Origin: Blasia pusilla
Lineage: Eukaryota
Direction: 5' to 3'
NCBI GenBank assembly: GCA_050084515.1
Contig: CM114271.1
Span: 34,596,001 to 34,660,000, forward strand
Length of the DNA: 64,000 nt
The position numbers and the translations under genes were made by a program. The notes under the pieces were generated by a model. The model did no database searches, was not told the DNA's origin, and was given only the letters and a program-made list of their open reading frames with translations. Of the stretch, positions 1-64,000 are shown piece after piece. Each line of letters begins with the position of its first letter. Position 1 is the first letter of the stretch.

Positions 1-3000
1 TATCATGGGTGCGCTTAAATCAGAAGGAGTTGAGGGCTGAATTATATCAAGGTGTAAAGGATGCCATGCATCAATAAGATGCGGATAGCCAAAGGCTTAG
101 GGAGACGCATTATATTACCTTCTTCTTTTACTGGAGGGCCACGTCATATGCATCAATTGTATCAAGATGCAATGGCAATTGTACGACATTTGGGGAAGCC
201 TGACTACTTCTTAACCATGACATGCAATCCAAAGTGCGAGGAGATTACATCAGCCCTATTATCTGGCCAATCACTGCAGACCGACTAGATTTGGTCGTGC
301 GGGTTTTTGAGAAGAAAAAGAAGGACTTGTTACGACTTATCATCAAGAAGGAGATATTGGGCTGAGTTGTAGGATGCATCCATGTGGTGGAATTCCAAAA
401 AAGAGGATTACCGCATATGCATGTCCTTATTATTTTAGGTCATGAGGATAAATCACGTACCATAATTGATTATGATCGTATCATTTTACTTGAAATCCCT
501 TATCAATCTACCCATCCAAGGTTATATTCTATCGTTGCTAATTGCATGGTTCACGGGCCATGTGGACCATTAAATCCAAATGCTCCGTGTATGGATAAGG
601 AAACAAAAAAACGTATAAAAGGCTATCCTAAAGCTTTTGCGGCCAACACTACCAAAACAAAAGTTGGTTATCCAATATATCGTAGGTAAGGATCATTTTA
701 TTTCTAAGGCATATGTATTCATGATTCCTTCCAATACCTTCATTCATGATTAATTACGATTATTATTGTGTTTTTGTAGATTGGAGAATGGAAGGGCGAT
801 AAGTAAGAGCAAACATTCATTGGATAATCATTTGGTTTTGCCTTACAATCCGATGTTATGCACCTTATTCGATTGTCACATTAATTTGGAGATTATAAGT
901 AGTGTTTCTGTTGTCAAGTACTTATACAAATATGTTTATAAAGGAGCTGATGTTGTGTCATTTAAGTTGTCAAAGGATATGGATACATCCAATGTAATTG
1001 AAGTTATTGACGAGACAACGTGATATCTTGATGCGATGTATGATTTTATGGATTGACTTCTATGATGCATTATACTTTATTTCTCAACTTCATGTGATTG
1101 TCCTTACTCAAATACTTGGAATTCTCATTATTCCAAATATATATCTTCTTGGGAGGCATGTTGGGATCTCTTTAAGTTTAGTCTACATGCCGAACTTCCA
1201 AGTATCGTTCGACTGGCAGTCCATCTTCCGACACAACAATTAGTCTACTTCAATGATGTTGACGCTCTTGGAGATATTTTGCAACTAAAAAGAGAGGCAA
1301 CATTGATCCAATGGTTTGCAACCAATCTATCTGACTCTAGTGCTCGACAATATCTATACATAGATTTTCTTGCTTATTATCGTTGAAGTAACAAGAGGTG
1401 GATTCGTAGGGTACAAAAACAAAATGGTTGTGGCCATCCCATTGGTCGCTTATACCTTACTCATCCAAGTAAATGCTCACAACTTCTTTGTATATAATTT
1501 CTTTTATATTCCACCTCTAAAGCGATGTATCTATATGTTGGGATAAACTCATTTAGTTTAATTCCTCGTAGGTGAAGGAGAACATCATTGGTTGAGATGA
1601 CTTCTCCATCATGTTCGAGGAGCAACTACGTATGAATGTTTGAGAACTGTTAATGGGTTATTATGTCCAACATTCAAGGAGGCTTCTATCCAATTGGGAC
1701 TTCTTGAGGATGATAGGGAAGTGTTCTCTTGCTTTGAAGAAGCTTCTACAATTTGTATAGGTTCTTCACTTTGTCGCCTATTTGTAATTATTCTAGCGTA
1801 CAACACATTTGCTCAATCTACAACACTTTGGAGTCAATTATTGGTTCCAATGGTAGAAGATCTCTTATATGAAGGGCGTCTAGTAAGAATTCATTAATAC
1901 CCTTGCATCATTTTTTTTATTCTTAATAGTATCTTCTATTGAGCATTCAACAATCTAACCAATTTTGGGTTATCATCCTATTTTGTAGAAAATTGGAATT
2001 CTGAATCTTCCCATTGAAGATGCTATGGTTAATACTGCATTGTTGGAAGTCCATTATTATTTACAAGATCAAGGACAAAGATTGTCTGACTTTCAAGACA
2101 TGCCCCAACTTGACTTCTAATGACTTCAATCAAATTCATATTTGGAGGAACAAGAGCTATTGTATGATACGAAAGAACTATTTGAGCAAGTGCAATTGGG
2201 AGAACCGTGTCTAAATGAAGGACAACGTATTATTTGGGATGCTATATATGATGAGCTTGATAAAATATGCTTGGATGCTCCACCATCTCCAAAAAAATTT
2301 CATCGATGGCCCAGGTGGAACGGGAAAAACTTTTTTATATAATCTTCTTCTTGCAAGTGTAAGGAATGCAAGAGGTATAGTTTTGGCTGTGGCGTCATCT
2401 GGAATAGTTGCTCTATTGTTAGACGGAGGACGTATTGCACATTCGCGATTCAAAATTCCCATCAATCTTCATGAGAGCTCTACTTGCAAATAAGTGCCAA
2501 TTCTGGTGATGCACAAATTTTCATTTCCTCCAATTTTGGTGGCACAAGTTATAGTTTACTCCCCTTTTCTTATTGTAGTTTATCGGTTAATAGTGACGGA
2601 GCGCGCTTAATCCGTGATGCAATGCTTATTATATGGGACGAAGCTCCTATGGCTTATCGTCACGCATTTGAGGCTGTAAATCAAACTTTACATGATATTA
2701 TGGGATTTGTTTATGATGAACACTGAAAATTACTATTTGGTGGAAAACTTATGGTATTTGGTGGTGATTTTCGTCAAGTGTTGCCTGTTGTTCGTCATGG
2801 AGATCGGCCGTAAATCATCCAAGCCACCATATAGAGGTCATGTCTTTGGTCTAATGTAATGGTCATGAAGTTTACTATAAGCATGTGAGTTCAAAGGTTG
2901 GAAGGTCACTTGCGTAGTGAACAACAAGCTTTTGCTGATTGGTTATTAGAAGTGGGAGAGGGTCGTGTACCTTTGCATCCACATTTGGGAGAAGACTTTA

Positions 3001-3940
3001 TACAATTACCATCTAAAATTATTACTAGAAGTAATAAGATATGTAATCTTATTGATTTGATGTATGGAAAATTTCCATCCGAATTCAATGACATTGATTT
3101 CTTGAGAGATACGGAAATTTTGACTCTGAGAAATAAAGATGTAGATGACATAAATGCAAGCGTAATGTCGCGGTTTCCAGGAGAGGTAATCCCTTTATCT
3201 TTTATAAAATAATTATTCAATTACAAGTTTGAATATTAATATTACCTTTTCTTACAAACTCATTATATTTTGTGTACAGGAGCAAGTTTACCTCAACGTT
3301 GACTCTATTCCAAATGAGGGGATGACCATATATATCCAACACAATTTTTGAACACATGCTTGCCTTCAAGACTTCCTCCGCATTGATTGTGTTTGAACAT
3401 TGGGGCACCAATTATGCTATTACGAAATATGAATGGAGCACATGGACAAGCAAACGGGACAATATTGGTGATTCATGGATTTATGCAATATTGCATAGAT
3501 GCTAAAATTATCAGAGGGAAGAATATTGGAGATCAAATTTTTGTTCCACGTATCCCATTGATTGCCTCAGATTCAGGTTTGCCATTTGATTTACGTAGGT
3601 TTCAATTTCCTATTCGACCGGCTTTTGCTATGACTATCAATAAGTCCCAAGGTCAAACATTGCAAAAGGTGGGCATTTACTTGCCTACTCCAATATTTTC
3701 TCATGGCTAATTGTATGTAGCATTATCTAGAGTGGGGAAGAGAATTTCTATCCATATTACAATTGGAAGCGATGAACATTCAAATAAGGAAGGTGACTAT
3801 ACACGGAATGTAGTATAAAAAGAAATATTTGGATAAAATAAATATTTAAAAATCATATCATAAAAATATGATTCCTTCTTGCCTATTTGCATCTTTCGTA
3901 TTCCCTCTTACACTGGTGCATTGCACAGGCACCTTACTAG
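1..3940 (+). mobile_element. Helitron, 3' part: degenerate RepHel (HUH Rep + PIF1-like helicase) with intact 3' terminus; 5' part lies outside the window
   Basis: Rep motifs SFTGGPRHM..YQDAMAIVR..GKPDYFLTMTCNP, VEFQKRGLPHMH (HUH) and YLYKYVYKG. Helicase motifs FIDGPGGTGKT, IWDEAPM and FAMTINKSQGQTL. Many stops and frameshifts. Ends in hairpin GTGCA-T-TGCAC followed by GGCACCTTACTAG|T (CTAG at 3937-3940). Confidence 0.93.
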
Positions 3941-3987
3941 TATCCTATAATTCACAATCACTCAAAATATCTCACAATATGCACACA

Positions 3988-3990
<3 letters not shown>

Positions 3991-4044
<54 letters not shown>
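3991..4044. repeat. (TC)n microsatellite
   Basis: About 27 perfect TC units. Confidence 0.97.
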
Positions 4045-4047
<3 letters not shown>

Positions 4048-4390
4048 AAACCAAACCCACTCTCCTAATGAGAGGCTTGGGTTACTCATAAGGCAAGGAG
4101 GACCATAGCTCTGCCACCTCATGCCAAGAGGTTCAAAAAAGAGAGAATGAGTTCCAAAGCTTTCTCTCCTTGGGTATATCCCCCTTTTCTCTCCTAAGCT
4201 CTCTCAATGGTAACCTATGCTCGTAGGTCATCTCCTTAGCTCTTGCCTTGTTGTAGATGATTAAATGAAACTTTCTAAAGTAGAAAATTAACTCCACTCT
4301 TAATGATGACTTACCAAAAATAACAAGTTCATATATATAGCTTTAAATGAGCGGAGATGAAGGAAAATTTGCTCTCTCAGTTTACCGTTT
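4045..4390 (+). repeat. Dispersed repeat, probably an LTR fragment (copy 1 of 3)
   Basis: GTCAAACCAAACCCAC..CCTAATGAGAG..TTGGGTTAC..AAGGCAAGG..GACCATAG..CAAGAGGTTCAA is also found at 53661 (+) and inverted at ~34178-34352. Confidence 0.7.
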
Positions 4391-6205
4391 TTCATCACAA
4401 AATTTGGCTATCCACCGATACAAAAAATCCCTTTGCCCCTATCTCTTTCTCATGTAGAATCCAAGAAAATATGATACACATGACAAACTCCACTCTGAAT
4501 AATACAAATCTTCATCAAGCCATCTTCACCCTTCGACTTAAGGGAATACAAACTCCAACAATCATAGCTCCTATGAAACTCTAAAACAAAGAGTATACTT
4601 AAGTTTTGTTGGGTTCAACATATGAAAGATGGGTCTTGAAAGCCATCTCATCCCCTCACATACCCTTAGGAGGAGACAAAATATCCATCCTCCAAATAAA
4701 GAAAAAATTGGTACCCAACGCACAAAGGTTATTATGTGATTGTTGACTAAATCAATAGGTTGCTTGAATCGAAATAGAAAGACAGTTATTTTTTTGAAAC
4801 GTTAATCTCGATACAACAGAGATGTAACCAATCTTATCCAAGCACTCATGATAAAGCTTACCAACTTTGATGTGATATTCTTATATATAATATGTGCTTC
4901 TTCCCCTTCCTTCAATTTAATTTGATGGAGGTGAGAGAAACTTCTCATGCTATGGAATATATGCAAGAGTGAGATGGTGTCTCCTTACAACAATACTTGG
5001 GTATTATGTCATTGATATGTATATTAGTAAGAGTGTTCCATTATTGGCATCCCTGAGTTTTATTTTCTATTTGCTCCGTCTACGAGAAAGATTTATAGGC
5101 CAAATTTAGTTTATTATAGTATAAAATTATAGTTGTAACCTTAATTTTATAGCAATTAATCATAGGATGTCTTGATGACATGAATAAGCACCATCCTTTT
5201 AGTAGAGTTAGTTTTGCATGTTGTACGTTATTAGGGACCTACAAATCACAACTCAAAGAGGCCAAGGACTATTCTTAAATTTGAATATGTTTTTATTATA
5301 ATTATCGTATCGTGAAAAAGTGGATGCAAAGATGCCAACGAATTGAATTTAAATTAACTGATCCCAATGTCCATTTGATATAAGTTCACCCTCTACTTGC
5401 TCCAATCCAAAATACCACTTGACATGCCCCCATGGAGTATTGATCCTGATACTCGCTCTTAAGATAATTAGATGGTTAGTACTAACCATTGTTCTTCATC
5501 ATAATTGTGTATAAAAATAATGAGAATTTTATTCATGACCACATCCACAACATTTGAAAGGATTTGTTTCATGAATTCCTTCAAGCAAACACATCATAAC
5601 CTTTTTCTTGGACCATATTGTACTCTTCAAAGCTTCATAATCCATCCTTGCAATACCAACATGACATGGTTTCTCGAAAAAATATAATAGAATGAATAAG
5701 ACTTAGCCTCAACCCTATGGTAGAAGTTATCATCTCATTCCTCTTCCACTTTATGTTTAACTCCCCAAAAGTAATATGTTGGGAGGATAATATTTATACT
5801 TGTCCTTGGTTTCGTACTAATCTAGGTTTTAGTGTATGCATGCACTAAGTCTTCTTGAGAGTACTTCTTGTATGCATTCCCTTTGTTAGTTTGCCTTTCA
5901 ATGCCTTCCTATAACTTGTCTCACATACCAATGTAGACTTGTGTGATGAGGTGAGACCTTCCATAATTAAAAGTACTAGTTCAAGTTTTCATATAATTTA
6001 AGTTTGAAAATTGAGAAAGCATTGGATTACTTGAATAACACACTTCTTACTTCTGTCGCTGAGTAACCGCAGTCGCGCTAAGTTCTGATCGTGGTTCGAT
6101 AAGAACCACACGTCGCTTGTTTCCGCGACCAGGAGCGCGAAAATGATGAGATACTGCAGCAGTCGTGTTACCCAAGCGATTCGATACATTGTAAGGACTC
6201 TCCAG

Positions 6206-6336
6206 TAACTGCGTAGATGTTAACGACGTAGAGCCACTCTTTAATAACTGCGTATATGGTAACGATGTAGAGCCCCTATTTAATAACTGGGTAGATGGTA
6301 GCGACGTAGAGCTACTCTTTAATAACTGCGTAGATG
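6206..6336. repeat. 39-bp tandem minisatellite (~3.4 copies)
   Basis: Unit TAACTGCGTAGATGTTAACGACGTAGAGCCACTCTTTAA recurs at 6206, 6245, 6284 and 6323 (partial). Confidence 0.9.
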
Positions 6337-6671
6337 ATAGACTGAGTTTAGTAAGTTCCTCTGTCCACCTCTTCCGGCGAAAAACGAGATTGACCACAGT
6401 CTGACGAACGTCACTAACTTCGTGATGAGACTACAGTGGAACGAATGTCCACGAACTGCGTAGATAGTCGACTCGTGGGCCTGAACCACATCCTGACGCT
6501 CCATGCTTTGTTTGACGGGTCTGGTCTGAACCCTAATGCGTGTCTTCCCCGCTCCTAGGAAGCTCTGTTCCTCATTTTCAAGTAAGGCTCTGTGCATACG
6601 ATCGATCTTGTCTCTCGGAGTTGCCAGGATTTTATTCAGTTTGTGGAAGGTGACCAGAGCATCGGGGCACC

Positions 6672-9600
6672 ATGAGTAGCATCGGAACCGGGGTAATTGT
6701 CTCTGGATTTTGATGTGGTCGGACGTTTTAAGTGGAAGATCACGATTAGTTTCGTGGCGTTCAGTGCAACAATTGGTTCAAGTTTGTCCGTGCCACGATT
6801 GGAAGTGTGTGAGCTGTGGATGATATTTTTCTTGGCTGTAGCTTGCAAATGAGGCAGTTGATCTCTGTGTCCCACGGGCAAATTTCTTGCCTAATTTATC
6901 GGGCTGTTTCATTGACAGTATGATTTGTCGGTCACTACATTTTCTCCTGATGGACGCGTTTTCCAAATAGAGTATGCCACCAAGGCCATCGACAACAGCG
7001 GGTACGTTACATGAGTTTCGCACAACAATGGTAACTGCGCGGTCCTTTTTAAGGGGTCGTCGATACGCCATTCTATCTGGATTTGTTGCCCATGATTTGA
7101 GACCAGCCTGAATCCCTTTGCCTACCTGCTTCCCGGACGATCTATGATCCGTAATTTAGTGCAAATTGCTGCTGCTTCTTTCCAGAATTAGTCACGTGTT
7201 GAAATACGCAACTGACTAGTTACTCCTCCGGGTGGCGTGTCCAGAACGGTTGTGGGCATCAAGTGCAAGGATGGCATTGTCCTGGTGAGCTCCAATTGCC
7301 CTAATTTCGAAGGATGGAGTGCTTCATTTGGTGTTCCCACGTGCCAGGCGATTTAGCTGTTTTCTCATGTTTTGATTATCTTTTTACTTCGTGAGCTTCG
7401 AAGGGAAGAAATGTCAGTTGATTTTGCAGGCCAAACAGTACTTACATGCACATGAAAGTGTCGTGCCGTTTGTTATTTATTGGTCGTAATGCAATCCCGT
7501 TAATGGAGCAGGGAGTGGAGAAGCTTATTGCATCAAAGATGTTACTCGAAGGATCCAACAGGAGAATTCATTCCGTGAATCGCCATTCTGGCATGGTTAG
7601 TTACTTATTAGAAACCTCAAACGAATGACGATTGATGAATTTTACAGAAGTATGATGAGCACATTGAAAGTATTTCATTAACAAGACGGCTGCTACGCCT
7701 GTCACATGTTTTGTATTCCGGAGAGGGTTTCATATACCCTTTTGCAACAATCTTAGGAAACTCTTTTCAGCTGGTACTTCTTCATTTGATTGCACCTCAT
7801 GTTTTGCTCTCAAGGTTGCATATTTCTTTCAACGCTAATCTACTAGGTTTGCCCAACGAAAGAATTTAGTCACTGGCTGAAAATGGGTGACACTGCTCCT
7901 GTAACCTAATTTCCATGTATGCATCACTGTTCGGAAATCTTCCAGGCAATCGCTGGGTTGGCTGCTGATGGCCGGCAGATTGTAAGTCGAGCTAGAGCAG
8001 AAGCTGCAAATTACCTCAGGTTGGTGTTACTGGTTGCTCCTTTCTTTGATGGAACTTCTGTAAGTTTGCTCGTGTCCTTCAACCGAAAAGATAATTTTTG
8101 ACGTTAAAGACATAACAGTTGCAAAAGACCCGTTGGCTGCTTTTTTGTGATATCTCTATTCATGCTTTTATCTTCCCTTTCAAATTTCATAGCTCTATGA
8201 CTTTTGGTGCACCTACAAGAGAATGTAATAAAGGTATGGGGGACAGTTCTCATTCTTTCTTTGTTACTTGCAGCTTCTATGGTGAGGAGATTCCTACCAA
8301 AGAGTTGTGTGACAGAGTTGCCTACTATGTGCACTTGTGTACACTGTACTGGTGGCTCCGGTTGGTTTCCTCCCCTGGATCATTCTAGTCATAGCCATGC
8401 AAGAATTCTGACTTACTTTATGTGTCATTCGTCACCATATTACTCCAACACACAAGGCTGAGAGGGAGCCTTGGAGCGTGACACTAGAATATTGTCCACA
8501 GAAAGTCCTCTTTTTGATTCTCAAGGTGTTTTGCCAAGTAAGTTGGAGTTGTTGGTTGAGAGTTTTGGAATGAAGGAAACTGGTTACTGCAGTTGGACTC
8601 AGACTCCCTAGTCATTTACATGCAGGCCCTATGGTTCTGCAGCTATTTTGGGTGGTTATGACCGGGATGGTCCTCAATTGTATATGATCGAGCCTTCAGG
8701 TGTTGCATATGTAAGCCCTTCAACCTTTTTTCCTCTAATACTGCAGAGGAAGGTCAATAAACTGTGTTCAGTTGGTTGTGTCCATTCTTGTTGCTTCAAA
8801 ATCTTTTGGTTTCTAGCTGTTTTAATCTCCTTCCCCGTTTTAAAGATGATCTGAACACAGTAGTGAAATGATTGATTAGTATTCATTCTCATGAAGCCTT
8901 AAGTTTCAACTTTGTTGCCATCATGTCCAGCGTTACTTCGGTGCAGCAGTTGGCAAGGGAAGGCAAGCAGCTAAGACGTGAGTGTATCTTTTCTTTTCTT
9001 TTCTTTGGTTAAAAAAAGAGGATGCTTTGCTTGAAAGTTAAGCATGCAAATCACAGGGATATGTTGTACAAGGATTTTTTTTTAATAATTAGCTGTGGTT
9101 GTCACCAAACATAATTGTCTTGAAAAGTGGGAATATTTGTTCACAGGGAAATTGAGAAGCTGAAGCTGTCGGAGATGACATGCCGGGAAGGTGTCATTGC
9201 CGTTGCTAAGATGTAAGCGTGTATATTCTGTGCTTGATGTTGTGTTAGACAGTTGCTACTCTCAAGGAGTTGGTTTGTCTGCATTAAATTTATGCACACC
9301 ATATCACCGAGGACCTGCAAGTGCACAAAGTGATCCAAATTGTACTAATTTTGCAGAATATACAATGTACATGATGAAGCTAAGGATAAAGCTTTTGAGC
9401 TAGAAATGAGCTGGATATGTGATGAGTCAAAGCGAGAGCATCAACGGGTGACTGCTCCTCAACCTTTTTTGGATAGGTCCTTTCTGTGGGTAGTCTGTTC
9501 TCTTTGAGTGGAGGGAATACCATTTTCCACTCATTTGGAGTGGAAAGGAATGGCGAAGAAATGGTCATTATGGTTTGTGCCAAGAAGCTTCGTAAATGTT

Positions 9601-9724
9601 GTTGAATTCACCTATCTTGCTCTCAATGCTGGAGTTGGGTACTATGCAGGTGCCTGCGGATCTTCTGGCTGAAGCAAAGGCGATTGCTAAAGCTGCCCAA
9701 GAAGAGGACATGGATGCTGACTAA
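6672..9724 (+). CDS. PAG1: 20S proteasome subunit alpha type-3 (alpha-7), 11 exons, 250 aa
   Basis: Exons 6672-6692, 6919-7001, 7245-7284, 7512-7595, 7946-8019, 8274-8360, 8626-8710, 8931-8977, 9147-9212, 9357-9447 and 9650-9724, all GT-AG and in frame (753 nt). Protein: [27 protein letters not shown]...[16 protein letters not shown]...[11 protein letters not shown]...[15 protein letters not shown]...EEDMDAD*. Confidence 0.96.
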
Positions 9725-11492
9725 ATGACAGTGGCCAGGCTTTGAGATGTGTTGAGTCCCAGATTGCTCTGCCCCACTGGATCAGAAGTGTGTCTAACCA
9801 TTTGATGGTGGCTAACATCTTGGACCTGCATTCTCCAACTGAATAAGCCATGTCATACAAGTGTGAGTCACCTTTAATTGGTGTGCTGGTTGATGGCAAG
9901 TTTCCATATCATGTTGACTTAGTGAGCTGACAATTACAAAGATCTGAAAACTTCCCATCTGATGGTAGAAGTTGCTCTGGATACCGTTTTCAATGTACCA
10001 TCTGGTTGACATACATATCCTTGGCATTTTCAGGAGTTGCCATTACTGCTATTCCCTGTGGAAAGTGTCCAACCCAAGATGTAACTGTATCAGGAGCTAT
10101 GCTCGACATTCTGCTTCTTGTATAGCAAACAAACTAGGTATCTTCAAAGTAAATTTTGATCTAGAATTTTACGAATGGACAGCTGACTGGGTTTTGATAC
10201 CGAATGAGTTTCGACTCGTAGAGACCAATTTTCACACTTGACTGTAGTCTTCAAAGTCGGTTATCCACCACGTGGGGGTCGTTTGAGTAATAGCTCACTC
10301 TGTTCTGGGAGATTGATAATGGAGTTTGGGGAGAGAGTAATGGAGTGAGATGGAGCACCAAAATGCTGGAGTGACATGCAGCACACTGGGAAGAGTTCGT
10401 TGGAACATCTGCATAAAATTCTTGCCCATACACATGGATGTGATGTAGTTATTGGATGCGTAATAGTATTTGAATTTGAGAAGAACTAGATTGTGTAGCT
10501 GTACACTGAATCGTCCAGTAAAACATAAGCTTTTCCACTTTAAGTTATTGGCAGTTAGATAGTAATCCTGTCCCAAGATCAATCAATGTCCTATCCAATG
10601 TCAATCATTGGGAAGTGGTCTGTAAGCTATCCTACCTGAACATTTAGGTGGGAAATCTGCAATGTCACATACCCATCCCGTCTCTATTGGAAACCAGTTG
10701 TAGTGTCCGTCTCAAAATCCATGTCTTTATCCTGCTGGACTAACAAACATCCGTCATTGAGACAAGGCAGCCTAAACCAACACCTGTGATATTCAATGCT
10801 GCAATGGTGTCTGAAATCCAAATTCATCTGAATGCGAATTGGATGTGGGTTGGTTATGTCCGAAGTCCTATGGTGTTCTTGTTTGTCTCTGTTTACGAAA
10901 GTTTTTGTCAACAACTACAGTCGGGAAATTATATGATTTGATCAGCGGAAACTATAATTAGCAGCGCAGAAGTTGAACTAAAAAGTTACCAGTATCCTTC
11001 ACAATCCCATATTGTCACCAAACAAAAACTTCCTCTGAAGAAGCACCAGAAAGAAATTTGTTGGAAAGGGTGAGGAATTCCATAGTTGGACTTATCATAT
11101 TGACAGAAGCTGCGTGAAGATAATGGTAACGAGCACATGTTGCTCATAATTTGGACGGGGCTGAGATGGAAGTCTCTTTGTCTACGACCAGTGGAGTCAA
11201 ACGTATATCATGGAAGTCTACCGGACGCCTAGTTCCGTCCTGGGAGGTTCAATACTTCCGAAATGAGAATATGAGACAGTCAATGAAGTTTCCTTTCTCC
11301 TTCTCCCCCATCTATACAAGTGGCCCCTTCCTAAGTTTATTGTAGGTCACAAATAGGATTCATTCGTTAATCGTGTTCTTCTCTTATTCCATCTGTTCTC
11401 TAACTTAGAATGCAAATGTCCAATTTTTTAATTGAGACGTATAATTTTGAATTAACTATGTTATATTCGAACGACTTTATTGGTCCAGACCA

Positions 11493-11668
11493 CGAAGAGA
11501 TGAAGAGACATGCATCTAGGAGAGATGGTTTCGAAAGGGAAACACTTTCTTATAATGAGATAAATTAGTAAGGTGTCCGCGAAGAGATGAAGAGACATGC
11601 ATCTAGGAGAGATGGTTTCGAAATGGGAAACACTTTCTTATAATGAGATAAATTAGTAAGGTGTCCGC
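11493..11668. repeat. Tandem duplication of an 87/88-bp unit
   Basis: CGAAGAGATGAAGAGACATGCATCTAGG...TTAGTAAGGTGTCCG occurs twice back to back with one indel. Confidence 0.93.
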
Positions 11669-11786
11669 GTGATGCATGTGAAATTAAAAATCGTTTGTAG
11701 AGCTTTTGCTTGTGCCCCTAAATGCTAGTATCCGTGAAAAGAATAATGATCTTATGCATAAATTAAAATATTTTATTTTTCTTAGA
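11653..11786 (-). mobile_element. Putative ~134-bp non-autonomous mini-Helitron
   Basis: Minus strand reads A|TCTAAG...CACATGCATCACGCGGACACCTTACTAA|T: 5' TC, subterminal hairpin remnant, CTRR end and AT target. The terminus matches the Helitron end at 3929-3940. Confidence 0.6.
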
Positions 11787-12165
11787 TGTCAAACTTTTAA
11801 GAAGTGTTTGCGAATCAAAAGTCACTTTCCAAAACCACTTTTTACCATCCTGTGTTCAATCCTCATCCGGCGAACTTGCTCAAGACTCAAACAATCGAAG
11901 GCGCGTTTTTTTTTTCCCCGGTTTGAAAGTGATTCCGAGTGGACAAAATTCCGCAACAAATCGGTCAATAGACTAGCAGTAAGACAAGTGCGAGGGCTTT
12001 CCGCTCATGCGTCCTGATCCCCCTGATTGCAAGGAGAATTGAGGAAGAAATCAATGAAAGTCTTGGTAAGTTGGTAAGATCTGTGAATCTGTAGGGGCTA
12101 GCAGCAACTGTAGCATACCAGTGCTTCTTCCAAATTAATATTGCTCGTAGCAATGAGTGTTGGAA

Positions 12166-12198
12166 AAACGAGATTCACTCGACGAGTGAATCTCGTTT
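12166..12198. repeat. Perfect inverted repeat, 16-bp arms with 1-nt spacer
   Basis: AAACGAGATTCACTCG-A-CGAGTGAATCTCGTTT. Confidence 0.9.
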
Positions 12199-13650
12199 CA
12201 CTAATTGGTATGTGAAAAAAGGCCTGTAGCAATCCGTATTGGAGAAACTCAGCAAGGTGTGAATCTCCACGGAGATGGTAATCATTTTCCTGATTAAATC
12301 AGTGCGAGCCTTGTAGAAATCAGTGTCGGTTAAAATTGCAGCAAGCTGCGAATTTCCACAGATCTGAACAGTGCCTAAAAAATTCGTGGTTTCTTTCTCT
12401 ATTTTTCTGCTTGTTCATTTGCGGCTGTACGCATTTCAGTGGTTGGGGATGGGGGATGACAAGCTTTCCGTCCCCGGAACAGGCACTGTTGATGGTAGGA
12501 AATTGAGATCCAATTGGAAAATTGGAAGAGTGAGTCAGTCCCTGATCAGGTCAGTAGCCATAACCGCTACTTCTCAAGGTCATACACCTCTAAACCGATT
12601 GTCTCTCGGTTCTTGTGACGGAAAAGACTGATAAAGGGAACTGCTACCTGAGGACTTTATGAATACTCAGTATGTCCCACTGTTATCTCACAAATCTTTC
12701 ATGAGAATCGAGAACACCTTCCCTTGCATCTTTTCCTTTAATTCGGGGAGCCTAACGTATAAAGATTTGGGATGACGCAGCCGAAATCGCGATGCCGGAA
12801 ACGCAACGGGAGTGGTTGCTGTTCTTGCGGGCTCCTGATTCATTTTTCGCAAGAGATTCTTCTCTTCTTTCGTTTTCAACTGATTCGACTGATCTGCGGC
12901 CGTTTCTGGTCTTTCTTTCTTTCTGCTCCGTTGCACTCCCTTTCGCCTTCCCAACCGCCAGAGACCAGACATTTGTCTCTTCGGGCGCGTACTCTCTTTT
13001 TCGTCGTACCCTGCGACCGCTGTTTATCGACATCTGAGCCATAGATAAAGAATTCTCTGCACTCTCTCTGGACAAGAAGTCTCATTCATTCATTCTCTCT
13101 CCGCGTGGAGAGCCTAATTCTCGGGCATTGAGAGCATTTTCCGTTTCCCGCTCTCTCTCGGGGACGATCGCGACGAAGAGCAACACCTTTTCCGTGTCAG
13201 CTACAAGGACAACTCTACAAGGACTTTCCTTGATTTCCTCCTGGGTTCTGGCGTTAGTGTTCTCGATTTTATGTCAGTTGTGACTGTTAAATTCTTACAT
13301 CGGTCCGTAGTGCTAGGGCGGATGATCACCTGTAACGATTAGATTCGTGGGACTTCACCGACCTCCATGTGTGCGGCATGTTGTGTTCAGTTTGTCATGC
13401 TTTGTAAATCGAAGTGCCATGGCCCTCTCGGAACCTTGCTGGCAATCAAGCGCTTGGTGCAATTCTGATTCTCTCCGTGCGGAGGGAATCAGAATTGCAA
13501 TGCGATTATGTGAGGAAGGCCATTGCTCCTTTGCAGCACTCTCTCTCCGCGGAACATGTGGAATAAAAATGTGAGGACATAGCGTCATTTGCAGAAGTTG
13601 TCTGGAAAAACCAGACTCATAGTGCCGAATGATCGAGGCGTGGAGGGAAC

Positions 13651-16600
13651 ATGGGTTCGTCATTTGTGGACAAAAGTCTAAAAGCGAGCGCTTACAATGC
13701 GAGAACTGCGGACAGCACCTCGCCGGCACGAACATACTCTGTGAATAGCGCGTTCAAAAAAGGCTCCAATTCAGCAGCTTCAGGATCCTCTTCCAAGCAG
13801 GATCCTCAAGCTCGCACGTCAGCACTCTTCGATTCTAACACCGCTGGACCCACGAAAACAAATCCTCTCCAGACAGTTTCTCCCAAGAGGAGATTCTCTG
13901 GAAGCTTTGTGTCGCCTCCGAGGTCGTCTTCATTCTCCTTCTCCTCCTACCATCCTGCGGATGCTGTTGCCTCTCCAGGAACCACCGGTGCCTATGCGAG
14001 GGTCGGAAGCACCCACAGGACGACGAGTTACAACAGCGGAGGAGAGAGAGCATCAGCTGTGAGTCCAGGGCGAGCCAGAGTGTTACGAGCAAGCAGAAGA
14101 AAGTCAGCAGGGGAGGCTTCATTGGGGAATTTGAGTGCTACTGCTGCCGCTTCTTCTGCGGAAGCGAGATTTCAAGGGAGTCCTTATTTGGGAAAGGGTT
14201 CGTACGAAAGGACACCCTCTGCCGCGAGGAAGTCCTCGTTTGGCGCTTCTCTTCAAAACCTCTCCAAGACTCTCGCCGCTGCTGCTACTCCTCCTCATGC
14301 TGCTGCATTGAGTCCCTCACCTCTCGTTACCACTTTGGGTTCGCCGGTTGTAGACTTTTCAGATGCTGCTCTGGGAGTGAGCAATTCGCCTCTGCTGCAT
14401 TCGAATGATGGTGGTGGTGATGATGATGATGATGCGGATGATGATGATGTTTCGAGACTCAGCTCTTCACCCCTTGAGGCATACCCCGATCCAGGTGGGT
14501 CTCCCACGGATGTGTTCCACAGGACAGAGCAGGAGGAAGTTGCTGCAGAAAATCCAGGAAGGCAGGATCCCACGTCTCCACCTCCAACTGCAGCTGTAGG
14601 AGAAGCTGTCAGAAGTTCATTTCCTAGTTCATTTCCTGCGGGAGTAGCTCTGATGACGAATCCCCTGTATCCGGTTATATCTGGGATCTCATCTCCAATA
14701 TCGTCACCATCTCCACCTCCATCTGCTCCACACATCGATGGGTTCAACATTCCTGCGGTAGGAATCAACCTACCTAACGCAGCGAGCGATGCCTCTCCAG
14801 TCAGCAAAGTGGAAGAAATCAGCCCCACCACCGAGTCTCCGGCTGAGTTTCTCCAGAGAAGGAGAGCTGCAGCCGCGTTTCAACGCCAAAAAGGAGGTGG
14901 TGCCGATCGGACCTCTGCCGCAAGTCAAGCCATCATCAAACGGCGCTCGCAGGTCCAGATTCTCAGCCTTTTTCTTGGCCATCAGTCTGCCTGCCTTGAG
15001 GATCTCAAAGCTTGCAATACGCCCAAAATTACAACGTAGCATTTCTTAGATTTTGCTTTGGTGAAACAGCTCAGGCATAATCTCGTCAGTGATAATGATG
15101 CAAATGCTCATCGGTGACCAAGGGCTTTTTGGTTGCTCGAATTACCCTCAGACGGCTTTAAAACGAAAGCGAAGCAGCCCTCCAGATAATCTTTGGAACG
15201 ACGTGTTGCAGGTGCCAATCGTATAATTAAGAAGTAGATGAAACTTTCTCGTGAATCTGACGAAGAGGGAGGGTGCATGGATGGCGGCTAGGTGCTGAGC
15301 ACTGTGCAGAAGGCGAGAACTCGTCTATCGCTGCTCACCTACGAAGTTGCAAAGAAGAGGAGGAGTTTTGGAAGAGGTTGGATCGGCCGTTTCCGAAGAT
15401 GGATATATGAGAGAGAGCGAAAGAGATTGATGGGCAAGGTACATTCTCCTCATGTTCCTCTACCTATTTTGCTTTCCCGACCCCAATCAACCCCTTGACG
15501 ATCAGATCACCGGCGTTACGGGACTGCAAAGCCCTCCACTGAAAAGTCATGGAACTTCTTCGAGTTCGTGGTGCTCGATGAGTTTTTCGTCATTTCCCAT
15601 CTCCTGACCCCGAAGCCTTTCCTTGCAACGTAAGAATTTAAGATCACTCATAGTTCACACATCGGGTTTACCCCGATCCGGAGAAAGCTTCCTTCCTGGA
15701 TGTACTTACTCGTAGCACCTACTTACTTCCATCAAGGTCATCCTATTTTGTCAGTCTTAGACCAAGCTCAGACCCGTCAACGTTTATCGCGGTGCGTTCA
15801 TCATGGATCTCTGTCTTGGCTGGAATTTGAATAAAGCTTCTCCCCCAAACGGCCAAGATTATGAGAGTGCTCCTCACTAAATTGGAATGAGCTTGAGATT
15901 GCTAAACTCCAATCTTATCCACACCTCAACTGCGGCGATTGACAGTGATGCTTTATAACTCGCTCTTAGTAACAAACTAATGCGTGGATCTCTTCAGAAC
16001 AGACTGCCTGCATCTCCATTTCACCCGCGCAAATACTCTTCTATACCAATTTGGAGTGCTGAATGTAGTACATTCAGCACCGCAGTCTAAGTTGTCTCTT
16101 CAACCATTCTGCTTTCAATAACACGGCAATGTATGCATCAAAAGAGGCAATATTATAAACCGACTTCAGTATATCTTTATCTTCAGAACGCCTCGCCTAG
16201 TTAGATTAAGGATTCCCAGTGTGACGTGTATGACTGTCCTGTTGACATTTCATTGCACACTCACCCAGTTTTTTCCAGTCTATTTTTCAATGAACAGAGT
16301 GTGGTTTCGTATTCAGGGCACAGTTTGGCTCAGGCTATGGGTGCATTCACTGAAATCAATGGAGGTCAGCTATGGTTCAACCATGATGCTTGCTTTCTCG
16401 TTCATCCGCTGGGTGTTTCTGCTCAATGCAGTGCTTGCTGTCCTCTGGTTTGCTTTGATCATTCTTCCGTTCATGATAAACCCTCCTAGGACTTTCACTT
16501 GGAAGGTTTTCTGGCATCAGCTGGGAGACAAGAAAGAGGTCAAGGAGACGCTACAGGTACAAGTCTGTCATTCATTTTCAGACGTTGTGCGAGTCTTGTG

Positions 16601-19600
16601 TCGATAGTTGGTATTGGTGGGCAGGTGACGTACGTCTCGTCATCTGTTTTGTCTGAAAGAAGTTAGGTAGTGAACAGCTTTGTTTACTGGGGTTTTTATT
16701 TATATCAGATCATGAGAAATTACTGCATCATAATAGACATTATTGTCATGGATTCGTTCATTCATGCCAAATGAGGCGATATTTATAGCTATGGTCAATG
16801 ATGGGGTCAATCTCTGCGATGAGCAATCCAGTGATTTTGTGGATGTCGCCATAACTTGAATGCAGGGCAGTAATCTTGAGAAGACGTTTGTTTACTACGG
16901 TGGGTATACGTACACTCGTGCAGAACAACCCAACTCGTATAGAACGGACTACATGTATGCTGTCTGTATTGGTGCAACGTTTCTGATTAGTTTTCTTGGC
17001 GTTCTTGCCAGGTAATTCGTGTCCTGGGTCGTTCAAAGCTGCCTGAATATGTTTCGTGGATCTTAGATTCAACTCTTTTGTTAGGGGGAGGTGGCGTGAT
17101 GAAATTGTTCAGTTGTCATGATAACAATCTTTCTTTGCGGCCAGTCTCAGATAGAAGTCTCGTTGCACTTGGTTCAGGAATTAAATTAGTACCTTTTATA
17201 CGTTGTGGTTGGTTCGTGTTTGCACGAGGAATCTCAATTTCTTGTGGCTGTGGTTGTTGAGAAGGATCCCACTGACACTTCGGAGCATATGGGTGCAGGA
17301 TAGCTGGGATGATTATGAACAGTGGCGACATTGCCTTAGCAGCTCGCCTTTATCCATTCTCTTCTCTTGTGTTTGCATCTTGGGACTTCCACATCACTAG
17401 CATAGAGGTAAGATATCTCTCGATTTCATGGTTGATCTTGTGACTGGTTGACATACTTGGACAATTGTCGTAAAGTCATCTGGTAAGAAATTTGTTGTTT
17501 TTTTCTCTGTTGGTCGGCCAGATGCTGGTGAGAGAAATCAAATGACGACAAGAAGCGCGCTTGAACTAACGCAGGTCGCAGGGCTATTGAAACTCGAAAA
17601 CTAAGCTGCCCTCTCCATTAAACAGGAAGATATTTATGAAAAATGATCATATCTGTTGCTTCTTTTTTGGTGGATGGAACAGGCAGCCACCAAGTTACGA
17701 AGAGGAATCCGAATGCAGTTGAAGGAATTGCTGGCAGATGCTACAGTGAAGGAGAAGATATCTGTCCATAGAGATCGTCTAATATCAGCCAAGGTTGTTT
17801 CCTACAGCAAACTATTGGCTTGACGAGTGTCCCATTAGATCACAGTTGAGTTGCAAGAACTGCCCCGTGAGGTGCTTCCTTTTATGGTTTGGTACTGGCC
17901 TGATTGTGAATTTTCGTTTTCACGTCTTGTTTAGCTAGCTTTGTCCATATGGGTTTGATCATTGGCCAGGAAAGGGTTTTGTGGATCCACATCATGCCTC
18001 TGTTCTAGATGTTTCTGTAATTTTTGACACAAAGGTTCTGAGAAAAAACGGGTACAGAGAACGTGAGCTATGATAGTGAGGGTGTTTCCCATTGTTTAGA
18101 ACTGAAGAATTTTGATAAAACAATGAAAGATGATCATTATGAATGAATCTAAGATCTCAGAAATAAAGTGGTAGATTGTTTGTTCATCATTGCAGACTGC
18201 TTACCATTTTCTTTGTGGTTTTGTTTGGTAAGAAAGTGAATTAGGGAATAGTGCCCACACGAGTCCTGGACCTGGTCCTGATGTATCCAATGAAGCTCAT
18301 TTAGAGCAGCAGACTCACTCCTGGATGGGTCTGAAAATGACTCAGAGATTTTCAGTACTTTTTATTCTCTGGCCATGCGCGATGGCGGGAACTGTCACTG
18401 CAGTTGTTTTTCTTGTTACCAAGGCTGAGGAAGTCAATCAAAAACTTGGTGAGTGGCTCTCTTTCATGTGACTTTGCTTAGAATTCTGCAAGCTTTTGAC
18501 CAAACAGTTTTTAAAAGCACGAATTTATGGCTCCAAACTTGTCCCTCTGTGTAGTCAGCTTTGAATTTCTTCTATCCATCATCAGTTCTTACTCTTTCTC
18601 ATGCCAAGCAGTTTTCAAACTGCTAATTTATGGCTCCCAACTTGGCCCTTTCTGTGGCCATCTTTGGTTCTTATATCCATCATCAGTTGTTACCTCTCTC
18701 ATCCGCAGTAGATTTTTCTGAGGAAGCTTTCTACAATCGCTGCGTATAGACTTTTCTTGGTGTCACCGAGTCAGGAACTTGAGCAGCCCCTCTACTTCTT
18801 CACAACAAAAATCTACTAGAGCATTCAGATTCGACTGTTGAGTAGGTATGATGAGTGGGAATTTATGCAACAGGAAGCAAGTATGCACAGGCAGCGCTTT
18901 TATCAATATTGAACATTTTCATGCCGGTGATTGCCCGAGTTCTTGTCGAGTGGGAGGACTTCAAACCCGCCACTGCTGAACGTGTTGTACTATTGAAGTT
19001 GTTTTGCCTGCGCCTTCTCAATCTTGGTACTCTATTTTACAGGTTGTGCCTTGATTCTGAACTATGTGAGACGCCAGTTTGCTCGTTGGGGCTTGACAAG
19101 ATTAACTCTTGCTTTAGATAGCATGACTGTATTTACCTTACACACATTGGGCATCTGAGTGTGCAATAGATCTCGAGTGCAGCATGCCACCTAGGTTTAT
19201 TTGTCGGTCTTAAATGGTGAAATGTTTTCATCGGATCATTCCATTTCAGAAATTGTCCATTAGGGCACTGACGTGGGATGCTTTGGGCATTCCTCTGCAG
19301 ATTATTTATGATGCTCATCCATACTCTTCAGCTGCGAGAGAATGAGGTCGCAGTGGAGTCCTGCTTGGCTGAAAACAGATGTGAAGAGGGCTTCACTTGT
19401 TGTACACATGCAAATATGACCCAGTGGAATATTTGTACAGACAGAGATGTAAGTAGGACTTCTGGACATTTTCCTTACCATTATGCTTTTAAATCCTTGC
19501 CGGAATTGTTGTGGTACGAGGACAAGCAGTGGAAGTATCCACTCTAAATTGGACAGAGTGCCAGACGATTGCTGCTCTCTTACACTAGCGATTCTTAGCC

Positions 19601-21723
19601 AACCTCTAGCTTTAGTCATGCTTGCAGTAAAGAATGGACAAGTTAAAATGATGAGCATTTCCCTCAATACTTGCAGACTCACTCTAGGAGCAATTTCAAA
19701 ACTTTGGGTTAGAATTGTGCAGATAAATCTGTGTTTGCCAGCCTGCATGGAGAATGTCGTGGGAACTCAACTGCTGCGTCTAATCTTCGTGACCACTCTT
19801 ATTAACAACGCATATGAACTCATTTATGGTTTCGGCTATGTTTGGGCAACTTCTGGGGTCTATTTCCTGACCCATCTCTCTTTCGAAGATTTTTCTTCCT
19901 GTTGTGAAACTGGAATTGTGGTTCGATTTGGATTGTATCTCCCTCGTATTTTACTGTCTCGTTTCGTAAGAGGAAGGCCCAATATGCATACCCCAGAAGC
20001 TCATAATCAGATCACACGCAAGCTCCCTTTCAATGGTCCATCACTGAACTTTTCCTCGCGCCTGCTCCAAGTAGATTTCAAATCTATAGTGGCTTTGAAC
20101 TGCAGAATCGACGACAGTTGTACATAGAGGACATGGCGATTGATATCGTGTATGTCCAAGCTCTCGTGTGGGTGGGTTCATGCTTCAGTCCTATGGCTTC
20201 AATTTTGGGATTCTTCTCCAATCTTATTACGTGGTACTGCATGAGGGTGAGTGTCTCCACACCTCCAAAGCTCTGATTTTCCATGTCGGGAATCGTTGAC
20301 ATAACAAATTCTAATGGGTGGCGTCCACACATCTGCTTTCGTTGATGTGCTACTTGAAATGGAAAGACGTGCTGAATTCTGCAAGCCAATAATGATGAGC
20401 TCGAACTAGTAACGATGTGGTTGAGGTTCTACAAGTACAATTCTGATCCACAAGCTCCGTCTATTCGTGCTGTGTCCTCTGTCCTTTCTTTGTATAAGAA
20501 GTTGAGTGGATATCACATGCTCTGCTTCTTGACTCTGCTATATTCAGTTTGCACTTTTCAGGACGTGTGCACCAGTGGAAAAAGTTCATAGTGCGTCACG
20601 TACATCCACCCTCACATATGGGCTACTACTTCTCACTCTCATACTTGCGACGATTCCCGCAACAATTAACGTGATGCAAAGAAGTAGCGGATTTTGTGGG
20701 CCTATCCATGAGCGCATCTCAATGTATGATGTAGTCAGGAGATATATTCAGGTCAGTGCCAACCTGCACATGCAGCACGCGTACTCATATTATTATACCA
20801 GTGCATTGGTCTCATGGGCAGGGTTGTAGGACCAAAACCAGATTCTGCAATGCCATATGAAGTGAATAGGTGGAGTTCTCATGAAGTTTCACTTATCTAA
20901 CAAGAGTGTAAATAGCAGAGATCCATTTGCCTCTTGGGATTCTAGAAACCTGTTCTCAAGTTTCTTTGCTCTGTTCTGATCTTTTGTGCACTGCAGAAAG
21001 CACCGTCAGGCTTATGGGTGACTATCAGCTGGCTGACAAACCCGGCGGTACTGCTAGGAGTCATTCTGCTTCTCATATTTGGTGTGGTTCTGCTGCAATC
21101 AAAGTTGATTCAATCTCGACATTTCCTGACGCTCACGAAACACGAGATGGGCATGCAACGGAGAGAAGCTACAGAAAAGCTTTTGCGAGTCAGACAGGTA
21201 TTGTATTTCAAACTGGACTCTCCACATGCTATAGCCCAGTGCCAAGGTCCCAGCAGTTTCTACCGAATCAGGAACACAAGAGTGCTCATCTTCCATCTCC
21301 GGCCAAAGTCCAACACATTTCATTTAGTGCGCTGTGTTCTTTGTGCAGACCATCAATCAGGGTGCGCCGATCAACAGAACATCGGCAGCTGCTCTGCCAG
21401 AATTATCCACTAGTCCTCCTAAAGGCTCCAGAGCATCGCAGGAGGGTTCTACCTCGACTTACATTTCTGGTCAATTGGAAGCAGTTAAAATCTCTACCGA
21501 GACATCTACTAATAGAGACGGCATTGAAGCTAGTAAAAGAAGAGAGAGCATTGGGACTCACACCGAGAGAGACAGAATTGAAGCCACCAGACGAGAGCAC
21601 CTTATTTTCAGTGAAAAAGAGAGGGAGAGAGAAAGCATTGAAACGGCGAGGAGGGAAAGCATCGGATCCATGAGAATTGAGCCCACTAGGAAAGACAGCA
21701 TTGAATACACCAAGAGGAAGTAG
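13651..21723 (+). CDS. TMC: Transmembrane channel-like (TMC) family protein, 14 exons, ~1176 aa, with long Ser/Pro-rich N-terminus
   Basis: Exons 13651-14952, 15292-15438, 16317-16556, 16866-17011, 17299-17407, 17683-17793, 18346-18448, 18874-19042, 19301-19448, 19723-19857, 20106-20246, 20548-20751, 20997-21197 and 21349-21723 join in consistent phase (3531 nt). TMC hallmarks in order: LWVHSLKSMEVSYGS..FSFIRWVFLLN, LEKTFVYYGGY, FSSLVFASWDFHI, CMENVVGTQLLRL (CWET-like), IVYVQALVWVGSCFSP, SSGFCGP. About 10 hydrophobic segments. Confidence 0.88.
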
Positions 21724-21769
21724 AGTTGGTGTAGTGTCAAAGATCGAGTGCCTAGGTCATCTACATAAT

Positions 21770-23080
21770 CCGCAGAGGATACTTCTCATCGTCTTCGATT
21801 TGACGATCAAATGTGCATGTCCACCGAGCGTTCCTTTTTTGAGTGAGATCTTATGCTTTGCAATCTCAAAATCCCTGTGGGATCTGACCGAGACTTCGAT
21901 GATGGTCATGCCTGACTCATCTCGGTCCTCTCGATCTTTGTCCCAGCCATCGTTCCACCCATCACAAGTTTGCTCGTTCCGCTCGTGCTTGTCCTTTTTC
22001 GCCTTTGCATTGTCGGACCAGGTTTGATGGACGTTTTTGTGTGACGTTTTTTCATCAGTTCATTTTCCCCTTGAGGCAAGACCCGGAGCACTCTCCCAGT
22101 CTTCCCTCTCTCATCCAGGCAACGAGGCGCAGAAGGTCGAGCCCGAGAGTCCTCCCTCGTCCTTCTCTTTTGCTTCCTCAGCAGAAGAGCCTCTCGAGAG
22201 GCAGAGGACCAAGACGACGCTCGACTCATGGGGGGGAGTCCAGATCGTCCGTGTCGGGGCTGTGGGGGAGACTCTGGGGCTCCAGCAGCACCAGAGATTC
22301 GAGGTCCTCCTCGATCTCGGTGCCGGGGGCTGGTGGCGATGCAATCGCAGCATCGGATTCGGAGTCCGGGACCGCAAACGACACCCTCGAGCGAGCTCCC
22401 ATCGCACTGATCTGGAGCTCCGAGGGAGGGCGCTCAACAGGAGCTGCAGAATCCACCGTTACCTCGGCCACCACATCTCCTGCCGGGGCTTCGTCGCGGA
22501 CACCATCAATCTCGATCCCGGGCTCCTCGCCCGCGGACTCTTCCATCACTGCGCGCACATCCATCTCCTCGGCCGGAAGACCGGCTCTCGGGCGCACTCC
22601 ATCGTCCGCGACCACAGCTCCTCCCACATTTGGCAGGAGCGCATCCTCCCTTTCCCCAGCAGCCGCGCTCGCTACTCGATCCGCACCAGTGGCTGGAGGA
22701 TTGTCAAATTTGTGGAAGAAACTTGCGGGGAAATTACGATCAAAGAGGAAGTTGAGGAGAGTCGAACGCCGCACGAGCCGCTCTCCGTCGACATCGCGAT
22801 CTGCGAGCCCAATGGTGGCCACCAACGGAGGAAGTGACTGGTTGTCACGATCTGGGCAGGCTTTTCACTGGAAAAGAGCCCCGTCGGTGCGTGAGGGCAG
22901 GAGCAAGGACAGCGCAGGCGCAGCGTATACTCTAGAAGAAGGGTCGAGTGCATAGGAGAGATGAGGGTTGTCATACTTTTTGAGACCTCGAGAAGTTCGG
23001 TAGTCTTTGCGCATGGGTCGCGGTGTCTCTATCCAGGGCTGTTTTCTCCGATACCGTCTTTGGTTGTGCCCTGTCACCAA
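21770..23080 (-). pseudogene. Possible degenerate minus-strand ORF of unknown family, convergent with TMC
   Basis: Minus ORFs 22865-23080 and 22226-22825 are in the same frame and separated by one TGA. After a shift at the C-run near 22230 a charged reading continues with stops (EEAKEKDEGG...NAKAKKDKHERNEQTCDGWNDGWDKDREDRDES). The strand is not certain. Confidence 0.35.
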
Positions 23081-23976
23081 GTCACTGCTCTTCTCTCATA
23101 GCTGTATCGCTTTCTCTCCGAATTGGTCGATTGCAGTGTCTGTGTTTTGTTATAATGCGATGTCTACAATCCTTGCGCATGTCCCTCGAAAGACACTTCG
23201 AGGGACATGCGCAAGGATTGTCTGATGTCTTTTCATATGGGTAAGCGCTACGCTACAATGATAAGATCCTCCCTCGGACACACCGACGCATGGCCCCCGG
23301 AGAGTTGCGTTCTTATGTCATCGTATCGACGTCCACCACATCCCGGACCTCCGCAAATTGAAGTGCGCATGCGAGAGGCTTGTTCTGACGGATTTCAGGC
23401 AGCGATGGTGAGCTGATTCAACCCCATGGCCACCTCCCATCGGATATTATCCACCAGGCACGATCTCGACGGGGCCTCCAAGTGTTCAACACCTCTGTTT
23501 CTTGAGGCTTCACTCTTTCGATCGTTGAAATCTACCGCACACATAGAGACTTTTTGCTGAGCGAAGCTGTCAGCTCTGTTGGTGTGAACCGTACGTCTGA
23601 AGACATACGAATCGACCGCGATCGTTGTAATTGTAATTGCAATCGAAACCTACCGCAAATATAGAGACATTTTGCTGATCGAAGCCGTGAGCACAGTGTT
23701 GTCATACATCCCTCAGAGTGGGTTTCGAGATACACTACAAACCATCACTGGATCTCAAAACTGAATCATACTCTCCCACCTTACCTCGATCCGGACGATT
23801 TTTGGGTCATTCTCGATGTTCGTCTTGAAGCCATTCGAGTTTGATGATCGGGGAAGGGGTCGCTCACTACTAGCGCACGCTACGATCGTTGTCTAGCTAC
23901 TCCTAAAGATTGAGTCATCAACAACACATCCACTCGATCCAAGCAAATCTTGGTTATTCTCTATGTTCGTATGGTA

Positions 23977-24363
23977 CTAGTAAGGTGCCCAAGGATGCAT
24001 AGGAAACGACAAAAGTGTGCTACACAAAAATTTAAGATTTTTTTTTCTGTCAATAATACATGAAACATTTTCTTGGCATGCACAAATGGGCACCACAAAA
24101 TTAGTTGTAGTGATGTAGTGCTATGGGATGATTTGGTTTTTAAAAATAAAGTGGATATTTATCTAGTGCACTAGATTTGCACGAGCATGAAGGAAAAGGA
24201 ATATAGATTTCACTATAGTTGAAAATACATACTAGTGTGAAACCTAGTGCCATTTTAAATTAGTTTTGAACGACCCTATTGGTTCAAAAAGTGAGCGTTC
24301 GTAGTAGTTGAAAGTGCCAAAATGTTTGCAAAATGAAAATACTCTCTCCAATAAAAATATAGA
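23977..24363 (-). mobile_element. Helitron 3' terminus (non-autonomous element); 5' end uncertain
   Basis: Plus strand A|CTAGTAAGGTGCCC is the reverse complement of GGGCACCTTACTAG|T, matching the terminus at 3929-3940. Candidate TCTATA 5' starts lie near 24206 and 24362. Confidence 0.55.
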
Positions 24364-27300
24364 TTAAAATTATATGTTTTTGTAATGTTTTTTGGTAGTG
24401 TGTTTGTATGGCTCTTTGGGGAAAAAGTGAGGCCAAGTCTAGTAGGTCGGGGATAATATGTTGGGTATCACGGTTTTGGGCTATTTAGAGACTATTGGAG
24501 AAACTATTATTTCCAATAATTTTAATTCATACTTGCCAGAATTGACTTTCTATTTTAGAAATTAGTTCACAATTGCAAGTTTAAGGTCAAGAAGGTAACT
24601 TGTGTGAAAGTGTCAGTAGGGGAGGGCTTGGGAGCTCATTCTCGTTAGGGTTTCAACAAGAATAAGTTCCCATACTATTTTTTTGGGAATTTCGGCTCGA
24701 GAGCTCATTGTTATTTTTTGAACCTCCTTTGCACGAGACAACACAATTATGGTGCTCCTTGTCTCATGAATAACCCCATTTTCTCACCTTCATAGTGGGT
24801 TTGATTTGAGAAAGAAAGAGATTGAGAGGGGAAAAAAAGATGGCATGGAGATCTATGTTTGTGAGACACTAGAAGAAAGCATCACTTTTATGACTAGAAA
24901 GAATGACTCGCTAGAGTCATACTGTACAAAGTATGACTGAAAATGACTAGTGACTATAACGATATTAAAAGACAAGTCATATATTATAATGACTAAGTTG
25001 ACTTGAGTCATTTATTCTTTCTCAATCATGCATGAATGACTGATGTTTGGTTTGGACCGTACATGTGACGTGGAGAAAATATGAAAAGTCATCGATGACG
25101 TGGAATGCCATGTTACTTTTTTGTTGAGTCACTAGATGACTCAAAGTATATAAAGTATATGACTTCTTAAGTAATTTTCTGACTCAAATTTTGTAAGTGT
25201 CAATCGAGGTTGAGTCACCTTATGACTCATATTTTCCAAATATATGACTTGATAAGTCATGAATGCGTACAAATTGTTTAATGCTTTGATTCATCGGGTC
25301 ATCCGAAAGTTTAAAAAAATCAACTTATATGACTTATGTGGTTTATAGAGTCATTGAGACTTTAAATTTTGATGACTCGTTGAGTCAAGTTATGACTACA
25401 ATTTTAGTGTAGTGACTTAGTAAGCCAATAGTAACACATTTGACTCATAACCTAGACATGTCATGACCCTTTTTCACTTCAATGGTATTATTGAAGATTA
25501 AGTTACAGTCAAGCTCATTAGACACTTGAACTGCTACATTTGGTACTCACACGAAGTAGGGAAGCTTAATTTTGGTTAGTCAGTTAAACGCGATTATCTT
25601 AACTAGAGTTAGTTAATCATAATTAGTCTAACTCGAGACTATGGTTAAGATTATGGTTAGGGTTGCTTGTTCATACCCTATATAATTGAGAAGGAGACCA
25701 ACCTCCATTCATTCTCTCATTGCAAAATTTTGTTCTCCATGGTGGTGTGTGAGTGTGAGAGCCGTTTTACACTAATTTTGCTTCTTTAGCAGTTTTCTAC
25801 ACGATATCAGAGCGATAGGAGAACATAACTTGACATTCTTGGTGTTTGAGGAGAGAAGAGAGGCAAGAGAAGGCACAATTTCAGTTTGGGAGAATTTTTT
25901 TTCGTTCAGAGCTCAGAGGGTGGAGCTTTAATGGTGATAAAACTTTGGAAGCGTTTTTCAAGGCTTTCCCGATCAATTAAGCTATCTGGGTCCGTATCAG
26001 GTAGAACAACATCAAAGTTTGATCCTAACCATCTTGTAGAGCTCGTCGAGAGCTCTCCAACTTATTCAAAATCGCTCGATTATGACATTCTGAGCTTCTG
26101 CAGTAGCAATTTCAGTGTAGGAAAGTGCAATTAGTGAAGAAAAGTTGTGTAGTTTGCTCTCTACAGGCCAATTTCGACTAGTTCTTTCATACAGTTGATC
26201 AATTTTGGAAAATTTCAGGTCAATTTCTGTGTAGGAGTGGTCTATGCGTCAATTGGAGGAGTGGAGTGCATGAAATTATATTTTTGTGAGTGAAATGGTT
26301 CGTAATGGAATATTCCTTAGTAGTAATCACAGGCGATAAACTAGATAAGTAGAATTACAATGTTTGGAAGTTTCGCATGAAACAATTTCTCATGGATCAA
26401 GAACTATGGGAGATTGCCACAAGTGATTAGGCCGACCCAAAAGGTGACTCAACAGACTTAAATGTTCGCGCTTGGAACAAACGCGCAAGGTAAGTAATAC
26501 ACTACATTTCAATAACTATCAGTTTGCCAATGATAAGTCACTTTCAAGATGTTGATACTCCAAAGGAGACCTGGGATGCATTGGAAAAGCTGTTCCAGAC
26601 ATATACAAAGGCAAGAAAGAGCAATTGAACGAAGTGAGGAAAGGATCGTAGAGCTTCAATGATTATATTTTGAGTACCAAACATATTGTTGATCAGTTGA
26701 ATAGTATTGGAGTGACAGTAGAAGATGATGATATGATTTTGTTCATTCTTCAAGGCCTTCCAAAGGATTACAAGTCCTTTGAGACCTCTATCTCTATGAG
26801 AGAGAAGTATTCAACCTTTCAAGAGTTAGTCCCATTGTTAATTAGTGAAGAGATGCGCATAGTAGGCAGCAATAGCTCGTCTAGTTTGTAAGAGAGTGCG
26901 CTATTTGCAGGTTATGGATCAAACAGAGGCAGGGGTCGTGATAGAAGCTTTCGTGGTCATGGTGGATATCAAGCATATGGAGGAAGAGGCACTCAATATA
27001 ATGCTACTCAATCAGCTACGAATAAGTACCAGACACAAGCAGAAGGTGGTGATGGTGGAAACTGTTGGGATCGAGATTAATAGAAGAGGATCCTTGGATC
27101 TTACAATTATTGTGGGATAAAGGATCACTATGCAAAGTTTTTTTTTAAGAAGAAGGAAGATATGAGAACATGAGCCTTAAAAAAACAAAACTATGTGGAG
27201 CAACAACACCAAGGGTAGTACCAAAAACAACAACATTAACAAATTGAGCATCTCTTGGTTATGACTCATCATATGGGAGCAATGGTCAAGAAAGACTCGA

Positions 27301-27671
27301 CAACAGATTGATACATTGATTCTAGTGCATCAAATCAGATGACCTCACAAGGTAAATGGTTTAGTAGTTTGGAGCCGATGAAAGATCCTGCAATTGTGCT
27401 CATAAGAAATGACACTCAGCATCATATCACGCATAACAATAAAGTTCCAATAGCATCAAATGGTCTTCCTGCTCTTGGAAATATTCTCTATGTTCCTACC
27501 ATTGCAAGAAACTTGAGCTTTGTAGGACAGATAATAGAACAGGATATCAAGTGAAGTTTGACAGAGATGGATGTTTCATTGAAACAATGGATGACCAGAC
27601 TATGATAGCCTAAGGAACTAAATCTGGCAGAATGTTCAAAGTAGATGTTTCTATGCCAGAGATTCAAACAA

Positions 27672-27914
27672 CATCACAAAACTTGGAGTTATGTCATTTT
27701 GATATAAATTAGAATATGATATATTTTTGATGTATTTATGATGTCATTTCTGTATTGAAATTTTTTTTGCATATAGTTGGCAAGGTAAGTTTCTTAATAT
27801 AAAAAATCAATATCAAAAAAATATTTGATAGATATCAAATCAATATGAAAGTTAGTGCTATCGGATTTCATGTTCAAATTATGTCAAAGTTAGCACCCTC
27901 TAACTTTCGTGATG
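27672..27914. mobile_element. ~243-bp AT-rich MITE inserted in the Copia pol region
   Basis: Imperfect 17-bp TIRs CATCACAAAACTTGGAG / CTCTAACTTTCGTGATG. The related Copia fragment at ~35503-35530 lacks the insert (GATTCAAACAACAATATTTGGTCAAACT). Confidence 0.8.
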
Positions 27915-29363
27915 AATATATGGTCAAACTGGCCAACAAGTCACAAATCTAAATGTGTGGCATAAGATAATTAGACATGTATCTTCAAAGATTACAGAGT
28001 CTTTCATCATTAATATAGTAATAGGACTTCCTAAATTAGCGAATCCTGCTACGTTAGAAGTATGTTTTGCTTGCCAATTTGGAAAACAAACTAGATTTCC
28101 TTTTCCAAAGCAAGATAGAAGAACATTCAAGATATTGGAGTTGATTCACAATGATGTGTGGACAACATCACAACATAGCCTTAGTGATTTCCAGTACTTT
28201 GTTTCATTTATTGATGATTTCTCTAGATATATATGGGTATACTTTTTGAAAGCCAAGTCAGAGGTATTCACAATATTCCAAACATTCAGAGTTCTAGTAG
28301 AGAAGTAGACTGGAGAACACATTCTGAAATTACGTTGTGATGGAGGAGGAGAGTATCTTTCAACAGAGGTTGATGACTACTTACGTCAGAATGACATCCA
28401 ACATCAAGTGACTTGCCGTCACACTCCATAACAAAATGGACTGGATGAGAGGAAGAATCGACATATTTGTAAGGCGACACGAGCTATGCTAAATGAGAAG
28501 AATATGCCTAAGGTGTATTGGGCAAAGGTTGTAGCGTGTGCAGTCTTCTTAATTAATCAAACTCCAATAGCAGAAGTTCATGATAAGATTCCATTCAAAG
28601 TCTTGACAAGAAGTAAATCTGATTTTTCCTTCCTCAAAGTATTTGGTTATATTTGTTATGCTCATGTTCCTTCTGAAAGACGTCAGAAATTAGACTCCGA
28701 ATCTGAAAGATGTATATTCATTGGCTACGCTGATGGAACTAAGGATTATAAGTGCTACATTCCATCCTCTAGGCAACTTATTATTAGTCACGATGTTGTC
28801 TTTGATGAGCTAAAGTCATGATATGCTCCATCTAAGCCTATTCCACCTCTAAACTCGTCTGTTGAAGGGGAGAATATGATTGTAAACCAACCGACATTAC
28901 CTTCAAATTCCCCAAGTACTAGTGCAGGATTAGGAGGGGTCCTAGATTCATCAGTTAAATCTATGAGTCCATGGACGGGAAGAGTGCGTATTTAGTCTAT
29001 TGATACTAGTCAGAGCTTGAGTCAGGTGTTAGAGGCATCTACCTCTGAACAACAATTTTGTAGATCAAGTAGAGTCATACATCATGTTCATAGATTCATA
29101 AATGAAGGTTTCTTGCGACACATCATGCATATATGATGACTATCCTTCAAGAACAAGAGCCAAGTTGTTTTGAAGAAGATGCAAATAGTGTCGATTGGAT
29201 TGAAGCTATGGAGGAAGAGCTTGCTGCATTAAGACATCAACAAACTTGGGAGCTGGTTGATATACCTTCCAATAAGGAAACTATTGGTTGCAAATGGGTT
29301 TACAAAATCAAGCGCAATCAAGATGATATAATTAATAGATACAAAGCAAGATTGGTGGCTAAG

Positions 29364-30365
29364 TGTCGCGACCCTCATGACCAAACAAGTGCCAAGCGGA
29401 ACATCAGAATATTAGCGGGCTCACGCTAAGATGGTTTGCGCGTTGGAGTTGTCTCAAAGAGGAGACAAGAGACGAGACGCGAGCGAGAAGTCGCGTTTCA
29501 GATGTGATGGTCGCGACTCAGAAACCTGGACCAAACGCAGAATGAGACTTGAAAGAAGTCGAGTCTAGGAAGTGGGTTGCCAAAGGGAAGATCCGGATTT
29601 GGAACGCCACTAGCGTTTGAGAGTTTCCGACTGTATTTATGGCCATAACTTTTAGCGTCAAGATGCGTTTGGAGCAAATAAGGGTGCGTTGGAAAGCTTA
29701 TGGAGAGCCGGTCCAAATGCACCAAAGATCGCCGCAAACGCATAAGCAGCGGCCGAGATACAACCCAAAAACGACTGTAAGTGGAGTCTGGTTGAGGGCC
29801 ACAATGAAGGGCCCGACCCTCTTTTCCCAAAGGGAAGGGGTTATTGGAGAACCCCAAAAGTACTAGTAAGGGGGAAGGTCTCCGAGAGTGCTTGGAACCC
29901 AAACCCCACTTTGGGCGCCGCGGGGCGGCTCAAGGGCATGGAACGGAACGCGAGTTTGGGCGTTGGGTTGGAAAACCTGCCCCAAGTCCAGTGAGGCGAA
30001 TTTAGACATCCCTCTTGGATTCCACCCCGCGACTTAATTACTTGGGTCTCGGTTCAGAACTCACCCGAGGACCGTTGAACAGTTGGGATCGCTAGGCGCG
30101 CAAGTGCCGTTTCAAATCCTTGGACTAACCAGAAAGTCTGTTCCAAGTCTTGAAGGACTTGCCATGTGTTGGGAGCTAGGAACTAAGGAAGGTTGAACTT
30201 GATGAGACGCCGAGTTGAGGACTCGGTGGGTTGGAACGCCGGTTGGCCAAAACCGACTAACGAGAGTGCGTGTTTGGGTGCAGATCGGCGATGAGTTCGT
30301 GACCTACTGAACGCACGCTTCCGCAACACTAAAGATTGACGTTCAAGGAGAGTAGGGGCGCGACA
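29364..30365. mobile_element. Solo LTR (1002 bp) inserted in the Copia RT
   Basis: TGTCGCG...CGCGACA termini and 5-bp TSD CTAAG (29359-29363, 30366-30370). Removing it restores [22 protein letters not shown]. Confidence 0.9.
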
Positions 30366-33300
30366 CTAAGGGCTATGCACAACAATATGGCATCGATTAT
30401 GAGGAAACATTTAGCCTTGTTGCAAAGATGGCGACTACAAGAACAGTGGTTGCAGTTGCAGTAAGTAAGAAGTGGAGATTACATCACGTGGATGTTAAGA
30501 ATGCTTTCTTAAATGGAGATCTATAAGAGGAAGTATATATGACTCAACCACATGGATACGAGCATCCTGAGTTTCGCGCATGCAGGTTGAAGAAAGCTCT
30601 ATACGGGCTCAAACAAGCTCCAAGAGCCTGGTATGGCAAAATTACATACGTCCTACAAGAGTTGGGTTTTAGGATATGTGATTACTCCTCATTATATGTC
30701 TTGAGAGGACAAGATCACACGGTTATTATTATGTTGTATGTCGACGACCTCCTGATTAGTGGGAGTATTGAGGATATGATACAACAAGTCAAGCTAAAAT
30801 TACACGCAAAATTTGATATGAAGGACTTGGGAGAACTCAAGTACTTCCTTGGTGTTGAATTCATCAAGCTTGGAGAGAGTATGTGGTTACTACAACGACA
30901 ATATGCTCTTCACATACATTCAAAATTTAGTATGACGGCTTGTAAGCCAATCTCTACACCATTGGACGAGAGTGTGAAGCTAAGAGTGGATGAAAGAGAG
31001 TTGCTTACAGATTCTAATATGTACACGCGCATGGTTGGAAATTTGATCAATTTGACTATGACCAGGCCAAATTTGAGCTATGCAGTTGCCCTAGTGAGCC
31101 AATTTATGCAAGCACCTTGAAAACCTCACCTTCATGTTATGAAGAGGATTATCCGGTATGTGAAATTCTTTGTTCAGTTTGGGCTTCAATTTGAATCTTC
31201 TCCGAGTTTACAGTTACAGAAATTCAAAGATGCTGATTGAGCAGGAAGTGTGTTTGATCGAGACTCCACATTCGGTTATTCATTTACTTTGGGAAGCGCA
31301 ACTATAAGTTGGGCTTCAAAGAAGCAACCTACAGTTGCTTCATCTTCAACAGAGGTTGAGTACAGAGGAGCAAGCAATGCAGCATGTGAGGCGGTGTGGC
31401 TTCATCGATTACTTGTTGAAATTAGTTTTAATAACTTAGGACCTAGTATAATATATGCAGAGAATATTAGTAGCATCAAGCTTGCTAATAACCATGTGTT
31501 TCATGCTCATACAAAGCATGTTGAGATGCACTATCACTTTATCAGAGAGAAAGTGTTTGCAGAAGAAATTGATCTTGTGTATATAGGTACAGATCAGCAA
31601 ATTGCCTACGTCTTCACAAAGGTATTGTCTAGAAGATAAGTTTGAGATTTTTAGAAGTGATTTAGGCGTTAGAAGAGATATCGATATGAGCTTGAGATGG
31701 GATATTGAAGATTGAGTTACAGTCAAGCTCATTAGACACCTAAACTGCTATATTTGGTATTCATACGGAGTAGGGAAGCTTAATCTTGGCTAGTCAGTTA
31801 AGGGCGATTATCTCAACTAGGATTAGTTAATCACAGATAGTCTAACTCGAGACTATGGTTAAGATTAGGGTTAGGGTTGCTTGTACATACCCTATATAAT
31901 TGAGAAGAGGACCAACCTCCACTCATTCTCTCATTGCAAAATTTCGTTCTCCATGGTGGTGGTGTGAGTGTGAGAGCCGTTTCCCACCAATTATGCTTTT
32001 GTAGCAGTTTTCTACAGGTATAACTTATGGTCTAGTCATATGACTCCTTGACCTTATAATAATTTTTTAATTATGATTTATTGAGTCACTAATTAGTGAC
32101 TTAGTGAGTCATTATCGACACTTTAATCTAGACAGATCATGACTCTTTTTACTTTAATGTTGTGACTTGCTGACTTAAGTTGTGTGACTGGTACAATCAT
32201 GAATTCATTCACAGAACGACTTAGGCTTTTTTCATTTGTGACTCAAAATCAATAATATGGAATATTTCTGATTTTATTGAGATTGGAGTGATAATTTGAT
32301 GACATTGGAGATCCTCGTTGACTGCCATACAAATTCTACTCATACATTATCAATGAATGAAACAAAGAAAGAAAAGTTAAAAGAACCCAAGTATGTTCAA
32401 TGTTTCAATATTTTCTTACAAGGGACGTGCGAGCTATACCATCTAGGTAATAATTGTAGATTGCAATACAATAGAACTTCCAAAAGTACATACCTATTTC
32501 TAAACAAAGGAATAGATTTAAAGCCACATGGTCCATGCATTTATAATGAAACCAAACCAAAAGATATATGGAAACCACTATCCAAGACTTATTTAAAAAA
32601 AAACATATTTAGAAGGTAATCACTTCTTTTGAAGTTATAAACTTGGTAGTATATAATCCAATAGGAAATATTGATAGAGCAGAGACTTTTATCAATCTAC
32701 CCATTTCTTAAGGTTGATTTCATACCAAAGTACCAAGGACTGGCAAGGAGCTAACTATGTCATCTAAAACATATTGGCATGGCTCATCGTGTTCATTAGC
32801 TTCTTGAACTCTGACTCCAAAAGTGTTCTCAAGTGAACACGAACTACACCACATGGGATCTCCTTCCCATGGAATAGATCCTTACTTGCCAAGCCTCTAA
32901 CTACTCCATAGATGATCATATGGCGAGTATTTCGTGGCTCGCTAAAGGAGATGTGATCACCAATTTGCAATTGAAATCAATGAGAATAAAAACACAAACA
33001 TTAGCTCATCTTGAATAAGACGGAAACATGGTGCATAAAAAATTCCAATAATATACACTCACTAGTAATATCATAGTATCTTTTTGTAAGACCATCCTTT
33101 AATGGAAGCATTCAAGTAAACTTAAAAATCCCCACGTTAGAAAATGGCAACAAAACCTACTATCAATGTCACATATATCATAAGCGACTAAAATTAAAGG
33201 AGTTTTGAAATTAGTCTTTTCTTGTTTCTCATACTAGTAGACTTTGGTTCACTCTCGTTTCTATCACTCGTATCAACCTGCGCATTGCTGATCTTCAATA

Positions 33301-34177
33301 TTTTCTTCTTTTGAGAAGACACTTGCGCCAATGCTTCATCTTAATGAGAAGGTTGGCCATGTTTTTTTATCTTCATCTTACTTGAGTCCTTTCCCTATCA
33401 CAAGTTTCAATTCAAGGGTTAAGATATTTGTTATGACATTCAAGTTCTACATGGTTATTCAAAATTATCCCATTCCATCAAAAGAAATGGGTCTAAGCTT
33501 AACTTGGCCTACCCTTCAATGGTAAATCACTAGACCCAACTTTCTATTTTATTGGAGATATTTTTTCGTAGTCATTATTTTATGAAGCTACTCATTGCAA
33601 TTGCAACCACTGTTCTTGCACGCCATCTTTTCAATATGGCTAAATATCTCCTTGTAGTTGAATCCATATTATTTTGCATAGCCCTTGGCTACCCACCTAG
33701 CTTTGTATTTGTTCACTATACCATCTTGATTGCGCTTGATCTTGTAAATGTATATGCGATTAGTAGCTTCCGTACCAAGAAGTATTTTAACTAGCTCCCA
33801 AGTCTCTTGTTGTCTTATTACAACAAGCTCTTCCTCCATAGCTTCAATCCATTCAACGATACATGCATTTTATTCAAAATAACTTAGTTCCTATTCTTGA
33901 AGGGTAGTTATCATATATACATGTTGTGTTGCAAGAAATAATTTATTTATGAATCTCTGAAAATTTTGTGTGACTCTACTTGATTTATAAAGTTTTTGTT
34001 CAAAGGTGGATGCCTTTAACATTTGACTTGAGCTCTCACTAGTGTTAGCAGACTCAATTTGTACTCTCTATGACCATGGATTGATAGATTTATTTGAAGA
34101 TTTTAGCTAGGATGTATTCTAATTTTGCACAAGTACTTGGAGAATTTGTAGGCAGTGTACATTGATTAATAGTTAGA

Positions 34178-34352
34178 ACATAGGTTATTGTGGAGAGAGC
34201 GTGGGAGAGGGAAGGGGATATACCCAAGGAGAGAGAGCTTTGGAGCTCATGATCATTCTCTCTTTGTAGAACCTCTTGGTATGAGACAGAGGAGCTATGG
34301 TCCTCCTTGCCTTGTGAGTAACCCAAACTTCTCATAAGGAGAGTGGGTTTAT
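34178..34352 (-). repeat. Inverted copy of the dispersed LTR-like repeat at 4045 and 53661
   Basis: Reverse complement reads AAACCCACTCTCCTTATGAGAAGTTTGGGTTACTCACAAGGCAAGGAGGACCATAGCTC. Confidence 0.7.
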
Positions 34353-35129
34353 TCTCCCCCTCAATAGACACATTTAGAGACGAAACAAGTTCGGATAGAA
34401 AATATTATGGCTTCAACTCATAAAAAATAACATCGCGACTAATAATAAGCTACCTAGATAATGGAGTGTCACACTTATATTCATATCCCTTAGTTTCATC
34501 AATATAGTGAATGAATATACATTCCCTCAGATTTGGGATCTAATTTCTACCATCTTCAAGAAGGAACACGAGCATGAAAAATACAACCAAAGACTTTCAA
34601 GAATGAAAAATCATGTTTACTGCCTATGAAGACTTCAATGGAGACTTATCATGAACTCATACTATTCATTAAGAAGACGACGCACACTACAACCTCTGTC
34701 CAATACATCTTAGGCATGTATATAACATGTCATCCAACATAACATACATAGCCTCAGAAATATGACGATTCTTCCGCTCCATTTTGTTGTGGAGTGTAAC
34801 TGAAATTGATTTATCGTTGGATATGGTTATGACGTAAGTACATCGTTATTAAAATCTGTTGAGAGATATTCTCTTTCTACGTCACAACAATATTTAAGAA
34901 TGTGTTGCCTAATCTCATTGTCTATTAGAATTTTGAATGTTTAAAACACTAAAAATACTTTTGATTTGACTTAAAGAAAATATACCCATATATATCTAAA
35001 GAAGTCATAAAAAATGAAACAAAGTACTAGCAACTACTAAGACTATGTCAAGATACTTTAAACATGTCTCTATGAATCAACTTCAATATCTTGGATGCTC
35101 TTTTGCAATGCTTTGCAGAAGACTTTGTA

Positions 35130-35705
35130 CTCTTGGAGATGTTCTCAGACTATGTTCCTACCATTTCAAGAAATTTGATCTTTGTAAGATAAACGATCAA
35201 ACATAGTTATCATATAAAAATTAATATAGATAATTGCTTCATTGAAATAAAAGATGACCAAACTATGATAGTCAAAGTTACAAGATTTGGTAGGATATTA
35301 AATGAAATGTTTTTATGCTAGAGATTCAAACATTCACATTTGGTCAAACTAGCCAACAAATCACAGATCTGAATGTGTGGCATAAGAGAATCGAGCATGT
35401 GAACATGAGATGGTTGCATCATTGAAACAATGGATGACCAGTCTATGGTAGCCAAAGGAATAAGATTTGGTAAAATGTTCAAATTAGATGTTTCTAAGTG
35501 AGAGATTCAAACAACAATATTTGGTCAAACTAGCCCACAAGTCACACATCTCACTACGTTGCATAAGAGAATTGGGCATATGAACCTTCAAAGATTACAG
35601 AGTTTTTCATCATCTAATCTAGTAATAGGACTTCTTAAATTATCAAATCCTACTATATAAGAGGTATCATGCTTGCCAATTTGGAAAATTAAATAGATTT
35701 CCATT
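35130..35705 (+). mobile_element. Fragment of the same Copia family (protease to pre-integrase region) with an internal ~180-bp tandem duplication
   Basis: Homologous to 27475-28105 (TATGTTCCTACCATT..., CATTGAAACAATGGATGACCAG..., GCTTGCCAATTTGGAAAA). The segment CATTGAAA...GCATAAGAGAAT...TGAAC is present twice. Confidence 0.8.
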
Positions 35706-36499
35706 GCAAAGCTAAAGGTCAAGAGTGCTTTAGGGTGAAGCTAGGAGAAGTAGAGCACGGACTCTATAAAGCATTTGACTTATCTCCTAGATTTTTGAAT
35801 TGACCATGAAAGCCCTAAAAAATTCCTCCAAAGTCTTGTTGCCGTCGTGAATAACTAAGTCCACGGCGCATACACTAGTGGGGACTTGAGAAGCGAGTCA
35901 TGATCGTGGATCCAAGGAGGAAAGGCCTTGGTGTGAACCATCCAAGTCAGAACCTAGACTTGCTAGTTGCTAGTGAGACTAAGAAGGACAACCGAATGAG
36001 TCGCGAGACTAAGCTAGGCTTGGAGAATCCGAGAAGCATCTATAAGAAGGGTGAGGAGGAGGAGGGGAATGCTCTCCCTTTCTACTCTCTCAAGTTCTTG
36101 AACCAAGAACCATGATGCGTATTTGGTTGTGTTTCAGATTTGAGCTAGGTGAGGCACCTTGAGTAATTAATCAATATATTCCCCTATAGGCAGCAGGAAT
36201 TGAACCTACTTCATATCCAACTAGGCATATCACTTGGATACTCCAAGAATTTCACCTATGAGCAACTAGAGGAGATTGGGCGGGGCTTCCTAGGAAGATA
36301 ATATGGACTTGGGGAGACTCAACCCGATTAGTGATTTGTGGCTTCTCTACTACTTACAGAACATGCAACCAATTAAGTCTTTGGGACTCAATCTTTATCT
36401 TTTGCTTACAAAGCTAAAGATTGGGAGTGCTTTGGGATGAAGCTAGATGAAGTTCATGTTAGACTCTATGACGCTCATCTTTACGACTCCACTTGAAAT

Positions 36500-36939
36500 T
36501 TTCAACAATTGAGCTTTTACTAAAATCTCCTTGTCCTAAATGGAAAATTTTGCCTTCTCTTGCCTCTCTTCTCTCCTCCTACACAAAGGATTTCAATGCA
36601 TGTTTTCATATCGCTCTTATACAAGCTAGAAAAGTGCTAAACAAGCATGATTGATGGAATACAATTCTCTTGCATGCACATGCTACCACGGAGAATAAAA
36701 TTTTGCAATGAGATAATGAGTAGAAGTTGGTCCTCTTTTGAATTATTTAGGGTATGTACAAGCGACTCTAACCCTAAACCTAACAATGATCTCTCGTTAT
36801 ATTGATTGTGGTTAACTAACCCTAGTTGAGATAATCAAGATTAACTTAATAACCAAGATTAACCTTTACTACTTTGTGTGAGTACTAAATGTAGTAGTTT
36901 GTGTGTCCAATAAGCTTGATTATAGCTCAGTCTTCAATA
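36500..36939 (-). mobile_element. 5' LTR, PBS and leader of a third, more diverged copy of the same Copia family
   Basis: Minus strand starts TATTGAAGACTGAGCTATAATCAAGCTTATTGGACAC (LTR ~36625-36939), then PBS-like TTGTATAAGAGCGA and leader GAGAAGAGAGGCAAGAGAAGGCA. Confidence 0.8.
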
Positions 36940-38067
36940 AGGGAGCTGAGTCCAATAGAGTTGTAGGGCTTGGAGAATACTTGATATTAAAAACATATAA
37001 GCATTACCGTCACATTGTATAGATATTTTGGAAGGTTTTTTCCCATTATATATTTTGAAATATAGAAATACCATTTGAAGCGCTTGCATACATGTCACTG
37101 GTTTAGAATGAATACAATCTTATGGAAACTAATGAACATAATATTATTGATAGATTTCCACTAACAAAATTTTCACAAATGAGACCCAAAATGTCCTAGT
37201 TTGAAAAAGAAAAATTTCTTATCCTATATGTTAAAAGAAAAATCATGTCTTTTCTCTTCAAATTTCCTAGAATTCTGAAAAAATGAAATTTTCATGTAGA
37301 CAAGAGTCTTACTACGTTAGGAGTGAGATTGCATGAGGAATCAATCACACACTACCATGAACTACTTTCTTGGTGGCCAACCATAATATACAACTGCCAA
37401 GAAACTGGCCAAATTTTCCCGGCGAATATAAGATGTCAACTCAAGCATTGCAAATCTCTTGCACCCATCTTTTCTTTTGACATAGATTACCCTTCAACAC
37501 CTTGAATCAACAAGACATGTCAAATATTGCTAGGAGGTTATTCAGCTAGGGGTGCCACTTTTCCTCGGATTGTATGAGGAGTTCCCTTGATCCATGGAGG
37601 GGTGGGTGTTTTGTTTGGAACCTACTTTGTGGCATCCCGGTGGAAATATGAGCACTATCATCCAAAGATTTTTCTGCAACACTTCTTTGCATGGATACAA
37701 CAAAGCAGGGATGTGGAAAAATCCCCCATTTTCCATCCAAGAAATATATACTATTAAAGGAGGAGTGCCTCACATGGGAACACCTCCCTTGGTTGACTTG
37801 AGGAGTTAATATATCCTTGATATATGATGCATGCACGTCCAAAAAATGCATTTTTGATTTGGCAATATGGAGCCTAAACCCTCACTCAAGTGCTTATTCC
37901 AATGCGTCTCATGCATGTTCGATATTGGTGGTCACATGGTTTTTGACTAGAGTCAAGTGAAATGAAGATTAACTTGCCCATCCAACGTTAGCTAGCTATC
38001 TGGCTATCAATAGCCTTACGAGACCAACAAGCACAAAACTACACCAAATGCAACTAATCTGACCTGC

Positions 38068-38111
38068 GCTAAGCTAACCAGTCCCGCGTGCTAAGCTAAC
38101 CAGTCCCGCGT
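38068..38111. repeat. Perfect 22-bp tandem duplication
   Basis: GCTAAGCTAACCAGTCCCGCGT x2. Confidence 0.9.
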
Positions 38112-38538
38112 CTCTCTCAACCATCACCGTATGTGAAGGGAACATCCGTCCGTAATTCACAGTCACTTAATAGGACGTCTAGAAAACAGACCTTAGGGTC
38201 GGACGTACAAATCCATAACTTTGGTGGAGTGGACGGCAGGGTCAATGCGGAGGTGCAGGTCCCCAATCTGAAAACTCCCAAGAATGGCGTGTTTTGCATG
38301 AGCCCCTCCCGAATCATAACCCACGTCCCAATAACACGCGGATGAATAGGCGTGAGGGGTAATTGAGACGCCCTAGTAAAGAGAGACCCACAATCTAAAC
38401 CGGATCCCAAACTTCAAAGAGGCTAGAGCATGGACTTCAACGGGGAATCGGGAGACAAGACGTCGGCACTCCGATATCTTCACAATCATGAACTTCCCGA
38501 AGATCCTCCTTATTCACCTCATCGCTCTCGGCTCCGAC

Positions 38539-38763
38539 CAGGGTCCGGGGAGTTTTTTCGTGACAACCGGTACATTTCCGGTCTCTACAAATCCGAGCGG
38601 CAATTTTCGAAGTTTTTTTCATTCCAGCCGGCTAAACAGGTACGAATAAAAAGGACACCCTCCCTGAACCTTCGGTTTTTGGCCGGTAAGTGACGACATG
38701 AATCGGAAATTCTCAGATTCTTCCGACTAGCTCAACACGTAACCCCGGTTCTCCCCGGCATTG
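38539..38763 (+). mobile_element. hAT-type MITE, copy A
   Basis: CAGGGTCCGGGGAG...CTCCCCGGCATTG, flanked by perfect 8-bp TSD GCTCCGAC (38531-38538, 38764-38771). Confidence 0.88.
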
Positions 38764-39543
38764 GCTCCGACGAGTGCGTTGAGCGTAGCGCCGATTCCCA
38801 ACCACCTTTTGCATGATTGCTTACTCGAGGACGCTGCGTATAATCAAGCAATCACCATCGATGAATGAGTGAGTTAATGAATGAATGAATCTCTCTCTGC
38901 GGGTTCGCACGAATACGCAGGACCGGCCTCACCCGTCGATGGGGAAGGCGACTTGATTCAGCCGCCCACCGCCCGCTTCGCTCCTGTGGAGCTCTGCCCG
39001 CACTGACTGCCGATCCGCTTTTCCACGAGAAGTGGTTGTCATGTCAGCTTCATCGACCTCGCTGCTTTTCGGACCTTTTCCGCCGTCGTAAGATTCCGTC
39101 CGTCACTCACTCATTCAGCGTCCGCACTCTTTCCTTCGTTCTCGATTCTCCCCATCCACCTACGGAGGCGGGGGATGCGCGGTCCAAAATTAGTCTGTCC
39201 GGTGACTCATCCTTCCAACGGACGGGGATGGGGACCGTCCGTCTCCGGACGCCGTCCGTCTTTCCAACGGACGGGATGGGGGCCGTCCGTCTCTCCACGG
39301 CGTCCGTGCGACCTCTCCATCTTCCGTCGCGACCACCCCATCCCGGGGCACCCGAACCTAAATCCTGGTCCGACCCAACTCGAGATAGGCGCACAGGGGC
39401 TACCCTATGCGCCTTGAATACGTTTCCGAAACAAACTATGGTTTTTATTAACAGGGACAGATTTCCCACGCCGAATCCGGACGTCATGGTTACGGAATCC
39501 CGTTTGAAGAAACGGGATTTTCTAGGATATGAGTATACCAAGC

Positions 39544-39594
39544 ATCTGTTGCATTATCATGTTGTTTCTTGAACAACATGATAATGCAACAGAT
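39544..39594. repeat. Perfect inverted repeat, 23-bp arms with 5-nt loop
   Basis: ATCTGTTGCATTATCATGTTGTT-TCTTG-AACAACATGATAATGCAACAGAT. Confidence 0.92.
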
Positions 39595-40479
39595 TGTACA
39601 CTTGTATTACACATGTGATCTCTAATCTCAATGACTCTTGCTATGCTATTGTTGATTTAGTTGAAGGTGATGTCCCTACTATGTGCTTCTTTTCGAAACT
39701 GGTTTTGATATTATTCGGGTGGGAGATGATACGTGACTTCTTGATCAGCAAACACACATGAAACAAGATTTTTAAATTTTGGTTAAAAAAACGTTAACTT
39801 TTTTGACAGACTGATGGGTTATTTCCCTAGCAGAGGTTGAATCCTAGTTGATTCTACGTGAGAAATAATGTTACCATCCACTTCTTAGTTCTATTTTGAA
39901 AGCTCAAGGGACGTTTCTTCCGCTCCTTTGAGATGAGAAAACGTCCCCATCTTTCATGTGGCCCCCCCCCCATACGATCCATTTGGTGCTCCACTATTAC
40001 AACCACCTTTAATGTTTTTCCGTCGTTTTATTTCTAGTTCCCTCTTTCTCCATGTGCACTACCGTTTCAAGCGCCTTTCTCCATGTGCACTACTGTCCCA
40101 GCTTCATGATCGAATCGGGGATGTATACTCGGTCAAGCCCCGACCGAAGACCTTCGGTTCAGGTGGGCAAAGCGCAAGATCACGGGCACCGAGAGCTCTA
40201 CTCGAGGGAAGAGAGTGAGAGAGGTAGCCGTTGCAGAACCTCACGATACCTGTACGCTCCTGACATCAACTCAATCCCTCCAGCTCTCCATGTACTTAAA
40301 GGAGCAGAATCTTCGAAGTAGAGACTTACATCCGAGGTCGGAAGCGGAGTCCCGGTTCGTACGCGCTGCTTGCCGTTCCTCTTTCTCGCGGGAGTGGGAA
40401 AATCTCGTGCGGATTGAGCGCGCGGATTCTACAGCGGTAAGACAGCAGGGCTCGGGGAGTCGAGACATAGTATTTGGCA

Positions 40480-41192
40480 ATGGCGACGAGCTTCGGAGTC
40501 GAGGTTGAGCTGGGAGTGGCAGCTGCTCGCCTGATGGCAGCGATGAAAGACAGTGCGACGTTGTTCCCGAAGATCGCCCCTGACTTTATATCCTCCATCG
40601 AGAACGTCGAAGGGGAGGAGGGAGTAGTCGGCCACATCCGTCTCGTGAAACCCGGAAAACGTAAATTCCTGTGGTCTAGTTTGAACAGCGTCCCATGGAA
40701 ATGCCGTCCGTCTGTCTCAAACTCGTTGCATCATTGTGTGCGATCGGAGTCTCGCCATAGTTCGCGCAGTAGCAGTGTTGCGAGTGCCCGGTACAGTTTC
40801 GCGCAAGAAATTGAACTGTGCGAAATGTGCTAGACGGCGACGTGAGCTCCTCCGATGACGTCCAATTTCTCATGAGTGGTATGTCTTCTGTTGTGGCAGT
40901 CGCTCCAGAGGGTGCATACGTGAAAGAGAAACTTCTGAGCTTGGACCCTGATACCTTGTCCATCGTGACCACTGAGGTGGAAGGAGGACATCTTATGATG
41001 GGGTTCACCAAGTGGCAGACTACAATGAAAACGGTTCCCCTGGGAGAAGAGAAAGTCAAGATGGTGATCAGCTTCGAGTACGAAGGTGGAGGAGATGCCG
41101 CCCACCAATCCGTCGAAATGGCAAAGGATGGCGCACAGAAATTGTTCAAGGGATTGGAAGCTTATCTGGTCAGCAGCGGCGCCTACCTTTAA
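40480..41192 (+). CDS. Bet v 1 / PR-10 (SRPBCC) family protein, 2 exons, 157 aa
   Basis: Exons 40480-40660 and 40900-41192 with a phase-1 GT-AG intron after codon 60, the typical PR-10 position. Protein: MATSFGVEVELGVAAARLMAAMKDSATLFPKIAPDFISSIENVEGEEGVVGHIRLV...YVKEKL...EGG...LFKGLEAYLVSSGAYL*. Confidence 0.88.
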
Positions 41193-43149
41193 GCCGCGCG
41201 CGCGCCACTCATCTACCCCCGTCCGTGGATTCTGATGAGTTTCACCAGTAGTAGGTTGGGACCATTACCACGTATCCTCGAATCTGTCTCGAAGCCGGGC
41301 AGTCTGAGATGTAGGCCAGCCAGCAGACATCGATCAATCGAGTCGCAATGCTTGTGATTTCCATTTTCATCTCTCCGACTTGTGAGTTTCCTGCCCCCAA
41401 GGTCAAGTCACGCCTACGGAATCTGCAGGAAGGGAAGCGTCCACTGGCAGTGTGAAGGCCTGGCCACTGATCGAGTTGACTGGACAGAAAAGAGTTTGGA
41501 GGTCTGGCCTTGTACTGTGATGTACATGTTGTCATCTGTAACCGGTCGTGTACAGATCAATGCAATCTCTTCTACTTCACTCATGAATAATTCCTTGCTG
41601 CGTCTGTCTAATGCGTGCTGGACTCTTTATTCAGAAGCTCGTATGACAGCCTCTCATGCGCTCTCGAATCACTCTCTAGACTGAAATTGGGGAAGTGTGC
41701 ATTGTGAATTGGGCAGAGGCAGTCAGTCCTGAAACAGAACAGCAGGGCGATGTCAATGACTGTCCACAAGTTTTGTCATGGGGATGGGACAAGGCTACAG
41801 ATGCGGTTCATAGTATCGGTTTTGGACGTGTTTCGTCTTCTTTGATAAACTCTTCCCATTAAATGGGTTGTCTAATTTTTCTTCCTTTTCCACACGAGTC
41901 TATTTTTTTTTATGAGAATTTTTAACTCAACTCCTTTCAAACAACATCCTTGTTCCTTCAACTCTTTATTTTCATGTTTTGCTCTTCCATAAATTTGCTC
42001 TTTAGGAATTCTTGAGTCATTTTTTTTACCATACAAATCATTTTGTCTTATCAATTGTTATTTATATTTCTTTCATAAATTGTCAATCATAAATTCTTGG
42101 TTGTCTAATCTTTCTTTATTTATTTAAATATATTATGGATTCATTTTGTTACGATGGTTGTCTTCATGCTTTTTATAATTATGTATCATATGGCATGTCT
42201 CTAATGGCATGCTTATTTGACTTTTTTGTCATAAAAAATTGCAGTTGGGATAATGCATCTTTTCATTTATTTGACTACATATATCCTACTGTAATCGTAA
42301 CCTTTCTTCCAGATATGTGCTATGCTTGCCACAGTTCCATCATATTCTTCTCTTTGCCTCTTCCTACTAAACTACATCTCAATCCATTATTATAGAACCC
42401 TACTATTTTCTCATCTTCATCATAATCTCTTTTACCATTATCTTCTCCCTTCCTCCTCTTTCCCCAATTTGTTTATGCTCACATCATTGTTACCACCTCC
42501 TCTCATTATATCCCTTCTCTTTTTGCATTTGTGCAAAACATTTGTTGCATATTTCAAGTTAAAGAATTTGTCCTTAATAGGGTAAAAAGACATCGGCGGC
42601 GTTGTTGATCCATGCATGGGCTTTCAATTTCTAATCCGATCCTACCTCTTATTGCAATCCCTAACAATTGCTTGGATGTGGTTAAGCCAAAATGATTCCA
42701 ATCCTTCTATCCTAGTCTCCCTCGTCTTAGATTTTACACTCGCATTCTTATTGTTCTTCATTCCATCATCCATAATGCACTGCTCTTTCCATACAAAGTT
42801 TAGTGCGCAATCCTTCACATATTAAAGTTTGGAATTTGTGATTACTCTTCCCACAATGAACTGAGTCCTCTCTCCAAGGGATGCTACGACATATCATCTC
42901 GAAAGTTCCACACGTATTGAAAGCTCTATGTATGGAGATTGGAAGAGTCTTCGAAATGAGCATTTATTTCGAGCATACGCCGTAGTTGCAACTAATTCCA
43001 CTCAACGTCCCAATTGTGGGAGGCCTTAAATACAACATCGTCTTCGGTAAAGGTTGCGTTTGGGGCAAGTTGATGAGTTTACATGTACAACCCGAACATT
43101 GAGTCATTTTTCTCCGGAGGTTCCAAATGCGGACAGAGTGGCTCTCTTA

Positions 43150-43830
43150 GAAGCTCTTCATCCTCTTGCAAATGGTTAAACACCACCTTTTGTGGAAGAA
43201 TGTAGAAAAGATATTGACTTGGAGGTTTTCTCAAGGGTTTTTCTTCATACTCCTCGCTTATTAGCAACAGGGCTATCGAAGATGGTTTTTGAGCATCTCC
43301 GCGATTGCTATATCTGAGTAGACTTAGCAAGTGGCTTTGTCGTCATGTATAAGATATGCACATATTGCGGTACGTCGCCTCCCATTCTCTATCTCTAGGC
43401 TCTTAGGGATTTGTCACTTATTGGCCATGGATAAGTTCTTCAGGTGTTCGCCCTTTGGCTATTGGAGAGGTTTTATACTGCTTGGTTGGTCGATTCTTGT
43501 GCTTGCACGTTCGTCCTCATTTTAGTGCCCACTTATTTTTTTCATTAATTTCGAGTGGTAACCTCTGGTGGTTGTGAGGTTGTGGTAGACGGGATTTGCT
43601 CCGTTCTTGATATTTATGTAGAGCGGATAGCAATTCAAGTAAATGTGCCTAACGTATTCAATTCAATTTTTGATGCGGCCATATTTGAGGAGTTACGTAG
43701 TGTTAGAGGACAACTTGCGAGTCTCATTCCATTTGTCCACTCCTTCTTTATCAATGATTTGCCCATTATCTATTCTCATCATGCTACTTTCGAGGAATTT
43801 ACTATTTTGCACCCTCGTCTCATTGTTCGT
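43150..43830 (+). mobile_element. Degenerate non-LTR retrotransposon RT fragment, CRE/SLACS-like
   Basis: Fragmented reading gives ..LAIGE.FY.LVGR..(F)GVVTSGGCEVVVDGICSVLD..IQVNVPNVFNSI...IFEELR, resembling RPIAIGE..FGV..GG.E..QVD..NAFNS of CRE-clade RTs. Confidence 0.55.
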
Positions 43831-44090
43831 TCATGTCTAACCAACCACTAGTGTTTTTGTCACATTTATTTCAAGCTATCAATCGCGTAGCTCGTTGAGT
43901 TGGTGTTTGTATTGGCTAGTTGCTATTTTCTTTTTGCATTCCATTATGCATTTTTTGACTCCTCTTTTGAGATATTACTACCTTTCTTTGTCCTCTTTTG
44001 AGGTTTATTATTATAAAAGGTTGGATGTTGGATTTGGATATGTATGTGATTACACACTGTTGTGTCCTCCTTAGCTTATAAGAACTATTT

Positions 44091-44137
44091 TCACTCACTC
44101 ACTCACTCACTCACTCACTCACTCACTCACTCACTCA
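44091..44137. repeat. (TCAC)n microsatellite
   Basis: About 11 perfect units. Confidence 0.95.
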
Positions 44138-45788
44138 ACGCACATATTAAATTACCTCTCAAAATTTTAATGAACTCTCAAAACTATCAAGAGTCATTTT
44201 AAATCAATGTCCAACGGGAAGCAATCTTAATGGTTGAAAGAGCCGAGTGATACGAGGCACTCTCCAATATTAGTGCAAAGAAACTAAAAATGGAATAGTG
44301 TGAGCAAGTAGTGAAAAATTTGTGGAGAATGCTATCCTAAATGGGTGACATGAATTTATGGGGCATGTTGTTGCTGACAATTATCATTGTACCAACACTA
44401 ACATCCTAATGTATTTGATTCATTTAGAACTTAATCCATTGGGAGTTCACAATAGGGATAAAATAGGAGAGCAAGTGTGATTACATACATAGGGTTTTAT
44501 CTTCACCTCAAATGGAAGTATCCCTAAAAAATTCTCAATTAATGACTTTCAATGTTCCCATCGTGACTATGTAATAAAGTATACATGTTCTAGAAGAGGA
44601 TTTGTGAATGTGATTTCAAGGAAATCTCACCATTGCTTTTGAAAAATTAGGACAATGTAGAAAGGTTACAATGCCTCGTGTAAAGTGGTTCCACAAAGAG
44701 TGAATGCTTAATCATATAATTATGATGAGATCTTGACAATGTGTAAAAGTCACCAATGAGAAGTATTAAATTCTGATTTTTGATATTTGAGGTGGGATTT
44801 CCAAGATAAAATTTTTATATTTCAAAACTCTCTCCTTATTTAAATTTCTTCTTCTCCCAAACTTTCTCCTTAGTGACTTGTACACACATGATACATATAT
44901 AGTTCTTCACTTCCATTGCATGTGAAAATGCGTATTCCACAATGGGAAATCAAATATATAAAAAATAGGGAGTTTTTTGGAAACAATAAGCTCCTATAAA
45001 TAGCCAAAATGGACTATAAACTAGGGAAATTCAAGCTTTTATAATCAAGTATTCCATCTCCTCAATAGATCATCTTTGATTTATTGAGATTGACACCTGA
45101 TCTCTCTAGAGATATCAAGCAGCGACTCTATGCTTTTATGGAAATGATGGGACAAACGTTGTACATATATAGATTGTTGTACAATACGCACTACTAGGGA
45201 TGAGAGGTGCACGCTCATAATTTTGGAAGTCCTTTTTTTGTGAGCAAGTACCTTGCGAGTCCACGTCATGTGAGCCATTTGTGAGTCTAATGCGAGTAGA
45301 GTCTAGTTTGCGATTGTTCCATATGTCGTGTGCATACACATCATTACACAACCCAAATCACAAGTCACATCTACACATCACACAACATCGATCTTCCCAA
45401 CACACGCGTCCATCTATCCATAAACCAAACAAGTCACACATATACATCAAGACCCCATAACATGAGAAAGATGCAAGGGGGCACTAGGAATTTGTTGTTT
45501 GCGGGTCAAGCAAGTTGCCTCGCTGGGAAGCCCTTGGAGATGCTGGTTGGTGTTTGCTTTGTCAAAATTTCATTCAGAAAGCCATGCGCGAAAGCGCTAT
45601 TCGTTTTTCGTAGAGTTTGTTGATGCAAATTGACGGGAGAGAACAGCAATGTAGCGACAGGAATGCTTGAGGGTATCTAAAAGGATGGCTAAGGCAAGAG
45701 AGTAAGAGTTGAGGCCGACGTAAGAGTGGATTCATACTTAGACGTAAGAGAAGAGGAAAGATGCGGCCTCGGAGGTCTCAAGGTGGAG

Positions 45789-46003
45789 CAATGATCGGGG
45801 AGATCCGGGGTTACGAGTAAGGCTAGCCGGTTAATTTTGAGAATTTCCGATTAATTTTAAAGCTACCTACGGAAAACCGGTTGGATTTGAGGACGCTCTT
45901 TGTATTTCGTATCTGCAAACCGGTTAAAAAACCGGAATTTCCGTGTCCGATTTACCATTCCCGGTAATGTACCGGGTCCCACGAAAAAACTCCCCGAACC
46001 CTG
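45789..46003 (-). mobile_element. hAT-type MITE, copy B
   Basis: CAATGATCGGGGAG...CTCCCCGAACCCTG (reverse orientation of copy A), with perfect 8-bp TSD AGGTGGAG (45781-45788, 46004-46011). Confidence 0.88.
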
Positions 46004-46586
46004 AGGTGGAGCGCAAGGGAGTGGGGGAAGAAGAAAGCGGGAGCTGATTTGGCAATAGGGGGAGCACGTAGGGGCATAGTGGGCGGAAGAGGTTGGGCAC
46101 GTGTAAAATGAAAGAGGAAACACGGGCTGAAGTGAATTCATGGAGGAGTAGCCACGGGCTCACAAAGGACTCGTGTGCGGAGTGAGCGGGGCGCGTGTCG
46201 GAGTAGGTATGGACTCTGAAGGAGTTTGGGGCAGTGAGTAGAGAGGCAACTTGAGAGTGTAGCTAGAGTTGGGGGTCAAGATATGTATCGAAGGATCACG
46301 CATAAGGGTGCGCGCCTGAGGGAAGGACGAAGGCAATAAGGGAGAGAGCACGAAGGGGCTTGAAGAGTTGAAGGTGCGGAGTTGAAGTTGCCGCTGTATT
46401 GGAGCCGCGGGGGCATAGGGACACAAGCTTCCCATTTGAAAGACAGAGCTAGAAAGCCGAAGGAGGGTAGTGAGAGGAGGAAGCGGAGACCGCCGCTAGG
46501 CAAGGGGCCAAGAGCCATTAAGGCTCCAAGGAGCCAGAAAGGGCCGAGGTCCAAGGAAGGAGCTGGGAGTATGGGGGTTAGCAAGG

Positions 46587-46789
46587 CAGGGTCCGGGGAG
46601 TTTTTTCGTGACAACCGGTACAATTCTGACATGTACTAGACCAAGTGGAAATTTTCGAATTATTCTTCATTCAGATACAAATACAAAGGAAACCTATCGG
46701 TTTCTGGCCGGTAAATGAGAAATTGAATCGGTAATTCTCAAAATCTTCCGGCTAGCTCAACACGTAACCCCAATTCTCCCCGGACATTT
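46587..46789 (+). mobile_element. hAT-type MITE, copy C
   Basis: CAGGGTCCGGGGAGTTTTTTCGTGACAACCGGTACA...CTCCCCGGACATTT, with TSD TAGCAAGG/TAGCAGGG (7/8 match). Confidence 0.82.
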
Positions 46790-48129
46790 TAGCAGGGCGA
46801 AAAAATAGGATGAAGCTGCCGCGTAGCTAAGAGAAGGTTTGAGGTTGGAAAAGAAGGTGGCAGGCTCCATAGGGAGCCAGAAATAATGACGGGTTGTGTC
46901 CAGAGGGACGATTATGGGAGTAATGCGAGTTTGGAAGGAGGAGAGAGTAGTTGTGCAGCCTAAGGGCGTCCGGATGACGACAAAAAAAATGAAGAGTTGG
47001 GAGTTTGAGGGAGAGATGTTGGGGGTAAGGAAGCCGAAAGAGGAGACACTTGGAGGAAGGGGAGACTGCCATGCGGGTGCATAGCCAAGGTTAGAGACGG
47101 GAGAGTCAAGGTTGAGCGGAGAGACTAACAAGTGGCCTGGAGTGTGAGGTGAGGACCAAGCTGTAGTACGGGTATACGGCCGTGTAGTGGCGTACGTGGC
47201 TAAAGGCATGAAAGCGCCATGTGGAAGTGAAATGTGGTAAAGGGGTTGGGGCGTTCTTGGTAAGAGTTGTGATGGAGTAAACGTCAATTAGTAGGTTGGT
47301 GAGCCGGACGTGGTTGGTTAGCTACGCGGTGAGGATATCGACGTAGTGATCATGAGTGGGATACGATGTTTTTAGGCTTACCATGTAGAGACGAGACATG
47401 GTTTAGGAAGAGTATGTGGTAAGAGAAAGACGAGTAGGAGAAGAACCTGGTAGGGTTGGAGCTATGTGGTTGAGTCGAACGAGGATAAGCCACAAACCAA
47501 GTTGGACGGGAGTTACATGGTTGGGCGGATGTGGTAGACGATTACAGAGTCCGGGGAGTTGATGTTATAGTCGTGGAGTTGCGACTGCGAGCAAGCGATT
47601 AGGCACACTGATAGTTGATGACGAAGTGGTAGTATGCTGATGTCGAAAGGTGGTCTGTATCCGTTGATAGGATGGTGTTGCGGAGGTTGCCGTACCAGGT
47701 GGAGGAGCTAGTGTTGACTATGGAGTAGATTGATGGTGGGCGTGTTCAGGTTACCCATTCAAGTCCCTTTTCCCACACTTGGCTTGTGTCATTGAGGGTG
47801 TTGGGTATTGGGTATTAGCTAGTGTTATGTGGGTATAGTCATGGTGACGAGTGTAGGCTCTTTTCATGTATAGCATGTTGGTGGATACATGGCGGTTTCC
47901 GAGTAAGGATCCTCATTATGACCCAAGAGTATGTTCGTGATTGAGAGTTATTCAAGAGGCTTAGGGTGAGCCCGAGTGGTGAGTGTGCGTGAGGCCAGGT
48001 GTGTCATCACGGGACTAGGACTAGCATATGTGAGCTAGTGAGGAGTGTGGGAGACTCTTAGTGAGTACAAGTGCTTGAGTAGGTGAGATAGGGTTCTCAC
48101 AACGGTGTTCTTTCACGGTTGGGAATAAT

Positions 48130-50950
48130 GGGGTGGTTCGAGTAGTGGTGGTGTGACACGGAGTGGAGTGAGATACCAAGGGGTTTTGAGTGAGGAGCTA
48201 CCTCGACTTCCATCCGTGGCTGGATCGTCATCACTACACATAGGGTCTGGTGACGAGACCGCAGACGGAGGCACTATCACTTGGCAGGAGATGGACCACA
48301 TGGGCCATGAGGGCATGCATCGTTTCTTGGGTTCAATGGGCACCATCGACTTAGAACAACTTCATCTAAGAGTTTGACACATGGTGCAACTTCCAAGATG
48401 TACGAACCCCTATGTACGCGGTTCAACCCTTTTATGGCATGGAAGAGTTTTTTCTAGCACTTGGAGGGTCCTCTCATGGATGATTACATGGAGTTCCAAT
48501 AGCTACACTCAGTAGTGATTGATTCTTGAAAGATGTAGTGAGCTTCCTAGGGATGTATCCACTAGTGGTCACAAGACATATGATGGAATAGTGAGGGCGA
48601 GAGGCCTACACCATCAGCTCGGGGACTGGATGGAGAGGAAGATATTGAGGTGGGTGAGGTGGTAGAGACCTCTGGTGATAGAGGGCCACCTAGTTTCAGT
48701 CCTACAATGGAGTTCTTTTGACAATTGGGGAGGAGCTAACAGGGCCTGCGGACTCACAAGCTAAAGAGTCTAGAGGATTTTCAGCGGAGATCGGATGAGA
48801 GTCTAAGAGAGGCGTTCCTATGCATGCAAAGATTGATCATTGCGATATATGGGATGACTAAGGCGCAGTTAGTATAGTATCAATACGAGATGCTAGACTA
48901 GGAGCTACAAAGGAGAGTTCGGGATGCGATGTTGCTTCATCTAGCAAAAGCCACATTGAAGGTGGTCTTCGAGTTGTTTGAGCGGGTAGAGCTCAAGATG
49001 AGTGAGGAGCAGGTGGTGACCACAAGATTTTCATGGGAGTCGATGAGTTTACAAGTAGGAGTAGCCCCACATGTGTCCCAGCATGCACCACTACCATGGG
49101 AGCGGGCTGATGGGCCTAGAGAGCAGGGCGGGTAGTAAGAGCGGATAAGGAAATAACTTGTACAGACAAGTGTTACCTAGCATGGACCAGGGTTGGCTTG
49201 TTGGATGAGTGGTGGGCCATATAGGCAGAGCGACTACCCACAACATGGGAGAGGGCTGAGGGTGCCTTTGATTGCTGAGGAGCCACTTTGGATGGCCCCA
49301 CCATAATTGAAGTGTGATCATTGTCACCAATAGGGTCACACTAGGATAGATGTTTTGATCTTCGCTAGGAGGTAAGTCCAGAGGTAGGCAAAGGACCTGG
49401 GGGCGAGAGAGTTGGTGGAGATCGATTAGTGGATGATTGTGGTGGTAGAGTTTCGTCACGAGTCACAGGAGATGGAAGACATGCACCCGATGCAAGGCTC
49501 CTTACTCGCATCGATCAGTTGGAGCAAAGGATTGCTGCCATGACGATGATGCAACTAAGGGTAGGCACAAAGCTTAGAGTAGTTAGTGTGGCTCCAACCT
49601 CCATATCTTACCATGATAGTGGTCAGGATTCTGCTGGTATGGGATTTATGTGTGGTGCCGCTCAGGTTGAGGCTGTTGAGATGTTGATCCAGGATGTTTC
49701 CAGAGTAATCAAGCCACCGAGAGGTGGGGTTGAAATTGACCCACCAGAGGGGACCGATGGACAATGGACAAAATTCCCTAATCGTTCATATTGTATTATT
49801 GTCGGAGGCTCTTTACACACCGTCAATGGTGCTTTGACGACCAATAGTGCCCATAGGTGAGGCAGGCGCGTTGACGTCAAGAGGAGTTGGAGAGACGACT
49901 CCTATGCCAACTCAAGTGGAGCCAGTGTCGAGCACATTTTTGTAGGTGGCCTCTAGGGTTAGCTAGGCTCCATTTTTTCTAACATGGAGTTGGCGACGAT
50001 GGGAGTCGGACCAGTGGAGGTGTTTTGGCTGGCCGTCACGTTGTGTGAGCGTGGAGAGGTGACTACTTCTTGTTTAGAGGCAGTTGAGGAGGTGATGGAC
50101 TTATCCTTGGAGCACGTACTCAGGACGTCCCCCACTCAATCATGGCATGCGACCGCCATAAAGTTGGTAAATATGCCAGCTAGGCGAGCGATAGAGCGAG
50201 CCATGATCACACCATGTGTGGTGTTGTTGGATAATCGAGCTGGAGTGTTTTGCTTGGTTCATCCCATAGGTACGGTGTACCACCCGTCAGTGCGTCCTAC
50301 TTGATTCAAGAGCGTAACCCTTGATATTAGGGAAGGCGGTGTGTTTGGTGTTAGGATTAGGGAAAGGCGACATTGAGCATTGTCCCTTTCAAATACAGAC
50401 CCCTATTGGGGGCGTATCACCCACGCAGTACATGACTCGGCAGGAGTTGGTGGTTAGACTCCAACCAGAGCATAAGACAGATAGTGCAAAGGCGCGCACT
50501 CGGGCGATTATAACACCGGCAGAGTTGTATGAATTATTGGTAGGGAGCGCGTATTATATCCCCTTGGTTTTATCTTGGATTTTTGGGAGGAGACGATTTT
50601 TATCGGCCAGGGTGGCGATTAGGTGATGGACAAGTGAGCCATCTATCGATGCTGTTTGCAAGGGGTAGTGGTGGTCGACCACGTGAGGATACAGTGACCA
50701 CATTGACAACATTTACAGGTGGTCTTAGCTGATTAGGAGATTCGGGGAGAAGAGTATACATGTAGAGGATATTCTTGTAGCTGATAGTCCCACGGAGAGA
50801 CATGCCAGGGTGGATGTCTCTTCCCATCATGCAGAGCTTCTTTATCGTTGTTGGGAATGAGCGTTGAGTTGCATGGAGTGGAGATGAGTTCGTGAGGCTA
50901 GAGTGGAGCCGTGCTTGACTGCCTGTGTCTTGGAGCAGATAGAGTGAGAT
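48130..50950 (+). mobile_element. Heavily decayed LTR-retrotransposon gag-protease region (Gypsy-like)
   Basis: GVTRSGVRYQG N-terminus and a gag-like segment (..F.HLEG..MDDY) homologous to the minus ORF 51535-51897. Aspartic protease remnant LLDSRA*PLILGK near 50295-50335. Many stops. Confidence 0.55.
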
Positions 50951-51569
50951 GACGGTCATGCTCTTGGGGTGGAGACTTCATATCTTTGGGTATCACACGT
51001 GTTGTGTGGCAGCGTTTGGAACAGGGTACTAGAGTGTTAGATCTCTTTGGAGGGATCAACACAACAGGTATTTGCAATGTTGCAGTGTTGCGGGGACGAC
51101 GACACCGATGGTGCTAGATGTATATAGGATAGTAGATCATGTCGAGGTACATATGTGTGTGCTATCTGGAGTTAGTTGGACCCAAGTTCCAGCTAGGAGG
51201 GCGGTTGTGGGGTCTCAATTTATATGTGTGACTTGTTTGGTTTATGGATGGATCGACCCATGTGTTGGGAAGATCTGTGTTGTGTGGTGTGTAGATGTGA
51301 CCATCGATGTGGGTTGTGTAGCGATGTGTATGCGCACGACATCAATCGTGACTGATCTTTCCCAGAACCCATGGTGGCTACGCTCCCTTCCGCCATGTTG
51401 CGCTCAATGTTCTCGACAGTCCTAAAAACATCTCTCAACATAAGGGGGTGTTCATAAGAAGCACCCCTCCCGCACCCGTGTCCGCAGGGTCTGGTCCAGC
51501 ATTGCATACCATGACTGGATAACCTGAGCCTCTATCACCCCTTGAGTGACGTTGATCGACCGGCGCAAG

Positions 51570-52000
51570 CAAGTATAAGCCTCACACAAACTATCACCCA
51601 CGCGCCTCTAGAAGTCGTGGATGCGTCCATGGGCGCTCCCTCTAAATGCTGGAACATACTGTTCCATGTTGTGAACAGGTTGAACTCTCTAGAGTTCCTA
51701 GCCTGCTGTAAGTCACACCAACTCCTAGACTCCGCAATGAAGTTGTGTAGCTCTATAGTGCCTACAACACCCGAAAACCTACGCGGTCCTCTACCTTGGT
51801 CGTCCATCCCGTACGCCCGACTAGTAGGACCACTCAATGTGTACGGTGGATCACTAACACACTCCTCTACACGCTCCCCCTCGTTTGAAGACGACACAGA
51901 AGGAGATCGAGATGGTCTCTCACGTGGAGACCCTCGAAACCTTGCAGCACTACGGATAAACCCTCTAGAGCTACTCTAAGGTCCACTACCTTGCCTCTCA
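51570..52000 (-). mobile_element. Second, inverted gag N-terminal fragment related to 48130-48500
   Basis: GPRRFSGVVGTIELHNF..WCDLQQARN..FN.F..W.SMFQHLEGAPMD parallels plus-strand GMHRFLGSMGTIDLEQ...FNPFMAWKSFF.HLEG.LMDDY. Confidence 0.55.
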
Positions 52001-53059
52001 CAATCACTCTCAACCTCACACGTAATCCTTCAATCACTCAATCTAACATGCGGCACTCAATCTAGACTCTCTCATTGAGACGTGTGCTGTGCGGCAACAA
52101 GCGGCCTGGTTCGGCAAATCAACTGATCTATATTCTCATTGAAAAACCATCCTCAACTTTGGACATCCCACATAGGTCTATGTCCCCTAAACCCATACAT
52201 CATCGATGCTCTCAGCATCAGTACGAAATCCAATATCCCAAATAACTTCCCAATACCCGAAAATCCCTCATATGTATAGGATAAGAGACCAGAATGGGTA
52301 ACCTGACCATAATATCGATGTTGCTCCTCGGCAACTACAAATTTTGACCCCATCTCGGTCTTGAAGACAACTCCTCCAATCAGCAAGTTATACTCCTCTT
52401 GTATTGACGTTGCTCAAGCCTCCTCAATATGCGATGCGGATCCAACGATGTGGTGCAATACTGGCGGCACGGAACGACTACAAATCGGGCATGGCACTCG
52501 ATAATAGGATGCGGCACTCCACGACATACCCTCCTCAATCAACAATACACACGCTCTACTCCTTAGTGAAGGAGCGGCTCTGTGATCGAGACGATGCGGT
52601 GCGGCCACGAGCGGCACGGTGCGTTGCGGCTACGGGCGTCACGACACAATACTCGATCGTCGTTGAGTGGCTACCAATCATATCATAGCAGAATGAAATG
52701 AAAACTCAAACACCATAACCCGAAGTTACCTGCCATCACTCGTTGATGGCGAGATTGTGATGACGGTGATAGCCACAACAAAGTACATGGTGGCGGCGCA
52801 AGTCAGAGAATCAAAGGTCATCGTGGAAGATCGTCCACTACGTAATGGTGGCAATGACAACCAATGGCGGACAACGGCCGAACGCGGCTTTGAGCGGCGG
52901 TAGATGGCAGCGGCGGTCGACGGTCAAAGATCGACGACGGACGGCGACGGTGGACCGTCGACGATGATGGTGAAGGTTGACCGTTGATGATGATGGTTGA
53001 CTTTTGATGATGATTTTGACCATTGAAGGCGACGGCCGCCGCCGGCATGGCGGCTGGTT

Positions 53060-54102
53060 TAGGGTTTGAACAATTTTACCCTAAATATTGGCCAACAATG
53101 GTAGTTTTGCAAAATCAGCCTTAAATTTTTGCTCACACCTCCAAATTGCGCACCATCTATTGCAAAGGTGCATAACTTCACGATCTACCATGGAATTAAA
53201 AAATATTCTGAATCGGACCTTCAAATAAAATATGACAAGGATTGTTGTAAATCCCAATGTCTTTTCTCCTACAGAAATTTTGGCAGTGCTTCCGTGTTGA
53301 TTTCTCCCAAAAAAAATGTAAAACCTTTGAAAATACAAAGCAGCAAGTTACATAGTGCTCCCAAGAGCACCGGCATGAGGAAACCTGCCCCCATACTCAA
53401 TCCTTATGAGAAATTGGGCAGCGCTTCTGCGCACCACTCTCTCATACAAAAATCGGCACATAAACGTCAAAACAATGCGGCTCTTGCTCTCGTGAGCACT
53501 CCCATGAGCCATGAAGCAGGGAACATGGTCCCCAACCTGCACCAAACATCAAGCAACCAGCGAGCTCCCCCATAAAGCTCTCTTACCCTCTCATTCTCTC
53601 TTTGTAAAATAAAGTGAAATCTCTCTCGCAACACCATAACTCTCACATGTCTCTCTCAATGTCAAACCAAACCCACTTTCCTAATGAGAGACTTGGGTTA
53701 CACTCACAAGGCAAGGGACCATAGGTCCGCCGCCTCGTGTCAAGAGGTTCAACAAAGAGAGAATGAGCTCTCAAGCTCTCGCTCCTTGAGGTATACCCCT
53801 TCCCTCTCCCAAGCTCTCTCCATGGTAACTTATGCTCCCAAGTCACCTCCTTGGATTTTGACTTGATGTAGGAGGTCAAAGGCCACTTCCCAAGATAGAA
53901 AACTGACCATATACTCAAAACGGTATGTGCCTAAAATAGTAGGTTCTTCAATATGGCTCCAAATGAACCGAAACGAAGGGAAAACCTGCTCTCTCAGGTT
54001 TCCCGAGGCCTCACTAGGTCATCCTTGACCTCATGAGCTTGTCCTCCACTACTCGCGAAGGCCCTCTACTAGATCTCACCGATCTATCCTAAAAGACGTG
54101 AC
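53060..54102 (+). mobile_element. LTR-like segment containing copy 3 of the dispersed repeat
   Basis: 53661-54010 aligns with 4045-4390. The segment ends ...GACGTGACA, a typical LTR 3' end. Left boundary uncertain. Confidence 0.5.
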
Positions 54103-55992
54103 AGGGCACTCTCGAATAATAATATGGATATGACATCAATAAGATCACTTACATTCTTACTCTTGAATTCTCTTAAAATTGGAAACTTATGGTTCTTAAA
54201 GATTTTCCATACCCATATTTCTTGAAGTTGGATCTCCTTAGATTAAGAAGATATCGAGGCCATTGTCCTGATTACTCATGTTTGCACTAACCATATGAGA
54301 CACAAGTTGAATGAATATCATCTCCTAAAGATGTGTGTAAAGGCGTACGATGCTCTCCCGCCTTCAATAACCAATAAAAAAAATGGTTCTTATAAGCACA
54401 TATAAGTACTTCCAAAATTTAAAATCAGACTTATGTTTGTCGTAAGCTTCATCGCTCTTGCATAATAATAGATGTGATCTCTTTTAAGTGGCTCCGAGGA
54501 ATTTTGGTCATTCCCCGTGACGAATAACCGAAAACACTAATCAAAAGTTATGATCTTTCCCTTATATGCCTTAAGTCACATGACATTGGTTCTATAATAC
54601 TGTGCAAGGTGGGATCAACAACATCTTGAAATACATCATGATGAATTGTTAGTGCCTTATCCCATACAATAAATAAAACTTTTTGAATAGCATTGGTGTT
54701 GATAGGTGACTTGCAAATAAAATTTTCATCTATATGAAGGGAATCTCACGTGTGAATGGACCGTACGCCTTATTTTTAAAAATAAAAGAATTATCCCAGA
54801 TTATAGGACAACTAAAACTATTCATGAACTTATTCTTTCTGCTTGGGGCCGATTCTGGCCTCTTGAGGTCTTCCTTTTTTCCTCTCTTTGCCCCCTCATT
54901 TGTATCGTGATGGGTTCCCATCCTTTTTTATACATATTTTATATTTCCTTCCTTCATGCATTATCGTACGTTTTTCGTTCCATGAGTTATATCTATTCTT
55001 GATTTAATTCTCGAGGCTATTTCGGGAGTCCAAAAGGCGTCCCTGGCGCTCCATCCCGCATGAGTGGTGGACTAACTGTAGTTCGCGGCTACTATACCTG
55101 GTCTGTATTGGTTTCTAACTGTAGTTGATGCATCCATCGTTGAGTGGCCCGACGCATGCAGGCATAAACTCATTATATTTGCTCCCCCGTGGAACGAATC
55201 GACGGGCAGGAGTCCACGTCAGAGGATTCCGAGATGGAGCCAATCGGCGAACGGGAATTCGCATTTCGACGGCCACCTGAAAGGAGACAGAAGCAGATCC
55301 CGTTGTAACCATGATTAGGCTAAAACTCGTCGCTTAATGGTAGTGGACGGACGGAGCGTGGAGCGGCGACGTTAACGTTATGGACGAGAAGCAGCAGCGG
55401 TAGCGTGAGAGGAGGCTGAGACGTATGGTGAGAACGTCGGGCCTTAAGGAGCTCTCGAAACTCTCGTGCTTTGGCACAGAATGTCGTAGCCATTGATCGG
55501 TCCGTGGGACGCCCTCGGTGCGAGGCATTAGGGTGGCGTACCGTTGCGATGGAGTGCGTGGGAGGGAGGGAGCTAGCAGGGGGGAGCTAGACAAAAGTGT
55601 GGCAGAGCGGACGGATGAGGAGGAGTAAGGGAGATTCGCTCGAGTCAGGGGTGTGTGTGTGTGTAGTAGAGTCTTGGACAAAAAGGGGTAGTCTGAGGAA
55701 TGAGGATATCGTGCAGATTCTCCTCCGATGTGGACGGCGCTCTCGGCGTACCATCATGGTGGTGTGAATCGGAGGCATTCCCGTGGATTGCGAGAAAGGG
55801 CGTGAAGTGAAGAGCGCGTGCATCCTGGAGCTCGATTCCTTCGCAGTGCAGGTGCATGCAGGTGGGGAGATTGGTGTGTGTTCCCTGGGCACCACAATGG
55901 TGACCCTCAATGCTCCACTGCCGACTACAGGTACCATACAATTCCGTTTCCCAGAGAGAGAGAGGAGAGAGAGAGAGGATGCGGGGATTCGT

Positions 55993-58214
55993 ATGTCTGA
56001 CTCACACACTGCCTCGTCTCGAAGACTGTCGGTCTGTCGAGTTCTTTCATTTCAGGTGAGAACATTGCGAACGGTTTGGCGGCCTTGGGTGAAACTTTGG
56101 TCATTTGGTTTGGGATCGAAGGGAAGGGGCACCCGTCCCAGTATTACTGAAGAATACGTCTCTTTTGCGGGGAAAGGTTTGTGTGTGTTGTGAAGTGGCG
56201 GCATTGGTTGTCACAGTGTGAGTGTCGTAGGCTGTGTGTGTGTGAGGTTCGTTTCGCAATTGCGGATGTGTAGACTGGAGCGAGTAGCTGATGGACCGAG
56301 CACACCTTTCTGCCCTTGCTGTTCTGTTCTTCTTCAGGCTCCAAGCGTTTTGCGCCTCTGCAGGGCTATGGGCCCAGAGCTTCTCGCTGTGCAACCTGGC
56401 TCGTCGTCCTGGTTCTCAGCTCTGTGAGTGTGTCCGAATCTCATTCCACAAACAGACCGTTCAAGCATCTCAAGTTTCAGCGCAACACCCTTGCGGATCT
56501 GCAAGAGCTGGAGAGCTCGGACGTTGCATCTGCGAGCGCATTGCATCCGTCGCGTGATGAGAGCAAATTGCAGCGGTTTTTCGAGGTCGCCAGGCCCGTC
56601 TCGACGCACAGACGGCCGTCGTGTTCGATGCAGCTGTTGTATCACGAATTCGCAGATACATACGGTGTCAATCCTCCGGCCGCTCTGTACATCCCTAGAA
56701 AGAAATGTCACAAGAAGTGGGACAAGGTGGTGCTAAGGTGGAGCGCTGTTTGCCGGGGTCGTCAATTCGATCGAATTGCTGCGGTCTGGTTGGGCGGGGT
56801 GGAGATTCTACGCACTTGCACCGCAGAGCCCTCTCAACGGGGCATCATATGGGAAGTTGAGAAGGATGTCACCCGATACGCCTCGTTGTGGCATGAGCCC
56901 CAGGAAGTGGTGGTCGCTTTGGGGAATGTCGTGGATGGCACTTACACCGGCATCTTCAACGTGACCGTTTCTGTGGATTTCTACAAGCATGATGACGACG
57001 ACGACGACGACGATGAGGGATTCCTGGCCGAGGGAGAACAGTCGGGCGATTATTCCAGCAAGATCCATCGTTACTTAGCTCATCCGGCTGACAGGATTCT
57101 AACCATAAACCTTCCCACTTACCTGAATGGGGGATATTGGTTCCAGCTATCAGGAAAAGGCGAAGTGAAAAGCGTCAGCTTGGCAATCCCTAAAAACACC
57201 TACCGGGCTATCCTTGAAGTGTGCCTATCTCCACATCAAAACGATGAATTCTGGTACACGAATCCTCCAAACGACTATCTGGAGGCCAACAATTTGACCG
57301 GCACTCCGGGAAACGGTGCATTTCGAGAGATCGTGGTTTCCATCGATGGGAAAGTGGTCGGAGCCGTGTGGCCGTTTGCAGTCCTGTACACCGGTGGAGT
57401 GAATCCCCTGTTCTGGCGCCCTGCGGCTGCCATTGGTGCATTCAATCTCCCCAGCTATGATATTGACATCACTCCATTTGTGGGCCAACTCGTGGATGGT
57501 CAAAATCACACATTTAGCCTCAGTGTGACCAACAACCTCGACTTGTGGCTCTTGCAGGGCAATCTGCACATCTGGGTGGATCCCGAAAGGTCTCAGACAA
57601 CTGGAAGCCTGGTGGAGTACGATGCGCTCTCCCACCTCACTGTGAATTCGACATTCCAGGGGCTGGATGGCACCTTCGTAATCAGTGCCTCAAGGTCGCT
57701 TTCCTACGCGGGTTTTGTGGCATCATCTTTCGGGAATTTGACCACTTCCAGCTCTTACGCTTGGAGCTTCTACAATTCCCAGGTGTATGCCAATGAAACG
57801 TCTTCCGGCACGGTGCACCAACTCACAGAAAATAGGTGCACTGTGGTGATCAAGAATGCAGAGAAGGAGATCGCCATGGATCACGTCGTGAGTTCCTACC
57901 CGTTGTTTCTCTACTACCTCCAAGTTGAGAACCCCAACAACTCCGTCTCGATCAACAGTAGCATCGTACATGGCCTCGAGCAAGAGCTCCAGACAATCAA
58001 GAGGCGGGGTAGCTCTTTTAGTTCTCTCAAGAACGATCAGAGCTCCCAGGGGTTCCTGTACATCTCTCCTAACAACACTATCAGTGGAATCGCGTCTACG
58101 CAGCAGAATTTCACCTACGTTGGCACAGATGGATGCTTTCAACGCGCCCTCAGTGTGAAGAACTACTCCACATTGTACGACTCTGCATCAACCGATTGCC
58201 TGTCCTCTGTTTGA
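55993..58214 (+). CDS. Peptide-N4-(N-acetyl-beta-glucosaminyl)asparagine amidase A (PNGase A)
   Basis: Long ORF 56316-58214 with GRQFDRIAAVWLGGVEILRTCTAEP, DEFWYTN, GNGAFREI, YTGGVNPLFWRP and GAFNLPSYDIDITPF. Hydrophobic signal WLVVLVLSSVSVS and many NxS/T sites. There is no in-frame ATG before the signal segment. A candidate first exon 55993-56055 (CAG|GTGAG) splices in phase to CTGCAG|56364; this 5' exon is inferred. Confidence 0.9.
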
Positions 58215-60879
58215 TTGATCTCAATCCTGGACTGGAATTCCATACGTCGTGCATTCCTCGTTCGCTACTGGACTGAAATTGCGAATTGGAAGGCAGTACA
58301 CGAGCTCTTTCCAGGTCGTGATCGCTCTCGTAAAGACAATTGCCACCAGAGTTGGCGTTACGATCTTACGAAAGCTTCACATTTGGCAAGACCGCTGGGT
58401 GTGAAAAAGTCTTCCATTCTTTGACGTATGCATCAAATCGGTTTGGAATAAAAAGTGAAGGAAGGAATGAATCCACTCGAGTATTCACGTGAAGTTCTGG
58501 TGTGCAGTTTTGTCTCTCTAAGGCTTTTATAGACGCCCATGGCGATGTGGCCCCGGGGACATAGAATGCACTCCGTGCTGGACATGTGCCATGGCGGCTC
58601 GGAGACCTCGAATCACAAGTCTTAGAAAATGAAAAGTGTCCACCTGTAGGGTGTCCCCCAAAGATGGTGGGGACAGGTGGTGAAGTGGTGTGGGTAAAAA
58701 CTGGAAGTGTTGATCTCGGAGTGTGGAGATGTGATACCGATGTCTATTGTTGAAAGAGGATGGACATCCTTGCCTCCTCCGGTGTGAAGGTTTAAACATA
58801 ACATGTGATGTGCCCGTGCTATGTATTCTAATATAATAACGGTCTGGGTTTTCGTTCGATCGCATTTTGCCAACTTATCGTGCACGATCCACATATATGT
58901 ACCCTCCTGTCGTAGTTGTGAAGCCTTCAAAGCCTAATTTTCGTACTCTCTGCATGCGCCCGCGCAAAACACCATGGCTGTTATGAGCTTAATATGCGCG
59001 GAGAAGTCGACGAACCCTCAAACTAGACGCAACTTTCGTCGACTGGTCTTTCTGTGACTTTTTGCGAACTTGTGGACAGCTTTACTCATAGATATACCCT
59101 CTCAACTTAGTTGCAAAGCCAATTCCTTTTGAATAGACATGACCTTTCACACAATAGATCACGGATGCCGCGGGCCTAACATGCGCGGAGAAGTTCATAC
59201 CAGACTTAATATTGATCGATCACTTTTTCACTTTAATTGTTTTAGAATTGATAGTTTCTTTTAAAAAAGATTGTCACATTTTCCGTCACTTTTCAGCCTT
59301 GCTTAATTGTTTCTTTATGATTTTATATCTTTCAGTTTTGAATTCTGTATTTATATTAGTCATGCTTGAAATTTTGAGTTTTAAATTTCTACAAATTTAA
59401 AATTATTTCTTTTCCTAATTTTCTAAATTTCATGTTTAAGGATCTTTATTTAGCTATTTTTCATTTTAAAATGGTTGGAATTCTAATTTTGGAGTTTTTA
59501 AATAAAAAATAAAAAATTTAATTTTCTTATATGTTTCTTTCCTCAAAAGACAAGTTTTAGAGGTTTTCCTAGAGAAAATATTGCAAAATATGATGTAATA
59601 CAAATTCTAAATTACATCAAGATAAGTTGTTGAAAAGGAACAAGTCCTTTTGTAATCAATTGATTGAAAGTGAATAATATTTTTTGCATACCAAATGGAA
59701 GAAAATCATGGAAAAATCTAAATTGTTCTTGGAATAATAGATCCTCCCCCTCTACATCAAGATAGATGCATCTTCTTGGAGAAACCTTGAAGTTGTAATA
59801 TGAGGGACCGAAACCCAACTCCCCAACAACCATGAGTTTCATGAATGTTTTTGTAATTTCTTGACTCACCTAGCTCATTTTGGCCTTTTATCTCATGTAT
59901 TATGCATCCCATGGCTTAAAGCACATCTTTATTCATGCCTTAATGTTGATTCTATGGTTGTTCTCGCGAATCTTTCAACCATTAGTATTTTTTGACTTGT
60001 ATGTATAAAGGCACAAAAGCCTCTCTTTAATATCTATGACTTCTAAAACCATCCAACCTCAATTAGGAATAATCTCAAGGTTTTTCTCCCTTCTAATTCC
60101 ATTCTTAGTTCTCACAAGCAACACCTGCCCTTTCTCCTAAGACTTGTCTTAATGCAAGTGCCCATTTTGACTAGGCTCAAATTTCCGGACTTGGATGTCT
60201 AGGTTTGATCTCAAAATTTCTAAGTGGGACATAGGTCACTTCTTAACCCTAAACTTGCAATAGTAGGTTAAGGGAAACTTTTCTACAAATAGAAAGACTT
60301 AGTCAACTCTCTTGACATTTAGAACTTACATGAAATAGTGAATTCCTAAAATAGGCTCTAAATGAGTCGAAACATCTATTTGTTGGTTACCCTAGTCCTC
60401 AATAAGTCATCATCAACCTACTAGACTTAACCTCTGGTCTCCCTTAGAGCGTTGTGCAGATTCTCTCTCTCCCACTGCAAAAAAAGATGTAATGATTTTC
60501 TTAAGTTCACACATCATTACATAACAAATATCGATATCTCTAATCAGGCATGAAAAAAAAACTACACTCAAAGATTCAATCATGGAGTCCAAGCATGGAA
60601 ACCATTAGGAACTGAAGTATCTCTAATCGTCCCCCTAGTTGATGGTTAGATCTCTCTAACGCCACATAACTGTCTATTTTTACCTACTATGACATACCCT
60701 TTTTAACGTCACTCAAACAAGTTTAGATATACAACTACCTATCCTATATATGTTTGGGATAGAATCATCATCCCCAAAGAACCCTAGCAAGAAGTAGTGT
60801 CAAACATGCCATGTGCTACCCCCTCGATTTATTATAACTAGAGCAAATTTTGTGAACGCATCTTGGGGAGCATATTTCA

Positions 60880-61955
60880 AACTTTCCTCATAATAGTGTA
60901 TTATCTCAGATGAAAAAGACAAGTAAATAAGGAATTTAACATATGCTAAACATATGGATGGTTTGATGTATGCTATGGTTTGCAAACAAACTCACTAATC
61001 ATATGCAATTATTGTGGTTAGCCAATTTGTGACAAATCTCTGGGAAGGACCAATCTCTTGGTGCTAAGGTATCTCAAGGGACCCATGGATACATGTATGA
61101 GGTTTGGCAAGGAAGGTAAGAAATCAAAATCCCTTGGAGGATAGGCGATTTTTTATTGTGCAAGAGATCTTGACAAACAAAGATCACCAATGCATTTTAC
61201 CTTTACCTTAGTTTATGGTATGATAAGTTGGAAGTCTATACTTAGTCTACAACCTATTGTTGCACTCTTAATTACATAAGCAAAGTAGATTGCATGAAAG
61301 GAAGCATCATGGTTTAGTAGAACAATAAGTGAACTTAAATTAGTGCAAGATTGATTTCTATTGCCTCGTCTTTTCACTTGGCCACAAAGTAGGCATCTCA
61401 CTCACGAACTAAGCACATTGATGTCAAACAACATTGTTGATATTCTACACTTGGTTCACGAAATCGGTAGATGTGGAGTAGCTCAACATATGCTTGAACT
61501 TATTATTCATTGATGTACATTTTGATTTTTTTTATTGAGTTGTGGTAAGAAAACAAGACAAGGTGGAGATTATTAGCGGACTAGTGTTTCTTTTTTCTCA
61601 TGAAGATTGAACAAGGAACAAACCATAAAGTGTTACATTTCACATACTGAACCATATTAGGTTGAAGAGCGAAGAAAAATTTCTACATATTTCTACATGA
61701 GTTTTTAAGAAACACATATCGCTACAAGAGTTTTTTAAGAGAAAAGAGGGAGTGAGCATGACGTGCACTATCCTTGGTGACAAGTAAATGATGAGCATTC
61801 TCTCATTGGTATTTAATTGAAATTAGTATAATCTCAAATAGTTATGGTGTGATTTGGGTGAACCCAATGAATCACAAGAGAGGACAGATGACATTTTATC
61901 CTCTTCAACAAATGAGTTTACGCATGTAAACTTGTATGTTTTATCATGTCTGTGT
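60880..61955 (+). mobile_element. Decayed Copia RT/RNase H tail with PPT and probable partial 3' LTR
   Basis: Remnants G.LMYAMVC..., LRYLKG, LDKQRS, ISWKS..Q.IVAL and TKHIDV. PPT-like CAAGGTGGAGA at ~61558-61571. Confidence 0.6.
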
Positions 61956-61960
61956 TTAAT

Positions 61961-62310
61961 GAGTTAAGTTGGTAGGGGGTGCCCCCTCTTCTTTTTCTGA
62001 TCCCGTTGAGGCTTTCAGGTATTTGAATTTTGAGAGTCCGTCTCGTTTATATTCCCGATGAATTTTTCATCACCCACTTTTATTCATGCTCTCTTTCCGC
62101 TCCTCAGGAATGGGAAGGTGAAAGCTCTTGCTTTCACCTTTCCATGTCCTTTCCCTACTCATTTCTAGGAACTAAGGGAGAAAAAGCCTCAATAAAAAGT
62201 GGGTGATGGAAAACCCATCATGAATACAAAAGAGGGGGACTCAAAGAGTTGAGTATGTTAAAGACTCAACAGAAAAAAAAAAGGGGCACCCCCTTACTGG
62301 CTTAAACTTA
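61961..62310. mobile_element. ~350-bp foldback element (MITE-like)
   Basis: Nested complementary blocks GGGGGTGCCCC/GGGGCACCCCC and CATCACCCACTTTTATT/AATAAAAAGTGGGTGATG, plus inner hairpin GGAAGGTGAAAGC-TCTT-GCTTTCACCTTTCC. Confidence 0.7.
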
Positions 62311-62981
62311 CCAACAATATAGAAAATATTAACACCACCTAGAGAGATATGACTACCACTAGTGACTGGAGTTGAGTTTGCCCCATTAGCTTGGGCACAA
62401 CAAAAAAGAATTGTAATAATTAAGGACAACCCATTTCTCGAATGAACCCACGTGACACAATGCCTCTAAAAATTGTATGGGCTCCCATCATCAAAGAAGA
62501 TTGGAGCCCATTATTAAGGGAGATAACTTGGGAGGAGAAAGAGGTAAGCTCTCTCCAGGTGAAGGTGAAGATTTTAGTGGAAAAAAGCCATCATCCAACT
62601 CCCTTGAAAATGCATGTGCATCGGAAGGAAGGTGAAGGTGAAAACTCACGTCCAAATACGATCGCTAAAAGATTATCACGAAGCGTAGGTTCCTTCGTTA
62701 AATCTCAAAGTTCCTGGCCATGGCTGAACGTTCATTGCGTGGGGTTGCTACGGCCGTTCCATAGATATACCAACGTGGGCATTTTTCTCACGCAGACGCT
62801 CCAAGAGTTTGGCCGGAACTGTCGAAACCTTTCGATGCAGAAGGGTTCTTGCAACGCTCTCCAGTAGTACGTGGATGCACACACCCGCGGGAGGTTTGCG
62901 TTTGTGGCTGCTTGGCAGCACGCATGGTGTACCGACTGGACCCAACATTGAGGTAGAAGGCGCGCAGCGAGTCAGTCGGTG

Positions 62982-64000
62982 ATGGCCCCGCCCGAGGCTC
63001 GCGTAACTGGAGAATGCGAGGACTGTAGAGCGAGAGCGCAGGGCTCGGCGTCGACGCTGAGTTCCGGAATCGACGACAGGAACGGGCAGGTGAATTTCCA
63101 AGAGCTGGCTGACATAAGTGCCAAATATGAAAGGCAGAAGAAAGCCTATGAGGAAACGCAGAGAAGGCTGCGATTTCTCAAACTCCCGGACACCGATACT
63201 CTCGGCGACTGTTTCAGAGGAGATGTCACCTTCGTCGTGCACGCGACCATTCCGAGAGTCGTACATGCACACCGCTTCATCTTGGTACGTACGTGCTTGA
63301 AATCCCGAGCTAGGAAATCGACATCCTCGACGCTGTAAAGCGAACGAGGAATACGTACACCTGTGGCGCTTGGTTTCATCGACAATGGGGGTTTAGGTTG
63401 CTGTCACTAAATGAGAAACCATCAGGAGATCAATTTCGCCGAGAACTTTCCTTCGTAATCTTCAAACAGCTTTGAAAGATCATCGCCGAAAAGAATCTGA
63501 TTCTACTCAGACGTAAATTGATGACCGTCAACTCAACGCGTCGAAGTCTAAGCTCAAAGTGCAGGCAGGCGTCCAGCTAGGGAGGGTATGGAGAGAGAGA
63601 TGAGTCCTTCATTCGGCCGGATCGTCCATAGAAAAACCTAATGAACAGATTCGCGTCCTTCGCGCACAAAACTCGGAAACATTGCGTACTGAACAGGCAA
63701 TCATGTGGACTGCTCGGGATCAATTTGCAGGCATGTCGATCATCGGTGTTCCGGAGGATGTTCGAGGTCGGTATGTCAGAGGAGGAAACCGGAAGGATTC
63801 AGATCAACGACGCGTCCTATGCGACAATGCGCGCGGTTGTGAACTACTGCTACACGGCTGAAATTTCATTCAGCGACGAAGTACGTCCTGAAGAAGTTCT
63901 TAAAGTCGCACATAAATACGATATACCGATGCTCAAAGGTCTATGCGACGAGGAGCTTTGTGGGAGAATAACCCCATTGAATCTGCCAGAGATGTTGAGG
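62982..64000 (+). CDS. BTB/POZ domain protein (3' end outside window)
   Basis: Exon 1 62982-63284 (CEDC, coiled coil, FRGDVTFVV...VHAHRFIL). GT-AG intron. Exon 2 from 63731 reads ACRSSVFRRMFEVGMSEEETGRIQINDASYATMRAVVNYCYTAEI...LKVAHKYDIPMLKGLCDEEL. Confidence 0.9.

Follow-up and report, generated by a model that had tools for sequence, protein, structure and literature searches.

The best-known role of TMC proteins is to form the pore of the hearing channel; some non-hair-cell TMCs of animals act as scramblases or internal-membrane channels. TMC, OSCA/TMEM63 and TMEM16 form one clan in Pfam, and the large cytosolic insert between helices 2 and 3 of OSCA is missing from TMC, according to the accessible text of PMC12806904. 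Work from 2019-2020 described single-copy Tmc genes in Marchantia, Physcomitrella, Selaginella, Klebsormidium and Coccomyxa (PMC7003098, accessible text), and those of Selaginella and Coccomyxa also appear in the accessible text of PMC12806904. It is already in the literature that non-seed plants carry TMC, and the locus described here, from a 64,000-nucleotide stretch of Blasia pusilla contig CM114271.1 (hereafter the window), is one more liverwort ortholog. Non-seed-plant homologs had been called essentially uncharacterised in the original prediction. This holds for function, as no functional study of any plant TMC was found in the literature searched; the existence of the genes is already reported in the accessible text of those two papers. 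The same literature yielded no paper naming Mp8g02240 and none joining 'transmembrane channel-like' with 'spermatozoid'. A pair of fern genes, a 7-cysteine loop and frame-breaking splicing are absent from the accessible text of PMC7003098 and PMC12806904, though the supplementary files may name additional plant TMCs, including some from ferns.

The gene model was rebuilt from the sequence. Between 13651 and 21723 on the + strand, 14 exons (Table 1) join into a frame of 1176 amino acids with no internal stop, and 13/13 introns are bounded by GT and AG, which reproduces to the residue the 14 GT-AG exons and uninterrupted protein of about 1176 amino acids proposed earlier. No stop and no frameshift was present in the exons, which total 3.5 kb. 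Exon 1 begins at the first ATG downstream of an in-frame stop (13630-13632), is covered by RNA contigs over 13566-14948, and codes for a long N-terminal region in which several blocks are conserved in Marchantia. An in-frame TAG (15289-15291) directly adjoins the acceptor of exon 2, so exon 2 coding cannot begin earlier in that frame. A second TMC locus was not found: tblastn of the M. polymorpha ortholog across the window returned this locus alone, plus a chance-level match at 9164-9301 (E 0.26). An additional exon within 18453-18750 was considered and rejected, as the orthologs have no counterpart and RNA joins 18448 to 18874. A tandem repeat was also looked for in that interval and none was found.

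Table 1. Coding exons and candidate features of the TMC locus, in window coordinates (identity is to P0001, the Marchantia polymorpha protein Mp_8g02240)
Feature	Position	Strand	Identical residues	Remarks
Exon 1	13651-14952	+	180/434	434 codons; N-terminal residues align
Exon 2 extension	15212-15291	+		80 nt; RNA-observed acceptor 15212
Exon 2	15292-15438	+	36/49	acceptor required by homology
Exon 3	16317-16556	+	55/80	both flanking joints in RNA; encodes first predicted membrane helix
Exon 4	16866-17011	+	37/48	RNA
Exon 5	17299-17407	+	30/37	RNA
Exon 6	17683-17793	+	26/37	RNA
Exon 7 extension	18233-18345	+		113 nt; RNA-observed acceptor 18233; frame shifted, stops enter
Exon 7	18346-18448	+	21/34	acceptor required by homology
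Exon 8	18874-19042	+	40/56	6+14 reads on upstream joint
Exon 9	19301-19448	+	39/50	RNA; holds most of the 7-cysteine loop
Exon 10	19723-19857	+	39/45	RNA; motif CMENVVGTQ and start of Pfam TMC domain
Exon 11	20106-20246	+	40/47	RNA; core of Pfam TMC domain
Exon 12	20548-20751	+	57/68	RNA
Exon 13	20997-21197	+	58/67	last membrane helix and following cytoplasmic helix; joints in RNA (15+24 reads upstream, 12+20 downstream)
Exon 14, short form	21349-21723	+		stop 21721-21723; as in the original prediction; RNA
Candidate exon 15, long form	22059-22955	+		homology alone; hypothetical

By sequence comparison, the gene is the ortholog of Mp_8g02240, a protein annotated as 'TMC domain-containing protein'. 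The exons of the two genes align colinearly by tblastn; overall identity is 60%, and exons 2-13 reach 77% (478/618 residues). In the tree, the window protein is sister to Riccia and Marchantia (support 99), followed by Calypogeia and then Sphagnum, and its own branch is short (0.14). The gene tree follows the species tree, and the window gene is nested in the liverworts. The N-terminal blocks and a loop with seven cysteines are held in common with the relatives from Marchantia polymorpha, M. paleacea, Riccia fluitans and Calypogeia fissa. The loop is encoded by 19335-19448 (exon 9) and 19723-19755 (exon 10) and precedes the C-M-E-N motif. It comprises approximately 48 residues before the motif helix, whereas most non-green relatives have approximately 19 residues with 1-4 cysteines there. 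The 7-cysteine loop is common to green-lineage TMCs.

The transcript evidence consisted of two contig runs and two stranded raw-read runs (X8 and X9); the runs X1-X4 were guessed to be RNA. Splice joints were reported only with at least three reads or a contig, and rarer productive joints may be hidden. The stranded reads showed transcription from the + strand. The proposed splice model was matched exactly by RNA at 11 of its 13 introns, but the acceptors of intron 1 (15292) and intron 6 (18346) were used by none of the RNA records listed. At intron 1, all spliced records listed joined 14952 to 15212 (the X1 and X3 contigs, plus one read each from X8 and X9), which brings a TAA (15224-15226) into the frame of exon 1 and ends translation in ...KRRSQVPIV. 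At intron 6, all spliced records listed (one contig and six reads) used 18233. The joint 17793>18233 was present in the X3 contig and in three X9 reads with one start, and 17844>18233 in three X9 reads with three starts; this alternative donor of exon 6, also seen in RNA, reads through a stop at 17821-17823. The frame-breaking isoform holds ORFs of just 438, 208 and 498 amino acids.

Homology supports the two productive acceptors. At the junction made by 15292, an insertion was present in 0/11 orthologs with residues there, and at that made by 18346, 12/13 orthologs lack one, including a transcriptome-derived Coleochaete ORF, while Coccomyxa has three extra residues. Both of these acceptors lie in purine-rich, weak-looking contexts and 18233 is preceded by a pyrimidine-rich tract; judged from the sequence, the acceptors observed in RNA appear to be the stronger of the two sets. 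The X9 depth rises from approximately 3 to approximately 9.5 near 18260, which could reflect an internal start upstream of the 498-aa ORF (ATG 18325). Depth was low and coverage of introns nearly matched that of exons, so a large part of the RNA is taken to be unspliced precursor. Transcripts coding for the full-length protein seem to make up the minority of the RNA available, and productive splicing of introns 1 and 6 is perhaps restricted to a tissue or stage outside those sampled. A micro-exon at 15212-15220 followed by an intron of 71 nt, and a comparable layout at 18233, were rejected for the records observed, as the contig and reads continue unspliced for at least 60 nt past those acceptors.

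The short 3' end is confirmed by RNA. The X3 contig joins 21197 to 21349 and then continues unspliced, and the X9 sense depth was 18.6 over 21500-21823, then 0.57, then 0. Exon 14 beyond 21483 is read-through of a possible donor. In sequence, the short tail is similar to the C-terminal ends annotated in M. paleacea and Riccia (observed score reached by 18/500 and 0/500 shuffles) and contains an expanded repeat-like stretch, with 79 amino acids after QLEA compared with 34 in the annotated liverwort relatives. The annotated tail of M. polymorpha Mp_8g02240 is long, whereas those of the M. paleacea and Riccia proteins are short. A longer, hypothetical second C-terminus is suggested only by homology: candidate exon 15 is matched by the end of the M. 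polymorpha protein (tblastn, E 7.5e-4 and 0.013), and a donor after 21483 (GTTAAA) would give a product of 1395 amino acids. The surrounding ORF (21903-22955) runs for 350 codons without a stop, its first methionine lying near the end, and neither it nor its antisense ORF matched a Pfam family. The joint 21483>22059 was absent among the RNA joints listed, and the X8 sense depth over the candidate exon was 1.4-3.9.

The distribution of the family was taken from a full HMMER scan; word-based homolog searches saturated, giving six and three proteins, each from 8000 scored candidates, and are a poor guide to distribution. TMC was present in liverworts, a moss, lycophytes, ferns, Coleochaete, Mesostigma and Coccomyxa. 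Coccomyxa is not known to have a flagellate stage. Two TMC paralogs were observed in ferns. No seed plant was among the 12 organism-named proteins of the best 20 representatives, in agreement with the earlier claim that flowering-plant models lack the gene.

Membership of the TMC family was assessed with a profile of 68 non-green TMC-family rows and 715 positions. The spliced window protein scored 444.4 bits in a single stretch (positions 46-706/715), compared with 0 bits or less for 20 shuffled versions of it, and 20/20 near-invariant family positions were retained. The family motif reads CMENVVGTQ where the alignment consensus is CWETxVGQ; the C, E and V-G are retained, with M in place of W and N in place of T, and C-x-E-N is common to all land-plant rows of the alignment. 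Among the ORF pieces of the window, 1/11 matched Pfam, with PF07810 the sole family on the piece at 20007-20276 (E 3.8e-7, 31.1 bits, cut-off 25). The whole-protein Pfam and fold tests were performed on orthologs instead of the window's own spliced protein. In P0001, PF07810 was the sole family at E <= 1 (38.4 bits, profile positions 1-111/111). The predicted structure is that of a stand-in, P0002, with 77% identity over the core; the alignment used 86/134 rows. Its pLDDT was mostly 70-97 over residues 325-955 and approximately 30-37 in the N-terminal region matching exon 1. A PDB sequence search with P0002 gave significant matches only to TMC-1 (7usw, 4.1e-21) and TMC-2 (8tkp, 1.8e-20). Foldseek placed TMC-2 and TMC-1 at an E-value of about 1e-15 (TM 0.63) and the best TMEM16 at 4e-5 (TM 0.30). 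VIA-align gave Z scores of 33.6-34.4 against TMC-1/2 (rmsd 3.0-3.6 A over 414-461 residues), 24.1 against TMEM63B (the highest of all other structures), 22.3 against TMEM16F and 22.1 against OSCA3.1.

The model of the 77%-identical stand-in shows a ten-helix, TMEM16-type fold closest to the solved TMC structures, preceded by a long N-terminal region that is probably disordered. The C. elegans TMC-1 and TMC-2 (7usw/7usx/7usy, 8tkp) belong to the same family by sequence and have the ten-helix fold in common with the stand-in (Z about 34, 20-22% identity). Compared with these, and by extension with vertebrate TMC1/2, the plant protein has the 7-cysteine loop and a variant motif, and its N-terminus is long and, from the low-confidence part of the stand-in model, probably disordered.

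What the stand-in holds in common with OSCA/TMEM63 and TMEM16/anoctamin is the superfamily fold alone (Z 20-24), and we give practically no credence to the reading that the gene is one of these mistaken for a TMC. Neither OSCA/TMEM63 (RSN1_7TM) nor TMEM16/anoctamin (PF04547) was found in Pfam at E <= 1, in the window pieces or in P0001, and neither OSCA nor TMEM16 in the PDB sequence search with P0002 at E <= 1. TMC-1/2 lay 10 Z units above both groups and 10 orders of E-value ahead in Foldseek, a clearly stronger structural match. Pfam, the PDB sequence search, and Foldseek with VIA-align on the stand-in all favour TMC, so an OSCA or anoctamin identity is ruled out by the very tests put forward with the original prediction. 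A real TMC could instead be chiefly a lipid scramblase, or an internal-membrane channel (ER/Golgi), and not a force-gated channel of the cell surface. The fold of the stand-in is held in common with TMEM16 scramblases (Z about 22), a preprint describes scramblase activity of TMC1/2 (PMC12236488, accessible text), mouse TMC7 is said to act in acrosome formation (PMC11398861, accessible text), and the cysteine-rich loop would suit a lumen and the outside equally well. We regard this reading as unlikely, although none of the present results counts against it.

The transcripts raise another alternative, in which the gene is transcribed but in this species no longer yields a full-length TMC, with default splicing of introns 1 and 6 non-productive and the locus either in early decay or reduced to truncated products. 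Every record listed at these introns breaks the frame, the acceptors observed in RNA look stronger, and the step in X9 depth could mark an internal start for the 498-aa ORF. Decay is nonetheless difficult to reconcile with 3.5 kb of exons free of stops and frameshifts, the 77% identity to Marchantia in exons 2-13, the retention of every near-invariant family position and the short branch of the window gene in the tree. Furthermore, the transcript data may mislead, as much of the RNA is apparently unspliced precursor and joints with fewer than three reads fall outside the listing. Loss of the full-length product thus seems to us quite improbable.

The explanation we prefer overall, and consider moderately probable, is that 13651-21723 (+) is a vertically inherited, genomically intact and transcribed TMC gene, the ortholog of Mp_8g02240, whose product would have a channel-type function. 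By analogy with animal relatives, a plant TMC may have channel or mechanosensory activity. On the same grounds, two copies would pair up, each with its own conduction path along a groove lined by helices 4-7, and this path would pass cations and possibly lipids too. The long N-terminal region and the cytoplasmic helices preceding the first membrane helix may be the places where regulators bind, and the 7-cysteine loop would face the outside or a lumen.

The distribution of TMC fits the possible link to flagellated sperm suggested in the original prediction. In a more specific and tentative proposal, which we think is rather unlikely to be correct in full, green-lineage TMC would serve as a channel in swimming cells that lack a wall (sperm and zoospores). 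The gene would have been retained in liverworts, mosses, lycophytes, ferns and flagellate-forming algae, and lost with swimming sperm in seed plants. The green-specific outer 7-cysteine loop would be the sensing or tethering part, and productive splicing of introns 1 and 6 would occur only in the male germ line, confining the full-length protein to it. If true, this proposal would displace the published idea that loss of TMC followed rigid, lignified cell walls, an idea at odds with the two paralogs observed in ferns. As the ortholog resides in Marchantia, an easily edited model, a single tractable plant copy could reveal the ancestral role of TMC as well as the reason for its loss in seed plants.

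The TMC gene of the window (13651-21723, + strand) was rebuilt from the raw sequence as 14 exons, with all introns GT..AG. The joined exons form an open frame of 1176 codons, exactly the length given in the original prediction of an uninterrupted protein of ~1176 aa from 14 GT-AG exons. The ATG at 13651 is the first past an in-frame stop, and the first predicted residues align with the N terminus of its Marchantia counterpart. Exon 1 contains a trinucleotide repeat coding for an aspartate run (14405-14449; period 3, 15 copies), at which the RNA reads seem to be cut.

A Pfam scan of 11 stop-to-stop pieces of the gene matched one (20007-20276) to the TMC domain PF07810 (31.1 bits; cut-off 25); the other 10 matched no Pfam family at E ≤ 1. 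With exon 3 as the query, a single relative was returned, Marchantia polymorpha Mp_8g02240 (P0001, 1415 aa; 68% identity over exon 3), for which PF07810 was the only Pfam family at E ≤ 1. Exon-by-exon alignment showed 779/1305 aligned residues identical overall and 478/618 in exons 2-13. Against a 715-position profile of the 68 rows from outside the green lineage in the family alignment, the window's own spliced protein scored 444 bits in one stretch (positions 46-706), compared with ≤0 bits for 20 shuffled versions of the protein. All 20 positions conserved at ≥90% in the family alignment were retained. The PF07810 match, the profile score and the conserved positions confirm the predicted assignment to TMC. 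By sequence alone, the PDB gave two significant matches, TMC-1 (4.1e-21) and TMC-2 (1.8e-20), and no OSCA or TMEM16 at E ≤ 1.

In place of the window protein, P0002 (1027 aa), its ortholog in M. paleacea, was folded with an 86-row alignment; the two are identical at 486/630 residues of the structured core. The core of the model (about 325-955) had pLDDT values of mostly 70-97, and the low-confidence N-terminal 300 and last 65 residues are probably disordered. Foldseek against the PDB placed C. elegans TMC-2 and TMC-1 at the top (E 8.6e-16 to 4.2e-15, TM 0.63), with the best TMEM16 at 4.3e-5, TMEM63B at 4.7e-4 and OSCA3.1 at 5.8e-3. VIA-align gave Z scores of 33.6-34.4 for the four TMC entries, with 414-461 residues at an rmsd of 3.0-3.6 A, and of 24.1 for TMEM63B, 22.3 for TMEM16F and 22.1 for OSCA3.1. 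Because TMC-1 and TMC-2 were the best matches in Foldseek, VIA-align and the PDB sequence search, the TMC call withstood comparison with OSCA and anoctamin. By analogy with the nematode complexes of known structure and with published work on animals, the window TMC would be dimeric, and each subunit would have its own conduction path along helices 4-7, for cations and perhaps also lipids.

Preceding the motif helix, a loop of 46-58 residues with 7 or 8 cysteines was present in 17 of the 18 green-lineage rows, and the window protein likewise has 7; Mesostigma was the lone exception, its loop having 28 residues and a single cysteine. In the 68 non-green rows, the median loop length was 19 residues and the cysteines numbered 1 to 4, bar one row with 11, which the tree places as sister to the green-lineage rows. 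Based on the topology of the TMC family, the cysteine loop should face the outside or the lumen.

Two contig runs (X1 and X3, from two studies) and two runs of stranded RNA reads (X8 and X9, same species label) were mapped over 13400-23100. Nearly all X8 and X9 first mates over 13400-21800 were on the - strand, which in most stranded libraries corresponds to + strand RNA. The window carries a transcribed gene of TMC family and fold. The predicted splice model was matched exactly at 11 of 13 introns, with 3 to 39 reads per joint (X8 and X9 together), increasing toward the 3' end, but not at the acceptors of introns 1 and 6. The donor of intron 1 agreed with the prediction; all listed records (an X1 contig, an X3 contig and one read each from X8 and X9) joined 14952>15212, and none reached the predicted 15292. 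Acceptor 15212 adds 80 nt and leads to an in-frame TAA four codons on. For intron 6, 17793>18233 was observed in an X3 contig and in three X9 reads sharing one start, and 17844>18233, from another donor, in three X9 reads with three starts; no listed joint reached the predicted 18346. Both joints break the frame on translation, and an mRNA using acceptors 15212 and 18233 has ORFs of only 438, 208 and 498 aa.

The sequence comparisons argue that the productive joints (15292 and 18346) are those under selection, since an in-frame TAG lies immediately 5' of 15292, the junction residues at the productive joints are the same in Marchantia, and insertions in the orthologs are nearly absent. No insertion was present at the exon 1|2 junction in any of the 11 ortholog rows with residues there, nor at the exon 6|7 junction in 12 of 13 orthologs, including a transcriptome-derived Coleochaete ORF; Coccomyxa has three additional residues. 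Rarer productive joints could be present though unseen, as a joint was listed only with three reads or a contig, the depth was about 1-10, and several introns were covered nearly like exons. Candidate explanations for the frame-breaking joints are regulated unproductive splicing, precursor RNA in the samples and a gene in early decay.

X9 sense depth rises near 18260 from about 3 to about 9.5 (18260-18583); an internal start could account for this, as could 3' bias alone. The 498-aa ORF of the 18233-acceptor isoform begins at an ATG at 18325 and would code only for the C-terminal half. Nearly all RNA reads and contigs covering 14092 (11/12 in X9), 19504 (within intron 9), 22020 and 22377 showed A>G relative to the window, most simply as strain differences.

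In M. polymorpha, the protein continues for 450 residues past the last helix, and this tail aligns to 22059-22955 (E 7.5e-4 and 0.013); on this basis, a long form of 15 exons was proposed, encoding 1395 aa and using a donor after 21483. The evidence supports the 14-exon short form as the 3' end: an X3 contig contains the joint 21197>21349 and is unspliced onward, X9 sense depth falls from 18.6 over 21500-21823 to 0.57 and then 0, 21483>22059 was not among the joints listed for X1, X3, X8 and X9 (at least 3 reads or a contig), and this read-through tail is likewise annotated for the proteins of M. paleacea and Riccia. The window tail resembles theirs at both ends, with 18/500 and 0/500 shuffles reaching the observed score. 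The long form is suggested by homology and by low X8 sense coverage (1.4-3.9). The short tail contains repeated R-x-x-S/I-I-E/G-like units (21484-21720). After QLEA, it comprises 79 aa; the length of 34 aa in both M. paleacea and Riccia suggests that it has expanded locally. RNA from the - strand (first mates on +) covers 21176-23100, spanning the 3' end and the region downstream (depth 1.3-7.7 in X8, ≤5.2 in X9), so that an antisense or convergent transcript overlaps the final TMC exons.

Other features of the window
Feature	Position	Basis
Helitron/Pif1-like fragments	366-3707	Pfam on ORF pieces
Broken Ty1/copia element (gag-pre-integrase, SH3-like, RVT_2)	27916-31117	Pfam on ORF pieces
Bet v 1 family gene, two pieces	40471-41189	Pfam on ORF pieces
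PNGase A gene, single 640-codon ORF	56292-58211	Pfam on ORF pieces
BTB domain, window end	63632-64000	Pfam on ORF pieces

HMMER, run with a six-row plant TMC profile over 1.84 billion representatives, returned 1432 proteins at E ≤ 1e-3, of which 756 had E ≤ 1e-10 and 188 had E ≤ 1e-30. Organisms were looked up for 20 of the best 22 new matches, and 12 were named. Ten were of the green lineage (Sphagnum fallax, Diphasiastrum complanatum, Adiantum (3), Coleochaete scutata, Selaginella moellendorffii, Mesostigma viride, Myrmecia bisecta and Coccomyxa subellipsoidea) and two were holozoan protists (Pigoraptor and Salpingoeca); no seed plant was present among these 12. Further relatives, from word-based searches, were those of M. 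paleacea, Riccia fluitans, Calypogeia fissa and Adiantum nelumboides, and two Ceratopteris richardii genes. In a quick maximum-likelihood tree (31 rows; SH-aLRT support only), the window was sister to Riccia and the two Marchantia species (99), followed by Calypogeia and then Sphagnum, within a green clade (99) that otherwise tracks the species tree. The window is therefore from a liverwort, and its TMC gene was vertically inherited. The fern TMCs (P0005, P0006, P0007, P0012 and P0162; Ceratopteris and Adiantum) formed two well-separated paralog clades, with support of 100 each. P0018 (361 aa) is a TMC of streptophyte type and has the cysteine loop; it was about equidistant (41-45%) from Coleochaete, from a lycophyte and from the liverworts, and probably derives from a plant or algal lineage absent from the named matches.

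The prediction of a TMC gene in a land plant was correct, but genes of this kind have already been described. In the available text, Erives and Fritzsch report single-copy Tmc in Coccomyxa, Klebsormidium, Marchantia polymorpha, Physcomitrella and Selaginella, and fungal Tmc only in Rozella and Blastocladiomycota; they group ferns with seed plants and propose that Tmc was lost with increasingly rigid cell walls (PMC7003098). The two fern clades do not fit this proposed loss in a lignified clade that includes ferns, as the available text presents it. A 2022 paper on OSCA evolution places TMC in Selaginella and Coccomyxa (PMC12806904, available text). The literature search found mentions of plant TMC only in these two articles, supplements aside, and nothing for Mp_8g02240 or for TMC with 'spermatozoid'; function is absent from the literature found.

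The suggested link to flagellated sperm fits the named distribution, a set that covers liverworts, a moss, lycophytes, ferns, Coleochaete and Mesostigma but not Ginkgo, cycads, hornworts or Chlamydomonas. The pattern in fungi agrees with it as well, since Rozella and Blastocladiomycota have flagellated zoospores. Coccomyxa, which has TMC and is not known to have a flagellate stage, is an exception. Roles in sperm development reported for animal TMC7 and TMC5 are a parallel rather than evidence. Ferns keep two TMC copies and combine lignified walls with swimming sperm, which is more in line with the link to sperm than with loss through rigid walls.
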